Assembly: GCA_041645215.1 (NCBI GenBank)
Contig: JBAZQK010000006.1
Coordinates: 12,116 to 76,115 of the forward strand
Length of the DNA stretch: 64,000 nucleotides
Reading direction: 5' to 3'
Origin: Patescibacteria group bacterium
GTDB taxonomy: Bacteria; Patescibacteriota; Patescibacteriia; Veblenbacterales; UBA10138
Notes under the pieces: generated by a model
What the model was told of the DNA's origin: nothing
Databases searched by the model: none
What the model saw: the letters and a program-made list of their open reading frames with translations, nothing else
Shown here: positions 1 through 64,000 of the stretch, in pieces
How positions within the stretch are numbered: position 1 is the first letter of the stretch
Layout of the letters: each line of letters begins with the position of its first letter
Translations under genes and position numbers: made by a program

Positions 1-8611: not shown

Positions 8612-9001
8612 ATGGCTCGTATTGCCAGTGTAAATTTGCCCGGTAAAAAGCGTATTGAAATAGCTTTGTGCTATCTCTATGGGGTTGGCTTGCCCTTGGC
8701 TAAGAAAATTTTGCAACAAACCAAAATTGACCCCAATATCAGAACAGTTGATTTAACCGATGAGCAGGTTAATCGTTTGCGCGAATATATTGAAAAGTCA
8801 TTCAAAGTCGAGGGTGATTTACGGCGTGAAGTAATGATGAATATCAAACGGTTGCGGGAAATAGGCAGTTATCGCGGGTCTCGTCACGCCAAACGTTTGC
8901 CGGCCCGGGGTCAGCGCACCAAAACTAATTCGCGCTCTATCCGCGGCAATGTGCGCCGAACTATGGGCAGTGGTCGCAAAGCAACCGCTCAAAAAACTTA
9001 A
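8612..9001 (+). CDS. rpsM: 30S ribosomal protein S13
   Basis: [26 protein letters not shown]...VEGDLRREV...[20 protein letters not shown]. Confidence 0.9.
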
Positions 9002-9016
9002 TAGTTTGTATATTTT

Positions 9017-9472
9017 ATGACTGTGAACGACAAAGACAATAAACCAATCAATAAGGAACCGGTGGCGGCGGCAGCCGAGGCCAATGTCAGCGCGGTTGTT
9101 AAAAAGCGCAGCCGTAAAAAACGGCAGGTGACGCGTGGTCGCGTTCATATCTTGGCGACTTACAATAACACGGTTATAACATTTGCCGATCAAACCGGTG
9201 GCGTGTTGGTTAATTGCTCGGCTGGTCAAGTTGGTTTTAAGGGTCCCAAAAAATCGACGCCTTACGCCGCCGGCGTTATAGTAAAAACCGCCGTCGAACG
9301 GGTTCGTGATTACGGCTTAAAAGACGTGGATGTTTTTGTTAAGGGTGTGGGTGTTGGCCGGGAAGCCGCGATTCGGGCTTTATATGCCAATGGTCTTAAC
9401 GTTTTATCAATCAAGGATGTGACGCCGGTGCCGCATAACGGTTGTCGGCCGCCGCGTCCCCGCCGAGTATAA
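9017..9472 (+). CDS. rpsK: 30S ribosomal protein S11 (with ~30-aa N-terminal extension)
   Basis: GRVHILATYNNTVITFADQTGGVLVNCSAGQVGFKGPKKSTPYAAGV...VKGVGVGREAAIRAL. Confidence 0.9.
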   Translation: MTVNDKDNKPINKEPVAAAAEANVSAVVKKRSRKKRQVTRGRVHILATYNNTVITFADQTGGVLVNCSAGQVGFKGPKKSTPYAAGVIVKTAVERVRDYGLKDVDVFVKGVGVGREAAIRALYANGLNVLSIKDVTPVPHNGCRPPRPRRV

Positions 9473-9477
9473 TTTTT

Positions 9478-10092
9478 ATGGGTAGATATTTGGGTCCCAA
9501 ACATCACATGTGTCGCCGCGTCGGCGAGCGCTTGTGCAATACTGATAAATGTCCAATCACCAAGCGAAATTATCCGCCGGGAGTTCACGGTGTTAAAGGT
9601 CGCTCCAAGTTGACCGGCTTTGGCGTGCAACTGCGGGAAAAGCAAAAAGCTCGTTGGGTTTATGGAATATTGGAACGTCAGTTTCGAAATTATTACGCCA
9701 AAGCGATTAGTCAAAAAGGCGCGACTGACGTTAGATTTTTGCAACTGTTGGAATCGCGTTTAGATAATATCGTTTTTCGTCTTGGTTTGGCTAAAACCAG
9801 AGCCGCCGCGCGGCAAATTGTTAATCATGGCCACATCACTATTAATGGCAAAAAAGTGGATATTCCGTCATATCAAGTAAAAGTCGGGCAAACCATAGCG
9901 GTTGATAAAAATAGTTTAAGTAAGGCCTATTTTAAAGAGTTGGCCAAACCGTGGGCTCACCCGCTGACGGAGTATGATTGGCTCGCCCGCGACCCTCAAG
10001 AATTCACCGGTCAATTATTGGCCTTACCAAACATAGAACAGGTACAACATCCGTTTGACATGAAGCTAATAGTTGAGTTTTACTCTCGCTAA
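9478..10092 (+). CDS. rpsD: 30S ribosomal protein S4
   Basis: MGRYLGPKHHMCRRVGERLC... S4 N-terminus and S4 RNA-binding domain. Start taken at the internal ATG 9478 of tracked ORF 9442. Confidence 0.85.
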   Translation: MGRYLGPKHHMCRRVGERLCNTDKCPITKRNYPPGVHGVKGRSKLTGFGVQLREKQKARWVYGILERQFRNYYAKAISQKGATDVRFLQLLESRLDNIVFRLGLAKTRAAARQIVNHGHITINGKKVDIPSYQVKVGQTIAVDKNSLSKAYFKELAKPWAHPLTEYDWLARDPQEFTGQLLALPNIEQVQHPFDMKLIVEFYSR

Positions 10093-10114
10093 TTTTAACC
10101 CTCAGTTATTATTT

Positions 10115-10927
10115 ATGGAAAAATTACCACTGCCTCAAAAAATTGTTACGGCGGCGAGCGATAATAATCACGCTAAGATAGTTATTGGTCCGTGTTACCC
10201 CGGTTATGGTACGACTTTGGGTAATTCTTTGCGTCGGGTTTTACTGTCGTCTTTGCCCGGGGCGGCGGTGGTAGCCGTTCGCATTACCGGGGCTGACCAT
10301 GAATTTTCCACGCTAGCGGGAGTCAAAGATGATGTGGTTGATATTTTATTAAATATTAAGCAGTTGCGCTTGCGAGTGTTTAGTCAGGAACTTGTTAGTT
10401 TTAATCTTAAGGTGGCCGGGGAAAAAGTTGTTACCGCGGCTGACATTACACCTAACAGCGCGGTTGAAATTTTAAATAAGGATTTGGTTATAGCCAACCT
10501 GACGGACAAGAAGGCAGTTTTAGAAATTGAATTTTTTGCCGAGCAGGGCCGGGGTTATGTGCCAGTTGAAAATCAGGAAGATGTCAAACACAATATTGGT
10601 GAAATTGCGATTGATGCTTTTTATACGCCGGTTCGGAGGGTTGGTTATTCGGTTGAAAACGTTCGGGTTGGCCAAATGACCAATTACGATAAATTGACAT
10701 TGGACGTGGAAACTGACGGCAGTTTAACTCCGTTGGAGGCGGTACAGCAGGCTAGCCGTATTTTAATTGATCATTTTGCTTTTATCGCCGGCGACAAAAC
10801 AGTTGATATAGCGGAGTCAGCTGCGGTTGACACTGTGCCGCTAGCACCGGCGCCAATTGAAGTTAATAAATTGAGCGTACCGGAAAGGGTGGTTAAAAAG
10901 CGCGGGCGTCCCAGAAAGGAAGTTTAA
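10115..10927 (+). CDS. rpoA: DNA-directed RNA polymerase alpha subunit (N-terminal domain only; C-terminus is an AT-hook-like KKRGRPRKEV)
   Basis: MEKLPLPQKIV...GPCYPGYGTTLGNSLRRVLLSSLPGAAV matches the alpha-NTD. Only ~40 aa follow the NTD, and no HhH alpha-CTD is recognisable. Start taken at M15 of the tracked ORF. Confidence 0.8.
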   Translation: MEKLPLPQKIVTAASDNNHAKIVIGPCYPGYGTTLGNSLRRVLLSSLPGAAVVAVRITGADHEFSTLAGVKDDVVDILLNIKQLRLRVFSQELVSFNLKVAGEKVVTAADITPNSAVEILNKDLVIANLTDKKAVLEIEFFAEQGRGYVPVENQEDVKHNIGEIAIDAFYTPVRRVGYSVENVRVGQMTNYDKLTLDVETDGSLTPLEAVQQASRILIDHFAFIAGDKTVDIAESAAVDTVPLAPAPIEVNKLSVPERVVKKRGRPRKEV

Positions 10928-10930
10928 ATT

Positions 10931-11509
10931 ATGCCCGGTAATACAACTTTGCTAGCGCTCACTTCAACCACCTTTTATTATAAAATTATGTTTTGTTTAG
11001 AATTATTTAATCAATTACCTTTGTTTAACCACGCTCGCGCTTAAGGCGGTTGAGCAAAGTTGATATACCGGGTATGCCCAGTAATACAACTTGGCTAGCG
11101 CTCGCCCAGCACCAGAGCCCCGAAGGAGAACAAGTTCCCTACGGGGCAGGCAAGCACGGTACTGGGCATCGCTCCAACGGTATATTTCCCGTCGGGCAGC
11201 GAGCGGCCAACAATCCCAATCTTTTGACTATTCTTGGTGCTTGGGCTCGCCTTAACCACTCCGTATCATAACTTTATGTCTTATCTAAAATTATTTAATC
11301 ATTTATTCTTGTCTAGCCACGCTCGCGCTGGGGGTGGTTTAGCCAAGTTGATATACTGGGTATGCCCAGTAACAAAACTTCACTATACTCGCAAAGGCAC
11401 TTAAGATTAATCCCCATTTATAAAACTATGATTTTAGTTTCAGCTAATTTAATTTCTCTTTCACTCGGCTCGTATAAAGTGCCTAGTGAAGTTATTGTTA
11501 CTGGGTATG
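10931..11509 (+). repeat. Second tandem array of family-1 ~140-bp hairpin repeats (three units, one with insertion, one variant)
   Basis: Unit A is 10931-11076. Unit B is 11077-11364, with a ~135-bp GC-rich insertion at 11107-11240. Variant unit C is 11365-11509 (cccagtaacaaaacttcact...agtgaagttattgttactgggtatg). The array begins directly after the rpoA stop and ends in the rplQ ATG. Confidence 0.8.
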
Positions 11510-11857
11510 AGACATCGTAAAGTTGGCAGAAAATTGGATCGCACCGCCGCCCCTCGTCTGGCCCTTATCAAAGGCTTGGCTAATAGTTTGGTTTTGTACG
11601 AAAGTATCAAAACCACTGTCGCCAAGGCCAAAACAGTCAGGTCGTACGTTGAGAAATTAGTTACAATTGCCAAGAAACCAACTTTGGCTAATCGCCGCCT
11701 AATTACCAGTCGCCTGACAACCGCTGGCGCGGTTAGGAAGTTATTGGAAGTTTATGGACCCCGTTATAATGAGCGCCCCGGCGGATATACCAGAATAGTT
11801 AAATTGGCGCGCCGCCAGGGTGACCGCGCCCGCATGGCGCAAATCGCCTTTATCTAG
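11507..11857 (+). CDS. rplQ: 50S ribosomal protein L17
   Basis: MRHRKVGRKLDRTAAPRLAL... is the L17 N-terminus. The ATG is supplied by the repeat terminus ...ttactgggtATG; the tracked ORF 11486 start lies within the repeat. Confidence 0.85.
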   Translation: MRHRKVGRKLDRTAAPRLALIKGLANSLVLYESIKTTVAKAKTVRSYVEKLVTIAKKPTLANRRLITSRLTTAGAVRKLLEVYGPRYNERPGGYTRIVKLARRQGDRARMAQIAFI

Positions 11858-11863
11858 TTTATT

Positions 11864-12238
11864 ATGGAAAAGAAAATATTCCAACATACAGTCACAATTG
11901 ACGCTACGGGATTACCCTATGGACGTTTGGCCAGTCAGGTAGCCAGTCATTTGCGCGGTAAAAATTTGGTGACTTTTAAGCCTAATGCCGCGCCTGACCT
12001 AAAAGTGATAGTAACAAACCTTAGTAAGGTTAAGTTTAGCGGTGATAAATTGACCACTAAAATATATTACAGTTTTTCCGGTTATCCGGGCGGTTTAAAG
12101 AAAGCTACCTTGGGCGAAAAATGGGCCAAGCAACCGGAGCGATTGTTTCGTTGGACAGTTAAGCATATGCTGCCCAAAAATCGTTTGAGCGATCGGATGA
12201 TTAAAAATTTGCAAGTTTATCAAGGAACCGATAAATAA
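11864..12238 (+). CDS. rplM: 50S ribosomal protein L13
   Basis: TVTIDATGLPYGRLASQVASHLRGK...VKHMLPKNRL...LQVYQG. Confidence 0.9.
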   Translation: MEKKIFQHTVTIDATGLPYGRLASQVASHLRGKNLVTFKPNAAPDLKVIVTNLSKVKFSGDKLTTKIYYSFSGYPGGLKKATLGEKWAKQPERLFRWTVKHMLPKNRLSDRMIKNLQVYQGTDK

Positions 12239-12240
12239 TT

Positions 12241-12819
12241 ATGCCGGAGAAAATTAGTTCAGCTAAATCAAATAAAATTAAAACCACGGCGCCAAAACCG
12301 CCACGGCGAGTGATGGTGTCTAAACCCAAGGAAGTTGCGGTTGAGGCCAAACAACACCCCGCTCCAGCTATAATTGGTAGTACCGAAAGTAAAACAGTTG
12401 GCAAAACCGTTAAGGCGCGCAGCGATAAGGGTGATTTTATATCAGCGGTAGGGCGGCGGAAATCAGCCATTGCGCGGGTCTGGTTGCAATTTAAAGGCAC
12501 GGGCAAGAAAGTAGTGAATGGTCAGGAATTGGATAAGTATTTTAGCGATCCAATATATCGGCAAATTGTTAATTCGCCGCTGACGCAGTTGGGATTAACG
12601 GAAAAATTTGATTTTAAAATAACGGTTACCGGCGGCGGTAAACAAGGTCAGGCGGAGGCGGTCCGGCACGCCATCGCGCGTGTTTTATTGCAATTTAACG
12701 AAGACTTACGCAAACAATTAAGAGTGGCCGGTTTCTTGACGCGCGATTCACGGGTTAAAGAGCGTAAAAAATATGGTCTAAAAAAAGCGCGCCGCGCGCC
12801 GCAGTGGCAAAAAAGATGA
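12241..12819 (+). CDS. rpsI: 30S ribosomal protein S9 (with ~65-aa K/P/A-rich N-terminal extension)
   Basis: C-terminal GGGKQGQAEAVRHAIARVLL...FLTRDSRVKERKKYGLKKARRAPQWQKR is the S9 signature. Confidence 0.85.
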   Translation: MPEKISSAKSNKIKTTAPKPPRRVMVSKPKEVAVEAKQHPAPAIIGSTESKTVGKTVKARSDKGDFISAVGRRKSAIARVWLQFKGTGKKVVNGQELDKYFSDPIYRQIVNSPLTQLGLTEKFDFKITVTGGGKQGQAEAVRHAIARVLLQFNEDLRKQLRVAGFLTRDSRVKERKKYGLKKARRAPQWQKR

Positions 12820-12880
12820 TATCTTTTTTGCCAACCTGAGTCTAGTCGAATGGCTGGCAGAAACGTTAATTTAAAAACCA

Positions 12881-12911
12881 TCCCGCTGTACAGCGGGATG
12901 GTTTTTTATTC
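12881..12911 (+). terminator. Rho-independent terminator after rpsI
   Basis: CCATCCCGCTG-TAC-AGCGGGATGG followed by TTTTTTAT. Confidence 0.6.
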
Positions 12912-12929
12912 GCCTTCGTCCCGTCGCGG

Positions 12930-13160
12930 CGGAGGCGGCGGAGGATGGATGCTTCCGCTATCACCCCCGACGTACATTAGTAGGACTTACGCGCTTGCCG
13001 CTTGCAGGGCTGGCGCAGGGACGACCCCTCAAGCGGCTTTGGCCAATTTCTTCGTTAAAACCTCCGCTTTTCGTTCATCCCGCCATGGCGGGACTCGTAC
13101 CACTTGCTCGGTTTTGCCTCGAACTTGGCTCAAACGCGTAAGTCCTAATTAGGTTGGAGT
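12930..13160. ncRNA. Candidate structured GC-rich element or small RNA of unknown class
   Basis: GC-rich island with a perfect 13-bp long-range pairing, 12981-12993 TAGGACTTACGCG with 13135-13147 CGCGTAAGTCCTA. Internal hairpins include GCCGCTTG...CAAGCGGC and CCCGCCATGGCGGG. The tracked ORF 12850..13152 looks spurious (runs of G/R). Confidence 0.2.
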
Positions 13161-13184
13161 ATCATTATTGGGTATTTTTTACCA

Positions 13185-14657
13185 ATGCGCTATAATGGAT
13201 TTATGGTTAGCGAATCAGGAGTCTTAGCCCGTAATACCAGTTATTTTACGCTCGCCCTCGTCGCCCAAAAGGTGATTTCTTTTTTATACTTTACATTTTT
13301 GGCGCGCATTTTAGGGCCGGCGGTAGTTGGTAAGTATGTTTTGGCCCTGGCGATTACAACCATCTTTAGTGTTTTAATTGATTTAGGTTTGGCTTCGGTT
13401 TTAACGCGTGAGGTCGCCAAACAACCAGACCGCGCCCAGGAATATTTTGGACAGGTTATCGGATTTAAAAGCATTGTCAGTTTGCTGGTAGTCGGTTTAG
13501 TGGTTGCCACAGTGAATATCATTGGTTACCCGGAATCAACCCGCCAATTAGTTTATTTGGCTTCCGCCGTGATGGTGCTTGATTCATTTACGTTGTCGGT
13601 TTATTCAACCATTCGGGGGTTCCAGAATTTATTATGGGAGAGTATTGGAACAATTTTGATGCAGGTGACGGTGGCGGTTATTGGCTGGTTGGTTGCCAGT
13701 TTTACTCATGATTTACGCATGCTAATGGCCGCTTTGATAATCGCGGCCGCGACTAACGCGGTTTACGCTTTAACAAAGATTAAATCGCGGTACCGATTGA
13801 GTTGGCGTCCGATATTTAGCTGGGCGGGCTGGCGCCATTTAGCCCGCCTGTCCTGGCCCTTTGCCGCCGCCGCCATTTTGACCAGAGTTTACGGTTACAT
13901 TGATTCGGTTTTGTTGTCGCTCTTAGCCAATGACACGGCGGTCGGAATTTACAGTGTCGCCTATAAATTGACGTTCGCGCTGCAATTCATACCCAGCGCC
14001 TTGGCGGCGTCGCTGTTTCCCGGTTTAAGTTTTTATTTTTCGTACCTGCCGGAAAAACTGGAGCAGACTTTTAGTTATGCCGTGGTCTATTTAAGCGCCA
14101 TCGCCCTGCCGATATCAATCGGCCTGATAATTTTAGCCGAGCCGGTTATAACGGCAGTTTATCCGGCTTACGACAATTCAATTCTGCCTTTGCAAATTTT
14201 GATGGCCAGTTTGGTATTTTTGTTTTTGACTTTCCCCATCGGTTCTTTGTTGCCGGCTTGCAACCGGCAAGTGCGCCATACTTTAAATATCGCCGTGGCG
14301 ACGGTTTTGAATGTAGCACTAAATTTATATTTGATTCCGCGGTTTGGCGTAGCTGGTGCCGCTATGGCTTCTTTGGTAAGCACGGTGGTTTTGTTCGGTT
14401 TGGGTTGGGCCGTGGTGGTTAAGATAATTGTTTTAAATAAACGTTTTTTGTGGCTCCGACTTAGCCGAGTTGCCCTGGCCGGCATCATTATGGGACTGAC
14501 AATTTGGCAGATCAGCAGTCAGGTAAATTTAGCGATTAGTATTTTATTTAGTGGCTTGGTTTATGCGGGCGCTTTAGTAGTTTTGGGCGGGGTTACTACC
14601 GAGGAGATAAAAAACTTGTTTAAAATTTTGCGCACGCGGACCGGTTTTAGGCCATAG
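13185..14657 (+). CDS. Polysaccharide biosynthesis protein / oligosaccharide flippase (Wzx, MOP superfamily)
   Basis: About 12-14 TM helices with an N-terminal conserved block typical of PST-family flippases. It sits in a glycosyltransferase context. Confidence 0.65.
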   Translation: MRYNGFMVSESGVLARNTSYFTLALVAQKVISFLYFTFLARILGPAVVGKYVLALAITTIFSVLIDLGLASVLTREVAKQPDRAQEYFGQVIGFKSIVSLLVVGLVVATVNIIGYPESTRQLVYLASAVMVLDSFTLSVYSTIRGFQNLLWESIGTILMQVTVAVIGWLVASFTHDLRMLMAALIIAAATNAVYALTKIKSRYRLSWRPIFSWAGWRHLARLSWPFAAAAILTRVYGYIDSVLLSLLANDTAVGIYSVAYKLTFALQFIPSALAASLFPGLSFYFSYLPEKLEQTFSYAVVYLSAIALPISIGLIILAEPVITAVYPAYDNSILPLQILMASLVFLFLTFPIGSLLPACNRQVRHTLNIAVATVLNVALNLYLIPRFGVAGAAMASLVSTVVLFGLGWAVVVKIIVLNKRFLWLRLSRVALAGIIMGLTIWQISSQVNLAISILFSGLVYAGALVVLGGVTTEEIKNLFKILRTRTGFRP

Positions 14658-14660
14658 TTT

Positions 14661-15761
14661 ATGTCCAGACGAATTTTACTAATTACCACCGATTTTCCGC
14701 CCCGCCGCGGCGGAGTGGCGCGGTATTACGCCGGGATATTTAATAATCTGCCGGCAGTTTCGGTTTTAACTGACATTGGATCCGCTGCCACCGACAGCCA
14801 TATTATGCGGCAGCCGCTGCTATATCGTTTTATTTGGCCGCAGTGGTTGCCGTTATTATGGCTAGTGCCCTACTATCGTTTTTTTAGACAAATTGAATGG
14901 TGTCTGGCTGGCCAAATTTTACCAATTGGCACGGCTTTGTGGATTATAAAGAAAACTTTTGGTTGGCGTTATGGCGTGTTTGTGCATGGTTTTGATTTGG
15001 GTTTAGCTAAGCTGAATCGGCGTAAGCTGTGGTTAGTCCGACAAATATTAGGCAGTGCCGATGTCGTGGTGGCGAATAGCCAATTTACCGCTGATTTGGC
15101 GCGCGCCAGCGGCGCGCTGGAAAATTTAATTATAGTTTATCCTTGCAGCGATTTGGCCGTTCAAAACGTGGCGGCTGACTCCGTCAGCCAACTAACAGAC
15201 GAATATTGTTTGGCCGGCAAAACTGTAATTTTAACTGTGGCGCGATTGGTTAAGCGCAAAAACATAGCTTTAGTTATTGAATCAATCGCCGCTCTGCACA
15301 ATGATTTTGCTGATTTAGTTTATGTGGTGGTTGGCGATGGACCGGAAATGGTCAACCTGCGCCATCAAGCCAAATTGTTTAAAGTACCGACAATTTGGCG
15401 CGGCGACATTGATGATGCGGAATTAGCCGTTTGGTATAATTTATGTGATTTGTTTGTACTCGTACCTTTAGCTAACGGGGCGGACATTGAAGGTTTTGGC
15501 ATAGTTTATTTAGAGGCGCAGGCGGCGGCCAAGCCGGTTATTGGCAGTCCGGTTGGCGGCGTAAGCGAGGCTGTGGGCGGGGCCGGGTTGTTGGCTAAAG
15601 ATAAGATTGAGTTAGTGGAAGCTTTGCGTCAACTGTTGCTTAATCCGGCATTAAGGAGTAAATTGGGAAACTTGGGGCGTGAACGAGTAAACCGCGAGTT
15701 TATCTGGCCGCGGCAATTAAAAAAATTATCAGCCTTTTTTTATGACCGACCAGACAATTGA
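14661..15761 (+). CDS. Glycosyltransferase family 4 (GT-B)
   Basis: EGFGIVYLEAQAAAKPVIGSPVGGVSEAV is the GT4 E-x7-E-like C-terminal motif. Confidence 0.7.
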   Translation: MSRRILLITTDFPPRRGGVARYYAGIFNNLPAVSVLTDIGSAATDSHIMRQPLLYRFIWPQWLPLLWLVPYYRFFRQIEWCLAGQILPIGTALWIIKKTFGWRYGVFVHGFDLGLAKLNRRKLWLVRQILGSADVVVANSQFTADLARASGALENLIIVYPCSDLAVQNVAADSVSQLTDEYCLAGKTVILTVARLVKRKNIALVIESIAALHNDFADLVYVVVGDGPEMVNLRHQAKLFKVPTIWRGDIDDAELAVWYNLCDLFVLVPLANGADIEGFGIVYLEAQAAAKPVIGSPVGGVSEAVGGAGLLAKDKIELVEALRQLLLNPALRSKLGNLGRERVNREFIWPRQLKKLSAFFYDRPDN

Positions 15762-16986
15762 TATTGTGATGTTTAATATGTCCAGTTATGCCGACTGGCA
15801 GTCTGGTATTGAAAACCGGAATTTTCACGTATTGCACAATTTACTGCAAGATCGGCGAGTGCGCAAAATCGTGGCTGTTGATTATTTGCCGTTTACTTGG
15901 CGGCGGGCGGTTAAAGAATGGTGGCAAGGTGTAATCGGCGGGGTGGATGGTCAAGTTATGGCGCGCGGCTGGTTTTATAAATTAACCGCGGCGCGTGGAT
16001 CCAGTATTGCCCTGGCCGGCTACAGTATCCCGGGATTTGATAGTGCGGCCGTTTCCTACAAACTGTTTGTTTATACGGATATTGCTTCGTTGTGGTCACA
16101 GCGGCGAGTCTATCAGCGTTTAACCAAACAATTAGACCGTCTAGGCATAGCCAATCCGGTTATATGGTCGTATTTGCCAACCACGGTTGGTTATTTGGGA
16201 ATGTTTAAACAATCAGTTACGGTGTTTGACGCGGTTGACAATTGGCTGACACACTCCAGTTATAAAAAAATATTGGATCGTCTAAAGTTGAATTATCGCA
16301 CTATTGGCCAGCAAGCCGATCTGATTTTTACAACGGCTGACGATTTAGTTAAATTTTTTGGTGAACGTAAAAATTGCGAATTTGTGCCGAACGGCGTTAA
16401 TCTGGCTCACTTTGCCGCGCCCTCCAAGTTAGTGGGGCGTGATATTATGCGGATTCCGCGGCCAATTATCGGCTATATCGGTACTATCCAAGAAGATCGC
16501 ATTGATTTGGATTTGGTGCGTTATGTGGCGGAAAAGAATCCTAATAAATCAATTGTCATGGCCGGACCGGTTTGGAAAACCTTCGCCCGCGAGGTTAAAA
16601 CTAAACTTGGTTATTTAAGTAATGTTTATTTACTCGGGCGGATTAAGTATCAGGAATTTGCCTCCTATTTTGTCAATTTTGACGTGGCCATAATTCCTCA
16701 TAAAATAAATGATTTCACGCGGCATACTAATCCCATGAAACTATACGAGTATTTGGCTTCGGGTAAGCCGATTGTGGCGACACCGACCGGAGGAGTAGAG
16801 CTGTTTCAGGATTATATCTATCTGGCCCAAACTCCCGCCGAGTTTAACGCCGCTGTTATTCAGGCCTTGCAAGACGCCCCCGGCGGCAAAATTAAGTCAC
16901 GCTCAAATTTAATGAAGCATCATACTTGGCAGCAGCGCACTAATCATATGCTTGATAGGTTGTTCGCGGTTATTAAAAACCACTAG
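15742..16986 (+). CDS. Glycosyltransferase (GT4-like, GT-B fold)
   Basis: NPMKLYEYLASGKPIVATPTGG motif. Overlaps the upstream GT gene. Confidence 0.6.
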   Translation: MTDQTIDIVMFNMSSYADWQSGIENRNFHVLHNLLQDRRVRKIVAVDYLPFTWRRAVKEWWQGVIGGVDGQVMARGWFYKLTAARGSSIALAGYSIPGFDSAAVSYKLFVYTDIASLWSQRRVYQRLTKQLDRLGIANPVIWSYLPTTVGYLGMFKQSVTVFDAVDNWLTHSSYKKILDRLKLNYRTIGQQADLIFTTADDLVKFFGERKNCEFVPNGVNLAHFAAPSKLVGRDIMRIPRPIIGYIGTIQEDRIDLDLVRYVAEKNPNKSIVMAGPVWKTFAREVKTKLGYLSNVYLLGRIKYQEFASYFVNFDVAIIPHKINDFTRHTNPMKLYEYLASGKPIVATPTGGVELFQDYIYLAQTPAEFNAAVIQALQDAPGGKIKSRSNLMKHHTWQQRTNHMLDRLFAVIKNH

Positions 16987-17305
16987 AACAGTGGAGCGCT
17001 TAATCACCCCGCAGTAAATGTTACACATCACTACGGGGCAAGCTGGAACACCGAAAGAACACTTAATCACTGGAACGCTTTAACACTTGTCAGCCCTAGG
17101 CTGATCTCCGCCGGCCCGCCTGCCTAAGCCTATACCTTCATGAACACTTAATCACATGAACACTTTAACACTTGAACAAATTTGATCCAGTGATCCAGTG
17201 TTCTAGTGTTATAGTGATATCGTAAGGAGAACGGCGGACCCCGCCGATTCGGCGGGGCGGGCAGGCAATGTAAAATTTAAAATTCAGAAATTTAATTTTT
17301 ATTTT

Positions 17306-17350
17306 TTCATGCCTGAGGCAGATCCGCCTCTGGCGGAGATATTTACATTT
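17306..17350 (+). promoter_or_regulatory. Conserved upstream motif TTTTTCATGCC..AGGCAGATCC...GGCGGAGATATTT (copy 1)
   Basis: Near-identical to 53255-53320. Both copies lie 55-60 nt upstream of a start codon. The region 16990-17300 also carries GC-rich modules and GAACACTTAATCAC x3 direct repeats. Confidence 0.35.
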
Positions 17351-17403
17351 TAAATTTCCTATGGCTTGGAATAAAGGTCGTTTTAAACTAAAATGTATTC
17401 ATT

Positions 17404-18270
17404 ATGTACAAGCCCGTGTATTCAGTTTTGATAGTATCATGGCAGGTGCGTGATTATTTGCGACTCTGTTTACGGGCGCTGGCTAGACAGCTTAAAGACG
17501 CTGCCGTTGAGGTTATAGTGGTGGATAACGCGTCGTCTGACGGCAGCGCGCAAATGGTGGAGCGGGAATTTGAATGGGTGCGTTTAATTAAGGCCAATCG
17601 TAATCTGGGCTTTGCGGCGGCGACTAATATGGCGGCGGCGGCGGCGAGCGGCGATTATTTTGTTTTATTGAATCCGGACACCGTGGTCGGCGATTCATTT
17701 TTCAGCGCGCTGGCCGATTTTTTCAGGAATCATCCAACAGCCGGTGTTGTTGGTGGAAAGATTATAAATCCGGACGGCACGCTTCAGCCTTCGGTCAGGC
17801 GGTTTCCTGATTTATTATCGCAGACGCTGGTTTCACTTAAATTAAGCCATTTTTTCCCGGGGTTGTTTAGCAAATATTTAGCAACGGATTTTGATTACAA
17901 TCAGGAAGCAAAAGTTGACCAGGTAATGGGCGCCTGCTTTATAGTGCCGAAGGATGTTTGGCAGAATTTGGGCGGGTTTGATGCCAATTTTTTTGTGTGG
18001 TTTGAAGAAGTGGATTTTTGCCGTCGCCTTAAGGATGATAATGGTGAGATTTGGTATTCACCGCAAATCACCGTTCAACATCAGCCCCGCAGCAGTGCGC
18101 GGCAGTTGACGGCGTTTAGGCGTCACTATATTTACAGTCGCAGTCTGGTTTATTATTTTTGCAAGCATAAATCAACTTTGGCAGGTTTAATTTTAGTATT
18201 AGCCGCCGCCCCGTGGCTGATTATCAGTTATGTCGTCCAAGTTTTTCAGCCTAAATTTCCCCACTCGTAA
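17404..18270 (+). CDS. Glycosyltransferase family 2
   Basis: VVDNASSDGS...LLNPD...GGKIINPDG...DVDFCRRL. Confidence 0.7.
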   Translation: MYKPVYSVLIVSWQVRDYLRLCLRALARQLKDAAVEVIVVDNASSDGSAQMVEREFEWVRLIKANRNLGFAAATNMAAAAASGDYFVLLNPDTVVGDSFFSALADFFRNHPTAGVVGGKIINPDGTLQPSVRRFPDLLSQTLVSLKLSHFFPGLFSKYLATDFDYNQEAKVDQVMGACFIVPKDVWQNLGGFDANFFVWFEEVDFCRRLKDDNGEIWYSPQITVQHQPRSSARQLTAFRRHYIYSRSLVYYFCKHKSTLAGLILVLAAAPWLIISYVVQVFQPKFPHS

Positions 18271-19933
18271 ACTTAATTCAGCTAATCGGCTGTGGTTTTA
18301 CGCCAGCGGGTTAGTCTGGCTGTTGAGTTTGGATATTTTATCCTGGTTGGGCTGGGATTATCCCGTGGTCGGTTCTCTCATGGCTTTAACCATCGGCCTT
18401 GTTTGGTTTTATATCGCCAGTCGAAATATTACAATTGGCGTCGGTTGGTTGATTTTAGAATTGATAATTGGTTCATTTGGCCTCCTGTTTAATTTGAGCT
18501 TTGGCAGTACTACTATTTCGCTGCGGTTAATTCTTTTTTTATTCGCGCTCGGCTTAATAAATTGGCGATTATGGTTTAAGCGTGATTACGTATATTTGCT
18601 TAATCGTTCAGTTTTATGGTACGGCTTGGCTTTGCTGGGTATCGGTTGGGCGTTGATGGTGGCGTTGGCGCGCGGTAATGCGTGGGGCAGTATTTTTTTG
18701 GATTTAAACGGCTACCTTTATTTACTACTGTGGCCGCTGTTTGTTATTATGGCAGCCACGGATGAATCATGGCTGTCAACCGTAAAGAAATTTGTATACC
18801 TTGGTCTGGGGTGGTTGGGCTTGCGGACTATTATAATATTTTATCTTTACAGTCATTTTGACAGCAGTTATCTATGGCCGCTTTATCAGTGGTATCGAGA
18901 TTTAGGTTTGGGTGAAATAACTTACATTAGCGGTAATTATTTCCGGATTTTTTCGCAAAGTCAAATTTGGTCTTTGTTGGCGGCGGCCGCCGGATTTATT
19001 TATCTCGCGGCCGATAGCGGTATTAAAATGCTAAAAAATCGTAATTACCTGTTATATTTAATGATTTGGTTTAATCTGGTAATTGTCATTATAAGTTTGT
19101 CGCGAAGTTTTTGGTTGGGCGGTTTAACGGTTTGGTTATTAATCAGTCTGTGGCTAGTTGTTAAAAAATGGCAGCAAGCAATACGTTATGTAATAATTTC
19201 AGGGGTGATTATGTTATCAGCTATGGGGGCTGTGCGTTTTATCAACCAGGTTCCGTGGCCGGCGGTGCCGGCGGCGAGCGGTAATGCCCTGGCCAGTCGT
19301 TTTAGCAGTAATGAAGCGGCCGGGCAGAGTCGCTGGAATTTGCTTAAGCCATTGGTGAACCAAATTAACACCGCTCGACTGGTGGGATATGGCTTGGGCG
19401 CGGATATAACTTATCACTCGCTTGATCCTCGTGTCGTGGCGTCCACGGCGGGCGGAATAGGCGTAGTAACAGTGACGGCGTTTGAGTGGGGCTATTTAGA
19501 TATGTGGCTTAAGTTTGGCTTAGTCGGTTTATTAGCTTTGTTGGGATTTTTACTGCAGGGCTGGGGGAGGAATTTTTTTAAGTGGTGGCGGGCCGTTGAT
19601 GTCAAAGCCAGCTGGTTTATTCATCCCTGGCTGGCCTTGCTGGTGGTAAATATTACCACGCCATATTTAAATCATCCTTTAGGTTTAGGCGCTATAATGT
19701 TGATATTGGCGGTGGTTTTACAAGGAGATGGTTCCAAAACCCTTTTCGTGGCGAAAGCTATGATTTTTGAACGAGACAAGGAAGATGAGCAAAATGCCCG
19801 GAAACGTAGCAGTAGCTACGATGAGGACATTTTGGGAAATCTGACGCAGTCGCAGTCAAAAAACAGAGATTGCAGCAGAAATAGGGTTTTGGAACCATCT
19901 CAAGATCAGGCCGGTAAAAAATATGTTAATTAA
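18230..19933 (+). CDS. O-antigen polymerase/ligase-like polytopic membrane protein (Wzy/WaaL-like); C-terminal ~65 aa encoded by a MITE copy
   Basis: At least 10 TM helices. The C-terminus ...TLFVAKAMIFERDKEDEQ...VLEPSQDQAGKKYVN is encoded by the family-2 repeat at 19727-19899. Confidence 0.55.
   Translation: MSSKFFSLNFPTRKLNSANRLWFYASGLVWLLSLDILSWLGWDYPVVGSLMALTIGLVWFYIASRNITIGVGWLILELIIGSFGLLFNLSFGSTTISLRLILFLFALGLINWRLWFKRDYVYLLNRSVLWYGLALLGIGWALMVALARGNAWGSIFLDLNGYLYLLLWPLFVIMAATDESWLSTVKKFVYLGLGWLGLRTIIIFYLYSHFDSSYLWPLYQWYRDLGLGEITYISGNYFRIFSQSQIWSLLAAAAGFIYLAADSGIKMLKNRNYLLYLMIWFNLVIVIISLSRSFWLGGLTVWLLISLWLVVKKWQQAIRYVIISGVIMLSAMGAVRFINQVPWPAVPAASGNALASRFSSNEAAGQSRWNLLKPLVNQINTARLVGYGLGADITYHSLDPRVVASTAGGIGVVTVTAFEWGYLDMWLKFGLVGLLALLGFLLQGWGRNFFKWWRAVDVKASWFIHPWLALLVVNITTPYLNHPLGLGAIMLILAVVLQGDGSKTLFVAKAMIFERDKEDEQNARKRSSSYDEDILGNLTQSQSKNRDCSRNRVLEPSQDQAGKKYVN
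19727..19899 (+). mobile_element. MITE-like element family 2, copy 1 (perfect 14-bp TIR GATGGTTCCAAAAC / GTTTTGGAACCATC)
   Basis: Collinear homology (~70-75% identity over ~170 bp) to 46942-47112. This copy is embedded in the 3' end of CDS 18230..19933. Confidence 0.75.
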
Positions 19934-20978
19934 TCATCCTAAATTATCAATTCATTTGGTGACGCATAATGGCGCGGCTTGGTTGCCGTATTGTTTAGAG
20001 TCGTTGTCGCGCCAGCTTAGCATGGATTTTTTCCTGCTCATCATTGACAATGCGTCGCTGGATAATTCAGTTTTAATAGTGAATGATTGGTTAAGAGCTC
20101 ATGCCGCGCTGTTTAGCAGGGCCCGGGTTATACAGCATAAACAAAATTTGGGTTTTGCCCGCGCCCATAACCAAGCCCTGGCCTGGAGTCAAAGTGAATA
20201 TGTAATGTTGCTTAATCAGGATGTGATTTTGGCTGATAATTATACTTTGGACATAATGAAATTTATGGACACCACGGCGGCGGCCGCGGCCGTGACTGGT
20301 AAAATCAGGCAATGGGATTTTATAGCTGATACTTTTTATTATGAAAGTCTTAAGGATAAATCAGAGGCAAAGATTGACACCGTTGGCTTAAAAATCAGCC
20401 GCGGCCGTAAAGTTACTGAAATTAATCAAGGTCAGGCCGATAATAACAAACCCCTGTGGCCGCAACCGGTATTTGGCGTTTCGGGCGCCGCTCCGCTTTA
20501 TCGTCGCGCGTGTTTGGAGGCTGTCAGTTCGGCTGGCGAAATTTTTGACGAAGATTTTGTGTCTTACAAAGAGGATGTTGATATGGCGTGGCGTCTGCGG
20601 TTGGCCGGTTTTAGCGCTTATTGCGTACCAAGCGCGATTGCCTATCATGATCGTGGTTTGGCGCAAGCTAGTGACAGCTCGGTGCTAGATTTAATTAAAC
20701 ATCGTTCCGGTTGGCCACAAGAGTTGAGAATTGCCTCGGTGGCGAATCATTGGGGAGTATTAGTTAAGAATGATAGTTGGTACAACTGGGCGCGCGACTG
20801 GCCGTGGATTATTGGTTTTGAGTTTAAGAAGCTGGCCTATTTATTATTATTTGAACCACAGGTGTTAGGCGGCGGTCTGCGGCGTTTTTTTGCGGTTTTG
20901 CCCCGATTTTTGCGTAAGCGCCGTTTGTTAAAAACAACTCACCGTCTTAAACCGGCGGAGTTGCGTCGCTGGTGGTAA
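19923..20978 (+). CDS. Glycosyltransferase family 2
   Basis: LLIIDNASLDNS...; GT2 DxD-region-like LLNQDV. Confidence 0.6.
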   Translation: MLINHPKLSIHLVTHNGAAWLPYCLESLSRQLSMDFFLLIIDNASLDNSVLIVNDWLRAHAALFSRARVIQHKQNLGFARAHNQALAWSQSEYVMLLNQDVILADNYTLDIMKFMDTTAAAAAVTGKIRQWDFIADTFYYESLKDKSEAKIDTVGLKISRGRKVTEINQGQADNNKPLWPQPVFGVSGAAPLYRRACLEAVSSAGEIFDEDFVSYKEDVDMAWRLRLAGFSAYCVPSAIAYHDRGLAQASDSSVLDLIKHRSGWPQELRIASVANHWGVLVKNDSWYNWARDWPWIIGFEFKKLAYLLLFEPQVLGGGLRRFFAVLPRFLRKRRLLKTTHRLKPAELRRWW

Positions 20979-21799
20979 GGTTAGTAAAATTAGCTATGAA
21001 ACTCTCAATTATTATTTTAAATTATCACAGCGCGGGATTGGTGCGGCAGTGCGTGCGCGGTGTTTATAAGGCGCCGCCGCCGCTGGAGTTTGAAGTTATT
21101 GTGGTTGATAACGCCTCTAGCGACGGGGTGGGCGAATGGCTAAAAGTCAATTACCCGCCAGTGGTTTTTGTGCAATTAAAAAAGAACCGCGGTTATTCCG
21201 CCGGTAATAATGCCGGTATCAAGCAGGCACAAGGTGAATATGTACTGATACTTAATCCGGATGTCGTTATTGCCAAGGGCCAGCTTGAGCAAATGGTAAA
21301 GTTTATGAATAAAAATAAATCGGTTGGTTTAGCCGGTCCGCGATTGACAAATCCCGACGGCAGTCTGCAATATTCAACTTACCATTGGCCGTCGTTCTGG
21401 CTGCCCATTTGGCGGCGAACTAGATTGGGCCAATGGTCAGTTTGGGCGCGGCAGGTAAAAAAATATCAAATGATGGATTGGGGTCATCAGGATAACCGTC
21501 CGGTTGATTGGTTGTTGGGGGCGTGTTTAATTGCCCGGCAAACGGCCTTGAAAACGGTTGGCTTATTAGACGAGAGGTATTTTTTGTATGTGGAAGACAC
21601 TGATTGGTGCCGGCGGTTCTGGCAGGCCGGCTGGCAAGTATATTACATAGCCGAAGTCAGTTTAACGCATTTTCACGAGCGCCTGTCGGCCCAGGCCGGC
21701 TGGTCGGCTTTGTTTAAAAAAGTTACCTGGATACACATCAGTTCCTGGTTAAAGTATTTTAGGAAATGGGGTTTAAAAGTGCCCCAGTATAATAATTGA
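20972..21799 (+). CDS. Glycosyltransferase family 2
   Basis: VVDNASSDG...KKNRGYSAGNNAGIK...LILNPDV...YVEDTDWCRR. Confidence 0.7.
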   Translation: MVRLVKLAMKLSIIILNYHSAGLVRQCVRGVYKAPPPLEFEVIVVDNASSDGVGEWLKVNYPPVVFVQLKKNRGYSAGNNAGIKQAQGEYVLILNPDVVIAKGQLEQMVKFMNKNKSVGLAGPRLTNPDGSLQYSTYHWPSFWLPIWRRTRLGQWSVWARQVKKYQMMDWGHQDNRPVDWLLGACLIARQTALKTVGLLDERYFLYVEDTDWCRRFWQAGWQVYYIAEVSLTHFHERLSAQAGWSALFKKVTWIHISSWLKYFRKWGLKVPQYNN

Positions 21800-21840
21800 A
21801 CTCCCGCTTTAATAAGGGGGAGTTCAGGTTTATTGAAAAA

Positions 21841-22224
21841 TTATTTTAAATTGGCTAAGAATTGAGAAAAAGCTTGTTTTAATCTGCCGCCATAGAGTTT
21901 ATAACCGTCTAAACTGTTGAATATTTTTGTCAATTCTTCCGGAATTTTGGATAAATTATTTTTGTTGATTTTATCTTTGGTAATAACGGAATATCTAGTG
22001 TCAATGATGATGACTTCACCAGCGGAGTTATAAACAATAAAAATATCAGGGTCAATGTATTCATTTAGGGTAGAATAATTTTCTGCAGCTTCGAGGGTTA
22101 AGGCCACATTGATAAGACCAATGGTAATTTTTTTTGGCAAAGGTTTACCATCATATTTAAAGTTTATTATGATAAGAGGTTTACCAGCGTAATAGCTTAT
22201 AACGGCTTCATTGTTAGGGTCCAT
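21841..22224 (-). CDS. Hypothetical protein
   Basis: 127-aa ORF with a coding-like composition. No motif. Confidence 0.35.
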   Translation of the reverse strand: MDPNNEAVISYYAGKPLIIINFKYDGKPLPKKITIGLINVALTLEAAENYSTLNEYIDPDIFIVYNSAGEVIIIDTRYSVITKDKINKNNLSKIPEELTKIFNSLDGYKLYGGRLKQAFSQFLANLK

Positions 22225-22248
22225 TTTTTCTCCTGAAGTTAGTTATTT

Positions 22249-22494
22249 TTATCGATAGAAACCTGGTGGCGGTGGTCCAAATATAATAGTGATGCTAAGT
22301 ATTAACAATAGAATACCGATAATCGTAAATGCTATAGCTGATAGCATTAAAGTCCGTTTCGTTTTTTTTGTTTGCGGTTTTGTTTGCGGTTGACAAGCCC
22401 AGTACGTATAATGTATGGCCAATCCCCAAGCAAGTAATGTAATTATAGGCAGGACTATTTTTATTAATTGAGCTGCTGCTGAAATTGTTTCCAT
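22249..22494 (-). CDS. Small membrane protein (2 TM)
   Basis: Two hydrophobic helices flank a basic linker. Confidence 0.3.
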   Translation of the reverse strand: METISAAAQLIKIVLPIITLLAWGLAIHYTYWACQPQTKPQTKKTKRTLMLSAIAFTIIGILLLILSITIIFGPPPPGFYR

Positions 22495-22633
22495 ATTTGA
22501 CTCCTTGATTTGTTAGTGAACGATTTATTTAATTTGTTCAGTTCAATTGGGTGTATTTTAGCTCTTTTAATGTTTTTGTCAAGGCAGAGTTGGATGTTGA
22601 CTTATACCCTTTTTTTAGCTAAAGTAAGCTGGT

Positions 22634-23641
22634 ATGTTTACTAAAAAAATCGGTATTGATTTAGGCACAACTTATACGTTGGTTCACGTTCCCGGGCGCG
22701 GAATTATTATTAATGAGCCGTCGGTGGTGGCTATTTCAACAGTTGATCGTTCGGTTTTGGCAGTGGGCGAAGAAGCCAAGGAAATGCTGGGACGGACGCC
22801 GGATACAATAGTGGCACTGCGGCCGTTAAAGGATGGAGTAATTGCTGATTATCGCACGACCGAGGCCATGTTGCGTTATTTTATAAACAAGGCTTTGGGT
22901 GGTATGAGGTTTTTTAAACCCGAGGTTATGATAGCGGTTCCGGCCGGTATAACGTCAACCGAGCGCCGGGCGGTTATTGACGCCACGATCGCGGCCGGAG
23001 CCAAAGCGGCTTATATAATCAAAGAGCCAATCGCGGCGGCCATTGGGGCTAATATACCGATTGGTTCGGCATCTGGCCATATGATAGTTGATATGGGCGG
23101 CGGCACTTCTGAAGTGGCTATTATTTCCTTGGGCGGAATTGTCGCTAACACCTCGGTGCGAACTGGCGGCAATAAGCTTGACGCGGCCATTGGGGAGTTT
23201 ATCCGAAAAAAATATGGTTTGGCGATTGGCGAACAAACCGCCGAGGAAATAAAAATTAAAATTGGTTCGGCCCTGTACTTGCAGGACAAGCTTACTATGG
23301 ATGTTAGAGGCCGTGATATGATATCGGGTTTACCGCGGACCGTCCCCGTCAGTTCCGATGACATAACCGAGGCCATTCAAAGTGTGTTGGATGGAATCAT
23401 TCACGCGGTTAAATCGGTTTTGCAAATTACCCCGCCGGAATTATGCGCCGATGTTATTGATAAGGGTATGGTGCTGTCGGGTGGCACGGCGTTGCTGCGC
23501 AACCTGGACAAATTATTCACCCAAGCCACCGGCGTTACGGCTTACGTGGCCGACGAGTCATTATTATGTGTGGCTAAGGGCACTGGTGTCGCTTTAGATA
23601 ATCTGGAATCGTATAAGCGGAGTATTTTGTCCACTAAATAA
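22634..23641 (+). CDS. mreB: Rod shape-determining protein MreB
   Basis: KIGIDLGTTYTLV...NEPSVVAI...DMGGGTSEVAIISLGGIV... (actin-like ATPase motifs). Confidence 0.85.
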   Translation: MFTKKIGIDLGTTYTLVHVPGRGIIINEPSVVAISTVDRSVLAVGEEAKEMLGRTPDTIVALRPLKDGVIADYRTTEAMLRYFINKALGGMRFFKPEVMIAVPAGITSTERRAVIDATIAAGAKAAYIIKEPIAAAIGANIPIGSASGHMIVDMGGGTSEVAIISLGGIVANTSVRTGGNKLDAAIGEFIRKKYGLAIGEQTAEEIKIKIGSALYLQDKLTMDVRGRDMISGLPRTVPVSSDDITEAIQSVLDGIIHAVKSVLQITPPELCADVIDKGMVLSGGTALLRNLDKLFTQATGVTAYVADESLLCVAKGTGVALDNLESYKRSILSTK

Positions 23642-23710
23642 TGGTGATAATTCTCAAATCCTAAATGCTACTCAACCTATAAAATTCCGATTTAAAACAT
23701 TAAAGATAAG

Positions 23711-23850
23711 TTAAAAGTTAGAAGTCAAAAGTCAAATCTGTCGTACCTGCGGTAGATCTCCCGCAGGGAGACAACGCAAAATTAAAAACTATAAAACTTT
23801 TGACTTTTACCATGTGCTTTTGATTTTTGACTTTTGAATTTTGAGTTAAC
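23711..23850. repeat. Intergenic palindromic element with AGTCAAA heptamer arms and central hairpin
   Basis: Left arm gttaaaagttagaagtcaaaagtcaaa pairs imperfectly with right arm tttgatttttgacttttgaattttgagttaac. Central hairpin CCTGCGG-tagatctc-CCGCAGG at 23747-23768. Direct ttttgactttt repeats. Confidence 0.4.
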
Positions 23851-23877
23851 ATGATTTAGGTTTTAAGTTTTATTGCG

Positions 23878-25182
23878 ATGTCTTTACCTGATATATTATT
23901 TCTACTGTTAATTCCCTTTGCCGTCCTGGCGTGGCGGCGATGGGATTGGGCGCTGTTGACCATATTGGCGCTGTTGCCGTCGTATTTGTGGCGTCTGACA
24001 GTGGGAGGGATACCAACGACCTGGCTGGAAGCGGCGATTTATATTTTGTTAATAGTCGTGCTGTTGCGCAGTCAGTGGTGGAATTTTATTAAATCAAACT
24101 GGCTGACTAACCGCAGTTGGATAGTATTAGGGTTAGGTTGGGCGCTGGTGGCGATAGCGGGCGTAGTGGTTGCTCCGGATAAGCGTTTGGCCCTTGGTAT
24201 TTTAAAAGGTTGGATAATGGATCCGCTGGTAGTGGCGGTTTTGTTTTATTACGCGACAGCGGCGGCAGTCAGCAAAATTGAATGGTGGCAAAAAGTAACG
24301 GCGGCATTTTGGTGCGGTGGCGTTTATACAAGTTTGTCCGCCTTAATAATGGCGTATAGCAGTAATGCGACCCGTTTTAACGGGTGGTATGATTCGCCCA
24401 ATGTGCTGGCGATGTATTTACTGCCGATTTTGGCTATGTCATTATTGGTTACTCGGCGCCAAGAATTTAAAAATACTCCAAGTCTGTTACTGAAAATCGG
24501 GTGGTGGGGCGGCAACGCAATTATGGCCGCGGCTTTATTTGGCACCAATTCTTATACCGCGCTAATCGCCCTGGCGGCCGGGGCGCTAATGTATGTATTA
24601 TTTTCAATTAACTATAATAGAATTCTGGCGGCCGGTTTAGGCTTTAGTATTGTGGTGGTTGGCATATTACTGCCGTTTGTTATGACGCCTGCCAATTATT
24701 GGTTCCCGTTGACTCATTACAACAGCACTTATAAACTTGATTCCGGACAAATGCGTTTAATTCTGTGGCGCGAGGCCGGTCAGGTAATACAAACTAAGCC
24801 GCTATGGGGGTTGGGCTTGGGTCAATGGCAGCCTTATTTTTTAAATAAAGTAATGCCTTATAAACCGGAACTTAGGCAACCGGGTGTGACCCTAGAGTTG
24901 TATTATGCCAGTTTATTTCCGCATAATTTGTGGTTGACGACTTGGTTGAATTTGGGGTTGCTAGGGGTGATAATTTTGGCAATTTTGGCGGGCAAATTAT
25001 TTAGGGCAGTAACTAGGACTAAGGCCGTTGAATTGATGGTGGTTTTGGCAATAATTTTGACGCAGGGAATGGTTGATACGCCGTTTTATAAAAATGATTG
25101 GTCTATAATGTGGTGGGTTATGGTGGCGGCGGTAGCTTGGCTAAACAACGACGCCCGCTTAAGTGCCAGTAAAATCGGGTAA
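23878..25182 (+). CDS. O-antigen ligase/polymerase-like membrane protein (Wzy_C-like)
   Basis: About 10-12 TM helices with a large periplasmic loop. Paralogous in architecture to 18230..19933. Confidence 0.5.
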   Translation: MSLPDILFLLLIPFAVLAWRRWDWALLTILALLPSYLWRLTVGGIPTTWLEAAIYILLIVVLLRSQWWNFIKSNWLTNRSWIVLGLGWALVAIAGVVVAPDKRLALGILKGWIMDPLVVAVLFYYATAAAVSKIEWWQKVTAAFWCGGVYTSLSALIMAYSSNATRFNGWYDSPNVLAMYLLPILAMSLLVTRRQEFKNTPSLLLKIGWWGGNAIMAAALFGTNSYTALIALAAGALMYVLFSINYNRILAAGLGFSIVVVGILLPFVMTPANYWFPLTHYNSTYKLDSGQMRLILWREAGQVIQTKPLWGLGLGQWQPYFLNKVMPYKPELRQPGVTLELYYASLFPHNLWLTTWLNLGLLGVIILAILAGKLFRAVTRTKAVELMVVLAIILTQGMVDTPFYKNDWSIMWWVMVAAVAWLNNDARLSASKIG

Positions 25183-25184
25183 TT

Positions 25185-26195
25185 ATGACTAAGCAAGCGC
25201 CGTGGCAAATTAATAATCCGGTTGGCCGATATTTATCGCAATTGATTGATAATGACAGTTTGAGTCATGCCTATCTTATTTATGGTCAGTCGGGAGTAGG
25301 TAAGGTTGATGTGGTTGAGTTTTTTTTACAAAAATTATTTTGTTTATCGGCCACTGATAAGCCCTGCGCCAAATGCTCGGCTTGTCAACAGGTTAAGTCG
25401 CGGCATTTGCCGGACGTTTACTGGATAGCCAAAGCTAACGGGCGACAGGATATTTTAATTCAACAAATACGAGACTTGTGGGCGTTCGTTAAAAACCGAT
25501 CATACAGTGGGGGGTGGCGGGCCGTAGTTATTAATTTGGCCGATGACATGAATGCTGAAGCCGCCAATGCCTTACTCAAAATATTGGAGGAGCCGGCCGA
25601 ACGGGTGATATTTATTTTGGTGGCGGTCAATTGGCGTAAAATACCGCGCACTATCGTGTCGCGTTGTCAGTTGCTGCCACTCGGTTTGATGCCACTAGAC
25701 GAGCTGGCAAAATTAATTGAGGCCGCGGGAGCCGAGCGGCAATCAGCCGTTGAGTTGGCCGCTTTAGCCGGGGGGCGAGTTTCCCGAGCGTTAAATTGGT
25801 TGAATAATAATAGTGAACCGGCTGTGCGCGTGCAGTTGGCCGGTAAACTTATGGCCGCGGCCCGCCAGAATTCTTGGTCGGATTGGCAACTGTTAATTAA
25901 TGATTATTTGATTAAGCCCGGCGATAGCTTATCCCCAGCTCAATTAAGCCAAGACTTATTAGTAGTGGCGCAGGAAGTCGGGCAGGATATTTTAAGAACC
26001 AAACTGGGTTTGGGGCAGTTTATAACTTATCAAAAATACCAATCTGAGCTAAAATTACTGGCAGATTCATGGTCGTATCAGTTGCTCAAGTTTTGGTTCG
26101 AGCAGTTGGCAACGGCTCAGACCAAGATTATGGCTAACGGCAATGTTAAATTGACCTTAGAATGTATGATAGCTAATATAATAGATTATGAATAA
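25185..26195 (+). CDS. holB: DNA polymerase III delta' subunit
   Basis: AYLIYGQSGVGK... Walker-like block, zinc module CAKCSACQQ, then ...ILEEP. Confidence 0.7.
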   Translation: MTKQAPWQINNPVGRYLSQLIDNDSLSHAYLIYGQSGVGKVDVVEFFLQKLFCLSATDKPCAKCSACQQVKSRHLPDVYWIAKANGRQDILIQQIRDLWAFVKNRSYSGGWRAVVINLADDMNAEAANALLKILEEPAERVIFILVAVNWRKIPRTIVSRCQLLPLGLMPLDELAKLIEAAGAERQSAVELAALAGGRVSRALNWLNNNSEPAVRVQLAGKLMAAARQNSWSDWQLLINDYLIKPGDSLSPAQLSQDLLVVAQEVGQDILRTKLGLGQFITYQKYQSELKLLADSWSYQLLKFWFEQLATAQTKIMANGNVKLTLECMIANIIDYE

Positions 26196-26328
26196 ATATA
26201 AATTGATTCTCCTTCGCCTAAAATTCCGGGCGATAGCTCGATGGACATCCAGCCTTCGCAGCCGTTTCGGCGGAGTAGGCTGGAGGCTTGTTTCACTTCG
26301 TCATCGCTCCGCGAGATCTAGCGAAGCC

Positions 26329-27429
26329 ATGACGAGATCTCACATAGCGAGAGCGGCTACGGCGGAATTCCGCTGGGATAGCACGGCCAAAGGTAAGTGG
26401 AGCTTCATTTGGTTGGTTTTAATAACGCTGGTTTTAGTTGGCGCCGGTTGCAGCTTTAAAACTGCCAGTCGAACTGCCGATGGCGGGGTTTACCGTTCGG
26501 ATGATTTGGGTAAAACCTGGCAGCAAAAAGTATTTGCCGGTCAGCAGAATAATAAGAACGTTACCATTGCCAGTCTTGATATTCGGGATTTGCAATTTTC
26601 CGCGGCTGACACAGGCGTCTTGGCGGCCGTGGCCGGCGATAAGGGATTGTTAATAACCAGCGATGGCGGTGAACAGTGGCGGCAAATTTATCAACAACCA
26701 GCCACCGCCGTTGCCATTCACCCCACTGCTAAAGACACTTTTTACATAGCCGCGGGCAACCGAATTTATCGGACGACCGATAGCGGGCAAAATTGGCAAA
26801 CCGTTTATTTAGACACTACGCCCGACGCGCAAATAACCGCTGTGGCCACCAACCGAGCCAACGATAAGCAAATTTTGGCCGCCAGCTCGCGGGGCATTCT
26901 TTTACAAAGTCTTGATTCCGGAAATTCCTGGGAGCAACTTTACTTATTTAAGGCGGCGATAGCAAAAATATTGTTTAACCAAGTTAATGGTAAGTTGATT
27001 TTTGTGGCCCAGACTGACGGCCGCTTGTGGCGGTCGTATGATAGTGGCGTTAGTTGGACTGATTTATCAAACACTATTAAACAGTTGAATCCGCGCCGGG
27101 GGAGTTATCAGGCTATGACTTTTGTGGCGGACACGGCCAATATTTTATACGCCACCCAAAATGGATTAATGCTCGGGAGCGAGGCTGGTGAAAAGTGGTC
27201 TAATTTAAAACTGGTAACTGCCCCCGGCGCGGTAGCGCTGGTGTCGTTGGCGGTGCATCCCAAGTTGCCTAATAATATTTTTTACACTACTGCTACCGGT
27301 TTTTATCGCAGTGCTGATAAGGGCGAGACTTGGCAAACCAGTTCACTGCCGTCGTCGCGTCTACCTTCCAGTATGGCTATCAATCCATCAGCCAATAATC
27401 AAATTTATTTAGGATTTACCCGTAAATAA
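26329..27429 (+). CDS. BNR/Asp-box repeat beta-propeller lipoprotein (Ycf48-like)
   Basis: Lipoprotein-type signal (LVLVGAGC). Repeated S-x-D-x-G-x-T-W motifs (YRSDDLGKTWQ, TSDGGEQWR, YRTTDSGQNWQ, QSLDSGNSWE, WRSYDSGVSWT, YRSADKGETWQ). The tracked ORF begins at 26188; the internal ATG at 26329 precedes the signal peptide. Confidence 0.6.
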   Translation: MTRSHIARAATAEFRWDSTAKGKWSFIWLVLITLVLVGAGCSFKTASRTADGGVYRSDDLGKTWQQKVFAGQQNNKNVTIASLDIRDLQFSAADTGVLAAVAGDKGLLITSDGGEQWRQIYQQPATAVAIHPTAKDTFYIAAGNRIYRTTDSGQNWQTVYLDTTPDAQITAVATNRANDKQILAASSRGILLQSLDSGNSWEQLYLFKAAIAKILFNQVNGKLIFVAQTDGRLWRSYDSGVSWTDLSNTIKQLNPRRGSYQAMTFVADTANILYATQNGLMLGSEAGEKWSNLKLVTAPGAVALVSLAVHPKLPNNIFYTTATGFYRSADKGETWQTSSLPSSRLPSSMAINPSANNQIYLGFTRK

Positions 27430-27434
27430 AATAT

Positions 27435-27989
27435 ATGTTATCACAACTCAATGAATTAACGCCCGACCTTGATAAGATTTTACAACACTTTAAGTCTGAA
27501 TTAGCTACTTTGCGGTCGGGCCGGGTTATGCCGTCTTTGGTAGAGCACTTAAAAGTTGAGGCTTATGGCACCCTGACACCCTTGATTGAACTAGCGTCCA
27601 TAAACGCGCCGGAGCCGCGTTTGATTGTGGTGCAGCCGTGGGACAAGAATATAATCCGTGATATTGACAAAGCGCTGCAGGCGGCTAACTTAGGGGTGGC
27701 GCCGGTTATTGACGGGGCTTTAATTAGGCTGAATTTTCCGTCCCTAACCGAGGATAAGCGAAAAGAATTAGTTAAACAGGTTGGCATTAAGGCCGAGGAG
27801 GCTAAGGTTAGCGTTAAGAATGTTCGTGAGGACACCCACAAAACCCTTAAAGCCGACAAGGATGCTGGCAGTTTAGCAGAAGATAATTTTTTTATTGCTC
27901 AGAAAGAGTTGCAAAAAATAGTGGACGATTATAACGGCCGGATAAAAAAAATCGCCGAGGATAAAGCCAAGGAGATAATGACGATTTAA
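27435..27989 (+). CDS. frr: Ribosome recycling factor
   Basis: Full-length RRF pattern (...LRSGRVMPSLVEHLKVEAYG...NLGVAPVIDGALIRLNFPSLTEDKRKELVKQ...). Confidence 0.9.
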   Translation: MLSQLNELTPDLDKILQHFKSELATLRSGRVMPSLVEHLKVEAYGTLTPLIELASINAPEPRLIVVQPWDKNIIRDIDKALQAANLGVAPVIDGALIRLNFPSLTEDKRKELVKQVGIKAEEAKVSVKNVREDTHKTLKADKDAGSLAEDNFFIAQKELQKIVDDYNGRIKKIAEDKAKEIMTI

Positions 27990-28241
27990 TAGAAATTTAA
28001 AATGTAAATACCTGCCCGCCGCTCGCCTCACCTAATAGATAGATTGACGCCAAACTACAGCACTTTAATTTATAGCTAGAGCGTATTTGACACAGCGGCT
28101 TTGGCAGGCGGGTCAAAAATCAAAATTAATTTAAATTTTTGGTTGCCTCGCGCAACCATCCCGCCGCGGCGGGATAAAAGCGAAGCTTTTATTGTCATTT
28201 TTCATTTTAATTTTTAAATTTTACATTAAGTTGTCTAACAA

Positions 28242-29363
28242 TTGAGTGATATGGTTAGCACTATAGCCGTTTTTATATTAGTATTACTGCTTCTCGTCTT
28301 GGTCCACGAGCTGGGCCATTTTTTGACAGCGCGCCGGCTGGGGGTAGCGGTGGAGGAGTTTGCTTTTGGTTTTCCGCCCCGTTTAACCAGCTTTAAGCGC
28401 GGTCCAACGACTTATGTCGTAAATTGGCTGCCTTTGGGCGGTTACGTTAAATTAAAAGGGGAGCATGGCGACGATAGTTTAGCGCCGGATAGTTTTGCCG
28501 CCCAGCCAGCCTGGCGGCGGGCGATTATACTGGTAGCCGGTGTGGCTATGAACGTCCTGTTGTGTCTGGTGTTACTGACCGGCGGTTTGATGGCGGGACT
28601 ACCGACCATTTTAGAACCGTCACAGGTGTCGCAAGCTAAGGCGGTTAAAATTCAGATTATAGATGTTTTGCCCAATAGTCCGGCTGACCAAGCTGGCATT
28701 AAACTGGGTGATGAAGTTCAAAAACTGAATAATCGGAGATTTGTTACAGTGCCGGAAATGCAAAACTATATTGCTGCGCAAGCTGGTCAAACCATAGATA
28801 TTACTTTGGCGCGCGGCAGTGAAATTATTAAGACCGCTCTTCGTCCTCAAGTACTGCCTGAATCTAAAGGGCGAGTCGCTCTGGGAGTAAGTTTGGTGCA
28901 AACCGGTATAGTGGCTTACCCGTGGTACGAGGCGATCGGCCGCGGCGCGGTGGCCACTTATAATTTAACGATTGAAATTGGACGAGGTTTTGGACAATTG
29001 TTTAAAAATTTAATTGTTAATCGCCAGGTTCCCAAAGATATAGCCGGGCCGGTCGGGATTGCGGTTATGACCGGTCAGGTGGCGGATTTAGGCTGGATTT
29101 ACGTGTTGCAATTTGCCGCGCTGTTATCGCTTAATTTGGCGTTTATAAATTTGTTGCCCTTTCCGGCGCTGGATGGCGGACGTCTGCTGTTCGTAATTAT
29201 AGAAAAGCTCCGCGGCAAGCCCAATAATCAAATGATTGAGGCGGTGGTGCATAATATCGGTTTTATGGTTTTAATGTTATTGGTGGTCGTAATAACTTAT
29301 CAGGATTTATTGCGTTTTGGCGGCGGAATAATTAAATCAGTAAGTAGCGTGTTTGGCTTATAA
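28242..29363 (+). CDS. rseP: Site-2 protease RseP (M50 zinc metalloprotease with PDZ domain)
   Basis: HELGHF HExxH motif in TM1, a central PDZ-like segment, a C-terminal LDGG motif. Confidence 0.8.
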   Translation: MSDMVSTIAVFILVLLLLVLVHELGHFLTARRLGVAVEEFAFGFPPRLTSFKRGPTTYVVNWLPLGGYVKLKGEHGDDSLAPDSFAAQPAWRRAIILVAGVAMNVLLCLVLLTGGLMAGLPTILEPSQVSQAKAVKIQIIDVLPNSPADQAGIKLGDEVQKLNNRRFVTVPEMQNYIAAQAGQTIDITLARGSEIIKTALRPQVLPESKGRVALGVSLVQTGIVAYPWYEAIGRGAVATYNLTIEIGRGFGQLFKNLIVNRQVPKDIAGPVGIAVMTGQVADLGWIYVLQFAALLSLNLAFINLLPFPALDGGRLLFVIIEKLRGKPNNQMIEAVVHNIGFMVLMLLVVVITYQDLLRFGGGIIKSVSSVFGL

Positions 29364-29455
29364 ATTTTTTATGTCATTGCGAGAGTTGATAATCATCGGC
29401 TCGTGGCAATCCATGTTTTTAAAATCCAAATTAGTATAGTTGGAGGTTATCATGA

Positions 29456-29689
29456 GTGTGGCGAGGTAGTATTTTGGCATCTTCCGCCACCAGCCCTAAT
29501 TTAGTACCAGCCATCAGGCAGGCGGCAACCATTGTAACAAATGAAGGCGGTTTGACCAGCTATGCCGCCATCGTGGCTAGAGAATTTAAGATTCCTTGCA
29601 TTGTGGAAACCAGAATAGGAACGCAAGTGTTTAAAGATGGTGATGCAGTGGAGGTTGATGCTAATAAGGGGATAGTTAGAAAGTTATGA
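29456..29689 (+). pseudogene. Orphan PEP-utilizing swivel-domain fragment with catalytic His replaced by Tyr (GGLTSYAAI)
   Basis: The 77-aa ORF aligns to the C-terminal ~60 aa of the downstream paralogs (AIVTNEGGxTxHAAIVAREL.IPCI...GD.VEVDAN.G). It has Y where the phosphohistidine normally sits and lacks any N-terminal domain. Confidence 0.45.
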
Positions 29690-31182
29690 CAAAAAAGATT
29701 ACTCTACCACCCAAAGTCATAAAATTAGTCAAGGGTAATGAGTGGTACCACCAGCGGTTTGATGGTGCACCGATGTATATGTATTGCGTAGCTGAAGCGG
29801 AAATTAAACCGGAAGCGAGAAAGCCTAAAGGCACCGAGGCTAAAATGCGCGTGTCTTTTTTTATGCCCAACGGCAGAGGGGATTGGTATTTGGATATGGC
29901 TGATGTTAAACGCGGCGCGCAAATAATTATTGATTTGGCTAAAAAAGATGCACTTATAAGCCGGAAATTACTAAAGGCCTGGCGTAAGGACGAAGAATTG
30001 TTTGAAAAGTTTTTCTACCGGTTTGAAGCCTCATCATTAGGAAAATTAATGGATAAAGATTTATTGGCTTTATATAAGCAATATTATAAATTGTTTGTTA
30101 ACCGTTTTACATCTTCGGCCATAATAGACCATTTTGCTCTAGGTACGGATGAATACATAGCTAATATATTAAGAAAGGAAATGGGAAAAATTAAAAAGGA
30201 GTCGGAGTTTACCGAAATATTCAGTATCGCCACAGCACCGACCAAGCAGTCTTTTATTAATGAATCAGAGATGAAGCTGTTGGCATTAGCTTTAAAACCA
30301 CATCTTTCGGCAAAAGACTTGCAAAACTATCAAAAAGATTATTTCTGGATAAAAAATAATTATTACCAGGCTAGAAACCTGACTGTAACTGATTTTAAGA
30401 AAGAAATAAGTATTTGGAAAAAGTCTGGGGCTAATTTAACAGCCAAATATTGGCAATTGAAAAATGCGTCCCGGATGAATGCTAGAAAAAAAAATATATT
30501 GTTTAAAAAATATAAATTATCAAAATTGCTAAGAACTTTGTTAAAAATTTCTGACGATTTTACTTGGTGGCAGGATGAACGTAAAAAATCCACTTATTTA
30601 AATATTCACATTGGTAGTTGTATTTTGGGAGAGATGGCTAAGCGACGTGGGTACAACCCGGAAGTTATGAAATATTTACTGCCTGTTGAAGTTGGTTCAA
30701 TGTTTTTAAAAGGTATACCGTCGGCGCAAGAATTAAAAAATCGGCAAAAGGGTTGTGCTTTTGTGGTTTGGCATGGCGGTTTTTATGTGGCTACCGGTAA
30801 ACAAGTAACAGTATTACGAAACTTAATGTTTTCTTCTAAAAATAAAGATGAAGTCAAGGATTTAAGAGGTTTAACCGCGTCAGTCGGTAGGGTAATCGGC
30901 CCAGTCAAGGTGGTTAACTCAGTTAGAGAGATTAGTAAGGTAAAAAAAGGAGATATATTAGTGGCTGTTATGACCCGACCCGATTATATTGTAGGTATTA
31001 AAAAAGCCGCCGCGATTGTTACCAATGAAGGTGGAATCACCTGCCATGCCGCCATTGTGGCGCGCGAACTTGGTATTCCGTGTATAATCGCTACCAAAAT
31101 CGCCACCGAAGTCTTGCATGATGGCGATTTAGTGGAAGTCAACGCTAATCATGGGGTGGTTACTGTGTTAAAGAGAAAATAA
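29686..31182 (+). CDS. PEP-utilizing-enzyme swivel phosphohistidine-domain protein, paralog 1 (N-terminal ~390-aa domain of unknown function; no ATP-grasp domain)
   Basis: C-terminus AAIVTNEGGITCHAAIVARELGIPCIIATKIATEVLHDGDLVEVNANHG matches the PEP-utilizers mobile domain with conserved His. The N-terminal domain carries the family motifs YFWIKNNYY and WWQDERK. Confidence 0.75.
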   Translation: MTKKITLPPKVIKLVKGNEWYHQRFDGAPMYMYCVAEAEIKPEARKPKGTEAKMRVSFFMPNGRGDWYLDMADVKRGAQIIIDLAKKDALISRKLLKAWRKDEELFEKFFYRFEASSLGKLMDKDLLALYKQYYKLFVNRFTSSAIIDHFALGTDEYIANILRKEMGKIKKESEFTEIFSIATAPTKQSFINESEMKLLALALKPHLSAKDLQNYQKDYFWIKNNYYQARNLTVTDFKKEISIWKKSGANLTAKYWQLKNASRMNARKKNILFKKYKLSKLLRTLLKISDDFTWWQDERKKSTYLNIHIGSCILGEMAKRRGYNPEVMKYLLPVEVGSMFLKGIPSAQELKNRQKGCAFVVWHGGFYVATGKQVTVLRNLMFSSKNKDEVKDLRGLTASVGRVIGPVKVVNSVREISKVKKGDILVAVMTRPDYIVGIKKAAAIVTNEGGITCHAAIVARELGIPCIIATKIATEVLHDGDLVEVNANHGVVTVLKRK

Positions 31183-31185
31183 TTT

Positions 31186-32607
31186 ATGACAAAATGGCAT
31201 TGGTATATGCGTGGCACTATTTATCCGCATCGGGCCGATATTGGACAATTGGGTATTTTTAAGTATGGAAAATATAATTTAATTCCCATAACATCAGATT
31301 TGTATATTAACGAAGGTTCTAGAATGTGGTGGGCGTGGGATGTAGCTCAAATCACAAAACTAGGTAATGCTATTTTAAAACAGTGTAAGACTAAATCTGG
31401 CGTTGCCAAACATGTAAATAAGCTAATTGCCTTATTGAGCAAGGCCATAGAGTCAGCCGATATATTTAAACAGGGAGATTTAACGAAATTAAGTGATAAA
31501 GAATTAGCCGGACAGTATCAATTACTTTACAAAGATAATTTGGAAACCCACGGCATTTTAAATGAAGATGTAGATGCGTTTGATGTGGTGTTTGATAATT
31601 TTTTGCAAACAGAATTAAGACGCTATGTTAATTTAGCTGGGGATAAATTTATTTCCGTCTATAAAGATTTGTCAACACCTTGCCATACTTCATATTTGCA
31701 ACAGCAAAACTATGATACAGCTAAGCTATATTTAAACTCAAAAGGTCAAAGCGAAACGGTTGATATTTTACATAATGAATATTGGTGGACAAGCATGGGT
31801 TGGGAAAGTATGAAGCCGCACAGTAAAGGTTATTTTATGCATCAGGTAAAAACAATGAACCGAGTTTTGGCAACAAGGATTATTAATGATTATAAAAAAC
31901 AAGCCGCTTTAGTTGCCAAACAGCGCCGGAGACTGCTTCGCCAATATAAGTTACCCAGGCAATTTAGTCGCTGGCTATGGGTTTTGGATAAGTATGCCTA
32001 TTTACATGACTGCAGAAAAGAAATGCAGGTTAAAACCATGTATGCTTATCATTTGATTTTATTAGAGACTGCTAAAAGGTTAAAGATTAAAGAATCGGAT
32101 TTGGAGTGGTTATTTCATAATGAGGTCGCGGGTTTATTAAAAGGTAAGAGACTTAATAAAAAACTGATAGCTGATAGAAAAATATCAGTGACCTCCCAGG
32201 TAACATCTAAAAAAATAATTATAAATGAAGGGAATAAAGCTCATCGGATAAAGATTAAAAGTCTTAATTTAGATAGAAAAAATATTACTTTAGTTAAGGG
32301 TTTGGCTGTAACTGCTGGTTTAGTACATGGACGTGCCTTGGTTTGTCAAGGGGCCAAAGAGGCCATTAGCAAAGTTAAACAAGGTGATATTTTGATATGC
32401 CCCATGACCTTACCGGATTATTTGCCAGCCATGAAAATGGCTAAAGCCATCGTGACAGATGAAGGTGGTTTAACCTGCCATGCTGCCATAATCGCGCGTG
32501 AGCTGGGTAAGGTTTGTATAGTTGGCACAAAAGAGGCCACCCGGGTATTTAAGACCGGCGATTTGGTAGAGGTTGATGCTAATAGAGGCGTTATTCGTAA
32601 GTTATAG
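31186..32607 (+). CDS. PEP-utilizing swivel-domain protein, paralog 2
   Basis: KAIVTDEGGLTCHAAIIARELGKVCIVGTKEATRVFKTGDLVEVDANRG. N-terminal domain homologous to paralog 1. Confidence 0.75.
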   Translation: MTKWHWYMRGTIYPHRADIGQLGIFKYGKYNLIPITSDLYINEGSRMWWAWDVAQITKLGNAILKQCKTKSGVAKHVNKLIALLSKAIESADIFKQGDLTKLSDKELAGQYQLLYKDNLETHGILNEDVDAFDVVFDNFLQTELRRYVNLAGDKFISVYKDLSTPCHTSYLQQQNYDTAKLYLNSKGQSETVDILHNEYWWTSMGWESMKPHSKGYFMHQVKTMNRVLATRIINDYKKQAALVAKQRRRLLRQYKLPRQFSRWLWVLDKYAYLHDCRKEMQVKTMYAYHLILLETAKRLKIKESDLEWLFHNEVAGLLKGKRLNKKLIADRKISVTSQVTSKKIIINEGNKAHRIKIKSLNLDRKNITLVKGLAVTAGLVHGRALVCQGAKEAISKVKQGDILICPMTLPDYLPAMKMAKAIVTDEGGLTCHAAIIARELGKVCIVGTKEATRVFKTGDLVEVDANRGVIRKL

Positions 32608-32610
32608 TTT

Positions 32611-33255
32611 ATGGAGAATAAAACTTTTTATCTTTGGGATTTGGCTGATACCATTTTTATTGAAAAATGGAACGCTGAATTATCCGGCGTGCCGTCTTTT
32701 AATGCTTATGTGGAGTCTTTGGGATATGATTTAAAAACTATCAGTCCTTTAGATTATGAATTATGTTATGAAAAACCGTATCGTGATGGTTTATATGATT
32801 TATCAATTGCTGATGGATTTAAAGAAGTTCTAACTTGGACGAAAAACAATGGCGTTTTTACTACTGGTAACAAAGAGCAAATTAATTGGCGAGCTGAACA
32901 GTTGTTAAGAAAATATGGGTTTGGCATTCGTGACTTTTTGAAAGAGATATATAGCACTTTTGATTATAGTAACACCAATGTTAAAACCGAAGCTATGTTA
33001 GTAGATTTAATAGGTAAAAAATTTAAGCAAGGGCTTGGGATTATAGTTTATACAGACGATAGAGAGGCTAATTGCAGGTTTTTTATTAGTGCAGCTGAAA
33101 AGTGTCAAAATAATGGGGTGAGGGTTGAATATCGGGTGTATAATTTAGGTAATGATGATAGTAAGTTAGAAAAATTGTCAGATAACTATTATAAAATTGG
33201 CGATCTATATCAATTGAAAGATAATGAAGAAAATTTATTAAAGCCCAATGATTAA
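32611..33255 (+). CDS. HAD-like hydrolase (atypical motif I DxxD), putative phosphatase
   Basis: YLWDLADTIF (motif I-like), VFTTGN (motif II-like), IIVYTDDREAN (motif IV-like). Shares the atypical DxxD(T/V) with 39597..40205. Confidence 0.45.
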   Translation: MENKTFYLWDLADTIFIEKWNAELSGVPSFNAYVESLGYDLKTISPLDYELCYEKPYRDGLYDLSIADGFKEVLTWTKNNGVFTTGNKEQINWRAEQLLRKYGFGIRDFLKEIYSTFDYSNTNVKTEAMLVDLIGKKFKQGLGIIVYTDDREANCRFFISAAEKCQNNGVRVEYRVYNLGNDDSKLEKLSDNYYKIGDLYQLKDNEENLLKPND

Positions 33256-34690
33256 TCCTAATAAAAATTTGTGGCGGTGGGGACCAATAGACGGCCGGCC
33301 GATATATCCGGACCCGTGGTACGACGGTATGACTGTTAATATGAAGGCATTTTCACCGAGTTGGCCAAGTAGTTATTCTTTATATAAAAAAGACAGGTAT
33401 TCTTATGTTTGTGAATATGAGCCTTTATATAAAAACGCGGAGAAAATATTCGTTAAGTATATATTGAATGAAGCCAATTTTAAAAGAATATACAGAAAAT
33501 GGCGCAATATTGTAAAGAGGTTAGTCAACCTAAATGCTAAAATGTCCCCAAGTAGTCTCAGGTCGTTAAATGATTTAGAACTCTATAAAACAATCAATTT
33601 ATGGTATAAAGTTTATAGTTATGAATTTTGGGGTGTTGGGTTAGTACCGGAAATTGCTAATTTTGGCGGGGAATCATTGCTTAGAAATATACTTCGGAAA
33701 AAATCTGTCGTTATGGGGGCGGAGGTTAGTTTAATGGAAAAGTTGTCGGCGCCTGATAAATTTTCGTTTTATACGCAAGAAGAAATAGATCTATTAAAAC
33801 TTCGTAAGATAAAAGGAAAGCCATTAAATCAGTCTTTGGTTAAGCATCAGCAAAAATATTTTTGGATACTGAATAGTTATCGCCAGACTAAAGTTTTATC
33901 AGTGGACTATTTTGCTAAGTACTTAAAAAAGTTTTCTAATGTACATGCTAGAGACAGAATAAAGGCATTAAAAAAACAAATAAAAATAGTTAAATTTATT
34001 AAAGCAAAGTTAGTACGTCAATATTCACTAGGTAAGGACGCATTGATGATATCTAACAAATTAGCTTGTTGTATTTGGTGGCAGGACAACAGAAAATCGT
34101 ATATATTTCAAACTAATCATGTTATAGATGTAATAGTTAATGAATTATCTCGTCGCTATGATATTAGTAAAAGCGATTTACATTATTATGTTTTTAAAGA
34201 TATTTTAAAATTAATTAAAACTGGAAAAAAATTATCAATTAAAGAACTAAAACAAAGACAAAGTTATTTTGCTGTGGTTTGGGATAGGCAGAAAGGGACT
34301 ATGTATGTATCCGGAGGTAAAGCTAAAAAGTTATATAATTTGTATCAAATAAAACCGAATGTTAAGTCTATAAAGCAAATTAGGGGTGAGGCTGTTAGCG
34401 CTGGAGTTGTTAAGGGTAAGGTGAGAGTTATTTTGTCAGCCCGTGAGGTCAATAAATTACGACCTGGAGAAATATTAATAACCACTATGACTTCGCCCGA
34501 TTTTATTGTGGCTATGCGTAAAGCTGCGGCCGTAGTAACCGACGTTGGTGGTATTACCAGCCACGCCGCTATAGTCTCGCGTGAACTTAGAATACCCTGC
34601 ATAGTGGGTACCAGAATCGCCACTAAAGTTTTGAGAAATGCTGATTTGGTGGAAGTTGATGCCAATAAAGGAATCGTTAAAAAATTATAA
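33248..34690 (+). CDS. PEP-utilizing swivel-domain protein, paralog 3
   Basis: AAVVTDVGGITSHAAIVSRELRIPCIVGTRIATKVLRNADLVEVDANKG; QQKYFWILNSYRQ and CIWWQDNRK motifs. Confidence 0.75.
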   Translation: MINPNKNLWRWGPIDGRPIYPDPWYDGMTVNMKAFSPSWPSSYSLYKKDRYSYVCEYEPLYKNAEKIFVKYILNEANFKRIYRKWRNIVKRLVNLNAKMSPSSLRSLNDLELYKTINLWYKVYSYEFWGVGLVPEIANFGGESLLRNILRKKSVVMGAEVSLMEKLSAPDKFSFYTQEEIDLLKLRKIKGKPLNQSLVKHQQKYFWILNSYRQTKVLSVDYFAKYLKKFSNVHARDRIKALKKQIKIVKFIKAKLVRQYSLGKDALMISNKLACCIWWQDNRKSYIFQTNHVIDVIVNELSRRYDISKSDLHYYVFKDILKLIKTGKKLSIKELKQRQSYFAVVWDRQKGTMYVSGGKAKKLYNLYQIKPNVKSIKQIRGEAVSAGVVKGKVRVILSAREVNKLRPGEILITTMTSPDFIVAMRKAAAVVTDVGGITSHAAIVSRELRIPCIVGTRIATKVLRNADLVEVDANKGIVKKL

Positions 34691-34694
34691 TTAT

Positions 34695-34724
34695 CCGCTC
34701 CCATGCTCTAGAGCATGGGAGCGG
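34695..34724. promoter_or_regulatory. Perfect 30-bp palindrome CCGCTCCCATGCTCTAGAGCATGGGAGCGG (putative operator, copy 1)
   Basis: Perfect dyad with a central CTCTAGAG. It lies between the paralog-3 stop and the AGGAGG SD of the YerC-like gene. Confidence 0.55.
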
Positions 34725-34741
34725 AGGAGGAAATAAGAATT

Positions 34742-35053
34742 ATGCCACGATATAATGAAAAAAGAATACCATATCAGACTCAAGAAAAACTTCTTGATAT
34801 GTTTTGTGATATTCTTAAAAACATGAAAAAACGTCAGGACGTTAAAGATTTTTTAAAAGATTTATTAAATCGTCAAGAACGAGTAATGTTGGTACGCCGA
34901 TTACTGATAGCTGATATGTTACTTAGAAAGTTATCTTATCGTGAAATTACAAATAAATTACGGTGTGGCTCTTCAACTATAGCGCGAGTAGAGCGTTGGT
35001 TAAATTTTGGTCGAGGTGGTTACAAACTAGCTATTAATCATAAAGTAAAATAA
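34742..35053 (+). CDS. TrpR-like/YerC-YecD family DNA-binding protein
   Basis: ...REITNKLRCGSSTIARVERWLNFGRGGYKLAI matches the YerC/YecD (Trp repressor-like) HTH. AGGAGG lies 12 nt upstream of ATG 34742; the tracked ORF starts at 34715, inside the palindrome. Confidence 0.65.
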   Translation: MPRYNEKRIPYQTQEKLLDMFCDILKNMKKRQDVKDFLKDLLNRQERVMLVRRLLIADMLLRKLSYREITNKLRCGSSTIARVERWLNFGRGGYKLAINHKVK

Positions 35054-35057
35054 TTAG

Positions 35058-35085
35058 TGCTCCCATGCTCTAGAGCATGGGAGCA
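35058..35085. promoter_or_regulatory. Second copy of the palindrome (TGCTCCCATGCTCTAGAGCATGGGAGCA)
   Basis: 28-bp perfect dyad sharing the 24-bp core CTCCCATGCTCTAGAGCATGGGAG. It sits immediately upstream of paralog 4. Confidence 0.55.
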
Positions 35086-35094
35086 AAGGTCTGT

Positions 35095-36615
35095 ATGATA
35101 ATTAGTGAATTAACTAAAGAAATAAAGCGGGAAACTTGGTGGAGCGAAGAGTCACCAGGCACGCCCATGTTTTCTTTGTGGATACAGCAGTTCGTACGGC
35201 AATCTAAGTATTGGCATCCTAAATTGCCTAATATTATATTGGTATTTTTTAAAAATGATTTTTTATATGAAGAAACTCCGGAAAAGCAAAAACTGCAAAT
35301 CTGGAATTATGTTTTAGAACAGTATATTAAATATCCACAAATTCAACTGCGTCATTATAAGAAGTGGAAAGCCGTGTCTGAGAATTTAGTTAAAGAAAGG
35401 GAGTGGTTTCTAAAACACAAACATCATTTAAACAGCCAAGAATTGGCTGCGTCGTTTGCCAAAGTCAGCCAATTGATTAATGAGCACTGGCGGATTACTT
35501 GGGTGCAGGAAAGCGCTGATATTTTTACCACCTATGAGTTGCCGCAATTAATTCAAAAAGAAAATCCTAATTTATCGCTGGAACAGGCGACAGGTATTGC
35601 CATAATTTTATGCGCACCTGAATTTTTAAGTTTTATGGAAGAACAGCACACAGAACTTTTAAAAATAGCTATTTTGTACTATAGAAAAATTAAAAATGCT
35701 AAGAGGATTACTGGGGTTGATAAAAGGTTACGTGAAACCATAAATGGATTCTCCCAAAAGTATATTTGGTTATTGTCTAATTATAAAGAAGCTAGGCCTT
35801 TTGGTATTGGGCAAGTTTGGCAACAATTACGCTATGAATGCCAAAATAAAACTTTGTCTAAATTAAAAAAAGATTTAAAGAGTGTTAGAAGCAAAGTAGT
35901 TCGTTTAAAAAGACAAAAAAATAAATTATATCGGGATTTAAGTATTTCCCCCCGGCTAAGAAAAGCTTTTAATCTGCTTACTTTTTGGGCAACATGGATG
36001 GATGAGCGTAAACAAACAGCGCTTGTAGGTAATTGGTATTTGGAATTTTATGCCCGAGAAGTGGCTAAGTGTTTAGGTATTAATATTTGGAATATTAAAT
36101 ATTTTACTGCTGCTGAATTACATCAAGCTTTATCAAAAGGTAAGTTGCCAAATAAACTAGAATTAAAAAAGCGTCGTCGGTTTTGTGTGTTTGCGATTAC
36201 AAAACAAGGCAGCAAGATAGTGGAAAAGATTTATACCGGGGGAAACGCGACTAAATTGTGGTCATTAATATTTACTAAACCAACAAGCAGCCTAATAAAA
36301 GGACAAGTAGCTAGTGCGCCGATAAGTAAAATGAGTGGCAAGGTTCAGATAGTTTTAGACCCGCATCGCGATAAGTTTACCAACGGTCGCATATTGGTTA
36401 CCACTATGACCCGACCAGACTTTGTGCCTTTAATTCGGCGAGCTAGTGCTATAATTACTGATGAAGGCGGTATTACCTGCCACGCCGCCATTATTTCCCG
36501 CGAATTAGGTATTCCTTGTATAATTGGCACTAAAGTAGCTAGTAAGATTTTAAAGAATGGCAATAAAGTAGAATTGGATTTGGCATCAGGTGGGGTTAAA
36601 ATTTATAAAAAATAA
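35095..36615 (+). CDS. PEP-utilizing swivel-domain protein, paralog 4
   Basis: SAIITDEGGITCHAAIISRELGIPCIIGTKVASKILKNGNKVELDLASGG; FWATWMDERK motif. The start may be 35077 instead (inside the palindrome). Confidence 0.7.
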   Translation: MIISELTKEIKRETWWSEESPGTPMFSLWIQQFVRQSKYWHPKLPNIILVFFKNDFLYEETPEKQKLQIWNYVLEQYIKYPQIQLRHYKKWKAVSENLVKEREWFLKHKHHLNSQELAASFAKVSQLINEHWRITWVQESADIFTTYELPQLIQKENPNLSLEQATGIAIILCAPEFLSFMEEQHTELLKIAILYYRKIKNAKRITGVDKRLRETINGFSQKYIWLLSNYKEARPFGIGQVWQQLRYECQNKTLSKLKKDLKSVRSKVVRLKRQKNKLYRDLSISPRLRKAFNLLTFWATWMDERKQTALVGNWYLEFYAREVAKCLGINIWNIKYFTAAELHQALSKGKLPNKLELKKRRRFCVFAITKQGSKIVEKIYTGGNATKLWSLIFTKPTSSLIKGQVASAPISKMSGKVQIVLDPHRDKFTNGRILVTTMTRPDFVPLIRRASAIITDEGGITCHAAIISRELGIPCIIGTKVASKILKNGNKVELDLASGGVKIYKK

Positions 36616-36630
36616 GTTATATAGATAAAT

Positions 36631-38094
36631 ATGAAACTTTATTATATTCAAAGAAAATCCAGCATGTCTTCAATCTTATGGCTTTTGGGTTGTGGTTTAG
36701 GCATGACTCATTACCCAGTTAAGCAAGTTTATGCTGGGTATGATTTGGGTAACACTATTTGGCTGGGTCGTCGTGAGGAAGGGTTTCTGTGCGGCGATAA
36801 ATCTACTCATATTGATAAATTGGTTAGTTCATTTCAAAATTATGTTTTAAAGAATCCACGGCATGTATTTAATATAAAAAAAATATTTTTAAACAGGTCA
36901 CGTAAATTAGTTGGTTTAGTCAAACATTTAGCCAGTTTTGATTATACCGAGGCCAGCAACAGTCAATTGTATGATGATTATAAAAGAGTAGTGGATAGTT
37001 ATAAGGAAGTTTATACTTACGGTGAGCCGTTAGCCATTGCCTTGGGAAATTTTTCCGATAGGATAAAAAAACATTTTATACCCCAGGGCATGACCGATGC
37101 TGATTATGAAATTTTGCTCTTACCCCAGGAACTTTCTTTTGTGCAAAGAGAGAGGCTGGATTTATTGGAAATAGCTTGTCTGGTTAAAAATGGAAAAGTG
37201 GATAAAAAGATTAAACAATTATTACAAAGTCATGTGGCTAAGTATACTTGGTTGCCATATGATTATGGCGTTACCAGTTATAAAATTGACCATTTTATTA
37301 AAGAGCTGAAAAAACTGGTTAACAAGGGGCGGCGGCAAATTTTAGCAAATTATCGCCACCTTGCTAACTATTCTCGAAATTTACAAAAGCAGCAAAATAA
37401 CATAGCGGCTAAATATAAATTTAATAACAAGCAGCAAAGTTTAATTGAAATTGTTAGAACCACTTTTTATTTGGTTGATTATAAAAAAGAATTATTTACG
37501 CAACTTCATTGGTATTCAGAAAGATTATTTATAGAAGTAAGCCGCCGACTAAAAACGCCCCAGCATTTAGTAAGGTATATGTTGCCGTATGAAGTGAGTA
37601 TGTGTTTGCTAAAGGGAGTACCCGTAAAAAAACTGCAAATCCAATCGCGTTACAATAATTGTGTAATTACTATTAAAAAATCAGGAAGGGTGAACGTTAT
37701 TGATGGTAATAAAGCTAAATTGATAATTGATAACTTTATCAGTTCACATAAAAAGGGTGAAAAGCGGGATTATTTATCCGGGCGCGTTGGTAATTCAGGA
37801 AGCGCGCGTGGTTTGGTAAGAGTAATTATGGATGCCAGAAAAATAGATACTTTTAAACATGGGGAAATATTGGTAGCACCCATGACTTCACCCGATTATA
37901 TACTGGCCATACGCAAAGCGGCAGCGATAGTGACGGATGAAGGCGGTACAACCTGCCACGCCGCCATTGTCTCGCGAGAACTTAATATACCCTGCGTTAT
38001 TGCCACCAAGAAAGCCACCCAAGTCTTTAAGACTGGTGATATGGTGGAAGTAGATGCTACGCGTGGTATAGTAAGATTATTAAAATCATCTTAA
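36631..38094 (+). CDS. PEP-utilizing swivel-domain protein, paralog 5
   Basis: AAIVTDEGGTTCHAAIVSRELNIPCVIATKKATQVFKTGDMVEVDATRG. Confidence 0.75.
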   Translation: MKLYYIQRKSSMSSILWLLGCGLGMTHYPVKQVYAGYDLGNTIWLGRREEGFLCGDKSTHIDKLVSSFQNYVLKNPRHVFNIKKIFLNRSRKLVGLVKHLASFDYTEASNSQLYDDYKRVVDSYKEVYTYGEPLAIALGNFSDRIKKHFIPQGMTDADYEILLLPQELSFVQRERLDLLEIACLVKNGKVDKKIKQLLQSHVAKYTWLPYDYGVTSYKIDHFIKELKKLVNKGRRQILANYRHLANYSRNLQKQQNNIAAKYKFNNKQQSLIEIVRTTFYLVDYKKELFTQLHWYSERLFIEVSRRLKTPQHLVRYMLPYEVSMCLLKGVPVKKLQIQSRYNNCVITIKKSGRVNVIDGNKAKLIIDNFISSHKKGEKRDYLSGRVGNSGSARGLVRVIMDARKIDTFKHGEILVAPMTSPDYILAIRKAAAIVTDEGGTTCHAAIVSRELNIPCVIATKKATQVFKTGDMVEVDATRGIVRLLKSS

Positions 38095-38112
38095 TTATTA
38101 ATTGTTATTTAT

Positions 38113-39600
38113 ATGTCTGGAGCAGTCGCAAGATCAGGGCCTTGGCGGATTAAACCATCGGGTAAATTGCCAATTTTTTTACGTTTTATGATTAATTCCG
38201 GTTTTGACCATAAAATTTCTAATAAGGTTGGCTTTAAAAACCATATAGTTAATCGGGTGTATTTGAATCACATGATGTATTGGCCCGCTAAGGAATATAA
38301 TAAATTTGAAGCGGAAATCATTAACCATTTGAAGAAAAATGATGGCTGGATTGAAAAATATTGTGCTCGTGAACTAAAAAAATCAGAGCATCTTTATAAC
38401 TTGGGTTTACGTTTAAAAAAGGTTGATTGGTCCAGAAAAACTAACCAAGAAATGAGGATCATTCTCAATAGTATATTGGAAAAATATCGCGAGTTGGCCT
38501 GTCCATGGTATGCGCAATATTCTATTGATGTTTATTGCGAGGATGTTATTGAAGAAGAGTTACTAAAGTATATACCCGCTGGCCATCCGGATTTTAGAAA
38601 ACTGGTTTTGATATTTACTGACCCCAAGGCTATGACAGACGTAGCTGAGGAAAGGTGGAATTTAATGAAATTAGCAAAAAAGTTACAGAATAATAAGGAA
38701 AAGATGGATAAACTTTCTACGCAAGTTGTTAATCTTATAAATAAACATCTGGATAAATTTGCTTATATAAACAGAGGTTTAGCCACTAGTAAGCCATATA
38801 ATTTTAGAGATATGGTTAAGAGAATTAAAGAAGCCTGGGCGTCAAAAGAGACTTTAGACAGTTTAATTTATTATAGTTCACCCCAAAAAATAAAAAATGA
38901 TTACAAATGGGCTGTTAAACAAATAAACCCAAGTAAAAATTTTATTAAAATCATTAATCAGGCCAGATTGCACTCTTATACTAGAAATAGGCGCGTTGAA
39001 GCTTTCTTTTTGGCTGATTATGGCGCCAGCTTTATGTACCATGAAATAGCGAAAAGAAGCAAATTTAATCCTAATTGGATTATGGAAGTGTCGATTCCGG
39101 AGATGTATGGAGCTTTAAAGGGCGAACCATTGCCAAGTAAGGAAGAAATGAAAAAAAGATTTACTAATTACGCCATGATTGTAAAGAACGCCAAAACTAC
39201 CATGATAGTTGACCCCAAAAAAATAAAGCAATTGGAAAGAAAATATTATGTTAATGTTAAATCAGCTGATCAAGTGGTGGGGCGTATGGCATGTATTGGT
39301 GGAATTATTAAAGGCCGGGCCAAGGTTTGTTTGGACAAATCGGAGATTGGAAAGGTTAAACGTGGAGATATACTAGTAGCCCAATTTACTACACCCGATT
39401 TTGTACCGGCCATGGAAAAAGCGGCTGCTATAGTTGCTGACCAAGGCGGTTTATCTTCTCATGCCGCTATAGTATCAAGGGAACTGGGCGTACCTTGTGT
39501 AATTGCCACGGATAATGGTACTAGAGTGATAAAAGATAATGATTTGTTGGAGGTTGATGCCCGTAATGGCATTGTTAAGATAATCAAAAGAGCTAAATGA
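38113..39600 (+). CDS. PEP-utilizing swivel-domain protein, paralog 6
   Basis: AAIVADQGGLSSHAAIVSRELGVPCVIATDNGTRVIKDNDLLEVDARNG. Confidence 0.75.
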   Translation: MSGAVARSGPWRIKPSGKLPIFLRFMINSGFDHKISNKVGFKNHIVNRVYLNHMMYWPAKEYNKFEAEIINHLKKNDGWIEKYCARELKKSEHLYNLGLRLKKVDWSRKTNQEMRIILNSILEKYRELACPWYAQYSIDVYCEDVIEEELLKYIPAGHPDFRKLVLIFTDPKAMTDVAEERWNLMKLAKKLQNNKEKMDKLSTQVVNLINKHLDKFAYINRGLATSKPYNFRDMVKRIKEAWASKETLDSLIYYSSPQKIKNDYKWAVKQINPSKNFIKIINQARLHSYTRNRRVEAFFLADYGASFMYHEIAKRSKFNPNWIMEVSIPEMYGALKGEPLPSKEEMKKRFTNYAMIVKNAKTTMIVDPKKIKQLERKYYVNVKSADQVVGRMACIGGIIKGRAKVCLDKSEIGKVKRGDILVAQFTTPDFVPAMEKAAAIVADQGGLSSHAAIVSRELGVPCVIATDNGTRVIKDNDLLEVDARNGIVKIIKRAK

Positions 39601-40205
39601 TCAAAGCAATTTTCTTTGATTCCGGTGACGTTATAGTAAGGGAAGGATTCAATCCCGGTATAGTTGAATATGAAAAAAAATATAGTTTGCTGCCAGGATC
39701 TCTATACAAATCTGCACACGACAGGCAATATTGGAAAGATTTTACCTTGGGTAATATATCCGAAAATGAATACTTTGCGGATGTAGCAGACGATTACAAA
39801 AAAGCAAAAATTGATACCACAGATTTTAAAAAGATTATCCAGGATAATTTTAAATTAAATGAAGAATTGTTAGATTTTTTAATGACAATTAAAAATAAAT
39901 TTATTTTAGGAGTAATCTCTAATCATCCCAAGGAATTTTTTGAATGGTGCAGACAATATTTTGGTTGGGATAAGATTTTTACCGTTTATGCGGTATCTGG
40001 TGATTTGCATGTTAGAAAACCCGATAAGAGAATATTTGATTATGCTGTTAAAAAAGCTGGTGTGGCAGGTGGCGAATGTATCTATGTTGACAATCGCTCG
40101 GACAGAATAGAGGGTGCACAGTTAGCTGGTATGCAGGTAATTATTTATCAGAATATCAATCAATTAAAAACTGATCTATCTAATTTTATTAATGTAACCG
40201 ATTAA
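39597..40205 (+). CDS. HAD-superfamily hydrolase (putative phosphatase)
   Basis: IFFDSGDVIV (motif I region), LGVISN (II), VRKPDKRIFDYA (III), CIYVDNRSDRIEGAQLAGM (IV). ATGA overlap with paralog 6. Confidence 0.6.
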   Translation: MIKAIFFDSGDVIVREGFNPGIVEYEKKYSLLPGSLYKSAHDRQYWKDFTLGNISENEYFADVADDYKKAKIDTTDFKKIIQDNFKLNEELLDFLMTIKNKFILGVISNHPKEFFEWCRQYFGWDKIFTVYAVSGDLHVRKPDKRIFDYAVKKAGVAGGECIYVDNRSDRIEGAQLAGMQVIIYQNINQLKTDLSNFINVTD

Positions 40206-40208
40206 TTT

Positions 40209-41204
40209 ATGTTAAAAGAAAACAATTACGAAACTCATGAAAAGATGATGGCCACTACTTATATAGATTTAACCAGACATGGTAACCGATATGGCGGGCC
40301 GATGGAAATTACTTTTTACGACGGCAGCAAAATTAAATTTGATGATTCTACTGACCTTACCGAAGAAGGTCGAAAAGATGCTGTAAATTTTGGTGCCGAA
40401 GGAATTCCACCCGAAGTTACATTAGTACATTTACGTGGTGGTGACGAGCCAAGACACGGTCAAACTGGCGATGATATAGTAAAGGGAAGTGAAAAATTTG
40501 GAATACACAAAGAGGGGGAGGAGCCGTCGCCAGTTAGAGACAAGGCCGGTCGGGTAAAGGGAGCGAGACGAGGGCAAGGGGTTGATTATGCTAGTTCTGG
40601 TTTAATGCCATTTCTCAAACCATTTAAGCAAATGATAAATGATGAACTTAATAAGATAGTTTCTACTTTATCTCCAGAGGAGCAAGAGAAATTAAAAACC
40701 AATCCGGAACTTAGAGCCAAATATCGTGAGCAAGCACAAGTTTTCGGCCTTAAAGCTGCTATTAATGACCCAAAATTGGCTGAAATAGCTGCCGAGAATG
40801 AGGCTAATGAGTTGCTTCATGTTGTTGAGTTGTCGCGCAGGGGGGTGAAAGCTGGTGAAATTAAATCAATCCCTATAGTTGGTAGTGGTCTTTTTGCCGA
40901 ATCTTTGTTAAAACACGCTTTGGTGGTGGAGGATTTAGAAACCGCTAATAAAAAGACTGGATTTGAGTCGGTTGATGAAATTGGTGGATTTACTAAACAA
41001 GCCACTTCTTTTAGGATAAAACTTATGCGAGATGCGGAGTTGGGTGACGCGCGTAATATGGAAGATTTTAATAAAGATACCAAAGTTGAATACGAATTTA
41101 CTGACCCAGAAAGAAAGAAGTTGTTTGGCGGCAAAAAAGTATCTTTGGACTGGAATATTGTTAATGAATTGGCAAATAAGTTTAGGTTTAAGCGCCAAGG
41201 TTAA
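40209..41204 (+). CDS. Hypothetical protein; possible histidine-phosphatase-superfamily domain at N-terminus
   Basis: IDLTRHGNRYGGP...DLTEEGRKDAVNFG resembles the RHG...LTxxGxxxA signature of PGM/SixA-like phosphatases. The rest is uncharacterised. Confidence 0.3.
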   Translation: MLKENNYETHEKMMATTYIDLTRHGNRYGGPMEITFYDGSKIKFDDSTDLTEEGRKDAVNFGAEGIPPEVTLVHLRGGDEPRHGQTGDDIVKGSEKFGIHKEGEEPSPVRDKAGRVKGARRGQGVDYASSGLMPFLKPFKQMINDELNKIVSTLSPEEQEKLKTNPELRAKYREQAQVFGLKAAINDPKLAEIAAENEANELLHVVELSRRGVKAGEIKSIPIVGSGLFAESLLKHALVVEDLETANKKTGFESVDEIGGFTKQATSFRIKLMRDAELGDARNMEDFNKDTKVEYEFTDPERKKLFGGKKVSLDWNIVNELANKFRFKRQG

Positions 41205-41210
41205 CGAAAA

Positions 41211-42041
41211 ATGAATAATTTACCAAAATTAAAAATAGTGTCAATAACTAAATTGTGTTTACATGAAACTGTAGACCCAAAGCGTGTTTTGAAATTAAAA
41301 AAAATAATTAAAAAAGCTCACCTTTTTACCAATCCGCCAATTGTAAGTTATATACCAGCGATGGATAAATATTTAGTATTAGATGGTGCTAACCGTACTA
41401 CTACGCTTAAAGAATTGAATTTTAAATATATTTTAGTGCAATTAGTGGAATATAAAGACAGTGTTGTTGATTTATTAACTTGGAACCATTTTGTGTCCCA
41501 AATTAGTTTGCAAAGAGTTATTGATTTATTTAAAGGCTATAATAAAAAACTTAATATATTAAAGGTTAAATCTTCACAATCTGCTAAAAATTTGTTAGAC
41601 ACTAAACCAGGTGTAGTTTATATAACAGATGGCAAATTACATTATGTAATTAATAACTTTAAAGATTTTAAGGATGAAATTGCAATTTTGAATTTTGCAG
41701 TAAATATTTACAAAGGTAAACATAATTTTAATCGGATATTGGGTGATAATTATAAAATTTTAAAAAAGGAATACCCGAAAAATAAAGTACTGTTTGTATA
41801 TAAAAAACTACTTCAGCAAGATATTATAAAAGTGGTTAGAGCCGGACTCTATGTCCCGAGTGGTATATCGAGACATATAATTCAAGGTCGCGCTTTAAGA
41901 GTAGATATACCGATTGTTTGGCTAAAAGGTGCGGCCTCTTTGTTGTCATCTAATAAGAAGCTAAAAAAGTTAATTAACTCCCGACTTTCTTTGGGACAAA
42001 TTAGATATTACAGTGAGCCAACTTTTATTTTTAATGATTAG
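41211..42041 (+). CDS. ParB/Sulfiredoxin-like domain protein
   Basis: IVSITKLCLHETVDPKRVLKLKKII...PPIVSYIPAMDKYLVLDGANRTTTLKELN fits the ParB N-terminal/Srx fold pattern (hhDG.hR...L). Confidence 0.4.
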   Translation: MNNLPKLKIVSITKLCLHETVDPKRVLKLKKIIKKAHLFTNPPIVSYIPAMDKYLVLDGANRTTTLKELNFKYILVQLVEYKDSVVDLLTWNHFVSQISLQRVIDLFKGYNKKLNILKVKSSQSAKNLLDTKPGVVYITDGKLHYVINNFKDFKDEIAILNFAVNIYKGKHNFNRILGDNYKILKKEYPKNKVLFVYKKLLQQDIIKVVRAGLYVPSGISRHIIQGRALRVDIPIVWLKGAASLLSSNKKLKKLINSRLSLGQIRYYSEPTFIFND

Positions 42042-42046
42042 ATTTT

Positions 42047-43534
42047 ATGGCAAAAATTCCTAGTTGGCAATATTATTTTGCACGTAAATTTTCCTTACAG
42101 CGTTTTGAGATTATATCACGGGTTTTTTATTCGCCCTTTTATTTTAAGCATTTTAAAGTTAATTTAAAAAATATTTTGGTCAAACCAGGCCAAAGTCATA
42201 ATTATGAAATTTGGTTAGACAGAGATGAATATAAAATAGCCGTTAATAGAGTATATAAAACAGTCTGTAAGAATTATCATACCTATAAATATTATCGTAA
42301 AATTTTTATACAGACTCAACTTAGATTTCTTAAGGTGGCGATGATGGTGGCTCGCCAAACAAACAATAGATTAACTAATAAAGAATTGGGTAAATTATAT
42401 AGGTTGTTTACTCGCCACCTACAGAAGCTTAATAGTAAGCCAATTATAGTAGTGTTTATGATTGAACCGTTGGTTAGTTCAGCTGCGGTAATGATTTTGA
42501 CGGATATTCTCAAACGAAATAGTAAAATGAATGAGTATGATAATGGTCTTTCTATAATATTTTCACCTGATACTAAAACAGCCGTACCGCAGATGCGGCA
42601 GGCGTTGTTAAAAATTGCCTTAGGAGTTAAAACTGGTAGGTTAAATAAAACAAAGACAAGATATTTGCTTAATAGAGTCGTGAAGCAATATAATTTTTTG
42701 CCATGTTACGATATTATTGATAAGCCATGGGATTATGATTATTTTAAAAACGAGTTAAAGGGAATACTTAAAAGAACTGTAGTGGAATTAAAAAGCGAAT
42801 TAAAAGATATGAACATAGTGTGGCGTCAACGTAAAAATAATTTTAAAGCTTTTTTATCAAGATATGACATTAGCCAATCGGAAGAAGATATTTTAAGAAT
42901 TGCACACGATTTAGTTTTTATAAAAGACGAGAGAGATGATTATCGGCGTCGCGGTGGTTACTATGGTCGAAGACTTTTTGCCGAGATTGGCCAAAGATTA
43001 GACGTAGATTTACGCGCAGCTTGTTATTTAACTGTAGACGAAACAGAAGGTTTTTTATTTAGAGATATTAAACCATCTCGTGAGTTACTAAAAGAAAGGC
43101 AGACAACTTATTTATTATTACGTAAGTTAGGATCTCCTACTGCAGTAGCAAGTGGAGGTCAGATAAAAGCAATTATAAAAAATGAACATTTTCTATCATT
43201 AGATCAGTCTAAAGTTGATGAAATAACTGGTGTAGCAGGTTCTGTTGGTATGGCTAGAGGTTCAGTTATTATTGTTAATACTAAACATGATTTACGACGT
43301 GTCTTGCCTGGTTCAATTATGATAGCAGTTACTACCAGTCCGGATTATGTACCCGTTATGAGATTGTGTAAGGCGATTGTAACTAACGAAGGTGGAATAA
43401 CCTCTCACGCCGCCATAGTTTGTCGAGAATTAAGAATACCATGTATAGTTGGTACTAAAATAGCAACCAGAATATTCAAAGATGGCGATTTAGTAGAGGT
43501 TGACACCAAGAGGGGAATAGTGAGAAAATTGTAA
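42047..43534 (+). CDS. PEP-utilizing swivel-domain protein, paralog 7
   Basis: KAIVTNEGGITSHAAIVCRELRIPCIVGTKIATRIFKDGDLVEVDTKRG. Confidence 0.75.
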   Translation: MAKIPSWQYYFARKFSLQRFEIISRVFYSPFYFKHFKVNLKNILVKPGQSHNYEIWLDRDEYKIAVNRVYKTVCKNYHTYKYYRKIFIQTQLRFLKVAMMVARQTNNRLTNKELGKLYRLFTRHLQKLNSKPIIVVFMIEPLVSSAAVMILTDILKRNSKMNEYDNGLSIIFSPDTKTAVPQMRQALLKIALGVKTGRLNKTKTRYLLNRVVKQYNFLPCYDIIDKPWDYDYFKNELKGILKRTVVELKSELKDMNIVWRQRKNNFKAFLSRYDISQSEEDILRIAHDLVFIKDERDDYRRRGGYYGRRLFAEIGQRLDVDLRAACYLTVDETEGFLFRDIKPSRELLKERQTTYLLLRKLGSPTAVASGGQIKAIIKNEHFLSLDQSKVDEITGVAGSVGMARGSVIIVNTKHDLRRVLPGSIMIAVTTSPDYVPVMRLCKAIVTNEGGITSHAAIVCRELRIPCIVGTKIATRIFKDGDLVEVDTKRGIVRKL

Positions 43535-43560
43535 GACTACTGAATTTTTATATTTTTAAT

Positions 43561-44397
43561 ATGTTTAATAAGATAAGTTTTATTCAACAATTATTTCTAA
43601 ACCAAGCCAAACAGGGGAAACGACGTAAAATAGCCATTGGTATTTGGCGGCCGGAACAGGCAGTAGTAGACGGTTTAAAAGCCGCTACTGATTATGCGGA
43701 TTTAACAGTGGTTGGCTGTGATATACCTGGTCTTGATTGTATACCAACTGTTAACGATGATGAGGCTAGCCGCAAAATAATTGAATTGTTAAGGACAAGC
43801 AAGGTTGAAGGCTTTGTTAGGGCTCAACTCAAAGATTCCTACACTCACAAGGTATATTTAGAAACCTTTAAAAAAGAAGAACCTAAATTTAAATTCTGTC
43901 CATTTACCATAACTAATGATGATTATTGGTTTACCATTTCCAGTCCGTCTAATTATAACTCTTTAACTTTGGAAGCAAAACTAGCGGAGGCTGAGAGGGC
44001 CGCTAAATGGCTTAGTGATTTAGGTATAAAGCCAAAAATTGGTGTTACCAGTACTAGGCGTTTATCCGGGCGAGTTGGTGAATTTGGTTTACTGGAGGAA
44101 ATTGCTGAGAACTGTGAAAAAACCACTAAGCATTTAACTGATATGGGTTTTGAAGTAAAGGAATATTATATTGAGTACGAACGAGCCGTGTGGGAAGGGT
44201 GTAATTTAATAATTCCGTCAACTGGAATGATTGGCAATACCTGGTCTAAGGGTTTAACTTTTCTTGGCGGTTGGACTAATGTGTGCTGTCCTATGTTAGA
44301 TGAAGGTGTGTATTATGATGATACAGCTCGTAATCATGTAAATTGGTTTTGGCCTATTATCTCAACAGTTGCTTGGATAAATAGGGAAAAATCGTAG
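43561..44397 (+). CDS. Hypothetical protein (weak resemblance to phosphate acyl/acetyltransferase PTA/PlsX fold)
   Basis: KRRKIAIGIWRPEQAVVDGLKAATDYADLTVVG loosely matches the PTA_PTB N-terminal pattern. Low confidence. Confidence 0.25.
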   Translation: MFNKISFIQQLFLNQAKQGKRRKIAIGIWRPEQAVVDGLKAATDYADLTVVGCDIPGLDCIPTVNDDEASRKIIELLRTSKVEGFVRAQLKDSYTHKVYLETFKKEEPKFKFCPFTITNDDYWFTISSPSNYNSLTLEAKLAEAERAAKWLSDLGIKPKIGVTSTRRLSGRVGEFGLLEEIAENCEKTTKHLTDMGFEVKEYYIEYERAVWEGCNLIIPSTGMIGNTWSKGLTFLGGWTNVCCPMLDEGVYYDDTARNHVNWFWPIISTVAWINREKS

Positions 44398-44478
44398 GTT
44401 GACATATTTAATGTTTTGTATTACTATTAACAGTTAAATAAATCTAAACAAAAAAGCAAAAGGAGGAGAAAGATAATT

Positions 44479-45777
44479 ATGGAGATGAAAAAAGAATTAT
44501 CAGAATCTACAGAGAACCTTGAAAACAAGGAACGTTTTAAGTTGGCCGCTAAAAATATCATTGACTGTTTTTCCTTTAATCCGGAAAAAGAAAGTTTGCT
44601 GGTTATAACTGATGGCAAGGTTATTGAAACTAATAATGATTTTATAGAAGCCATATCAGGTGAATTAAATTTACGTACGCAGGATAAACAACGTACTAAG
44701 GGCAATTGGGAGATGGTGGTTGTACCGGCATCACCTAAATCTGCTACGCCGCTGGGCGAAATGATTGGCGAAAAAATGAAAAATCGTCCGGTGTTAATAG
44801 TAACCTCAATGTCACGTTCTCATTCTAAAGAAACAGGAGCTGCCTTTAGAGGTGATATATCAGATAAGTCGGTATTTGATGAAATTATTGCCAGCAAAAC
44901 TTTTCGTAATACAGTAGCCAATGGTTATTCGGCATATACTCCGGAAAGGTTAGAAACTATTGGTAATAAATTACCTGATTCCACCTACGAAAAAATGAAA
45001 CTGTTTGCTAAAAACAATCGCAGCCGAATCATTTCTATTACTAAGGGTCATAATCCTTATGAGATATTAACTCGTGGCGCGGTAGAGGAGCCGGTGGAAA
45101 ATCTTAAGGAAAGAGCCAGTAAAGTAAATGAAATCATGAAAGACGTTGTGAGGGTTCATATTACTTCGTCCTTGGGAACAGATATTTGGTTAAGCCTCAG
45201 CACTGATTTAAAAGAAGTTGAAGATGGTAACTTGGGTAAGCCGGGTAGTTTATCTAATTACCCAATAGGTGAGTGGTCGTGTTCGCCTGATTGGAAAGAT
45301 TCTGATGGTGTATTGGTAATTGATGGTCCGTGCGGAGGTAACATTAACCAAGATATTATTGATCAAAGTAGTCCATTTATTTTGACTTTTAAAAACGGCG
45401 AGGTAATTGATATTAAAGGTGAAGGCCAGGCGTTAGAAATGTGGAAAAATTATCTTGATAGTGGCAACAACGAAAAGAATCAGGCTTACAAACTAGCTGA
45501 ATTTGCGGTAGGGACTAACACCAAGGCGCTTAAAGATAAACCGCGTGAATTTTGGGGATCCTCAGAAGGAGAAAAAGTCTATGGTACGGCCCATATAGCC
45601 GTTGGCAGTAATGGTTCTTTCGGGCGTACACCAGATGATCCTAATTATAATTCAGCGGCGGTACATTGTGATATGGTTCTGGGTTTGCACAAAAAAAATC
45701 GCGTGACAGTTGAATGTCAGAAAAAAGATGGAGCCAAATTCGTTTTGATTGATAATGGTGAGCCAAAAGAATATTAA
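44479..45777 (+). CDS. Putative M29-family (aminopeptidase T/AmpS-like) aminopeptidase
   Basis: Length ~430 aa. The C-terminal GTAHIAVGSN... block resembles the conserved HIAxG region of M29 peptidases. Confidence 0.35.
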   Translation: MEMKKELSESTENLENKERFKLAAKNIIDCFSFNPEKESLLVITDGKVIETNNDFIEAISGELNLRTQDKQRTKGNWEMVVVPASPKSATPLGEMIGEKMKNRPVLIVTSMSRSHSKETGAAFRGDISDKSVFDEIIASKTFRNTVANGYSAYTPERLETIGNKLPDSTYEKMKLFAKNNRSRIISITKGHNPYEILTRGAVEEPVENLKERASKVNEIMKDVVRVHITSSLGTDIWLSLSTDLKEVEDGNLGKPGSLSNYPIGEWSCSPDWKDSDGVLVIDGPCGGNINQDIIDQSSPFILTFKNGEVIDIKGEGQALEMWKNYLDSGNNEKNQAYKLAEFAVGTNTKALKDKPREFWGSSEGEKVYGTAHIAVGSNGSFGRTPDDPNYNSAAVHCDMVLGLHKKNRVTVECQKKDGAKFVLIDNGEPKEY

Positions 45778-45848
45778 TTATTTCTTCATATTTTAAAATA
45801 TCCCTGATTATGTATAATGTAGTCAGGGATTAATTTTTATTAATCATT

Positions 45849-46859
45849 ATGCAATTTATTCTACCTTTTTCTAAAATATCCAAAAAAGACGTAGGTTTAG
45901 CCGGTGGGAAGGGGGCGAGTTTGGGGGAAATGTCACAGGCGGGCATCCCGGTGCCGCCGGGGTTTGTGGTGCTGGCCACGGCTTTTGACCGGTTTTTGCA
46001 CGAAACCGGGTTGGAGGTGGATATTGAGGCGCAGTTAAAAAAGGTTAATTATAAGGATGTTAATTCAGTTGATAAATACAGTGCGGTAATTCGTGATTTG
46101 ATTCATCGCGCCAAAATGCCTAGAGATTTGCAAAGCGAAATTATGAACGCTTATGCCAATCTGGTGAGTGGACAACGGCAAATAGTTAATAATAAGGCAG
46201 TCACCAGCCATAAACTATCAGCTATCAGCCAACTGCCATTTTATGTCGCGGTGCGGTCTTCGGCCACGGCTGAGGATTCCACCCAGGCCTCGTGGGCCGG
46301 GGAGTTGGAGACTTATTTAAATACCACCGAGAAAGATTTATTAAGGTATGTGAAGGATTGCTGGTCGTCCCTGTTTACGCCGCGGGCGATTTTTTATAGA
46401 CGTGAGAAAAAAATGCATAAAGCCAAAGTTTCAGTGGCGGTAGTGGTGCAGGCTATGGTGCAATCGGAAATTTCGGGTGTTGCTTTTACCGTGCACCCGG
46501 TTACCAAAGACCGTAACCAAATGATTATTGAGGCTGGCTATGGTTTGGGCGAGGCGATTGTGTCCGGCCAGATTACGCCTGATTCCTATATTATAGATAA
46601 AAAAAACTTGTCGCTATTGGATATCAACGTGGCCGAGCAAACGCGGCAGTTGATCGGTTTGGTTAAGGGCGGAAATAAGTGGCAAGCCGTGGCTAAAAAA
46701 GACGGCGCTAAACAAAAATTAACCGGCCAGCAAATAATTGAACTGGCTAAAATTTGCGTTAACATTGAACAGCATTATAAATTTCCCTGTGATATTGAAT
46801 GGGCGTACTATAAGGGCAAATTCTACATAACTCAATCCCGCCCCATCACCACGCTTTGA
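45849..46859 (+). CDS. Stand-alone PEP-utilizing-enzyme N-terminal ATP-grasp nucleotide-binding domain (PPDK_N; PEP synthase/RPH-like)
   Basis: KDVGLAGGKGASLGEMSQAGIPVPPGFVV matches the N-terminal signature of PEP synthase/rifampin phosphotransferase. At 336 aa it equals the ATP-grasp domain only, with no swivel or substrate domain. Confidence 0.8.
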   Translation: MQFILPFSKISKKDVGLAGGKGASLGEMSQAGIPVPPGFVVLATAFDRFLHETGLEVDIEAQLKKVNYKDVNSVDKYSAVIRDLIHRAKMPRDLQSEIMNAYANLVSGQRQIVNNKAVTSHKLSAISQLPFYVAVRSSATAEDSTQASWAGELETYLNTTEKDLLRYVKDCWSSLFTPRAIFYRREKKMHKAKVSVAVVVQAMVQSEISGVAFTVHPVTKDRNQMIIEAGYGLGEAIVSGQITPDSYIIDKKNLSLLDINVAEQTRQLIGLVKGGNKWQAVAKKDGAKQKLTGQQIIELAKICVNIEQHYKFPCDIEWAYYKGKFYITQSRPITTL

Positions 46860-46941
46860 ATCTATCAGTCTTTAGCCCTTTACGGCGGGACAAGCGCGAA
46901 AGGGTAAATGGATAAGCCAGACCTAGAGCAAAACATAATGA

Positions 46942-47112
46942 GATGGTTCCAAAACTCTTTCGTGGCGAAATTTCAGTTTTTCTTGCGAGACGAGGAAGGC
47001 GAGCAAAAAGAATTGAAACGTAGTAGAACTACGGTGAAATCCTTTTTGCGAAGCCTGACGAAGTCGCAGCCGAAAAGATGAAATTACAGCAGAAATGAGT
47101 TTTGGAACCATC
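46942..47112 (+). mobile_element. MITE-like element family 2, copy 2 (intergenic)
   Basis: TIRs GATGGTTCCAAAAC (46942-46955) and GTTTTGGAACCATC (47099-47112). Homologous throughout to 19727-19899. The tracked ORF 46923..47111 (-) is spurious. Confidence 0.75.
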
Positions 47113-47170
47113 TCAATATCATTTTACATAACCCTACCAAATTAGTAGGGTTATGTTATAATGGCAAAGT

Positions 47171-47575
47171 ATGATATTGAATTTGTCCGCGCAGTCGGAG
47201 TATGGCTTAATGCTGTTAAAGTATTTGGCGGTTTTGCCAAGCGGCGCCACCGCCAATTTGCGCACTATTGCCAACAAGTTTGAATTGCCGGTTAAATATC
47301 TGGAACAAGTCGGCGGTAAACTGGTTAAGGGTGGTATTATCACCAGTCGTCCAGGCAAGCAGGGCGGCTATGGAATGGCCGTAAACCCCAGTCGGTTGAG
47401 GCTGACAGCCATTTTAGAAGTATTGGAGCCCAGCGCGCCAGCGGTTTGTCGTCATAATGGCAGTTGTTGCAAACGCCAAAGCGCCTGTCCGAATAAAACC
47501 GGCTGGCTAAAGGTTCAGCAGGAACTTTATAAAAAATTAAGCCGCTACAAGCTGGCGGATTTGATCGCTCGCTAA
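47171..47575 (+). CDS. Rrf2-family transcriptional regulator (IscR-like, Cys-rich)
   Basis: LSAQSEYGLMLLKYLA... HTH; SRPGKQGGYGMA; cysteine cluster CRHNGSCCKRQSACP. Confidence 0.7.
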   Translation: MILNLSAQSEYGLMLLKYLAVLPSGATANLRTIANKFELPVKYLEQVGGKLVKGGIITSRPGKQGGYGMAVNPSRLRLTAILEVLEPSAPAVCRHNGSCCKRQSACPNKTGWLKVQQELYKKLSRYKLADLIAR

Positions 47576-47637
47576 TTATTAGCCGACTATACTTTAGCCG
47601 ATTTACTGAGTGAAATTAAGTCTTAACTCTTTAATTT

Positions 47638-47886
47638 ATGAAAAACCAAACTATATTAGTCATGGCAGGTTTAGTGGCTGGTTATGCGTGTCTTTTCTCT
47701 TTACTATCTTTGATGAAGCTTGGGGGTTTTGGTGATGGGGATCCTATCAACACCCCGTTACGAATTTTAAATAGGGATGTGGCGTTATTGCCGTTTGTTT
47801 TTTTATTAATTGTTAGATATCTTTGGAAAAAGGAAAAAAATCATAATTCTCGATTCCTAATTCTTAATTCTAAAATATATGTTTAA
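47638..47886 (+). CDS. Small membrane protein
   Basis: Two TM helices. The 3' end contains AATTCTN heptamer-like repeats (47845-47875). Confidence 0.3.
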
Positions 47887-48499
47887 ATTACCTGATTTAT
47901 CATACTCATATGATGCTTTAGAGCCGCATTTTGACGCCAAAACCATGGAAATACATCATACGAAACACCACGCGGCGTATGTGACCAAGCTGAATGAGGC
48001 CTTGGCGCCAGCGCCGGAACTGCAAAGCAAAACGATTGAGGAACTCCTCTCCAACTTGAATGTTGTGCCGGAAAAAATTCGCACGGCTGTGCGCAATCAC
48101 GGCGGCGGCCATTATAATCATTCATTATTTTGGCAAGGTTTATCGCCGGTTAAAACTGAACCCGCTGGTCAGTTGTTGGATTTACTCAATAAAGATTTTG
48201 CTAGTTTGCAGAATTTTATGGAACAGTTTAATAAATCGGCAGCTAGTGTATTTGGCAGCGGTTGGGCGTGGCTGGTTGCCACAACCAACAATGAACAACC
48301 AACAGCGAACAACAAATTGCAAATAGTCACTACGCCGAATCAGGATAGTCCTATTTCACAAGGGTTGAAGCCGCTCTTAGGCCTTGATCTCTGGGAACAT
48401 GCTTATTATCTAAAGTTTCAAAATCGACGGCCTGATTATGTGGCAGCCTGGTGGGAAGTGGTAAATTGGCCAGAGGTTACTAAACGCTTGGCCCAATAG
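47879..48499 (+). CDS. sodA: Superoxide dismutase (Fe/Mn family)
   Basis: [30 protein letters not shown]...DLWEHAYY metal-ligand motifs. Confidence 0.85.
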
Positions 48500-48503
48500 A
48501 CTG

Positions 48504-49250
48504 ATGCCGTTCCTGCGCATAAAGAATTTGTCAGTATCAGCCGGCCGGTTAAAGATACTGACCAACATAAATTTAAATTTAGCCCCCGGCCAGATTTTGG
48601 CGTTAGTGGGACCCAACGGTTCAGGCAAATCCACCTTGGCCCAAACCTTGATGGGTAATCCCAGTTATCGGGTAACTCATGGTTCAGTAACGTTAGGAAG
48701 AAAAAATATTTTAAAACTGAAACCGGAGCAACGAGCGCAGGCCGGTTTTTTTTTGGCGTTTCAGAATCCGCTGTCTTTTTCCGGGTTAAGCTCAATGGGA
48801 TACTTGCGCACAGTGTACAATAATCGTTTAGTTAAAGCCGGCTTACAGCCGGTCAGCCTGCTTGATTTTGATAAACTAATAAAACCGTTGGCTGTTGACC
48901 TGGGCTTAAGCGCCATTCTTAAGCGAGATTTAAATGAGGATTTTTCCGGGGGTGAGAAAAAACGGATGGAAGCCCTGCAGATGGCCATTTTAAGGCCAAA
49001 ATTGGCGATTATAGACGAGATTGACTCGGGATTGGATATAGATTCGTTTTGGGCTATAAAAACGCTTATAAATCGTTTAAAAAGGCAAGGTGCAGCCTTT
49101 ATAATTATTTCACACTATACCAAGCTTCTACGTGCCTTTAAACCAGATAAGGTGCTAATTATGTCGCAGGGCGAAATAGTCAAAAACAGTGACAGCTCTT
49201 TACTCACTAAAATTGACCGATTGGGGTTTAAGCGGTTACTAAAATCTTAA
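48504..49250 (+). CDS. sufC: Fe-S cluster assembly ATPase SufC
   Basis: Walker A GPNGSGKSTL; ABC signature FSGGEKKR; Walker B LAIIDEIDSGLD. Confidence 0.85.
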   Translation: MPFLRIKNLSVSAGRLKILTNINLNLAPGQILALVGPNGSGKSTLAQTLMGNPSYRVTHGSVTLGRKNILKLKPEQRAQAGFFLAFQNPLSFSGLSSMGYLRTVYNNRLVKAGLQPVSLLDFDKLIKPLAVDLGLSAILKRDLNEDFSGGEKKRMEALQMAILRPKLAIIDEIDSGLDIDSFWAIKTLINRLKRQGAAFIIISHYTKLLRAFKPDKVLIMSQGEIVKNSDSSLLTKIDRLGFKRLLKS

Positions 49251-49254
49251 AAAG

Positions 49255-50649
49255 ATGGACACCTACCTTACCAATAAACAGTATAAATATGGTTTTCACG
49301 ATAAAGTAAAACCGTATTACATTTTGCGCCCCGGCTTAAGTAAAAAGACAGTTGAGGAAATTTCTCATTTAAAAAATGAGCTGGCTTGGATGCGGCAGAG
49401 TCGTTTATTAGGCTATGATTTTTTTGTCAAACGACCATTGCCCGATTGGGGTCCGAGTTTGCGGGGGCTTAATTTTAGCAAGTTAAGATATTATGCTACG
49501 CCACTGGACAAGGCCGCTGCCGAATCAGGCTACATTCCCAGCAACGTTAAAAAAACTTTTGAACGTTTGGGTATACCGTCGGTGGAGGTGGATTTTTTAA
49601 CTGGCAGCGGGGCGCAATATGATTCGGAAATGGTTTATCATGCTCTTAAAAAAGATTGGCAAGGCCGGGGCGTGATTTTTTGCAGTATGGACGAAGCTGT
49701 TAAAAAACACCCGGACATAGTGTCTAAATATTATGGTACCATTGTCACTGCCAATGATAATAAACTGGCGGCTTTAAATACAGCCGTGTGGTCAGGCGGC
49801 AGTTTTGTCTATATACCCCGAAACGTAAAACTTGATAAACCTTTGCAAACTTATTTTCGGCTTAACGCCCGGAACTTGGGGCAATTTGAACGTACTTTAA
49901 TAATCGCCGAGGAGGGTAGCGAGGTGCATTATGTAGAAGGCTGTACCGCACCGGTTTACAATGTTGATTCCTTGCACGCCGCCGTGGTGGAAATAATCGT
50001 TAAACCTTACGCGCGCGTACGCTATACCACTGTGCAGAATTGGTCTAATAATGTTTATAATTTGGTAACTAAAAGAGCTTTCGTGGCCGAAGGCGGCGTG
50101 ATGGAATGGATAGACGGCAATTTTGGCAGTCAATTGACCATGAAATATCCCAGCGCCATTCTGGCTGGCCGCGGCGCTAAGGCTGAGATTATGTCGCTGG
50201 CCGTAGCTGGGCCTGGACAGCAGCAGGATGCCGGTTCCAAAGCCATTCATTTGGCCAGCGATACCAGTTCTAATATTTTGTCAAAATCAATTGCGCATCA
50301 CGGTGGGCGAACCAGTTACCGGGGTTTAATCAAAGTGGCACCCGGAGCCAAAAATTGCAAAATAAAGGTTAAATGTGATGCGTTATTAACGGATAATAAA
50401 TCGCAGTCTGATACTTATCCGACTATGGATATAAAAAACTCGCGCACTCAAACCGAGCACGAAGCCACGGTAACCAGAGTTGGTGAAGAGCAGTTGTTCT
50501 ATTTGCAAAGCCGAGGACTGTCTGAAAGCGAAGCTACTTCTATGATTGTTTCCGGATTTATTGAACCAATCGCCCGTGAATTGCCGCAGGAATTCGCCAT
50601 TGAACTTAATCGGCTGATAAATTTGGAAATGGACGGCAGTGTGGGATAA
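49255..50649 (+). CDS. sufB: Fe-S cluster assembly protein SufB
   Basis: Full-length SufB pattern including the C-terminal ...EQLFYLQSRGLSESEA. Confidence 0.85.
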   Translation: MDTYLTNKQYKYGFHDKVKPYYILRPGLSKKTVEEISHLKNELAWMRQSRLLGYDFFVKRPLPDWGPSLRGLNFSKLRYYATPLDKAAAESGYIPSNVKKTFERLGIPSVEVDFLTGSGAQYDSEMVYHALKKDWQGRGVIFCSMDEAVKKHPDIVSKYYGTIVTANDNKLAALNTAVWSGGSFVYIPRNVKLDKPLQTYFRLNARNLGQFERTLIIAEEGSEVHYVEGCTAPVYNVDSLHAAVVEIIVKPYARVRYTTVQNWSNNVYNLVTKRAFVAEGGVMEWIDGNFGSQLTMKYPSAILAGRGAKAEIMSLAVAGPGQQQDAGSKAIHLASDTSSNILSKSIAHHGGRTSYRGLIKVAPGAKNCKIKVKCDALLTDNKSQSDTYPTMDIKNSRTQTEHEATVTRVGEEQLFYLQSRGLSESEATSMIVSGFIEPIARELPQEFAIELNRLINLEMDGSVG

Positions 50650-50703
50650 ATAAAATCCCTTCTGTTTGCGAGAAGGGAATCTTTAAAATCTGCTGAAATC
50701 ATT

Positions 50704-51222
50704 TTAGTCAAGCGAGGGAAAGGCACTAGATAGTGTATTCACTAGCCAGTTAATTGTATTTTTGGTGTTGGCAATTAGATAGTATGACAGTAATAGTATG
50801 ATGGTTTGTAAAAATAAAGCCAAGGCGGTGCGTACAATCATTTCTTTTTTAACTCCCATTAATATTGACATGATTAGGAATACTATAGCCACCAGTTCAA
50901 TCATGAAATTATTTTCTACGAATGCGTAAATGATCGTGGCTACGCATATAGGAATTAATTTCTGATAACAACTTTTCCAGTCTTCATCATCAAAAGCGTT
51001 GATGTAATATACTATTAAGAGCAATACTCCAAACACTATCATTAATATCAGGCAATTCTCCGCTACCTTAGCTGGGTTAGTTTGATAGGTTATGAGACCA
51101 CAGCCAGTAGTAGCCAGAATAACGTAAAGTATGTATCGATAAATAAAATTATTTGGAAGCCTATCAGCTATGCCAAAGGCAACTCCCCAAAACTTATCAA
51201 CAACAAAATCTACAGCTTTCAT
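50704..51222 (-). CDS. Hypothetical polytopic membrane protein (inserted antisense within the suf cluster)
   Basis: Five predicted TM helices. Confidence 0.4.
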   Translation of the reverse strand: MKAVDFVVDKFWGVAFGIADRLPNNFIYRYILYVILATTGCGLITYQTNPAKVAENCLILMIVFGVLLLIVYYINAFDDEDWKSCYQKLIPICVATIIYAFVENNFMIELVAIVFLIMSILMGVKKEMIVRTALALFLQTIILLLSYYLIANTKNTINWLVNTLSSAFPSLD

Positions 51223-51284
51223 AATTTCCTCCGATTTGCTTTATAATGATTGATTTTATTAAGGTCCATTTTTACTAGCTTTAT

Positions 51285-52001
51285 TTGAACCTAACCTACA
51301 ACTTCACAGCCTGTATGTCAAGTCAGTTATTAAAATTCACAACCAATCCAGTTAAAGCAATAAATGTCGGTAAAAACCAGTTCCAACAGATTGACTTGTC
51401 AACATTTTCAGGAAATAGTTTTGTTTTTAAACTAAGACCTGGAGTCAAACTCAATTTAACTCAAACCGCCGTTAGGCCGCGCGACGTTCAGATAGAACTT
51501 GGTGAAAAATCGCTGCTTAATTATTTTGTTGAATTTAAATACAGTGACAGTGCCATAAATAATTCAATTACCATTAAGTTAAACGGCGCTGAAGCCGAAG
51601 TTAATTTGAATATGGTGGTGATTGGCCGGGCCCAGGGAAAAGCGGCACTTAAAGTTAAACTGGAACATTTGGCTGCCAGTACCAAAGGACGAATTCAAAT
51701 CAGGCGTTTGCAATATGATGCTTCGCAAAGTGAAATAAAGGGTCTGCTGTTTATTGGCCCGCGCGGCACTGGCACTGATACTTATTTATCTGACAAATCA
51801 CTGCTAATTGGTGAGCGCAGCCAGGCGCTATCGGTGCCTCAACTGGAGATAAAAACTAACAATGTTAAAGCCTCCCACGGCGCCGCGATTGGTCATATTA
51901 GCCCGGAGGGTTTATTTTATTTGCAAAGCCGCGGACTGTCCGGAGCTAAGGCTATTAAATATTTAAGTCAGGCTTTTATCGCGCCGGCCTTGCGTAAATA
52001 G
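51285..52001 (+). CDS. sufD: SufD-like Fe-S assembly protein (short; C-terminal beta-helix half only)
   Basis: C-terminal ...GHISPEGLFYLQSRGLSGAKA matches the SufB/SufD family. 238 aa. Confidence 0.6.
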   Translation: MNLTYNFTACMSSQLLKFTTNPVKAINVGKNQFQQIDLSTFSGNSFVFKLRPGVKLNLTQTAVRPRDVQIELGEKSLLNYFVEFKYSDSAINNSITIKLNGAEAEVNLNMVVIGRAQGKAALKVKLEHLAASTKGRIQIRRLQYDASQSEIKGLLFIGPRGTGTDTYLSDKSLLIGERSQALSVPQLEIKTNNVKASHGAAIGHISPEGLFYLQSRGLSGAKAIKYLSQAFIAPALRK

Positions 52002-52025
52002 GGTTATTTTGGGTATATTAAGAAT

Positions 52026-53237
52026 ATGTTAGATAATATCCGCGATTTATTTCCGATATTTTCCTCGGAGCTGGGTAAAAACTTGGCTTATTTAGATAAT
52101 GCCGCTTCCACTCAAAAACCGGCGGTGGTTTTAGAACAAATGGACAAGTTTTATCGCACCTCGTATGCCAATGTGCATCGCGGTTTATATAAGTTGGCTG
52201 AAACCGCTACGGCTGAATATGAAGCCGTGCGGGAAATTGTCCGTAAATTTATAAACGCCAAGAACCAGACTGAAATAATATTTACCCGCAATACCAACGC
52301 CAGCCTTAATATAGTGGCGCAAAGTTATTGTCAGCAGCTAGCGCCGGGCGATGAAATACTGCTTACCGAAATGGAACATCACGCTAATTTAGTGCCGTGG
52401 CAGCAAATGGCCCGGCGGTATAAATTAAAAGTTCGCTATTTGCCAATCACTACTGAAGGGCGGTTAGATGAAGCCAGATATGATGATTATTTTAATAGTA
52501 AAACTAAGGTGGTGAGCGTTACGGCCATGTCCAATGTTTTAGGTTCGGTCTCGGTTTTAGAGCCTTTAATCAGCCGGGCTAAAGCCGTAGGCGCGCGCGT
52601 AATAATTGACGCCGCTCAATCCGTTCCGCATTTCCCCATTGATGTGCAAAAATTAAATATTGACGCTTTGGCTTTTTCCGGACATAAAATATTTGGCCCG
52701 TCGGGCATAGGCGTACTTTACGGGCAAGAAGAATTTTTAAATCAAATTCCGCCGTTTGAATATGGCAGCCAGATGATAGACCAAGTTACTTATGAAGCGG
52801 CAACTTGGGCGCCGCTACCCAGTAAATTTGAAGTCGGTACGCCGCCCATTGTTGAAGTAATTGGCTTAGGTGCGGCCTTAGAATTTGTTAAGGAATTAGG
52901 TTGGCCGGTCATTTCCCGCCATGAAGCTGATTTAACAGCTTATGGTTTGTCGGCTTTATTAGAAGTTAACGGCTTGAAGATTATTGGCCCCCGCACGGTG
53001 GAAAACCGCGGTCCGGTGTTTGCTTTTACAGTTAGTGGAATTCACCCGCATGATTTAGCCAGCGTACTTGATTCGGTTGGAGTAGCAGTACGTTCCGGCC
53101 ATCACTGCGCTTTGCCCCTGCACTCCAAATTTGGCTTAACTGCCAGCACCCGGGCCAGTTTTACCATTTATAATACCAAAGCGGAGATTGACCGGCTGGT
53201 TGAAGGAATTAAAACCGCGCAAAAAATGTTTGTCTAA
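52026..53237 (+). CDS. sufS: Cysteine desulfurase SufS (class II aminotransferase)
   Basis: YLDNAASTQKP...; PLP-lysine region SGHKIFGPSGIGVLYG; active-site region RSGHHCA. Confidence 0.85.
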   Translation: MLDNIRDLFPIFSSELGKNLAYLDNAASTQKPAVVLEQMDKFYRTSYANVHRGLYKLAETATAEYEAVREIVRKFINAKNQTEIIFTRNTNASLNIVAQSYCQQLAPGDEILLTEMEHHANLVPWQQMARRYKLKVRYLPITTEGRLDEARYDDYFNSKTKVVSVTAMSNVLGSVSVLEPLISRAKAVGARVIIDAAQSVPHFPIDVQKLNIDALAFSGHKIFGPSGIGVLYGQEEFLNQIPPFEYGSQMIDQVTYEAATWAPLPSKFEVGTPPIVEVIGLGAALEFVKELGWPVISRHEADLTAYGLSALLEVNGLKIIGPRTVENRGPVFAFTVSGIHPHDLASVLDSVGVAVRSGHHCALPLHSKFGLTASTRASFTIYNTKAEIDRLVEGIKTAQKMFV

Positions 53238-53254
53238 TTTTCCATTTTGAGTTT

Positions 53255-53320
53255 TTCATGCCCAAGGCAGATCCCCGCCGGCCGTCGGGCAGGTGCCTCG
53301 GGCGGAGATATTTGGATTTT
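53255..53320 (+). promoter_or_regulatory. Conserved upstream motif copy 2 (TTTTTCATGCCCAAGGCAGATCC...GGCGGAGATATTT)
   Basis: Homolog of 17306-17350, with an expanded GC-rich internal hairpin. Confidence 0.35.
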
Positions 53321-53340
53321 GACATTGGGATTTTTTAAGT

Positions 53341-53694
53341 ATGGATTTATATCAGCAAAATATACTGGATCATTATAAACATCCGCGACGACAAGGGAAA
53401 TTAACCGGCGCGGTTAAGGCTGGCCAGGCTGATAATTTATCGTGCGGTGATTCGGTCAGTTTTGAAATCGTGCTGAAGGCTGACGTAATTGCGGACATTG
53501 GTTGGTCGGGTGATGGATGCGTATTGTCGCAAGCTGCCGCCTCAATGCTGGCGGAAACAGCGGTGGGATTGAAAGTTGATGCTGTAAAAAAATATGATAG
53601 TCAAACTATCACAAATTTACTTGGTATAACACCCGGCCCTAACCGTTTGCAGTGTGCTTTACTGGCGTTAGACGCCCTTAAAAAGGCACTGTAG
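53341..53694 (+). CDS. sufU: SufU/IscU-like Fe-S scaffold (NifU N-terminal-like)
   Basis: NILDHYKHPRRQGKL...SCGDSVSFEI...GDGCVLSQAAASML. Confidence 0.75.
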   Translation: MDLYQQNILDHYKHPRRQGKLTGAVKAGQADNLSCGDSVSFEIVLKADVIADIGWSGDGCVLSQAAASMLAETAVGLKVDAVKKYDSQTITNLLGITPGPNRLQCALLALDALKKAL

Positions 53695-53779
53695 TATTGT
53701 GCAAGGGGCAAGCCTCTGATTTAACTTATTTTCCTCCGCAGCTGTAAAGTTGGACGCTTTTTGGCAATTTAATAATTAG

Positions 53780-53810
53780 GGAAATTACCACGACCGTGGT
53801 AATTTCCCAA
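53780..53810. terminator. Bidirectional hairpin between convergent genes
   Basis: GGGAAATTACCACG/ACCGTGGTAATTTCCC is a perfect 14-bp-arm palindrome. Confidence 0.5.
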
Positions 53811-53892
53811 CAAAGAAGATCTGGTAATTTATTGGAAGAGATAATTAGATTGAAGCTAAAAACCCAGAAAGATTGAATAAATCTATGAGGTT

Positions 53893-54237
53893 TTATTCTT
53901 TAAGGTCGCCGATTATACAACCATATACTCCGATTACGAGATGTAATACAGTTTCGCCGGGCTCCAAATGAAACCAGTCAAAAAAATTAGGAAAAGTCAG
54001 CCCAAACAAAACAAAAACTAAACTCACTATGCCGACAGTGGTGGCGTAATTTTTTAGATATTTAATTTCGGTTTGTGACGTAAAACTTAATTTTAAGCCA
54101 ATTGCGCCGCCAATTAAGTAAACAAAACTTTGCCATAAATCCAGTTCAAACACCCCCCAAAATTGCGGTTGAAAAAAACCGCTTAAACCGAGTAAAAATA
54201 AAATTATCGCTAGGGGACGGATATAAGTTTTGAGCAT
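53893..54237 (-). CDS. Small membrane protein (4 TM)
   Basis: Hydrophobic helices. No motif. Confidence 0.35.
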   Translation of the reverse strand: MLKTYIRPLAIILFLLGLSGFFQPQFWGVFELDLWQSFVYLIGGAIGLKLSFTSQTEIKYLKNYATTVGIVSLVFVLFGLTFPNFFDWFHLEPGETVLHLVIGVYGCIIGDLKE

Positions 54238-54454
54238 ACGTTAAGTATAGGGGAAATGACTAGAATTTGGAAATTCTATTTAAAACTTAAACCCTAAAAC
54301 CTAAATCTTAAATAAATTTTAATAATTTAAAATTTAAAAATCAAATATCAAAATGACAATCCAAAATGTAAAAATTTTGTAATTTTAATATGTCATTTTA
54401 CATTTTGATTTTTGCATTTTGAAGTTCATTTTTACTGTGCTAAACTAAAACCAT

Positions 54455-55405
54455 ATGAAACATCACATTTTAACAATCGGCGGGGCGACTTGGGACGTGC
54501 TTTTAACTACTGATGAGTGCTATTTGTTGCCGGGCGGTTCACACAAGTTATTAGGTTTTCCTTATGGCGGTAAAGTTGATGTCAGTAACGCGGTTTATGG
54601 TTTTGGCGGCGGGGCGGCTAACGTGGCAGTTGGTTTAAGCAAATTGGGCTTAAAAACTTCAATTATAACCCGTTTGGGCAACGACTGGCGCGGCCATGAA
54701 GTTGTAAAAAACCTGCAGCACTATAAAATTGATACCACTAAGGTGCAAAAGGATAAAAAACTGGTAACGCCGCTGTCATTTGTCATAACCAGCTGTGGGC
54801 CGCGTGACCATGTTGTTTTTGTGGACCGGGCAGCCTCACAAAATTTACAAATTCCGCGCCAGCCGGACAAAACCGCTACTTGGCTATATTTAACCAGTTT
54901 AGCTACGCCTACCTGGTCAATAAGTTTAGACAAGCTCTTTCAGGCCAGCAAAGCAAGGGGCGTGAAAGTTTTTTGGAATCCGGGTTCAAAACAATTACAA
55001 CAGTTTGAATCTTTAAAAAAGCTCTTGCCTTACGTAACGATTCTTAATGTTAATAAGGAAGAAGCTGGATTAATAATTAAGCGCAGAAAGTCCGCCGCGT
55101 CTGACGTATCAGTTTTGTTAAAAGGATTAAAGTCGTTTGGACCTGAGATGGTTATTATAACTGACGGCGCCAACGGAGCTTATTGTTTTGATGGCAGTCA
55201 TATTTTATATCATGCGGCCTTAAAAGTTAAACCGGTTAACACCACCGGCGCTGGTGACGCCTTTGGCAGCGGTTTTTTAGCCGGTTTAATTCATACCGGT
55301 GAAGTCAAAAAAGCCCTGCATTGGGGTATGCTTAACTCCAGCTCGGTTATTACCCTCCCCGGCGCGCAAAAAGGGTTGTTGAGGTTGAGGGCTATCACCA
55401 GTTAA
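54455..55405 (+). CDS. PfkB-family carbohydrate/nucleoside kinase (ribokinase-like)
   Basis: GGAANVAVGLSKLG; C-terminal TTGAGDAFGSGFLAGL anion-hole motif. Confidence 0.75.
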   Translation: MKHHILTIGGATWDVLLTTDECYLLPGGSHKLLGFPYGGKVDVSNAVYGFGGGAANVAVGLSKLGLKTSIITRLGNDWRGHEVVKNLQHYKIDTTKVQKDKKLVTPLSFVITSCGPRDHVVFVDRAASQNLQIPRQPDKTATWLYLTSLATPTWSISLDKLFQASKARGVKVFWNPGSKQLQQFESLKKLLPYVTILNVNKEEAGLIIKRRKSAASDVSVLLKGLKSFGPEMVIITDGANGAYCFDGSHILYHAALKVKPVNTTGAGDAFGSGFLAGLIHTGEVKKALHWGMLNSSSVITLPGAQKGLLRLRAITS

Positions 55406-55421
55406 TTTTTGTTAATGGCCT

Positions 55422-56462
55422 ATGGCTGGCCAAAAATCAATTATTAGGTTACAAGAGAGTAACATTAAGGACTATTTGAAGCTTAGGGCATCAGTGGTTC
55501 CTTTTGCTATTAAAAATATTAAAAAAATTGAACTGGTTGAACAATATAGCAATAGTAATTATTTGTTTAAACTCTTCATTTCTAAACCAAAATCGATTTA
55601 TTATTTAAAACAGGGTTGGATATACAATCGACGGAGCGAATTGCAAAATAAACCGTTTCCAGTTGACCCGACTAGGATCTTGGGTGAGGTTAAGTTGATA
55701 CGGTTATTATCCACAATCTGGGATAGAGATTGCGTACCCAGGGTGTATTTTTTAGATAGAAAAAATTATGCTTTTTTAATGTCTGACGTGTCCAAAACCG
55801 GCAAATTATTAATTGAGGAATTTAATCATAATCGCGTCCACCCGGAAATAGCTAAAAAGTTGGCAGTTTATTTAGCAAAATTACACACCTTGACCTGGAA
55901 AACAAAAACCACAGCTGGTTGCAGTCGCCGTTATACTAAATTCATGAAAGAATATTTATTTAAATATCATTGGGGCTATGGGGCTAACAAATTGCTGCCC
56001 TTTAATAATGTTAGTGAATTTTTTAGCGAAGTAGAGAATACTGCCAGCAGTATTATTTGGGCAGACCCTATTTATCGCAATATATTTGTTAAACCTGAAG
56101 GTAAGCTTGCTTTGGTAGATTTTGATTTTACTATTCGTTATGACCCTATGGCTGATGTGGCGATTTTATTGTCCCATTGGGTATGGATGTTACTCAAAGG
56201 AAATAAGGAAGTCAGCAAAGACTGCCATAAATTTATAAAAACGTTTAGCAGCTCATATTGGCCGGTTTGGATAAAAGTCCATAAAATCAGCAATCAGACT
56301 ATGCAACAAATGAAATTACGAACTGATAAATGGATAGGAATTTACCTGCTATCTCGGACAGATGGAAAGTCGGGTTCGTATTTTAAAAAATGGCCTAGTT
56401 GGGAAAAGCGTATTCGTCAGCTCGGTATAAAATTGTTCAATGGCGAAGCCTCAATTTTTTGA
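55422..56462 (+). CDS. Protein-kinase-like (APH/ChoK/MTR-kinase family) phosphotransferase
   Basis: Brenner-motif-like RNIFVKPEGKLALVDFDF followed by DPMADVAILLSHW. Confidence 0.45.
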   Translation: MAGQKSIIRLQESNIKDYLKLRASVVPFAIKNIKKIELVEQYSNSNYLFKLFISKPKSIYYLKQGWIYNRRSELQNKPFPVDPTRILGEVKLIRLLSTIWDRDCVPRVYFLDRKNYAFLMSDVSKTGKLLIEEFNHNRVHPEIAKKLAVYLAKLHTLTWKTKTTAGCSRRYTKFMKEYLFKYHWGYGANKLLPFNNVSEFFSEVENTASSIIWADPIYRNIFVKPEGKLALVDFDFTIRYDPMADVAILLSHWVWMLLKGNKEVSKDCHKFIKTFSSSYWPVWIKVHKISNQTMQQMKLRTDKWIGIYLLSRTDGKSGSYFKKWPSWEKRIRQLGIKLFNGEASIF

Positions 56463-56470
56463 TATAGAAA

Positions 56471-57133
56471 TTATCTAGTCTCGTCGGGCTGATTATCAGC
56501 AGTTACAAAATTTACAATATCATCAACTTTATCAAGTGAAAATTTCTTTAACCAGACAGGTGTCTGATCTTTTATTTCATTCGCAAAAGTCTTAAGCCAA
56601 GCTTCATCTTGCTGAACTAGGCCATAGTCGGATTTGTTTTGTAAGTCTGGTTGATTTTCATCCCAACCAACCAAAGCGATTGGTTTAGGCTTATCAGATG
56701 TTAAATTAAAAGCTAGAGTTGATAAAAGATGGGCCCGTGTGCCCTTGGTACCAGGGAAAAACAAAAAGGCTTTTGAGTTGGCCAAAAACAATCCCATGCG
56801 TAAGGCCCAAGCAGTATCCTTGACCTGTTGTTCAGTCGGATTGTCATTCTTAAGCAGCTCTTTGGTTATGTCGGCACAATTGACAGATTCAATGGCATTT
56901 TCATCAAACTGTGTGACCCGTCCGTCAGCTGTCATTTCATGAGGAGTTATTTTTATACCCGATTGTTCCAAAACTTTAACAAAGCCGCCATAGGCTCCCA
57001 CATTAGCCTGCCAGCCCTTATCTTTTAGCGCTTGACTAATAGCTAAGGCCGATTCTTTAAACGGCCCTTGCGGGTCGCGGTCGCCTTGAACAAAGATATG
57101 TTTTTCGTGATCGTTTTTGTATAGTTCTTGCAT
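56471..57133 (-). CDS. SLOG-fold (LOG/YpsA-like) Rossmannoid protein, paralog a
   Basis: QGDRDPQGPF...GAYGGFVKVLE...FFPGTKGTRAHL resembles the LOG PGGxGTxxE motif. Paralogous to 58859..59467. Confidence 0.4.
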   Translation of the reverse strand: MQELYKNDHEKHIFVQGDRDPQGPFKESALAISQALKDKGWQANVGAYGGFVKVLEQSGIKITPHEMTADGRVTQFDENAIESVNCADITKELLKNDNPTEQQVKDTAWALRMGLFLANSKAFLFFPGTKGTRAHLLSTLAFNLTSDKPKPIALVGWDENQPDLQNKSDYGLVQQDEAWLKTFANEIKDQTPVWLKKFSLDKVDDIVNFVTADNQPDETR

Positions 57134-57194
57134 AATTATTAGGTTAATAATACTCTTTAAGTATAGTAAAACTTAACTAATTGTCAATTTTGTT

Positions 57195-57962
57195 ATGAAT
57201 ATAAGAAATCAAGAATTAATTGACAGGTTAGGCAAATTTCCTAATCTTTACACCCTAGTTCCGGTAATGACTACTTATGGATTGATTCCGGCGGATTTTT
57301 CCCGTGGCGTGGTAGGCGACCCGACAATTCTGCGTTTAATGGCTGAAGAATTTAATCAGCTGATTGATTTTAATAATATAGATATTATTGCCGGCATTGA
57401 TTTGTCTGGTGTGACTATGGCTTGCGCTTTGTCGCTGGTAACTAATAAACCCCTAATTATTGTTCGTGAAGCCAGCAAACGCCCAGGGCGTCCCAGTATA
57501 GTTGGCGATGTTAATTTTATTAAACCGGGAGTCAGGGTTTTATTGGTTGATGATTCCATGGCAGCGGCTAAAACTAAACAAGAACGAGTGGAAAAATTAG
57601 CCGCAGTTGGCGCTAGAGTAACTGACTTAGCGGTTTTTATTTATGGCCAGTATCAAATTGACCGCTACCAAGATAAATTTCAAGATGTATTTAAGATACA
57701 AAAATGGTTTGACAATAGCGGTATTAAACTGCATTATTTGTTGACTTGGAAAGAGCTGGCTGATTTACAATATAAGTATGGCACTATCAATAAAGAATTT
57801 AACGAGGTGGTACGGGAGGCCTTACACTGGGACGCGTGGTTGGATAATGACGAGGGTTATTTAGCTAAATTCGTAAATTGTTTTCGGATTCATAACGTAC
57901 CCTTGCCTGATTATGTAATTGAGTTTTATAAACAAAAAGGGATTGATATAAATAATTTATGA
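57195..57962 (+). CDS. Type I phosphoribosyltransferase, OPRT(PyrE)-like, paralog 1
   Basis: GIDLSGVTMACALS...KPLIIVREASK...VRVLLVDDSMAAAKT is the PRPP-binding motif. The C-terminal ~90-aa extension is shared with the paralogs. Confidence 0.65.
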   Translation: MNIRNQELIDRLGKFPNLYTLVPVMTTYGLIPADFSRGVVGDPTILRLMAEEFNQLIDFNNIDIIAGIDLSGVTMACALSLVTNKPLIIVREASKRPGRPSIVGDVNFIKPGVRVLLVDDSMAAAKTKQERVEKLAAVGARVTDLAVFIYGQYQIDRYQDKFQDVFKIQKWFDNSGIKLHYLLTWKELADLQYKYGTINKEFNEVVREALHWDAWLDNDEGYLAKFVNCFRIHNVPLPDYVIEFYKQKGIDINNL

Positions 57963-58026
57963 CAAGTATGTGGTACGAGGCCTAAAATTGTTCAAAGAAG
58001 AAACTTCAGTTTTTTGATATAAAAAT

Positions 58027-58812
58027 ATGTTAGATTACTTAGAAGCTGATATAGCTGGCAAAAAACGAATTTGCCAAACATTGATAGACGTCAAGGCGTT
58101 AATTTTTGGTAAAATTATTCCTTCCATAAATGTTTCGCCGTTCTATGTGGAAACACGATGGTTATTCTCTAACCCAAAAACTTTGCGTATTATAACTGAA
58201 GAAATGGCTAAGATAATTAAGCAATTAGATGTTGACTTAATCGCTGGTTGTGAGTTTGCCGGTGTACCCATTGCTTCTGCACTATCGCTCGAAACCAATT
58301 TGTCAGCAGTTTATTTGCGTAAAAAACCCAAAGAATATGGCAGTAAAAGCGCGATTGTAGGTAAGGTAAGTGGTAGCCAAGCAATTCTAATTGATGACGC
58401 CTCTGGCAGGGGAATAGGTAAAGAACAATTTGCTAAATATTTGGAAGAGGCGGAAGTAAGGGTAACCGATATGCTGGTAATTTATTGGACCGGCCATCCG
58501 CTGGTGCCTTGGTATGCTGAAAATAATGTTAAACACCATCAGTTAATTGAGTTTGAAGATTTTGCCCATTATGCTTATAAGGTTGGTTATATATCACAAA
58601 CGCTGCATGATATGATATGGGATTGGTGGAAAGATTATAATATAGAAAAACGGTCTTTTGATTGGAAACGCTGGGATATGGTTTTTACTCAGGCTAAAAA
58701 AGAAGGTTTTGAAATATTTAATGAGAGTCAATCATATGAAGATATGGTGGCGGACGCCAAAAGACTGGGTAAATGGATAGAACCGCCAGCAGGAAAATAT
58801 GAATATATATAA
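58027..58812 (+). CDS. OPRT-like phosphoribosyltransferase, paralog 2
   Basis: GCEFAGVPIASALS...VYLRKKPKEYG...AILIDDASGRGIGK. Confidence 0.6.
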   Translation: MLDYLEADIAGKKRICQTLIDVKALIFGKIIPSINVSPFYVETRWLFSNPKTLRIITEEMAKIIKQLDVDLIAGCEFAGVPIASALSLETNLSAVYLRKKPKEYGSKSAIVGKVSGSQAILIDDASGRGIGKEQFAKYLEEAEVRVTDMLVIYWTGHPLVPWYAENNVKHHQLIEFEDFAHYAYKVGYISQTLHDMIWDWWKDYNIEKRSFDWKRWDMVFTQAKKEGFEIFNESQSYEDMVADAKRLGKWIEPPAGKYEYI

Positions 58813-58858
58813 ATTCAAGCCCTCCAGAAAAAGGAGGGCTTGTGTTAATTGTTTTTTG

Positions 58859-59467
58859 TTACGAAATTAGAAAGTTTATAGCATCATCAACTTGATGTAG
58901 ACCAAAAAATTGGAACCAGGTTGTGTCTTTGTGAAGGCCATATAATTTCATTATTAACGCTACAGTCTCAATCTCCCAACCAAGTAATGCTATATTGCGG
59001 AAGTTACCTTCCTTACCCCAACCTTTTACGTTATAGGTCAGAATCGGAATCAAATGCGCCAAGGTACCTTCCCTACCGGCAAAAAAACAATATGATTTTG
59101 ACAATGATGCCCAAATAGCTAGACGATTTGACCAGCTGGTCATTTTTTTACATTTTTCAAAGACTCCACCGCCTAACGTGGTTATTACTGCATCCGCAGT
59201 TGGTCCAAAATTAATATATGGCGAGGTTTTAAATTTTACATCACCATGGTCCTTAATTTCAGTCTCATGACAAATACAGGCTACGCCGGTATCTTCCAGT
59301 ACTTTTACAAAACCGCCGTAGGCACCAAGCGATACGCCCCAGCCCTCTTTGTTGAGTAAATTACCTAGTTTGGTTGCTGCTTCTTTTGCTGGACCTTCAG
59401 GGTCTCTATCTCCTTGAAGAAAAACCAAGGGAATTTCATAAATCTGTTGATCAATTAGATTAGCCAA
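58859..59467 (-). CDS. SLOG-fold (LOG/YpsA-like) protein, paralog b
   Basis: QGDRDPEGPA...GAYGGFVKVLE...FFAGREGTLAHL. Confidence 0.4.
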   Translation of the reverse strand: MANLIDQQIYEIPLVFLQGDRDPEGPAKEAATKLGNLLNKEGWGVSLGAYGGFVKVLEDTGVACICHETEIKDHGDVKFKTSPYINFGPTADAVITTLGGGVFEKCKKMTSWSNRLAIWASLSKSYCFFAGREGTLAHLIPILTYNVKGWGKEGNFRNIALLGWEIETVALIMKLYGLHKDTTWFQFFGLHQVDDAINFLIS

Positions 59468-59582
59468 TTTTTAACCTCCGTTGTTTGTTGATATTTGTTT
59501 GTGTTTAGTGCGGGAATTTATTTTTTTTTAACAATGTAGTATAATTCATTTATTGATTCTTGTCAATAACTTATGGCAACTT

Positions 59583-60260
59583 ATGGCAAATGAAGCAATT
59601 CTTAAAGCGCTAGAAGGTGTTACGCATATCTTGGGGCCGATTACAAGAAAAGATGGCATGATCTTACCTTTGCTTATTGATACTGTGCCGCTTATGTTTC
59701 AACCAGCATCATTTAAGTTATTGATTGAAGAGTTGAGTAAAGAAGTTAAACAAATGGATATAGAAGTGGTAGCGGGAGGAGTAACAATAGGTGTGCCATT
59801 AGCGGCCGGAGTAGCTTTAACAGTGGGTAAAAAATTTGCTGTGGTTCGTAAAGAACCAAAAGGCTACAGCCAAAAGCGAGTAGTTGACGGTAGCATAGAG
59901 CAACTAGACAGAGTAGTTTTACTTGATGATTTTTATGTCAACGGAGAAATGAAAGAATTATTTATATCCCATCTGGCTGGTGTTGGCGGTGCAGTGACTG
60001 ATATTTTGTCGGTTGGCCTCTTGAGTGAAAAGTTACTACGTGATTGGCTATTAAAATTTCCTAATATCCGGGTTCATTATCTGGCTACTTACGTAGATAT
60101 GAGCCGGAGATTAATGAATCGGGGAATAATAAGTCCTAAATTAAACGAAGTGGTAGAGTATTTTGTAACAGATCCATATAATTGGCAGAAAAATAAGGAA
60201 ATATGGAATATGTTTAATAGCCTTCTTCCAACCGAACCATTATCAAAAACATGCTTATGA
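59583..60260 (+). CDS. OPRT-like phosphoribosyltransferase, paralog 3
   Basis: GGVTIGVPLAAGVA...AVVRKEPKGYS...VVLLDDFYVNGEMK. Start taken at M11 of the tracked ORF by alignment with paralog 4. Confidence 0.6.
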   Translation: MANEAILKALEGVTHILGPITRKDGMILPLLIDTVPLMFQPASFKLLIEELSKEVKQMDIEVVAGGVTIGVPLAAGVALTVGKKFAVVRKEPKGYSQKRVVDGSIEQLDRVVLLDDFYVNGEMKELFISHLAGVGGAVTDILSVGLLSEKLLRDWLLKFPNIRVHYLATYVDMSRRLMNRGIISPKLNEVVEYFVTDPYNWQKNKEIWNMFNSLLPTEPLSKTCL

Positions 60261-60949
60261 TTAACCAAGCAAACAAGCTAGCGCTTTTAGAGGCCTATCA
60301 AAATGTGCGCGAATATTTTAAAGGTCCAATTTATCGCGGCGATGGGGCGGTTGTGCCTTTTACCATAGATTCTCGGCCTTTGCAATGGCAGCCCAAATCA
60401 GCCAAGTTAATAGTTAAATTATTGGCGCACGAGGCCAGTAAGTTCAAACCACAGGCCATTGCCGGCGGGTTAACCGGCGGAGCCTTATGGGGAGTACAAG
60501 TAGCTAATAAGTTAAATTTGCCTTTTATATTGGTACGCAAGCAACCGCGTGGCCGCAGTATTGACCGCGGGTTAATTGAAGGTGAATTAGTTAAGGGTCG
60601 CCGCGTGGTCGTAATTGATGATTCCTTAATTTCCGGAGAAACAGCCAGTAAATTTGCGCAAACTATTAAAAAAGCAAAATTTACCATTATTGGTTGTGTA
60701 GTTATACAGATTATGAATTTGGGCTATATAAAAAAATGGGAAGGGATAAATAAAATTCCGGTAAAATATCTGCTCAGTTACAAGGAACAGGCTGACAATT
60801 TTTATAAACGAGGATTGATTGATAAAGAGCTAAGATATTTATTGTATAAATTCATTGCTAAACCCTATACTTGGCATAAAAATAAATCGGATTATAAAAT
60901 TTTTGAGCGTCGCCTGGCTAAACAAAAAGTTTGGCGAGTAGTGAAATAA
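60251..60949 (+). CDS. OPRT-like phosphoribosyltransferase, paralog 4
   Basis: GGLTGGALWGVQVA...ILVRKQPRGRS...VVVIDDSLISGETA. Confidence 0.6.
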   Translation: MLMINQANKLALLEAYQNVREYFKGPIYRGDGAVVPFTIDSRPLQWQPKSAKLIVKLLAHEASKFKPQAIAGGLTGGALWGVQVANKLNLPFILVRKQPRGRSIDRGLIEGELVKGRRVVVIDDSLISGETASKFAQTIKKAKFTIIGCVVIQIMNLGYIKKWEGINKIPVKYLLSYKEQADNFYKRGLIDKELRYLLYKFIAKPYTWHKNKSDYKIFERRLAKQKVWRVVK

Positions 60950-60975
60950 TTTATCAATTCTGCTAATATAGATAT

Positions 60976-61605
60976 ATGCCATCACAAATTGGAACAGTTC
61001 CGGGAACAGTTATTCGCGAAGGCGGGGTTGAGAATAAATCCGGTCTGGTGTCGGTGCGGCCGGGGGTGGCTACCGGTGAAGTTGAATTTGAAACTAACGG
61101 CTTGGTAGTGTCTATTTCCGGCGGGGGGAGCTTACCGCAAGGCCATCCGATTTGCTATGAAGTAGAAAAGTTAGCCCTTGGGATAGCCTCCCGGGGCGGG
61201 GTGCTGGTTAACGGCGGCGAGAATAACGGCACGATGTTGGCTGTTACCAGCGTCGCCCGCGAGTATACTTTGGGTATTCATTGTCCATATCACCAAGAAA
61301 TTCCCTTTGGAACTATGGCGGTAGTGAATTCTTACCAAACCCGTAAAATGCTTATTTCGATTATGCCTTATGTTGTAGTATTCCCCGGACAAGTCGGCAC
61401 GATGGATGAACTTATGACCTGCATTGGCTGGATTAAATCATTATTCAAGCAAAATGGCGTGCCGCCGCAGTTATTTGTGCACACTTACTGGTGGGACGTA
61501 ATAGATTTGTTGAATAAAAAAGGCGCTATTCAGGATAATGTTTGGCAGCATATCAAACAATTTAACGAAGTAGATGAAATCCTCAAACAAATCCAAACTA
61601 CTTAA
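60976..61605 (+). CDS. LOG-family protein (cytokinin riboside 5'-monophosphate phosphoribohydrolase-like)
   Basis: VNGGENNGTMLAV (GGGxxGhM-like) and VVFPGQVGTMDEL (PGGxGTxxE). Confidence 0.6.
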   Translation: MPSQIGTVPGTVIREGGVENKSGLVSVRPGVATGEVEFETNGLVVSISGGGSLPQGHPICYEVEKLALGIASRGGVLVNGGENNGTMLAVTSVAREYTLGIHCPYHQEIPFGTMAVVNSYQTRKMLISIMPYVVVFPGQVGTMDELMTCIGWIKSLFKQNGVPPQLFVHTYWWDVIDLLNKKGAIQDNVWQHIKQFNEVDEILKQIQTT

Positions 61606-62281
61606 ACTAATAGCTTTGCATCCGCAAATTATAAATTGGGGGCCAACTTTGCATTCCCAAGGTTTTTTAGTACCATATTATTTTAATTTTCGCTCAGCTG
61701 GCGCTTTGCCGAAATTACGTAAGGCTTTGGTGGCGGAATTGATAAATGAAATAAAAAAATACAAAATAGATGTAATTGCCGGCGTTGAATCAGCCGGTAT
61801 GGGTTGGGCTGCTATAGTGGCGGATAGATTAAATAAACCGTATGTTTATGTACGTAAAGAAAGAAAAAAATTTTTAAACCGACGCATAGTGGAGGGTTGC
61901 TTTAAGCCGGGTGCTAGAGCCGTACTGATTGATGATACTATTTTGCTGGGTAAAACTATAAGAAGTATGGCCATGGGCGCTAAGCGCGATAAATTGCAAA
62001 TTACTAATATTTTGCTGCTTTATACAGCCCAACCGTCAGTCGCAATCTATACTACATTGTCGCGCTGGCTCAACAAACAACATATAGCTATAAAAGCTTT
62101 ACTGAGTAAAATTGAACTAAGCGATTTATTTATCAAACAAGGCACATTGATTCCTGAGATCGTAGAGCTTAATAATATGTACATGATAAATCCCTATGGT
62201 TGGCATAAATTGCGTCGCGCGCAAAAATTGCTACTAATTTTACGCAAACATAAACGTAAATTTAGGCCTGCCGGATTATAA
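61574..62281 (+). CDS. OPRT-like phosphoribosyltransferase, paralog 5
   Basis: GVESAGMGWAAIVA...YVYVRKERKKF...AVLIDDTILLGKT. The 5' end overlaps the LOG gene by ~30 nt, so the start is uncertain. Confidence 0.55.
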   Translation: MKSSNKSKLLKLIALHPQIINWGPTLHSQGFLVPYYFNFRSAGALPKLRKALVAELINEIKKYKIDVIAGVESAGMGWAAIVADRLNKPYVYVRKERKKFLNRRIVEGCFKPGARAVLIDDTILLGKTIRSMAMGAKRDKLQITNILLLYTAQPSVAIYTTLSRWLNKQHIAIKALLSKIELSDLFIKQGTLIPEIVELNNMYMINPYGWHKLRRAQKLLLILRKHKRKFRPAGL

Positions 62282-62338
62282 TAAAAAGTCAGATGCCTAT
62301 ATAAGCCTTCTGACTTTTTGAACGTTTTGCTTAATTTT

Positions 62339-62647
62339 TTACCATTCGTTATATCTGGGCAATTCGTCGATTATCCAGTTTCTGTTTTTACCGACCTTAA
62401 CCAGAACATACTGAAAAATCATACTAACGATAAACAGCAACACGCCCAGGACAACCAAGTTGCTAATTACTGATTTTAACAGTAAAAAAATTATCAGTAC
62501 TAATCCGCCCAGAAATAACGAAAAAAGTATATATTTTAAAGGATGCGGATGTTTTATTTTTTTTTCATCTTCAGCTAAACAAGTTAAACCCCGAAGAATA
62601 GGTATGCACATACCTATAAAGGCTATTAACAGGTGTTCAATTCTCAT
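62339..62647 (-). CDS. Small membrane protein (3 TM)
   Basis: Hydrophobic helices. Confidence 0.3.
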   Translation of the reverse strand: MRIEHLLIAFIGMCIPILRGLTCLAEDEKKIKHPHPLKYILFSLFLGGLVLIIFLLLKSVISNLVVLGVLLFIVSMIFQYVLVKVGKNRNWIIDELPRYNEW

Positions 62648-62819
62648 TTTAATCCTCCAACGATGTTTGTTTTATGGACTAAAGTTTAGCGCTGCTGTAT
62701 ATTATGTCAAGTGGCAATGGATGTCGGTAGAAAAATTCCAATTGGCGCCGTTGGCGCCCGTTGAACTTACAGAATTGTTTTCACAGCTTGATAGAGGGTA
62801 TAATAAAAGAGTTAATTAT

Positions 62820-62945
62820 TATGTAATTAATTATTTACCCACGCACCAGTCCCGCTTAACGGGACGGTGCAGGGTTTCGCTCCACGAAACCATGTACCCC
62901 AAGACGCCATGGCCGTGAGGCCCGCCTGCCTAAGCCTATACCCAA
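62820..62945. repeat. GC-rich intergenic module sharing segments with 2523-2575 and 17100-17125
   Basis: ACCCACGCACCAGTCC is shared with 2523-2538. GCCCGCCTGCCTAAGCCTATACC is shared with 17105-17127. Local hairpins: GTCCCG-cttaa-CGGGAC and GGTTTCG-ctcca-CGAAACC. Confidence 0.5.
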
Positions 62946-63052
62946 TAAGCCTGTGCTACCGAACAGCAATTCGCACTTTATTTTAAGATTCGCTGATTGC
63001 AAGAGGCCGATGGCGGGCAGGTCGTGGAGCTTCACTTCATTACTCACCTAAT

Positions 63053-63328
63053 ATGAGTCAAAAAACTTTACGTTTGGAAATATTGGAAAAGGTGTCGCAA
63101 TTGGCCACGGCCGGGTTTGGTTTGGTGGCGGCCTTGGCCTGGAACGACGCCATTCAGACGCTGTTTAAAGAGCTGTTTGGCGCGCAGTCCGCTGTCTGGG
63201 CCAAATTTGCTTATGCTCTGCTTATTACCGCCTTAGTAGTCATAATAACGTATAAACTGGGTAATATTATTAACAAACTTAAAGAGCAGTTGTCCGCTAA
63301 AGATGATTCTTCGGATAAACAAGGCTAA
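63053..63328 (+). CDS. Small membrane protein
   Basis: Two TM helices plus a C-terminal acidic/K-rich tail. Confidence 0.35.
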   Translation: MSQKTLRLEILEKVSQLATAGFGLVAALAWNDAIQTLFKELFGAQSAVWAKFAYALLITALVVIITYKLGNIINKLKEQLSAKDDSSDKQG

Positions 63329-63396
63329 TCAAATTTTTAATTTATTGGTATTTATAAAACCTTGGCTGGTGGCGCGGTTAATTAGCCATTATATTA

Positions 63397-64000
63397 ATGA
63401 AGCAATATAAAATAGCTGAACCGATAAACAATGCCGCGATAGCGGCTTTTGCCGAACTTGAGCCGGTGATTTTGCAGCTGCTGTGGAATCGCGGTTTGCG
63501 AACCCAATCCGACATTGACGCTTACTTGCACCCCGAATGGTCGCGGGATGTTCATAGTCCGTATCTTTTTCAGGATATGAATTTGGCCGTGGAAAGAATT
63601 TATGAAAGTTTAGGCCGGGGTGACACTATTGGCGTATTTGGCGATTATGATGCCGACGGCGTATCGGCCGCGGTTATTATTACCTCAACGCTTGATAAAT
63701 TGGGAGCTAAAACGCGAATTTATCTGCCACATCGCGAACGCGAAGGGTATGGTTTAAATAAAAATGCCCTTACCTATCTACAACAGCAAGGTGCGTCGTT
63801 GATAATTACTTGCGATTGCGGCATATCCAATATTGAACAGATTGAGTTTGCTAACAGTCTTGGCTTGGACGTAATAGTTACTGACCATCATCAGGCGCCG
63901 GATAAACTGCCGCCGGCTTATGCCATTATTCACTGCGGGTTAACACAAGAAACTTATCCGTTCAAATTTCTTTCCGGCGGCGGCGTGGCGTTTAAATTAA
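63397..64000 (+). CDS. recJ: Single-stranded-DNA-specific exonuclease RecJ (5' partial in window)
   Basis: DHH motifs ...IGVFGDYDADGVSAAVI... and ...VIVTDHHQ. Runs off the window end. Confidence 0.75.
   Translation, partial: MKQYKIAEPINNAAIAAFAELEPVILQLLWNRGLRTQSDIDAYLHPEWSRDVHSPYLFQDMNLAVERIYESLGRGDTIGVFGDYDADGVSAAVIITSTLDKLGAKTRIYLPHREREGYGLNKNALTYLQQQGASLIITCDCGISNIEQIEFANSLGLDVIVTDHHQAPDKLPPAYAIIHCGLTQETYPFKFLSGGGVAFKL

What the first reader, a model, noticed from the sequence alone, without database searches (positions are those of the whole stretch)
34695..35085. TrpR/YerC-like regulator bracketed by two copies of a perfect CTAG-centred palindrome inside the paralog array
The 24-bp perfect dyad core CTCCCATGCTCTAGAGCATGGGAG occurs twice: at 34695-34724 and 35058-35085. 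One copy is immediately upstream of the YerC/TrpR-like gene, between the stop of paralog 3 and its SD. The other is immediately upstream of paralog 4. TrpR-family proteins bind CTAG-containing dyads, so this looks like an autoregulated repressor with a second operator controlling the downstream half of the array. The long GC-rich stems could also act as terminators or RNA processing sites.
Basis: partly seen in the sequence, partly recalled or inferred. Interest (0 to 1): 0.6.

Follow-up and report, generated by a model that had tools for sequence, protein, structure and literature searches.

The report
Conserved palindrome pair bracketing YerC regulator
The two identical palindromes are real and belong to a 28-bp element that hugs both ends of a small TrpR/YerC-type regulator gene in every Patescibacteria (CPR) lineage examined, so they are most likely that regulator's own, previously undescribed binding sites and not a genome-wide repeat or terminators.

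Summary
Observation confirmed. The 24-mer occurs exactly twice in the window, with 0 copies expected by chance. It sits inside perfect palindromes of 32 bp (34694-34725) and 28 bp (35058-35085), which flank a 103-aa YerC/YecD-family TrpR-fold gene (34742-35053).

Comparative result:
- In 12 independent YerC lineages, a related 28-bp palindrome lies 1-11 nt after the stop codon in 12/12. An intact copy lies 9-40 nt before the ATG in 10/12. This holds whatever the neighbouring genes are.
- The consensus is YRCTNYCATRCT-N4-AGYATGRNAGYR. The motif ends sharply at +/-14.
- The best-conserved bases (C-A-T at -8..-6) lie where TrpR reads its half-site.
- The central CTAG is not conserved (5/12 lineages).
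- A covariance model finds no further copy in the 64-kb window.
- None of the copies has a U-tract, so they are not terminators.

Best reading (about 0.5): these are the cognate operator pair of an autoregulated CPR YerC-type repressor. The downstream copy belongs to the yerC unit, not to paralog 4.

Features an ordinary operator does not explain:
- symmetric compensatory variation between the arms;
- tight hugging of the ORF at both ends;
- exact 28-bp copies pasted elsewhere, including an in-frame insertion in an aldehyde dehydrogenase gene.

RNA-hairpin and mobile-palindrome readings therefore remain open. I rate it a new variant of a known kind, of moderate interest.

The parts
34694..34725 (.). 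Upstream palindrome. It is 32 bp and perfect. The conserved 28-bp unit is 34696-34723, with the dyad between 34709 and 34710.
   Evidence: Covariance model R1 scores it 48.5 bits. It lies 5 nt after the paralog-3 stop codon and ends 18 nt before the yerC ATG.
34723..34730 (+). Shine-Dalgarno GGAGGAGG of the yerC-like gene. It overlaps the last bases of the right arm of the upstream palindrome.
   Evidence: Read directly from the sequence. The true start at 34742 is inferred from the alignment of 10-12 homologues, which all begin M-[AP]-[RK]-Y-N-E-K.
34742..35053 (+). YerC/YecD-family TrpR-fold HTH protein, 103 aa. Gene callers start it at 34715, inside the palindrome.
   Evidence: Pfam PF01371, 64.6 bits. 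NCBIfam TIGR02531 yecD_yerC scores 49.6 against a cutoff of 42.2, while the TrpR equivalog scores 40 against 67.25. The best PDB matches are 3FRW, 3G1C and 3KOR. There are 98 close homologues, and those with a source name are all named from Patescibacteria.
35058..35085 (.). Downstream palindrome, 28 bp and perfect, with the dyad between 35071 and 35072.
   Evidence: R1 scores it 50.8 bits. It starts 4 nt after the yerC stop codon and ends 9 nt before the paralog-4 ATG at 35095.
34686..34691 (+). TATAAT hexamer that overlaps the paralog-3 stop codon, 2 nt before the palindrome. It is a possible weak internal -10 element and has no matching -35.
   Evidence: Read from the sequence. The promoter scan does not call it. 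This part is inference only.
33248..34690 (+). PEP-utilizers paralog 3, the upstream neighbour (context).
   Evidence: PF00391, E 1.8e-24.
35095..36615 (+). PEP-utilizers paralog 4, the downstream neighbour (context).
   Evidence: PF00391, E 8.3e-23.

Best explanation
The two palindromes are the cognate DNA-binding sites (operators) of the dimeric YerC/TrpR-fold protein encoded between them. This pairing of protein and site is conserved across Patescibacteria.

Proposed mechanism, all inferred:
- The dimer places its two recognition helices (invariant T-I-A-R-V-E-R-W) on the conserved C-A-T / A-T-G blocks. These sit at -8..-6 and +6..+8, which is TrpR-like 5-8-5 spacing.
- Binding at the upstream site represses yerC. 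It either occludes yerC's own promoter or blocks RNA polymerase coming from the upstream paralogs.
- The downstream site, which always sits directly after the stop codon, is a second site of the same unit. It could cooperate with the first across the roughly 360-bp gene, or block read-through.
- Inside this operon the bound protein would therefore also gate transcription into paralogs 4-7.

Shown here: the sites, their conservation, their linkage to the gene, their geometry, and their position relative to promoters.
Inferred: binding itself, repression, looping or roadblock, and the effector.
For: 1. Linkage. In 12 independent lineages (55-88% protein identity) a related palindrome follows the stop codon in 12/12, and an intact copy precedes the ATG in 10/12. 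The neighbouring genes differ: PEP-utilizers, recG, a TPP enzyme, translin, PPDK_N, PIN, DJ-1, enolase, dut/thyX, NUDIX.
2. Specificity. Model R1 scores true copies at 24-51 bits and the best background hit at 12.8 bits or less, over 64 kb of window plus about 220 kb of loci.
3. Sequence conservation, not just structure. The motif carries about 17 bits per half-site and ends sharply at +/-14. A(-7) and T(-6) are invariant. The minimal core YCATR-N8-YATGR occurs only at these two places in the window.
4. Geometry. The information peak lies in the -9..-5 window where TrpR reads GNACT with an 8-bp spacer, and where HisR motifs are conserved (PMC9413887). The variable and sometimes asymmetric central 4-8 bp behaves like that spacer.
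5. Protein. It passes the YerC/YecD family cutoff, and its recognition helix is nearly invariant across lineages. That matches the conserved half-site.
6. Precedent. YerC is HisR, a co-repressor-dependent DNA-binding repressor that binds palindromes. About half of hisR genes are preceded by their own site.
7. Promoter overlap. In L022 the upstream gene ends in a canonical terminator, and every candidate yerC promoter overlaps the palindrome. In L020, TTGACA-17-TAGAGT overlaps it. In L007, TTGAGT-17-TGtTATAAT ends 15 nt before it.
8. Footprint and co-divergence. L012 and L015 keep identical upstream and downstream palindromes while the flanks have diverged. Palindrome subtypes follow the protein tree.
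Against: - No binding data exist.
- A 28-bp site with information at 12 of 14 half-site positions is larger than a single TrpR-type dimer normally reads.
- The arms co-vary symmetrically, even between the two sites of one genome (L012/L015: CTACCATG against CTTCTATG, each site perfectly symmetric). Nine of 12 pairs show compensatory changes and 93% of cells are paired. A dimer reading two independent half-sites does not require that.
- The downstream site being fixed 1-11 nt after the stop codon has no obvious operator logic.
- The solo copies in the Kerfeldbacteria MAG lie in 3' UTRs, between a stop codon and a canonical terminator. No promoter is expected there.
- Exact 28-bp copies appear in new places (L015 aldehyde dehydrogenase CDS; L018 gene junction). 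That needs a copy mechanism.
- In the window itself no convincing promoter accompanies either copy.
- The spacing between the two sites (353-397 bp) shows no helical phasing.
Confidence: 0.5

Rival explanations
1. RNA-level cassette. The palindromes act as stem-loops in the polycistronic transcript. One sits directly 5' of the yerC ribosome-binding site and one directly 3' of the stop codon. An endoribonuclease or RNA-binding factor recognises them, so a short hairpin-capped and stabilised monocistronic yerC mRNA is cut out of whatever operon it sits in. YerC need not bind them.
For: - The stems are very stable, at -28 and -23 kcal/mol.
- Compensatory covariation is seen in 9 of 12 pairs.
- Each site keeps its own perfect pairing even where the upstream and downstream copies differ.
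- The centre behaves like a loop: variable, often asymmetric, 4-8 nt.
- Both copies hug the ORF, ending 9-18 nt before the ATG and starting 1-11 nt after the stop, while the outer spacers vary.
- Extra copies lie at gene junctions or in 3' UTRs ahead of terminators.
- Mismatches in imperfect copies lean towards G.U on the transcribed strand, about 12 against 5 A.C. This is not significant (one-sided p about 0.07) and is confounded by C-to-T mutation bias.
Against: - A generic hairpin does not explain about 17 bits per half-site of sequence conservation across classes of Patescibacteria.
- It does not explain why the upstream and downstream copies of one genome share even their loop sequence.
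- It does not explain why the element is tied to one gene that encodes a sequence-specific DNA-binding protein.
- No Rfam family matches.
- In L022 and L020 the likely transcription start lies inside or after the upstream palindrome, so the full hairpin may not be transcribed.
- In L022 the downstream copy is inverted relative to the upstream copy.
Confidence: 0.25
2. Mobile or recombinogenic palindrome. The 28-bp unit is a copy-and-paste element, or a recombination site with 11-6-11 geometry like Xer/dif or pdif sites. yerC is either its cognate binding protein, in an arrangement that resembles REP elements flanking a RAYT gene, or a cargo gene bracketed by two sites.
For: - An exact 28/28 copy of the L015 upstream type is inserted in frame in an aldehyde dehydrogenase gene. 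The insert gives CYHALEHG and appears as an 8-aa (27-nt) gap in the 71%-identical orthologue.
- The L018 third copy is identical to the L018 upstream copy, including its non-consensus T, but has unrelated flanks.
- Solo copies sit on two other contigs of a Kerfeldbacteria MAG.
- Some copies extend their palindromy with copy-specific bases, up to 38 bp in L002.
- The unit boundary is sharp at 28 bp.
- Assemblies break at the copies.
Against: - Copy number is very low: 2 in 64 kb, and extra copies are mostly within 2 kb of yerC.
- There are no target-site duplications.
- No transposase, RAYT or recombinase gene is linked in any locus.
- The GTAG/CGTC tag of REP superfamilies (PMC3733652) is absent.
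- The YerC protein has no nuclease or recombinase motif.
- The yerC gene is highly conserved, and its broad neighbourhood (holB-BNR-RRF) recurs in the window, L020 and L023. That points to vertical inheritance rather than a hopping cassette.
- The window shows no GC-skew switch as expected at a dif site.
- The apparent insertion in pheT (L003) turned out not to be an insertion.
Confidence: 0.12
3. The palindromes are ordinary intrinsic terminators or attenuators that subdivide the paralog array.
For: They are GC-rich 12-14 bp stems in intergenic gaps. On the minus strand the A-rich gene ends provide a T-rich tail, and the scan flags copy 2 on the minus strand.
Against: - No T-run follows any of about 25 copies on the coding strand.
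- This genome and its relatives use canonical stem-plus-T-run terminators (window 12873-12906, L001, L002, L016, L022). In three cases such a terminator follows the palindrome.
- No minus-strand genes are present for the minus-strand configuration to terminate.
Confidence: 0.03

Closest known systems
HisR (B. subtilis YerC and orthologues), the histidine-dependent repressor of the TrpR family (PMC9413887)
   Same: It belongs to the same protein family: TIGR02531 is passed, and the best PDB hits are the YerC/HisR structures 3FRW, 3G1C and 3KOR. It is a small all-helical HTH protein with a palindromic target whose conserved bases sit around -9..-4. A site lies in front of its own gene, as in about half of hisR genes.
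   Different: The motif is a different sequence and is 28 bp, not 20 (YRCTNYCATRCT-N4-... against cacTTTA-N6-TAAAgtg). No HisR-type site is enriched in the window. No his genes are nearby, and from general knowledge Patescibacteria mostly lack histidine biosynthesis. A second site after the stop codon is obligatory here. The helix-2 effector region differs (FLKDLLNRQER is invariant, against the acidic HisR helix), so the effector is probably not histidine. That last point is inference.
E. coli TrpR and its trpR/trpEDCBA/aroH operators
   Same: The Trp_repressor fold (PF01371), autoregulation, a dyad operator, and the half-site-8-bp-half-site geometry.
   Different: The protein fails the TrpR equivalog cutoff (40 against 67.25 bits). 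TrpR's CTAG lies within each half-site and is functionally important, whereas here CTAG lies on the dyad and is dispensable. No trp genes are nearby.
REP elements flanking RAYT genes (REPINs); GTAG/CGTC-tagged REPs (PMC3733652)
   Same: Short, hairpin-forming palindromes that vary by lineage. They flank a gene on both sides and also occur as solo copies after stop codons and in 3' UTRs. They co-evolve with the flanked gene.
   Different: The flanked gene encodes an HTH protein, not a Y1/HUH transposase. There is no GTAG/CGTC tag. There are a handful of copies, not tens to hundreds. The palindromes are perfect and symmetric.
Controller (C) proteins of restriction-modification systems and their C-boxes
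   Same: A roughly 100-aa HTH dimer binds a palindromic box directly in front of its own gene and thereby also controls the next gene in the operon.
   Different: C proteins belong to a different HTH family (Xre-like). C-boxes lie only upstream. No restriction-modification genes are present here.
28-bp Xer sites (dif, and pdif modules of Acinetobacter plasmids)
   Same: The length is 28 bp, with two 11-bp arms around a 6-bp centre. In pdif modules, genes are bracketed by two such sites.
   Different: The arms here are identical, giving a perfect dyad with no XerC/XerD asymmetry. The sites are not at a skew switch. The bracketed gene is always the same conserved regulator. No evidence of excision was found.

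Membership tests
YerC/YecD (HisR) subfamily of TrpR-fold regulators | The sequence scores above the curated cutoffs of Pfam PF01371 and NCBIfam TIGR02531. | tested here: met
   PF01371 scores 64.6 bits against a cutoff of 27. TIGR02531 scores 49.6 bits against 42.2. PDB hits are 3FRW (E 3e-9), 3G1C (6.5e-8) and 3KOR (3.7e-6).
YerC/YecD (HisR) subfamily of TrpR-fold regulators | HisR function: a 20-bp cacTTTA-N6-TAAAgtg operator in front of his biosynthesis or transport genes, with histidine as co-repressor. | tested here: not met
   The HisR consensus gives 7 matches at 3 mismatches against 5.0 expected, and none is better. No his genes were seen in the window segments or loci that were annotated. 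The effector cannot be tested with these tools.
TrpR (trp operon repressor, equivalog) | The sequence scores above the TIGR01321 cutoff. | tested here: not met
   40 bits against a cutoff of 67.25.
TrpR-family operator | A dyad with two 5-bp half-sites at -9..-5 and +5..+9, separated by an 8-bp spacer that is less constrained. | tested here: met
   The information profile peaks at -8..-6 (1.6-2.0 bits) and the centre is variable. However, there is additional strong conservation at -14..-11 and at -3 that the TrpR model does not predict.
TrpR-family operator | The protein physically binds the site, dependent on a co-repressor. | not testable with these tools
   This needs EMSA or footprinting.
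Autoregulated repressor | The site overlaps or abuts the promoter of the regulator's own gene. | tested here: inconclusive
   The feature is met in L020, L007 and L022 by consensus scans. In the window the site is intra-operonic and only a lone TATAAT is present.
REP / RAYT system | A GTAG or CGTC tag at one end of the palindrome, high copy number, and a Y1 (HUH) transposase gene flanked by the repeats. | tested here: not met
   No tag is present in any copy. There are 2 copies per 64 kb. The flanked gene is an HTH protein.
Intrinsic (Rho-independent) terminator | A GC-rich stem-loop followed directly by a U-tract on the transcribed strand. | tested here: not met
   No T-run follows either copy on the + strand, and none follows any homologous copy.
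Described structured RNA (Rfam 15) | A match to a curated covariance model. | tested here: not met
   No hit reaches gathering score in the window. Around the locus only noise hits appear, with E above 1.
dif / Xer recombination site | A single chromosomal site at the replication terminus (GC-skew switch), with asymmetric XerC and XerD arms. | tested here: not met
   Cumulative GC skew rises monotonically through the window. There are two copies 362 bp apart and the arms are identical.

The most novel reading that the evidence does not exclude
A self-bracketed module found across Patescibacteria in which a TrpR-fold protein and a hairpin-forming 28-bp palindrome co-evolve. The palindrome is actively kept symmetric and is copy-pasted to new gene junctions, and even into coding sequence. 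This would be a REP/RAYT-like relationship without a nuclease, or a protein-plus-hairpin insulator that cuts operons into separately controlled segments, rather than a conventional promoter operator.
Probability: 0.17. Interest if true: 0.8.

Novelty: new variant of a known kind. Interest (0 to 1): 0.6.

Why it matters
From general knowledge, Patescibacteria/CPR have very few transcription factors, and almost nothing is known about their gene regulation.

- The YerC-type protein here is unusually conserved (55-88% identity across classes; invariant FLKDLLNRQER and RWLxFGRGGY blocks), and so is its candidate 28-bp target. This gives a directly testable regulator-site pair for an uncultured radiation: a 103-aa protein and a 28-bp duplex.
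- The gene recurrently sits next to PEP-utilizers, PPDK_N or enolase genes. That hints at control of PEP/pyruvate-linked functions.
- The bracket architecture, the symmetric covariation and the pasted copies are not explained by the textbook operator model. They could reveal a new way of insulating a gene inside an operon, or of spreading binding sites.
- Practical points: the palindromes break short-read assemblies, and they mislead gene callers into starting genes at the ATG inside the CATGGGAG arm.

Tried and rejected
- **Widespread repeat.** Rejected. Model R1 with filters off finds only 2 copies in the window. The 20-mer core occurs in 1 other MAG in genome contigs and on 1 metagenome contig. 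It gives nothing in viral contigs.
- **In-frame insertion in pheT (L003).** Rejected. Orthologues have the same length at that point (DSAAVEHGIMDL against DSHALEHGIMDL). About one chance 20-mer hit is expected in a collection of that size (my estimate).
- **L016 third copy (3197-3222).** Its outer arms and -3/-11 depart from the consensus and from L016's own copies. I treat it as doubtful.
- **G.U-versus-A.C strand test for an RNA role.** About 12 against 5, one-sided p about 0.07, and confounded by C-to-T bias. Inconclusive.
- **Long-range pairing of the upstream copy with the downstream copy** (an rRNA-like processing stem). Disfavoured, because the L012/L015 upstream and downstream copies differ at 4 positions while each stays self-complementary.
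- **Helical phasing of the two sites for looping.** None is seen; the spacing is 353-397 bp.
- **Target-site duplications around the cassette.** None are present in the sequence.
- **Protein-DNA co-variation.** The K/R77 lineages L007 and L016 have G at -12, but they cluster together in the tree. That counts as one event at most.
- **Other searches.** Rfam gives no family. There are no YerC homologues in plasmids and only one weak phage hit. There are no relatives in viral contigs. The HisR motif is not enriched.
- **CRISPR or integron attC readings.** Dismissed. There are only two copies with a 334-bp gene between them, and the stems are perfect, without extrahelical bases.

Full report
**1. 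The observation**

The 24-mer CTCCCATGCTCTAGAGCATGGGAG occurs at 34698-34721 and 35060-35083 and nowhere else in the window, even allowing 3 mismatches. Dinucleotide-preserving shuffles give 0 expected copies. Each copy lies inside a longer perfect palindrome:
- 34694-34725, 32 bp, TCCG...CGGA;
- 35058-35085, 28 bp, TG...CA.

The gene between them (ATG 34742, stop 35051-35053) is a 103-aa Trp_repressor-fold protein (PF01371, E 9e-18). It passes the NCBIfam YerC/YecD cutoff and fails the TrpR equivalog cutoff. Its closest solved relatives are the YerC/HisR-type structures 3FRW, 3G1C and 3KOR.

The flanking genes are two of seven paralogs that carry a C-terminal PEP-utilizers mobile domain. The same sequence is found 100% identical in two other assemblies (L004, L005).

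**2. Not a terminator, and not a common repeat**

- Both copies fold stably (-28.3 and -23.1 kcal/mol). Neither is followed by a T-run on the coding strand.
- This genome uses canonical terminators elsewhere, for example the A5-stem-T5 at 12873-12906.
- A covariance model built from 25 family members (A1, R1) was run over the whole window with filters off. It scores the two copies at 48-51 bits and the next best hit at 12.8 bits.
- The minimal core YCATR-N8-YATGR also occurs only at these two sites.
- No Rfam family matches.

**3. The key comparative result**

I fetched the DNA around eleven other YerC homologues with 55-69% identity to the window protein. In every lineage a related palindrome lies directly after the stop codon, at 1-11 nt and mostly 2-5 nt. 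In 10 of 12 lineages an intact copy ends 9-40 nt (mostly 9-18 nt) before the ATG. The two exceptions are:
- L010/L011, where the upstream copy is split by two insertions;
- L023-25, where the 5' end of the gene is rearranged and three assemblies stop there.

The neighbouring genes differ widely. They include PEP-utilizers paralogs, recG, a TPP enzyme with a methyltransferase, translin with UDG, PPDK_N, PIN with an HATPase protein, DJ-1 with bPH_2, enolase, dut/thyX, and NUDIX.

The spacers on the yerC side are short and constant. The spacers on the outer side vary from 4 to 599 nt upstream and from 9 to 95 nt downstream. Both palindromes therefore belong to the yerC unit and not to the neighbouring genes.

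**4. Anatomy of the element**

All sites were aligned on their dyad, with lineages weighted equally.
- Information falls to about 0 beyond +/-14, so the unit is exactly 28 bp.
- The consensus is YRCTNYCATRCT-N4-AGYATGRNAGYR.
- A(-7) and T(-6) are invariant. C(-8), T(-11), C(-12) and T(-3) are nearly so.
- The centre (-2..+2) is variable. CTAG is present in only 5 of 12 lineages. Elsewhere the centre is TATA, CCAG/TCAG, TTGG, TTGT, CCAC, TTCC or ACAT, and it is often asymmetric.

The strongest block does coincide with the -9..-5 window where TrpR reads GNACT on either side of an 8-bp spacer. Published TrpR and HisR motifs are conserved in the same window (PMC9413887). The recognition helix (T-I-A-R-V-E-R-W-L-x-F-G-R-G-G-Y) is almost invariant among the 12 proteins. 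That is consistent with the conserved half-site.

**5. Evidence for an operator**

- YerC of B. subtilis is HisR, a histidine-dependent repressor that binds 20-bp palindromes. About half of hisR genes carry their own site.
- In L022 the upstream gene ends in a canonical terminator, so yerC needs its own promoter. All candidate promoters overlap the palindrome, including a TGtTATAAT extended -10 that I read directly from the sequence.
- In L020 a TTGACA-17-TAGAGT promoter overlaps the palindrome.
- In L007 a TTGAGT-17-TGtTATAAT promoter ends 15 nt before it.
- L012 and L015 keep identical upstream and downstream palindromes although the flanking bases have diverged.
- Palindrome subtypes follow the protein tree.
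- Inference: a gene for a sequence-specific DNA-binding dimer that always travels with a sequence-conserved dyad is most simply that dyad's binding protein.

**6. What an ordinary operator does not explain**

(a) *Symmetric compensatory variation.* 93% of cells are paired, 9 of 12 pairs show double changes, and the covariation score is 0.41 against 0.19 in shuffles. This holds even between the two sites of one genome. L012 and L015 have CTACCATG upstream and CTTCTATG downstream, and each site is perfectly self-complementary. This points to selection for pairing in an RNA or DNA hairpin. Alternatively, it reflects mutational symmetrisation by template switching in quasi-palindromes, a known mechanism that I did not test here.

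(b) *Position of the downstream copy.* It sits almost on the stop codon in 12 of 12 lineages.

(c) *Solo copies in 3' UTRs.* The solo copies in a Candidatus Kerfeldbacteria MAG lie between a stop codon (mscL-like, rsmI-like) and a canonical terminator. No promoter is expected there.

(d) *Exact 28-bp copies pasted elsewhere.*
- L018 has a third copy at the junction between an HATPase_c gene and a PEP-utilizers gene. It is identical to the L018 upstream copy, including its non-consensus T.
- L015 has a copy identical to its upstream copy inside an aldehyde dehydrogenase ORF. It reads in frame as CYHALEHG, at exactly the place where the 71%-identical L012 orthologue shows an 8-aa (27-nt) gap.

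A similar-looking case in pheT (L003) proved not to be an insertion, because the orthologues have the same length there.

**7. Weighing the explanations**

The operator-pair model explains the linkage, the sequence conservation, the geometry and the promoter overlap. I give it about 0.5.

The RNA-hairpin cassette model explains the pairing, the hugging of the ORF and the 3'-UTR copies. It does not explain the sequence conservation or the exclusive tie to a DNA-binding protein gene. I give it about 0.25. The G.U-versus-A.C test is inconclusive (about 12 against 5).

A mobile or recombination-site reading explains the pasted copies and the sharp 28-bp unit. Several points speak against it:
- copy number is very low;
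- there is no transposase or recombinase, no REP tag (PMC3733652) and no target duplication;
- a conserved holB-BNR-RRF neighbourhood recurs around yerC in three lineages.
I give it about 0.12.

The explanations are not exclusive. A DNA operator that is transcribed necessarily also forms the hairpin.

**8. Consequence for this window**

The array from 29.7 to 45.8 kb is one co-directional, tightly packed block, with gaps of 4-18 nt apart from the two palindrome-filled gaps of 51 and 41 nt. It ends with a terminator-like hairpin at 45800-45830.

If YerC binds both sites, it sits as a double roadblock in the middle of the block. It would then control its own synthesis and read-through into paralogs 4-7. 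This step is inferred, not shown.

**9. Novelty**

I found no description of this element or of the CPR YerC regulon in the searchable literature.
- The protein family and the principle of an autoregulated TrpR-type repressor on a dyad are known.
- The 28-bp motif, the obligatory bracket architecture, its conservation across Patescibacteria and its copy-paste behaviour are new.

I classify it as a new variant of a known kind, with interest 0.6.

Noticed in passing
window 29700-45830: Low-GC island (34-36% against 42-47% in the flanks). It is one co-directional block of seven PEP-utilizers paralogs plus yerC, a HAD hydrolase and three ORFs with no Pfam match. It ends at a terminator-like hairpin (45800-45830). 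A 77-aa PEP-utilizers fragment (29456-29689) lies on one side and a PPDK_N gene (45849-46859) on the other. An ENA contig (L004, 100% identical) spans just this island. PEP-utilizers, PPDK_N or enolase genes neighbour yerC in 7 of 12 lineages.
   Followed up: partly
L015 3571-3598 (aldehyde dehydrogenase CDS 2983-4482): An exact copy of the lineage's upstream palindrome is inserted in frame. It adds CYHALEHG and disrupts the usual AG-x-P-x-G loop. The L012 orthologue lacks it.
   Followed up: yes
L018/L019 5904-5931: A third copy of the palindrome lies 5 nt after the stop of an HATPase_c gene and 9 nt before the next PEP-utilizers gene. This mirrors the arrangement of copy 2 in the window.
   Followed up: partly
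L001 1169-1198 and L002 5412-5449 (Ca. Kerfeldbacteria MAG JACRFM01): Solo copies with the same 26-bp core as the window. They are extended to 30-bp and 38-bp perfect palindromes with copy-specific bases. Each lies in a 3' UTR ahead of a canonical terminator, and no yerC is present on those contigs.
   Followed up: partly
window 34715 and 35077: Gene callers start yerC and paralog 4 at the ATG inside the CATGGGAG arm of the palindrome. The homologue alignment and the Shine-Dalgarno positions indicate true starts at 34742 and 35095.
   Followed up: yes
L005 position 1; L023-L025 contig ends: Short-read assemblies break at or just upstream of the palindromes. L005 begins inside copy 1. Three independent assemblies end 100-180 nt upstream of yerC.
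   Followed up: no
window 16990-17400: A 420-nt intergenic region with repeated AACACTTAATCAC and AACACTTTAACACTTG motifs in direct and inverted orientation, plus GC-rich hairpins. Positions 17295-17357 are 94% identical to the pheS-pheT spacer of an unrelated CPR contig (L003 8451-8513). This may be a small conserved or mobile non-coding element.
   Followed up: no
window 2855-2892; 12873-12906; 53779-53808: Other long perfect palindromes. The first is 38 bp (CCGCTTAAAATATTCACGG|CCGTGAATATTTTAAGCGG) and lies at a gene start. The second is 34 bp with an A5...T5 frame and looks like a canonical bidirectional terminator. The third has two 14-nt arms with a 2-nt gap. None is related to the yerC element.
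   Followed up: no
L010 4907-4977 (and L011): The upstream palindrome is split by two insertions (15 nt and 27 nt, the latter itself a hairpin), both next to the CATG blocks. The downstream copy is intact.
   Followed up: partly
L007-L009, about 1239-1280: A 42-bp perfect palindrome (GCCAGAGGTAGAGACAATTCATGAATTGTCTCTACCTCTGGC) lies downstream of a GIY-YIG gene. It is unrelated in sequence to the yerC element.
   Followed up: no
L003 9254-9275 (pheT CDS): A 22-bp perfect palindrome identical to the core of the element. It arises within native codons (SHALEHG) with no length change relative to orthologues. It is probably a chance or convergent match, and about one such hit is expected in a collection of that size.
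   Followed up: yes

What the first reader, a model, noticed from the sequence alone, without database searches (positions are those of the whole stretch)
45849..46859. ATP-grasp PPDK_N domain encoded as an isolated gene
The KDVGLAGGKGASLGEMSQAGIPVPPGFVV signature and overall length match only the nucleotide-binding domain of PEP synthase/RPH. The ORF terminates before any swivel or substrate domain. An intergenic gap and a MITE copy (46942-47112) follow. Either this is a genuine stand-alone module servicing the upstream paralogs, or the MITE truncated a formerly longer gene.
Basis: partly seen in the sequence, partly recalled or inferred. Interest (0 to 1): 0.6.

Follow-up and report, generated by a model that had tools for sequence, protein, structure and literature searches.

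The report
Shared ATP-binding subunit for seven kinases
The isolated ATP-binding gene is intact, not a transposon-truncated remnant. It most likely supplies phosphate from ATP to seven neighbouring "substrate-binding + phospho-histidine" proteins, a one-to-many version of a known two-part kinase that is widespread in tiny symbiotic bacteria and archaea but has not been studied.

Summary
ORF 45849-46859 encodes a 336-aa protein that is only the PPDK_N ATP-grasp domain (Pfam E 1e-97). A roughly 180-nt palindromic MITE-like repeat lies 80 nt downstream.

Truncation by the MITE is refuted.
- The 120 closest homologues, all named ones Patescibacteria, are stand-alone proteins of 307-345 aa (one of 467 aa). 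They are 65-79% identical to the window protein.
- All 12 aligned sequences share the C-terminal ...SRPITTL (one continues with KK).
- An orthologous locus lacks the repeat but has the same stop.
- No swivel or PEP-binding remnant follows the gene.

The gene closes a same-strand cluster of seven old paralogs (23-32% identical). Each has a helical domain like the rifampin-binding domain of rifampin phosphotransferase (RPH), then a C-terminal swivel domain with the catalytic His. This matches the split architecture of the known two-component dikinases HpeHI, CreHI and PpsAB.

What appears undescribed is the one-to-many layout.
- In related genomes, a stand-alone PPDK_N gene usually has several partner genes nearby on the same strand (median 3).
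- Several archaea and bacteria fuse one PPDK_N to 3-6 partner modules in a single 1,500-2,650-aa protein.

Substrates and physiological role are unknown. I rate it a new variant of a known kind, of moderate to good interest.

The parts
45849..46859 (+). Stand-alone ATP-grasp (PPDK_N) subunit, 336 aa; proposed shared ATP-binding 'hub'
   Evidence: Pfam PF01326 E 1e-97. PDB sequence hits include RPH (5fbs), PEP synthases (8a8e) and the stand-alone HpeI (9goj, E 4e-49). The AF2 model matches the RPH ATP-grasp domain (TM 0.82) and HpeI (E 5e-25). RPH residues K22/R117/T136/E297 correspond to K21/R136/T155/E317 here and are conserved in orthologues. Residues ~108-130 are a lineage-variable loop insertion that is disordered in the model.
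29686..31182 (+). Partner 1: helical substrate-type domain + C-terminal phospho-His swivel domain (498 aa)
   Evidence: PF00391 at residues 420-490, E 6e-25. The catalytic His is invariant in alignment A1.
31186..32607 (+). Partner 2 (473 aa)
   Evidence: PF00391 E 4e-26; alignment A1.
33248..34690 (+). Partner 3 (480 aa)
   Evidence: PF00391 E 2e-24; alignment A1.
35077..36615 (+). Partner 4 (512 aa)
   Evidence: PF00391 E 8e-23; alignment A1. Its ATG lies inside a 26-bp palindrome.
36631..38094 (+). Partner 5 (487 aa)
   Evidence: PF00391 E 2e-27; alignment A1.
38113..39600 (+). Partner 6 (495 aa)
   Evidence: PF00391 E 2.5e-24; alignment A1. It overlaps the HAD gene by 4 nt.
42047..43534 (+). 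Partner 7 (495 aa); the one modelled
   Evidence: PF00391 E 8e-25. AF2 model pLDDT 94.3: helical domain ~59-353 plus swivel 355-495. Best PDB fold matches are rifampin phosphotransferase 5fbt/5fbu/5hv1, E 4e-13, TM 0.51-0.57.
29456..29689 (+). Swivel-only fragment (77 aa) with the catalytic His replaced by Tyr; a degenerate eighth copy
   Evidence: tblastn 46-64% identity to the swivel domains of all seven partners. Sequence GGLTSYAAIVAREF.
39597..40205 (+). HAD-family hydrolase (probable phosphatase); the most recurrent accessory gene of the cluster
   Evidence: PF00702/PF13419. A HAD gene is present in the cluster of many related loci. It is fused to a partner module in P0333.
43561..44397 (+). 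MtxX/Mmp4-like protein (278 aa), possibly a PTA/PlsX-fold phosphate acyltransferase relative; accessory
   Evidence: TIGR03270 E 4.5e-16, below cut-off. PDB 9nzy, E 1e-7. Weak hhalign match to the PTA_PTB domain that P0244 fuses to partner modules: probability 65%, E 6e-5. Same gene in L006, L016, L017, L034 and L070.
41211..42041 (+). SbnI / free-serine-kinase-like protein (276 aa); accessory, lineage-restricted
   Evidence: NF033589 E 1e-24, below cut-off. PDB SbnI 5uje E 4e-16 and serine kinase 5x0b E 8e-5. Also in L016.
44479..45777 (+). Divergent M29/NicX-fold protein (432 aa); accessory
   Evidence: PF02073 E 4e-12; a precomputed NicX hit. Same position in L006 and L016.
40209..41204 (+). 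Unknown 331-aa protein inside the cluster
   Evidence: No family or PDB hit. Contains an RHG-like motif (TRHGNRYGGP) that was not verified. Not detectably similar to the His_Phos_1-like gene of L001.
32611..33255 (+). Unknown 214-aa protein inside the cluster
   Evidence: No significant family hit. phmmer hits in L040 and L060; the L040 hit is the same ORF that also matches the HAD query.
34742..35053 (+). Trp-repressor-family regulator (103 aa), bracketed by two identical 26-bp palindromes at 34697-34722 and 35059-35084
   Evidence: PF01371 E 9e-18. Palindromes. Not found in the related loci.
45800..45830 (+). Hairpin (14 pairs) followed by a T-run, between the M29-like gene and PPDK_N, with TATAAT (45813-45818) in its loop
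   Evidence: Terminator-like site; sequence. Its role as a terminator or promoter is inferred only.
46939..47117 (.). MITE-like palindromic repeat, intergenic, 80 nt after the stop codon
   Evidence: Absent from the orthologous spacer of L003.

Best explanation
The gene encodes an intact, ancestrally separate ATP-grasp subunit of a split RPH-type dikinase.

Proposed cycle:
1. The 336-aa protein binds MgATP.
2. The C-terminal swivel domain of a partner protein docks on it in trans.
3. The partner's catalytic His takes the beta-phosphate of ATP, releasing AMP and Pi.
4. The swivel domain swings back to the partner's own helical domain and passes the phosphate to a small molecule bound there.

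The window has seven divergent partners and only one ATP-grasp gene. I therefore propose that the ATP-grasp protein is a shared hub serving all seven, each with its own still unknown substrate.

The neighbouring HAD hydrolase, and perhaps the PTA-fold-like protein, would then process the phosphorylated products.

What is shown: domain content, folds, conserved catalytic residues, conserved gene clustering, and natural fusions.
What is inferred: phosphotransfer in trans, the one-to-many stoichiometry, and small-molecule acceptors.

The MITE-like repeat inserted into the spacer downstream and did not alter the gene.
For: Intactness:
- The best 120 homologues are PPDK_N-only proteins of 307-345 aa (one of 467 aa), 65-79% identical.
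- All 12 aligned sequences share the C-terminal ...SRPITTL.
- L003 has the same stop and no repeat.
- ATP-binding residues equivalent to RPH K22, R117, T136 and E297 are conserved.
- The model matches the RPH ATP-grasp domain and stand-alone HpeI.

Partners:
- Seven same-strand genes carry an invariant GGxTxHAAI swivel His.
- The partner 7 model (pLDDT 94) matches RPH best over both its RIF-binding-like and swivel domains.
- Partners have no PEP-binding TIM-barrel domain, so they have no way of their own to charge the His.

Precedent: HpeHI, CreHI and PpsAB are characterised two-component dikinases with exactly this split (PMC12167813).

Linkage:
- Of 32 related loci with at least 8 kb on both sides of a stand-alone PPDK_N gene, 30 have at least one partner gene and 25 have at least two (median 3, maximum 6).
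- All 155 partner genes counted across the 65 loci with a stand-alone PPDK_N gene are on the PPDK_N strand.

One-to-many:
- The 64-kb window has a single PPDK_N gene.
- Natural fusions carry one PPDK_N with several swivel modules: L065 (2350 aa, 1+5), L077 (2388 aa, 1+4), L068 (1541 aa, 1+3), P0321 (2648 aa, 1+6) and P0246 (2309 aa, 1+4).
- The ATP-grasp protein is much better conserved across lineages (65-79%) than partner 7 (most orthologues 36-54%; one close relative 83%). That fits a protein constrained by many interfaces.
- Each partner's best hit in another genome (40-66% identity) is closer than any paralog in the window (25-38%), so the paralogy is old and maintained.
Against: - There is no biochemical or expression evidence. 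Nothing shows that any partner, let alone all seven, is charged by this protein.
- Partners are shorter (473-512 aa) than HpeH (about 71 kDa), and I could not map the RPH phosphate-site residues R666/E667/K670 onto them.
- A hairpin with a T-run (45800-45830) and a sharp composition break separate the gene from its partners: GC3 is 0.50 for PPDK_N against 0.22-0.36 for the partner block. Co-transcription is therefore doubtful, and the two may have different histories.
- 10 of 65 related loci with a stand-alone gene show no partner in the retrieved flank, though many of those contigs are short.
- Other ATP-grasp genes elsewhere in this genome cannot be excluded. L032 carries both a canonical PEP synthase and a stand-alone copy.
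- Some family members fuse the partner module to HTH_3 or receiver domains. This hints that part of the family signals rather than metabolises.
Confidence: 0.75

Rival explanations
1. The gene is the 5' remnant of a full-length ppsA or RPH-type gene whose swivel and substrate domains were lost when the MITE-like element inserted.
For: A MITE-like repeat lies 80 nt downstream. NCBIfam's best model is PEP synthase, matched only over its N-terminal third.
Against: - The stop position matches in the aligned orthologues, including L003, which lacks the repeat.
- There is no coding remnant downstream and no PEP-utilizers_C anywhere in the window.
- The gene is only 38% identical to a real PEP synthase from a related genome, against 54-79% to its homologues in the related genomes, most of them stand-alone.
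Confidence: 0.01
2. The split dikinase is real but works one-to-one. The ATP-grasp protein serves only one partner, for example the nearest, partner 7. The other six are charged by other proteins encoded elsewhere, or are inactive.
For: All characterised split systems (HpeHI, CreHI, PpsAB) are 1:1 pairs. The rest of this genome was not available. L032 shows that a genome can hold more than one PPDK_N-containing gene.
Against: - Natural single-chain proteins carry one PPDK_N and 3-6 partner modules.
- Related genomes have a median of three partners per stand-alone gene.
- All seven partners keep the catalytic His and swivel motif.
- No other PPDK_N gene occurs in the 64 kb.
Confidence: 0.12
3. 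The mechanism is the same, but the role is defensive. The partners form a battery of RPH-like enzymes that inactivate antibiotics or other toxic small molecules made by hosts and competitors. This concerns the physiological role, so it is not exclusive of the best explanation.
For: - RPH is the closest solved fold for the partners.
- Divergent substrate domains on a constant catalytic core are typical of resistance and detoxification families.
- An in-silico survey reported rph-like hits in CPR (Candidate Phyla Radiation) genomes (PMC8651080).
- The partner block is AT-rich relative to its flanks, as in acquired islands.
Against: - Sequence identity to RPH is only about 14% over the substrate domain, so nothing links it to rifamycins.
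- The partner paralog groups are old and conserved across lineages, not rapidly turning over.
- Conserved linkage and fusion with HAD and PTA-type domains points to onward metabolism of the phosphorylated products.
Confidence: 0.2
4. The system is a phosphorelay rather than a set of metabolic kinases. The ATP-grasp protein would charge several phospho-His carrier proteins whose helical domains sense ligands and whose phosphorylation state controls other proteins or DNA binding. This would be analogous to Enzyme I and HPr of the sugar phosphotransferase system (PTS).
For: Some family members fuse the module to HTH_3 DNA-binding domains (P0279, P0332) or to a receiver domain (P0262). A Trp-repressor-type regulator sits inside this cluster.
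Against: The seven window partners have no DNA-binding or output domain. Their closest characterised relatives, RPH and HpeH, transfer phosphate to small molecules. The HAD fusion fits metabolite chemistry.
Confidence: 0.08

Closest known systems
Two-component phenolic dikinases: HpeHI (Rhodococcus), CreHI, and phenylphosphate synthase PpsAB (Thauera)
   Same: The gene split is the same: a roughly 35-40 kDa stand-alone ATP-grasp protein (HpeI, CreI, PpsB) and a second protein with an RPH-type substrate domain followed by a C-terminal swivel His domain. The genes are adjacent. HpeI (9goj) is a direct sequence hit (E 4e-49) and fold hit (E 5e-25).
   Different: - Those systems are 1:1 pairs; here one ATP-grasp gene sits with seven partners.
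- Partners here are about 480-510 aa, against about 610-640 aa.
- No aromatic-catabolism context (carboxylases and the like) was seen in the scanned neighbourhood.
- The hosts are genome-reduced Patescibacteria and DPANN archaea, not aromatic degraders.
- The substrates are unknown.
Rifampin phosphotransferase (RPH, e.g. Listeria RPH-Lm, PDB 5fbs/5hv1)
   Same: It has the same three modules and presumably the same toggling-His mechanism. It is the best solved fold match for both the ATP-grasp protein (TM 0.82, 36% identity) and the partner (E 4e-13). The ATP-site residues are conserved.
   Different: RPH is one polypeptide. Here the ATP-grasp module is a separate gene. The substrate domain is only about 14% identical, so rifamycin specificity cannot be inferred. 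NCBIfam RPH models score far below their cut-offs.
Phosphoenolpyruvate synthase (PpsA, EC 2.7.9.2)
   Same: The ATP-grasp and swivel domains are most similar in sequence to those of PEP synthases (8a8e: E 3e-68 and 5e-47).
   Different: There is no PEP/pyruvate-binding TIM-barrel domain (PF02896) in the gene, the partners or anywhere in the window. Database names such as 'pyruvate, water dikinase' for these proteins are therefore misleading.
Enzyme I / HPr of the sugar phosphotransferase system (analogy only)
   Same: One phosphoryl donor feeds several phospho-His carriers of different specificity, and the swivel domain is homologous to that of Enzyme I.
   Different: The donor here is ATP through an ATP-grasp domain, not PEP. 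There are no HPr, EII or membrane components.
PigC / RedH / HapC prodiginine-condensing enzymes
   Same: They have the same ATP-grasp and swivel chassis, and they use phosphorylation to activate a substrate for a following reaction (NCBIfam hits).
   Different: They are single polypeptides of about 880 aa in pigment gene clusters. Scores here are far below their cut-offs.

Membership tests
Two-component RPH-type dikinases (HpeHI / CreHI / PpsAB architecture) | ATP-grasp (PPDK_N) module encoded as a separate protein of about 35-40 kDa | tested here: met
   336 aa, PPDK_N only. Orthologues are all stand-alone. Sequence and fold hits to HpeI 9goj.
Two-component RPH-type dikinases (HpeHI / CreHI / PpsAB architecture) | Partner protein with an RPH-type helical substrate domain followed by a C-terminal swivel domain | tested here: met
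   PF00391 at the C-terminus of all seven. The partner 7 model (pLDDT 94) matches RPH best, TM 0.51-0.57. Only partner 7 was modelled.
Two-component RPH-type dikinases (HpeHI / CreHI / PpsAB architecture) | Conserved catalytic His in the swivel domain and conserved ATP-phosphate-binding residues in the ATP-grasp domain | tested here: met
   His is invariant in GGxTxHAAI across the seven partners. K21/R136/T155/E317 correspond to RPH K22/R117/T136/E297.
Two-component RPH-type dikinases (HpeHI / CreHI / PpsAB architecture) | Genes for the two components are neighbours | tested here: met
   Same strand in the window. 30 of 32 full-flank related loci have at least one partner, and all 155 partner genes across the 65 loci with a stand-alone PPDK_N gene are on the same strand. 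Co-transcription was not tested, and a hairpin with a T-run lies upstream of the gene.
Two-component RPH-type dikinases (HpeHI / CreHI / PpsAB architecture) | Dikinase chemistry: ATP + substrate gives AMP + Pi + phospho-substrate through a phospho-His intermediate formed in trans | not testable with these tools
   Needs enzyme assays.
Two-component RPH-type dikinases (HpeHI / CreHI / PpsAB architecture) | Phenolic substrate and an aromatic-catabolism gene context (a feature of the characterised subfamily) | tested here: not met
   The scanned neighbours (genes 13185-47575) are HAD, SbnI-like, MtxX-like, M29-like, a TrpR-like regulator, and housekeeping and glycosyltransferase genes. No carboxylase or ring-cleavage genes were seen. 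I therefore file it under the architecture, not under the phenolic kinases.
Phosphoenolpyruvate synthase (PpsA) | Three domains in one chain: PPDK_N, central swivel, and C-terminal PEP/pyruvate-binding domain (PF02896); score above the NCBIfam equivalog cut-off | tested here: not met
   339 bits against a cut-off of 598; only model positions 5-337 of 798 are matched. No PF02896-like sequence anywhere in the window. A true PpsA in L032 is only 38% identical.
Rifampin phosphotransferase (RPH) | Single polypeptide with ATP-grasp, RIF-binding and swivel domains; score above the NCBIfam cut-off | tested here: not met
   NF041857 scores 275 bits against a cut-off of 999 for the ATP-grasp gene and 60 bits for partner 7. 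The modules are split across genes.
Rifampin phosphotransferase (RPH) | Rifamycin-binding pocket and the R666/E667/K670 phosphate network | tested here: inconclusive
   The fold matches, but identity is about 14%. E313 and R351 (partner 7 numbering) are invariant in all seven partners.
MITE (miniature inverted-repeat transposable element) | Short non-coding element with terminal inverted repeats, several copies, and target-site duplications | tested here: met
   About 180 nt with 16-nt perfect terminal inverted repeats. Two copies in the window at 77-78% identity. 3-nt flanking direct repeats (AAT, AAG). An empty site in L003. Only two copies were seen, no autonomous parent was identified, and 3-nt flanking repeats can arise by chance.

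The most novel reading that the evidence does not exclude
Patescibacteria and DPANN archaea share a previously unrecognised hub-and-spoke phosphorylation system. A single, highly conserved ATP-grasp protein would charge a whole family of interchangeable modules, each with a helical substrate domain and a swivel His domain. The helical-domain family comprises at least about 5,000 sequence clusters. Between 3 and 7 modules occur per genome, and sometimes they are all fused into one giant protein.

In this reading the system is these genome-reduced symbionts' general way of activating or trapping scavenged metabolites at the cost of ATP to AMP. The linked HAD and PTA-type enzymes would act on the phosphorylated, possibly acyl-phosphate, products.
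Probability: 0.3. Interest if true: 0.8.

Novelty: new variant of a known kind. Interest (0 to 1): 0.58.

Why it matters
- **Annotation.** These stand-alone PPDK_N proteins are named 'pyruvate, water dikinase' in some sources, yet they have no pyruvate/PEP-binding domain. Metabolic reconstructions of CPR and DPANN organisms that count them as PEP synthase would overstate gluconeogenic capacity.
- **Enzymology.** Split RPH-type dikinases were described as a subfamily in 2025, and the characterised ones (HpeHI, CreHI, PpsAB) are 1:1 pairs acting on phenolic compounds. A single ATP-grasp subunit serving up to seven specificity subunits would be a modular, combinatorial design. The natural 1+3 to 1+6 fusions offer constructs for testing it directly.
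- **Biology of ultra-small symbionts.** A genome of roughly 1 Mb that spends about 16 kb on this cluster, conserved across bacterial and archaeal episymbiont lineages, implies an important unknown function. Finding the substrates could show what these organisms take from, or defend against, their hosts.

Tried and rejected
**Rejected**
- MITE truncation or pseudogene. Rejected on orthologue lengths and termini, the empty site, and the absence of remnants.
- True PEP synthase. No PEP-binding domain, and scores are below cut-off.
- Anti-phage defence system. No PADLOC hits for eight cluster proteins.
- RNA genes in the spacer. No Rfam family at gathering threshold and no tRNA anywhere in the window.

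**Led nowhere or stayed inconclusive**
- The 331-aa cluster protein could not be tied to the His_Phos_1-like genes seen in related clusters: BLASTP E 4.8, with no Pfam, NCBIfam or PDB hit.
- The MtxX-like protein shows no BLASTP similarity to the PTA_PTB domain fused to partner modules in P0244 and only a weak profile match.
- The Trp-repressor-like gene has no counterpart in the 80 related loci.
- Weak Epimerase_2 hits on the giant proteins overlap swivel domains with no stretch passing on its own, so I disregarded them.
- Five of the six literature searches found no description of this cluster in CPR or DPANN. The only related item was an in-silico resistome survey listing rph-like hits.
- A predicted complex of the ATP-grasp protein with a partner was not attempted. 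The structure tool takes single chains of window or database sequences only.
- Whole-genome counts of PPDK_N genes could not be made.
Full report
**1. The observation**

ORF 45849-46859 (+) is present as described: 336 aa, ATG to TGA. The quoted motif is residues 13-41.
- Pfam finds a single domain, PPDK_N (PF01326, E 1e-97), covering residues 17-335.
- NCBIfam PEP-synthase, RPH and PigC models all match only with their N-terminal third, far below their cut-offs. For example, PEP synthase scores 339 bits against a cut-off of 598, over model positions 5-337 of 798.
- The protein ends ...QSRPITTL, which is the ATP-grasp domain boundary in RPH and PEP synthase.
- Residues equivalent to the RPH ATP-site residues K22, R117, T136 and E297 are K21, R136, T155 and E317. 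They are invariant or nearly so in orthologues.
- An AF2 model (pLDDT 77) matches the RPH ATP-grasp domain (TM 0.82, 36% identity), the stand-alone HpeI (9goj, E 5e-25) and a PEP synthase.
- The only unusual feature is a ~23-aa loop insertion at residues ~108-130. It is shared in part by two homologues and is disordered in the model.

**2. The downstream spacer and the repeat**

There are 311 nt between the stop codon and the next gene, an Rrf2-family regulator at 47171.
- An element at about 46939-47117 has perfect 16-nt terminal inverted repeats and folds into one long hairpin (-81 kcal/mol, z = -9.6).
- A second copy at 19722-19908 is 77-78% identical. Both copies are flanked by 3-nt direct repeats. 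The 'MITE' call is reasonable.
- The element starts 80 nt after the stop codon.
- In the orthologous locus L003 the order PPDK_N, Rrf2, SOD, SufCBD is the same and the PPDK_N stop is at the same place. The spacer there is only 95 nt and lacks the element.
- The GC-rich palindromic motif after the stop, and the hairpin with TATAAT before Rrf2, are retained on either side of the insertion in the window.
- All three frames of 46860-47170 are short and interrupted by stops. tblastn with the seven paralogs and with a true PEP synthase finds nothing there.

**3. Is the short gene ancestral?**

Yes.
- The 120 best homologues are all PPDK_N-only proteins of 307-345 aa, with one of 467 aa. They are 65-79% identical to the window protein, and every homologue that carries a source name is labelled Patescibacteria or a member lineage.
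- All 12 sequences in alignment A3 share the C-terminal ...SRPITTL; one continues with KK.
- A scan of one genome per species found at least 568 genomes with a relative.
- Among the best 80 loci, about four fifths carry a stand-alone gene of 310-378 aa.
- One of those genomes (L032) has both a canonical three-domain PEP synthase and a stand-alone copy. The PEP synthase is only 38% identical to the window protein. The stand-alone gene is therefore a separate lineage, not a fragment of ppsA.

**4. What it works with**

Upstream and on the same strand lie seven genes of 473-512 aa: 29686, 31186, 33248, 35077, 36631, 38113 and 42047.
- Their last ~75 residues are the PEP-utilizers swivel domain with an invariant GGxTxHAAI catalytic His.
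- Their first ~380 residues have no Pfam family.
- Overall they are only 23-32% identical to each other, and 14-22% over the N-terminal part.
- A model of partner 7, built from 59 homologues (pLDDT 94.3), shows a large helical domain followed by the swivel domain.
- The best solved matches for that model are the rifampin phosphotransferase structures, aligned over both the rifampin-binding and swivel domains (E 4e-13, TM 0.51-0.57).
- None of the partners has a PEP-binding domain, and no such domain exists anywhere in the window. They have no way of their own to charge the His.
- The window contains no second PPDK_N sequence.

**5. The known precedent**

Rhodococcus HpeHI was characterised in 2025 as a two-component dikinase.
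- HpeI is a stand-alone ATP-grasp protein (PDB 9GOJ). HpeH carries the RPH-like substrate domain and the swivel domain.
- The swivel His is essential, AMP is the product, and the complex is transient.
- CreHI and phenylphosphate synthase PpsAB are built the same way (PMC12167813).
- The RPH mechanism, in which the swivel His shuttles about 49 Å between the ATP-grasp site and the substrate site, is described in PMC4844700.

The window gene pair therefore has the defining architecture of this class. An isolated PPDK_N gene is not a novelty in itself.

**6. What differs: one-to-many**

Three lines of comparative evidence support a shared hub.

(a) Gene neighbourhoods. I searched the ORFs of the related loci with profiles built from alignments A1 and A3.
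- Of 32 related loci with at least 8 kb on both sides of a stand-alone PPDK_N gene, 30 have at least one partner gene.
- 25 of the 32 have at least two. The median is 3 and the maximum is 6.
- Across all 65 loci with a stand-alone gene, all 155 partner genes are on the PPDK_N strand.

(b) Natural fusions.

| Protein | Source label | Length (aa) | PPDK_N | Swivel modules |
|---|---|---|---|---|
| L065 | Woesearchaeota | 2350 | 1 | 5 |
| L077 | archaeon | 2388 | 1 | 4 |
| L068 | Patescibacteria | 1541 | 1 | 3 |
| P0321 | not named | 2648 | 1 | 6 |
| P0246 | not named | 2309 | 1 (internal) | 4 |

About a dozen loci have a simple RPH-like 1+1 fusion of 672-836 aa without a PEP-binding domain.

(c) Conservation asymmetry.
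- The ATP-grasp protein is 65-79% identical across lineages. Most orthologues of partner 7 are 36-54% identical, with one close relative at 83%. This is what one expects of a protein constrained by many interfaces.
- Each window partner has a closer relative in another genome (40-66%) than in its own (25-38%). The paralogs are old and individually maintained.
- A profile of the helical domain alone finds 4,980 sequence clusters (E ≤ 1e-3) among 1.84 billion representatives. Many of these are multi-module proteins.

A rough neighbour-joining tree places most fused forms in one subclade among stand-alone forms. It has no support values, so I draw no direction of evolution from it.

**7. Accessory genes and hints to chemistry**

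- A HAD-family hydrolase (39597-40205) overlaps the end of partner 6 by 4 nt. HAD genes recur in the cluster in many genomes. One family member fuses HAD to the C-terminus of a partner module (P0333).
- Another family member fuses a PTA_PTB phosphate-acyltransferase domain between modules (P0244). The window's MtxX/Mmp4-like protein (43561-44397) gives only a weak profile match to that domain: probability 65%, E 6e-5.
- An SbnI/serine-kinase-like protein and an M29/NicX-fold protein complete a trio that is also seen in L016. L006 keeps the MtxX-like and M29-like genes in the same order.
- Some family members carry an N-terminal HTH_3 domain or a receiver domain.

These links favour phosphorylation of small molecules followed by further processing. 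They do not identify substrates, and they leave room for a regulatory role in part of the family.

**8. Regulation and composition**

- The partner block (29686-45777) has GC3 of 0.22-0.36. PPDK_N has 0.50, like the flanking housekeeping genes at 0.44-0.56.
- A 14-pair hairpin followed by a T-run, with TATAAT in its loop, lies in the 71-nt spacer upstream of PPDK_N.
- I infer, without proof, that the hub is expressed independently of its partners. In vitro the HpeHI rate rose linearly with HpeI up to at least a 500-fold molar excess over HpeH, and no stable complex was detected. Independent expression would fit that behaviour.
- The composition break could equally mean that the partner block has a different evolutionary history.

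**9. Verdict**

- The gene is a member of the split RPH-type dikinase architecture. It is not a PEP synthase, an RPH, or a phenolic kinase.
- The one-hub, many-partner arrangement, its natural fusions, and its spread across Patescibacteria and DPANN archaea were not found described in the searchable literature.
- I rate it a new variant of a known kind. Confidence is about 0.75 in the mechanism class, somewhat less in the one-to-many claim, and low in any specific physiological role.

Noticed in passing
window 29456-29689 (+): A 77-aa swivel-domain-only ORF lies just upstream of partner 1. It is 46-64% identical to the partners' swivel domains, but the catalytic His is replaced by Tyr (GGLTSYAAIV). 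It is probably the remnant of an eighth partner gene or a degenerate decoy. Short swivel-only ORFs also occur in related clusters, for example L005 (118 aa) and L034.
   Followed up: partly
window 34697-35084: The 386-nt 'gap' between partners 3 and 4 holds a 103-aa Trp-repressor-family gene (34742-35053, PF01371 E 9e-18). It is bracketed by two identical perfect 26-bp palindromes, GCTCCCATGCTCTAGAGCATGGGAGC, at 34697-34722 and 35059-35084. The second overlaps the start codon of partner 4. This looks like a dedicated regulator with operators, or paired terminators. It is not found in the 80 related loci.
   Followed up: partly
window 19722-19908: The second copy of the MITE-like repeat lies inside the 3' end of the Wzy/O-antigen-ligase-like ORF 18230-19933. 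It may have replaced that gene's original C-terminus and stop.
   Followed up: no
window 29686-46859: There is a sharp composition break. All 15 ORFs tabulated from partner 1 to the M29-like gene have GC3 of 0.22-0.36. PPDK_N has 0.50, and the flanking housekeeping genes (RRF, RseP, Rrf2, SOD, SufCB) have 0.44-0.56.
   Followed up: partly
L065:10001-17053, L077:9983-17149, L068:9965-14590; P0321, P0246: Giant single ORFs of 1,541-2,648 aa in DPANN archaea and Patescibacteria encode one PPDK_N domain plus 3-6 tandem helical + swivel modules.
   Followed up: partly
P0333, P0244, P0279, P0332, P0262, P0380 (family members elsewhere): The helical + swivel module is fused in other organisms to HAD hydrolase, PTA_PTB phosphate acyltransferase, HTH_3 DNA-binding and response-regulator receiver domains. 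One member has a sub-threshold match to an intein splicing domain.
   Followed up: no
window 40209-41204 (+): A 331-aa protein of unknown family inside the cluster contains TRHGNRYGGP, reminiscent of the RHG motif of histidine phosphatases. Related clusters carry His_Phos_1-like genes at comparable positions, but no similarity to them could be shown.
   Followed up: partly
window 45849-46859, residues ~108-130: A ~23-aa insertion relative to the 312-315-aa norm of the family. It is partly shared with P0003 and P0048, lies in a variable surface loop and is predicted to be disordered.
   Followed up: partly
window 46876-46904 and 47126-47161; L003, L006: A GC-rich palindromic motif (..TTCGCGCGAA..GGG) follows the PPDK_N stop codon in orthologous loci. 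A 15-bp hairpin overlapping a TATAAT box precedes the Rrf2 start. The MITE-like element sits exactly between them in the window.
   Followed up: no
loci L006, L008, L011, L014, L027 and others: Several genome records that carry this CPR-type cluster are titled 'uncultured Gammaproteobacteria' or 'Deltaproteobacteria'. These labels are probably placeholders or binning errors, and taxonomic counts based on the titles should be treated with care.
   Followed up: no
one search hit list: Stand-alone PPDK_N proteins of this family are named 'pyruvate, water dikinase' by one source although they lack the swivel and PEP-binding domains. This is a likely systematic mis-annotation that affects metabolic reconstructions of CPR and DPANN genomes.
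   Followed up: no

What the first reader, a model, noticed from the sequence alone, without database searches (positions are those of the whole stretch)
56471..62281. Cluster of five OPRT-like phosphoribosyltransferase paralogs interleaved with three LOG/SLOG-fold proteins
Five genes encode ~230-260-aa type I PRTases of the PyrE/OPRT type. Each has the flexible-loop K(E/K)xK motif and the hhhhDD(s)xxxGxT PRPP motif, plus a shared ~90-aa C-terminal extension. They are highly diverged from one another. Between them lie one canonical LOG-family gene (GGxxGxM and PGGxGTxxE motifs) and two antisense paralogs with a LOG-like C-terminal F[FA]GxxGTxAHL motif. PRTases make nucleotide N-glycosidic bonds from PRPP and LOG enzymes hydrolyse them. 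Immediately upstream lie a PfkB sugar/nucleoside kinase and an APH-like kinase. Two readings are possible. One is an expanded nucleobase/nucleoside salvage battery, plausible in a reduced genome. The other is a nucleotide-modifying or nucleotide-depleting accessory (conflict-type) module; SLOG and PRTase domains recur in such systems.
Basis: partly seen in the sequence, partly recalled or inferred. Interest (0 to 1): 0.75.

Follow-up and report, generated by a model that had tools for sequence, protein, structure and literature searches.

The report
Patescibacterial kinase–LOG-like–phosphoribosyltransferase gene module
The five phosphoribosyltransferase genes and three LOG-fold genes are real, and they belong to a conserved chromosomal gene module found so far only in the tiny, host-dependent Patescibacteria, which most likely recycles nucleobases and sugars from scavenged nucleotides rather than acting as a defence system.

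Summary
Window 54455-62281 encodes a PfkB kinase, an APH-fold kinase, five PRTases that are 24-31% identical to each other, one LOG protein and two antisense LOG-fold paralogs (SL1, SL2).

Corrections:
- The PRTases are full-length relatives of OPRT. Most of the "90-aa C-terminal extension" is the normal OPRT C-terminus.
- The "APH-like" kinase is a divergent 5-methylthioribose-kinase (MtnK) relative.
- SL is an unmodelled LOG-derived family. It keeps the LOG Arg and GxxGT loop, but the catalytic Glu is His or Gln in 54 of the 58 members compared and Glu in none.

New finding: kinase + SL + 1-6 OPRT-derived PRTases form a conserved triad. Of 24 non-redundant loci holding the kinase, 21 have PRTs and 20 have SL. 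Every locus whose source names an organism is Patescibacteria. The loci sit in three different housekeeping contexts. None was found in viral, phage or plasmid collections, and there was no significant defence-model hit.

Most likely function (confidence about 0.5): a metabolic split-and-rebuild salvage module. It would cleave glycosidic bonds, phosphorylate the pentose and re-attach free bases to PRPP. Substrates are untested. The conflict reading has no support, and recent PyrE duplication is refuted. Arrays of PEP-utilizer phosphotransferase genes appear linked to the module.

The parts
54455..55405 (+). PfkB-family sugar kinase (ribokinase-like). Accessory to the module; present only in the Suf...RecJ lineage.
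   Evidence: PF00294 E 3.8e-47. Best NCBIfam model is ribokinase at 118 bits against a cut-off of 299.65; ribose-1-phosphate kinase models score E 1e-24 and 9e-17. Found next to the kinase in 5 of 24 loci.
55422..56462 (+). MtnK-like (5-methylthioribose-kinase-like) APH-fold kinase. Core component of the module.
   Evidence: PF01636 E 9e-8; TIGR01767 (MTRK) E 1e-6, far below its cut-off. AF2 model pLDDT 94, pTM 0.91. The top 14 Foldseek PDB hits are all MtnK, TM 0.72-0.77. The family profile hits B. subtilis MtnK at E 2e-11, with shared NxNY(V/L)F, KQAxxY, DxxxxN and DFD/DPE motifs. The family comprises 29 clusters, and every named one is Patescibacteria.
56471..57133 (-). SL1: LOG-fold protein of an unmodelled family in which the catalytic Glu is replaced by His. 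Core component.
   Evidence: AF2 model; Foldseek hits to LOG structures. Conserved residues include Q16, G17, G46, G49, W109, R112, G128, G131, T132, H135 and W157. R112 aligns to the LOG Arg and H135 to the LOG Glu. 68 representative clusters match in 1.84e9 proteins.
57160..57187 (-). Promoter-like site for SL1 (TTGACA-N16-TATACT).
   Evidence: 11 of 12 matches, joint best in the region. Consensus match only.
57195..57962 (+). PRT1: OPRT-derived type I PRTase with an atypical PRPP loop (DDSMAAAKT).
   Evidence: PF00156 E 3.5e-11; OPRT models E 3e-15. Reciprocal best hit in L014 at 39% identity.
58027..58812 (+). PRT2: OPRT-derived PRTase; the most widely retained orthogroup.
   Evidence: TIGR00336 E 3.6e-22. 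Orthologues at 57-75% identity in L001, L014 and L018; PRT2-type copies are present in most loci.
58816..58842 (.). 10-bp GC-rich hairpin between the convergent PRT2 and SL2 genes (terminator-like on both strands).
   Evidence: Pattern match only.
58859..59467 (-). SL2: second SL paralog, 35% identical to SL1.
   Evidence: Orthologue at 66% identity in L002.
59538..59566 (-). Promoter-like site for SL2 (TTGACA-N17-TATACT).
   Evidence: 11 of 12 matches. Consensus match only.
59553..60260 (+). PRT3: OPRT-derived PRTase. The ORF starts at a TTG; the likely true start is the ATG at 59583.
   Evidence: NF001729 (OPRT) E 6.7e-23; no Pfam hit. The gene call in the identical contig L008 is 225 aa. 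Reciprocal best hit in L014 and L016.
60251..60949 (+). PRT4: OPRT-derived PRTase with a near-canonical PRPP loop.
   Evidence: PF00156 E 4e-10. Aligns end to end with the solved OPRT 2aee. Orthologues at 71-95% identity.
60976..61605 (+). LOG-family protein with RK and PGQVGTMDE motifs intact. Accessory; found in 5 of 24 loci.
   Evidence: PF03641 32.8 bits against 27. Type II LOG 5zi9 at E 1.9e-6. Census.
61574..62281 (+). PRT5: OPRT-derived PRTase.
   Evidence: PF00156 E 2.9e-8; OPRT models E 1e-17. Reciprocal best hit in L014 and L016.
29686..46859 (+). Possibly linked accessory block. It holds seven PEP-utilizer (phospho-His swivel) paralogs, a HAD hydrolase, a SerK/SbnI-like protein, an MtxX-like protein, an M29-like protein and a stand-alone PPDK_N ATP-grasp.
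   Evidence: Homologues lie next to the PRT array in L012 and L031, and inside it in L030 and L034.

Best explanation
This is a chromosomal metabolic module specific to Patescibacteria. It handles N-ribosyl compounds (nucleotides or nucleosides) by splitting them and rebuilding them.

Its invariant core is one MtnK-like kinase and one SL protein, joined by a variable array of OPRT-derived phosphoribosyltransferases. SL has a LOG fold and keeps the LOG Arg and the GxxGT loop, which binds phosphate in LOG, but has His or Gln where LOG has its catalytic Glu.

Proposed flow:
1. LOG and/or SL open the N-glycosidic bond of scavenged (deoxy)nucleoside monophosphates or related ribosides. This frees the base and a pentose (phosphate).
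2. PfkB (at C5) and the MtnK-like kinase (at the anomeric C1) phosphorylate the pentose, for re-use or catabolism.
3. Each PRTase paralog, with its own orthogroup-specific 'hood' loop, joins a different free N-heterocyclic base to PRPP to give a ribonucleoside 5'-monophosphate.

One sugar-side kinase and one SL, but n base-side PRTases, fits 'constant sugar, variable base'.

Shown: folds and families, conserved catalytic residues, gene linkage, taxonomic restriction and non-mobile context.

Inferred: every substrate, the direction of flux, and whether SL is a hydrolase at all.
For: - Linkage. Among 24 non-redundant loci holding the kinase, PRTs occur in 21 (61 genes) and SL in 20 (23 genes). 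No other family recurs beyond single lineages.
- Context. There are three unrelated housekeeping settings: Suf...RecJ, between scpA and scpB, and downstream of giant proteins.
- Kinase. MtnK is the nearest fold (TM 0.72-0.77) and the nearest sequence profile hit (E 2e-11). The ATP Lys, the catalytic D...N and the DFD motif are conserved.
- PRTases. They are homologous to OPRT over their full length. In 58 members, counting identical residues only: R99 48, K100 47, K103 43, D124 57, D125 58, G130 52 (E. coli numbering). The hood loop is the most variable region between orthogroups (2.67 bits) but is conserved within them (0.78 bits).
- Paralogy. Four of the five window paralogs have reciprocal-best partners in L014, whose kinase is only 39% identical. 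The paralogy is therefore old and maintained.
- LOG keeps the RK and GTxDE motifs.
- Organism. Patescibacteria, which generally lack de novo nucleotide synthesis (PMC10633639).
- Not mobile. No viral, phage or plasmid copies and no significant PADLOC hit.
Against: - No substrate has been tested.
- PRT copy number differs (2, 3 or 5) even between close relatives that share the same synteny. That is odd for an essential salvage set.
- The cluster encodes no PRPP synthetase, and I could not check the rest of any genome.
- LOG plus PRTase acting on the same base would be a futile cycle.
- SL lacks the LOG catalytic Glu in every one of the 58 members compared (47 His, 7 Gln). It may be a binding or regulatory protein, or it may catalyse different chemistry.
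- NAPRT-like PRTases replace or join the OPRT-like ones in L006, L015 and L031. PEP-utilizer phosphotransferases sit inside some arrays. Both hint at acceptors beyond the standard nucleobases.
- The cluster has lower GC (0.38) than its flanks (0.41-0.44).
Confidence: 0.5

Rival explanations
1. Base-transplant biosynthesis, following the logic of angustmycin synthesis. LOG or SL frees bases from ordinary nucleotides. The PfkB and MtnK-like kinases (and, where present, the PEP-utilizer phosphotransferases and the HAD phosphatase) activate a non-standard sugar phosphate. The PRT-fold enzymes then attach bases to that donor. The product would be non-canonical nucleotides, nucleosides or a cofactor-like metabolite.
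For: There is an experimentally reconstituted precedent that combines a LOG enzyme (AgmA), a sugar-phosphate pyrophosphokinase, a PRT-fold transferase and a HAD phosphatase (PMC8599513). Two different sugar kinases are present in the cluster. A HAD hydrolase and seven PEP-utilizer paralogs lie nearby, and PEP-utilizer genes sit inside the PRT arrays in L030 and L034. PRT1-3 have atypical PRPP loops. NAPRT-like and Nnr-like genes occur in some arrays.
Against: The cluster has no pyrophosphokinase (Prs/AgmC-like), no tailoring enzymes and no exporter. The core triad sits alone inside housekeeping operons, for example between scpA and scpB. Patescibacteria have very small biosynthetic repertoires. 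The PPi-binding flexible-loop residues are those of ordinary OPRT.
Confidence: 0.2
2. Nucleotide catabolism feeding the pentose-bisphosphate/RuBisCO route. NMPs are split by LOG or SL, or by the PRTases running in reverse with PPi. The MtnK-like kinase then converts ribose-5-phosphate to ribose-1,5-bisphosphate for carbon and energy. Base salvage would be secondary.
For: MtnK-type enzymes phosphorylate the anomeric OH of 5-substituted riboses (established knowledge of MtnK). The kinase family has several invariant Arg residues (R71, R85, R219 and R312; R85 and R312 remain invariant in the 25-sequence alignment). These could bind a 5-phosphate. PfkB also matches ribose-1-phosphate kinase models. 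A NUDIX gene lies next to the module in L014. From my own knowledge, many Patescibacteria carry form II/III RuBisCO and the AMP pathway.
Against: No RuBisCO, ribose-1,5-bisphosphate isomerase or AMP phosphorylase was seen in any of the loci fetched. Catabolism would not need up to six base-specific PRTases. The kinase's substrate is unknown.
Confidence: 0.15
3. A conflict or defence module that depletes or modifies nucleotides, as seen for SLOG and PRTase domains in Ter, CBASS-like and other systems.
For: SLOG and PRTase domains do recur in conflict systems (PMC7824862). PRT copy number varies and the paralogs are highly divergent. The SL genes are antisense and have their own strong promoter-like sites. 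GC content is lower than in the flanks. There are weak sub-threshold hits of PRT4 to PRTase-CE and to PADLOC PRTase_III-A.
Against: No significant PADLOC match for any of the ten proteins. Nothing was found in viral contigs, phage records or plasmids. No effector, sensor, NTPase, nuclease, TIR or transmembrane partner recurs. The position is conserved within housekeeping synteny, and no integrase or transposase is adjacent to the module in the loci fetched (the one IS1595-family transposase seen, in L016, lies about 5 kb beyond it). The catalytic residues are those of a metabolic OPRT.
Confidence: 0.07
4. The five genes are redundant, recently duplicated bona fide PyrE copies.
For: The best NCBIfam and PDB matches are OPRT.
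Against: Pairwise identity is only 24-31%. All scores are far below the OPRT equivalog cut-offs (56-81 bits against 245). Four of the five paralogs have separate reciprocal-best partners in a distant relative. Hood-loop signatures are specific to each orthogroup.
Confidence: 0.01

Closest known systems
Orotate phosphoribosyltransferase (PyrE), Gram-positive/eukaryote-type subfamily (e.g. PDB 2aee, 4ohc, 3qw4)
   Same: The homology runs the full length, including the C-terminal 'PxxW' helix region. The flexible-loop R-K-x-x-K, the acidic DD pair and the DDxxSTGxTK-type PRPP loop are shared.
   Different: There are 1-6 paralogs per locus, only 24-31% identical to each other. Scores fall far below the equivalog cut-offs. 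The hood (acceptor) loop is rewritten in each orthogroup. There are 20-55 extra C-terminal residues. The genes are always linked to an MtnK-like kinase rather than to pyr genes.
LOG / PpnN nucleoside 5'-monophosphate phosphoribohydrolases (PF03641, TIGR00730)
   Same: The window LOG passes PF03641 and keeps the RK and GTxDE motifs. SL has the same fold, the same Arg and the same GxxGT loop.
   Different: The window LOG is below the TIGR00730 cut-off and reads PGQ instead of PGG. SL has His or Gln in place of the catalytic Glu in 54 of the 58 members compared and never Glu; it has its own QG, GAYGG, WxxR and GW signatures and no Pfam or NCBIfam model.
5-Methylthioribose kinase MtnK (and its 5-deoxyribose kinase relatives)
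   Same: It is the nearest structure and the nearest sequence profile hit. The G-loop NxNY(V/L)F, the KQAxxY motif, the catalytic D...N, the metal-binding DFD/DPE and one Arg of the C-terminal 'RR' motif are shared.
   Different: Identity is only about 14%. The protein scores 28 bits against the 275-bit TIGR01767 cut-off. It is about 50 residues shorter. It has its own invariant SRTDGxSGSYF motif. No mtnA, mtnN or other methionine-salvage genes are nearby.
Angustmycin (agm) pathway: LOG + pyrophosphokinase + PRT-fold transferase + HAD phosphatase (PMC8599513)
   Same: A LOG-type base-releasing enzyme, sugar-phosphate kinases and PRT-fold base-attaching enzymes are encoded together.
   Different: Here there is no Prs-like pyrophosphokinase, epimerase or dehydratase. 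The PRTs are OPRT-like rather than APRT-like, and there are several of them. The host is a patescibacterium rather than Streptomyces.
Ter-associated and other conflict-system PRTases and SLOG domains (PRTase_2, PRTase-CE, LDcluster families)
   Same: The same two superfamilies are involved.
   Different: There are only sub-threshold matches (E 0.01-0.2). No Ter, TIR, effector or sensor partners occur. The module is not on mobile elements.

Membership tests
Type I phosphoribosyltransferase (PF00156) | Score at or above the Pfam gathering threshold (26.3 bits) | tested here: met
   PRT1 scores 43.1, PRT4 39.7 and PRT5 33.6 bits. PRT2 scores 19.7 (below threshold) and PRT3 has no hit. Twenty of 24 family members match at E <= 0.01. 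PRT2 and PRT3 are linked to the others by BLAST E 4e-21 to 6e-35.
Type I phosphoribosyltransferase (PF00156) | Acidic pair followed by a PRPP-binding loop | tested here: met
   In 58 members, D124 is present in 57, D125 in 58 and G130 in 52. The loop is degenerate in PRT1 (AAAKT).
Orotate phosphoribosyltransferase PyrE (equivalog NF001729 / TIGR00336) | Score at or above the curated equivalog cut-off | tested here: not met
   56-81 bits against 245 for NF001729, and 38-79 bits against 106.8 for TIGR00336.
Orotate phosphoribosyltransferase PyrE (equivalog NF001729 / TIGR00336) | Flexible-loop Arg-Lys-x-x-Lys | tested here: met
   R99 is R in 48 and K in 6; K100 is K in 47; K103 is K in 43 and R in 8, out of 58. 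PRT1 has R-E-A-S-K.
Orotate phosphoribosyltransferase PyrE (equivalog NF001729 / TIGR00336) | Orotate as the acceptor substrate | not testable with these tools
   The hood loop differs between orthogroups. Enzyme assays are needed.
LOG (PF03641 / TIGR00730) | Pfam gathering score (27 bits) | tested here: met
   This applies to the gene at 60976-61605 only, which scores 32.8 bits. TIGR00730 is not met (41.9 against 96.35).
LOG (PF03641 / TIGR00730) | PGGxGTxxE motif with the catalytic Glu, and the RK Arg | tested here: met
   LOG reads FPGQVGTMDEL and TRKML. The second Gly is Gln; the Glu and Arg are present.
LOG, applied to SL1 and SL2 | Pfam gathering score | tested here: not met
   SL1 scores 19.4 bits and SL2 has no hit. 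Twelve of 46 family members match only weakly.
LOG, applied to SL1 and SL2 | LOG/SLOG Rossmann-like fold | tested here: met
   The AF2 model has pTM 0.80. The top 35 Foldseek PDB hits are LOG proteins, E 7e-7 to 1e-4, TM 0.47-0.59.
LOG, applied to SL1 and SL2 | Catalytic Glu of PGGxGTxxE | tested here: not met
   The aligned position is His in 47, Gln in 7 and Glu in 0 of 58 members. The Arg (R112) and the GxxGT loop are kept.
5-Methylthioribose kinase MtnK (TIGR01767) | Equivalog cut-off of 275 bits | tested here: not met
   28 bits, over the N-terminal 145 residues only.
5-Methylthioribose kinase MtnK (TIGR01767) | MtnK fold and signature motifs (G-loop NxN, KQAxxY, D...N, DxE/DFD, C-terminal Arg) | tested here: met
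   The top 14 Foldseek hits are MtnK. The profile alignment to 2olc is at E 2e-11. Only one Arg of the twin-Arg motif is kept.
5-Methylthioribose kinase MtnK (TIGR01767) | Methylthioribose as substrate, and methionine-salvage gene context | tested here: not met
   No mtnA, mtnN or other methionine-salvage genes occur in any of the 24 loci. The substrate itself is not testable here.
Known anti-phage defence systems (PADLOC-DB v2) | A significant match of any component to a defence-system model | tested here: not met
   The only hits are PRT4 to PRTase_III-A (E 2.5e-4, 18.5 bits) and to ShosT (E 0.03). The other nine proteins have no hit.
PfkB ribokinase | Pfam PF00294, and the ribokinase equivalog cut-off | tested here: inconclusive
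   PF00294 is met (161.5 bits). Ribokinase TIGR02152 scores 118 bits against 299.65, so it is not met. The protein is a PfkB member of unknown specificity.

The most novel reading that the evidence does not exclude
The MtnK-like kinase and SL together form a route to an activated ribose donor that does not need PRPP synthetase. SL is a LOG fold whose water-activating Glu has become His or Gln; it would cleave (deoxy)NMPs by phosphorolysis or by another non-hydrolytic mechanism. The kinase would act on the anomeric position of ribose-5-phosphate. The array of OPRT-derived paralogs then re-attaches each freed base. This would let DNA- and RNA-scavenging Patescibacteria swap bases between deoxy- and ribonucleotides without de novo synthesis. 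A previously unrecognised enzyme family (SL) and new PRTase specificities (for example cytosine or thymine) would follow.
Probability: 0.12. Interest if true: 0.85.

Novelty: new variant of a known kind. Interest (0 to 1): 0.6.

Why it matters
Patescibacteria make up a large share of uncultured bacterial diversity and generally lack de novo nucleotide synthesis (PMC10633639). How they obtain and balance their nucleotide pools is still open.

This module is conserved and lineage-restricted. I found no paper describing it in six full-text searches aimed at these components. It is built from three enzyme types that all act on the ribose-base bond or the ribose anomeric carbon.

It provides concrete, clonable candidates:
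- five or more PRTases with distinct acceptor loops;
- an MtnK-like kinase;
- a new LOG-derived family with a His-for-Glu active site.

With these, the question can be tested directly by enzyme assays and by complementation in E. coli. The SL family and the PRTase radiation could also yield new nucleobase-handling enzymes of biotechnological use.

Tried and rejected
- Exact look-up of PRT4 in the assembly index found nothing. The window's own contig was reached only through SL2 (L008, 100% identical).
- The genome-contig scan with the SL alignment found only 2 loci, because the search patterns were too specific. I switched to the kinase alignment, which gave 20 metagenome loci and none in viral contigs.
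- hhalign of the SL profile against the single LOG sequence gave low probability (4%), although it aligned the GT..H/E motif. The equivalence was confirmed instead by Foldseek and by a profile-versus-PDB alignment.
- phmmer and profile hits of SL to designer PPR proteins are repeat artefacts with no significant single domain. I rejected them.
- Rfam found no riboswitch or other RNA in the window, and there are no tRNAs.
- The two SL upstream regions share nothing beyond the promoter hexamers, so there is no evidence for a common operator.
- PADLOC and tblastn against phages and plasmids gave no significant hit (only sub-threshold PADLOC matches for PRT4).
- Six literature searches aimed at these components (SLOG+PRTase, Patescibacteria or CPR+salvage+PRT, LOG+PRT+gene cluster, Parcubacteria+OPRT, MtnK+Patescibacteria) found no description of this module.
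- A ComFC/DprA-like DNA-handling reading (PRT fold plus SLOG fold) was considered and set aside. The PRTs keep the full OPRT catalytic loop set, and SL is closer to LOG than to DprA.
- A whole-genome check for prs, apt, hpt, upp or RuBisCO was not possible with the tools.

Full report
**What is there.**

The ORF list shows ten genes at 54455-62281.
- Plus strand: PfkB (54455-55405), an APH-fold kinase (55422-56462), PRT1 (57195-57962), PRT2 (58027-58812), PRT3 (59553-60260), PRT4 (60251-60949), LOG (60976-61605) and PRT5 (61574-62281).
- Minus strand: SL1 (56471-57133) and SL2 (58859-59467).

Pfam places PRT1, PRT4 and PRT5 in PF00156 above threshold. PRT2 falls below it and PRT3 gets no hit. 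LOG passes PF03641. SL1 is weak on PF03641 (E 1e-3) and SL2 gets nothing. In NCBIfam all five PRTs score best on OPRT models, far below the equivalog cut-offs. The APH-fold kinase scores best, but weakly, on methylthioribose kinase.

The five PRTs are 24-31% identical to each other and SL1/SL2 are 35% identical.

PRT4 aligns end to end with the solved Streptococcus OPRT 2aee (residues 26-208 against 26-209 of 211). A 24-sequence family profile hits OPRTs at E 3e-44 to 5e-36, against about 1e-15 for adenine PRTases. Its alignment to 4ohc runs through the C-terminal 'PxxW'. The supposed 90-aa C-terminal extension is therefore mostly the ordinary C-terminus of this OPRT subfamily. Only about 20-55 residues are extra.

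The PRPP loop follows the DDxxSTGxTK pattern of that subfamily, but it is degenerate in PRT1-3.

**Organism and synteny.**

Close homologues of PRT4, SL1 and the kinase come from Patescibacteria MAGs (Kerfeldbacteria, Buchananbacteria, Parcubacteria group). Contig L008 is 100% identical to the window.

In related genomes the block lies in the same chromosomal place: Rrf2, SOD, the Suf operon, a membrane protein, PfkB, the kinase, the SL/PRT genes, LOG, DUF5654, RecJ and RNase H. The number of PRTs differs: 2 in L001 and L004, 3 in L002, and 5 in the window.

**The core of the module.**

More distant SL homologues always sit beside a homologue of the APH-fold kinase, and nearly always beside PRTases.
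- L006: two NAPRT-like genes and an LDcluster4 SLOG.
- L012: two PRTs and four PEP-utilizer genes.
- L014: six PRTs.
- L015: two PRTs plus a NAPRT-like gene, next to ComEC.
- L016: three PRTs, lying between scpA and scpB.
- L017: two SL genes and three PRTs.

A metagenome scan with the kinase alignment added 20 loci. In a census of 24 non-redundant loci, PRTs occur in 21 (61 genes) and SL in 20 (23 genes). PfkB (5 loci), LOG (5) and PEP-utilizer genes (4) are lineage-specific.

The loci fall into three unrelated housekeeping settings. Nothing was found in viral contigs, phage records or plasmids, no significant hit in PADLOC, and nothing in Rfam.

**What the parts are.**

*Kinase.* The AlphaFold2 model has pLDDT 94 and pTM 0.91. 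Its 14 best PDB matches are all 5-methylthioribose kinases (TM 0.72-0.77), well above choline and aminoglycoside kinases (0.4-0.55). The family profile finds B. subtilis MtnK at E 2e-11, with matching G-loop, KQAxxY, catalytic D...N, DFD/DPE and one Arg of the C-terminal RR motif. It is a divergent MtnK relative, so it is a candidate kinase for the anomeric OH of a pentose. It fails the MtnK equivalog cut-off and has no methionine-salvage neighbours.

*SL.* The model (pLDDT 81, pTM 0.80) matches LOG structures first. An exhaustive profile search finds only 68 representative clusters in 1.84 billion proteins. Across 58 members the LOG Arg (R112) and the GxxGT loop are kept. The position of the LOG catalytic Glu is His in 47, Gln in 7 and Glu in 0. 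No Pfam or NCBIfam model covers the family. SL is therefore a new LOG-derived family whose chemistry may differ from hydrolysis.

*PRTases.* In 58 sequences the PPi/PRPP residues are conserved. Counting identical residues in E. coli numbering: R99 48, K100 47, K103 43, D124 57, D125 58, G130 52. Each orthogroup has its own signature. PRT1, PRT2, PRT3 and PRT5 have reciprocal-best partners in L014, whose kinase is only 39% identical. PRT2-type genes are the most widely kept. This rules out recent PyrE duplication and fits stable, distinct acceptor specificities.

**Operon layout.**

The two best sigma-70-like matches in the region (TTGACA-N16/17-TATACT, 11 of 12) lie just upstream of SL1 and of SL2 on the minus strand. 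A 10-bp GC-rich hairpin separates the convergent PRT2 and SL2 genes. The two SL upstream regions share no further similarity. These are pattern matches only.

**Interpretation.**

I favour a metabolic split-and-rebuild module (confidence about 0.5).
1. LOG and/or SL open N-glycosidic bonds of scavenged nucleotides.
2. PfkB and the MtnK-like kinase phosphorylate the pentose.
3. The PRTase paralogs attach each freed base to PRPP.

One kinase and one SL, but a variable number of PRTases, fits a constant sugar with variable bases. It also fits organisms that generally lack de novo nucleotide synthesis (PMC10633639).

Weak points:
- no substrate is known;
- PRT copy number varies between close relatives;
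- the cluster has no PRPP synthetase;
- SL lacks the catalytic Glu;
- NAPRT-like and PEP-utilizer genes join some arrays.

Rivals:
- an angustmycin-like base transplant onto another sugar (0.2; precedent in PMC8599513);
- nucleotide catabolism towards ribose-1,5-bisphosphate (0.15);
- a conflict system (0.07; no supporting hit);
- redundant PyrE copies (refuted).

**Linked side observation.**

Ten kilobases upstream, at GC 0.34-0.36, lie seven paralogous proteins of 473-512 aa. Each ends in a PEP-utilizer phospho-His domain with an invariant His. Among them are a HAD hydrolase, a SerK/SbnI-like protein and an MtxX-like protein, followed by an M29-like protein and a stand-alone PPDK_N ATP-grasp. 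Their C-terminal ~170 residues align with rifampin phosphotransferase, including part of its substrate domain. Homologues lie beside the PRT array in L012 and L031, and inside it in L030 and L034. The two paralog arrays may therefore work together.

**Novelty.**

Six full-text searches aimed at these components found no description of this combination. The enzyme superfamilies are known. What is new is the conserved triad, the SL family with its His-for-Glu site, and the OPRT-derived radiation. I class it as a new variant of a known kind (nucleotide salvage/recycling), with interest 0.6.

Noticed in passing
window 29686-43534 (+), with 45849-46859: There are seven paralogous 473-512-aa proteins, each ending in a PF00391 PEP-utilizer (phospho-His swivel) domain with an invariant His. 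A separate stand-alone PPDK_N ATP-grasp protein follows. The layout resembles a split rifampin-phosphotransferase/PigC-like dikinase with seven substrate modules. The N-terminal ~325 aa match nothing. GC is 0.34-0.36, against 0.42-0.47 around it.
   Followed up: partly
window 39597-40205, 41211-42041, 43561-44397, 44479-45777: Interspersed with the PEP-utilizer genes are a YjjG-like HAD (noncanonical pyrimidine nucleotidase-like), a SbnI/SerK-like (ParB-fold serine-kinase-like) protein, a protein like methanogenesis marker 4/MtxX, and an M29-peptidase-like protein. The ORFs at 32611-33255 and 40209-41204 have no family hit.
   Followed up: partly
L012 1070-8153; L030 14430-16142; L034 14354-16117; L031 19278-20774: Homologues of the window's PEP-utilizer proteins (and, in L012, of the 278-aa MtxX-like protein) lie directly beside or inside the PRTase arrays of other Patescibacteria. 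This suggests the two paralog arrays are functionally linked.
   Followed up: partly
L016 9136-14466; L026 8417-14471; L023 9228-12373: In one lineage the kinase/SL/PRT module is inserted between scpA and scpB. L023 carries only the kinase and one PRT there, with no SL.
   Followed up: partly
L006 7470-12904; L015 6921-8330; L031 17068-18450: NAPRT-like proteins replace or join the OPRT-like PRTs next to the kinase and SL. For the two L006 copies the Pfam scan found the N- and C-terminal NAPRTase domains but no hit to the central catalytic domain. L006 also has an LDcluster4 SLOG and a NadR-type AAA_28 kinase nearby.
   Followed up: partly
L031 15574-16365: A Carb_kinase (NAD(P)HX dehydratase-type) gene sits inside the PRT array, between LOG and a PRT. 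It may take the place that PfkB holds in the window.
   Followed up: no
L015 12473-14757: ComEC (Competence plus Lactamase_B domains) lies immediately next to the module in one genome. In the window lineage, RecJ lies just downstream in the syntenic loci (L001, L004, L008).
   Followed up: no
window 13185-25182: A surface-glycan cluster: a Polysacc_synt flippase, several GT1 and GT2 glycosyltransferases and two Wzy_C (O-antigen ligase-like) proteins. Upstream are a PKD/Ig-repeat protein (171-1739), MnmA (2876-4090) and AlaRS (4681-6657).
   Followed up: no
window 60331-60687 (-): A 118-aa antisense ORF lies wholly inside PRT4. It has no called gene in the identical contig L008 and is probably spurious.
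   Followed up: partly
window 57160-57187 and 59538-59566 (-): Both SL genes carry the same strong promoter-like hexamer pair (TTGACA / TATACT). These are the two best matches in the 8.5-kb region scanned. The PRT operons have weaker matches.
   Followed up: partly
L012 11974-20488; L030 200-9872; L031 28-8816; L034 4-9778: In one lineage the module is preceded by a conserved trio of very large proteins (about 1250-1580 aa, 1100-1220 aa and 450-460 aa). The one member scanned (L031, 454 aa) has no significant Pfam domain and the gene calls for L012 list none.
   Followed up: no
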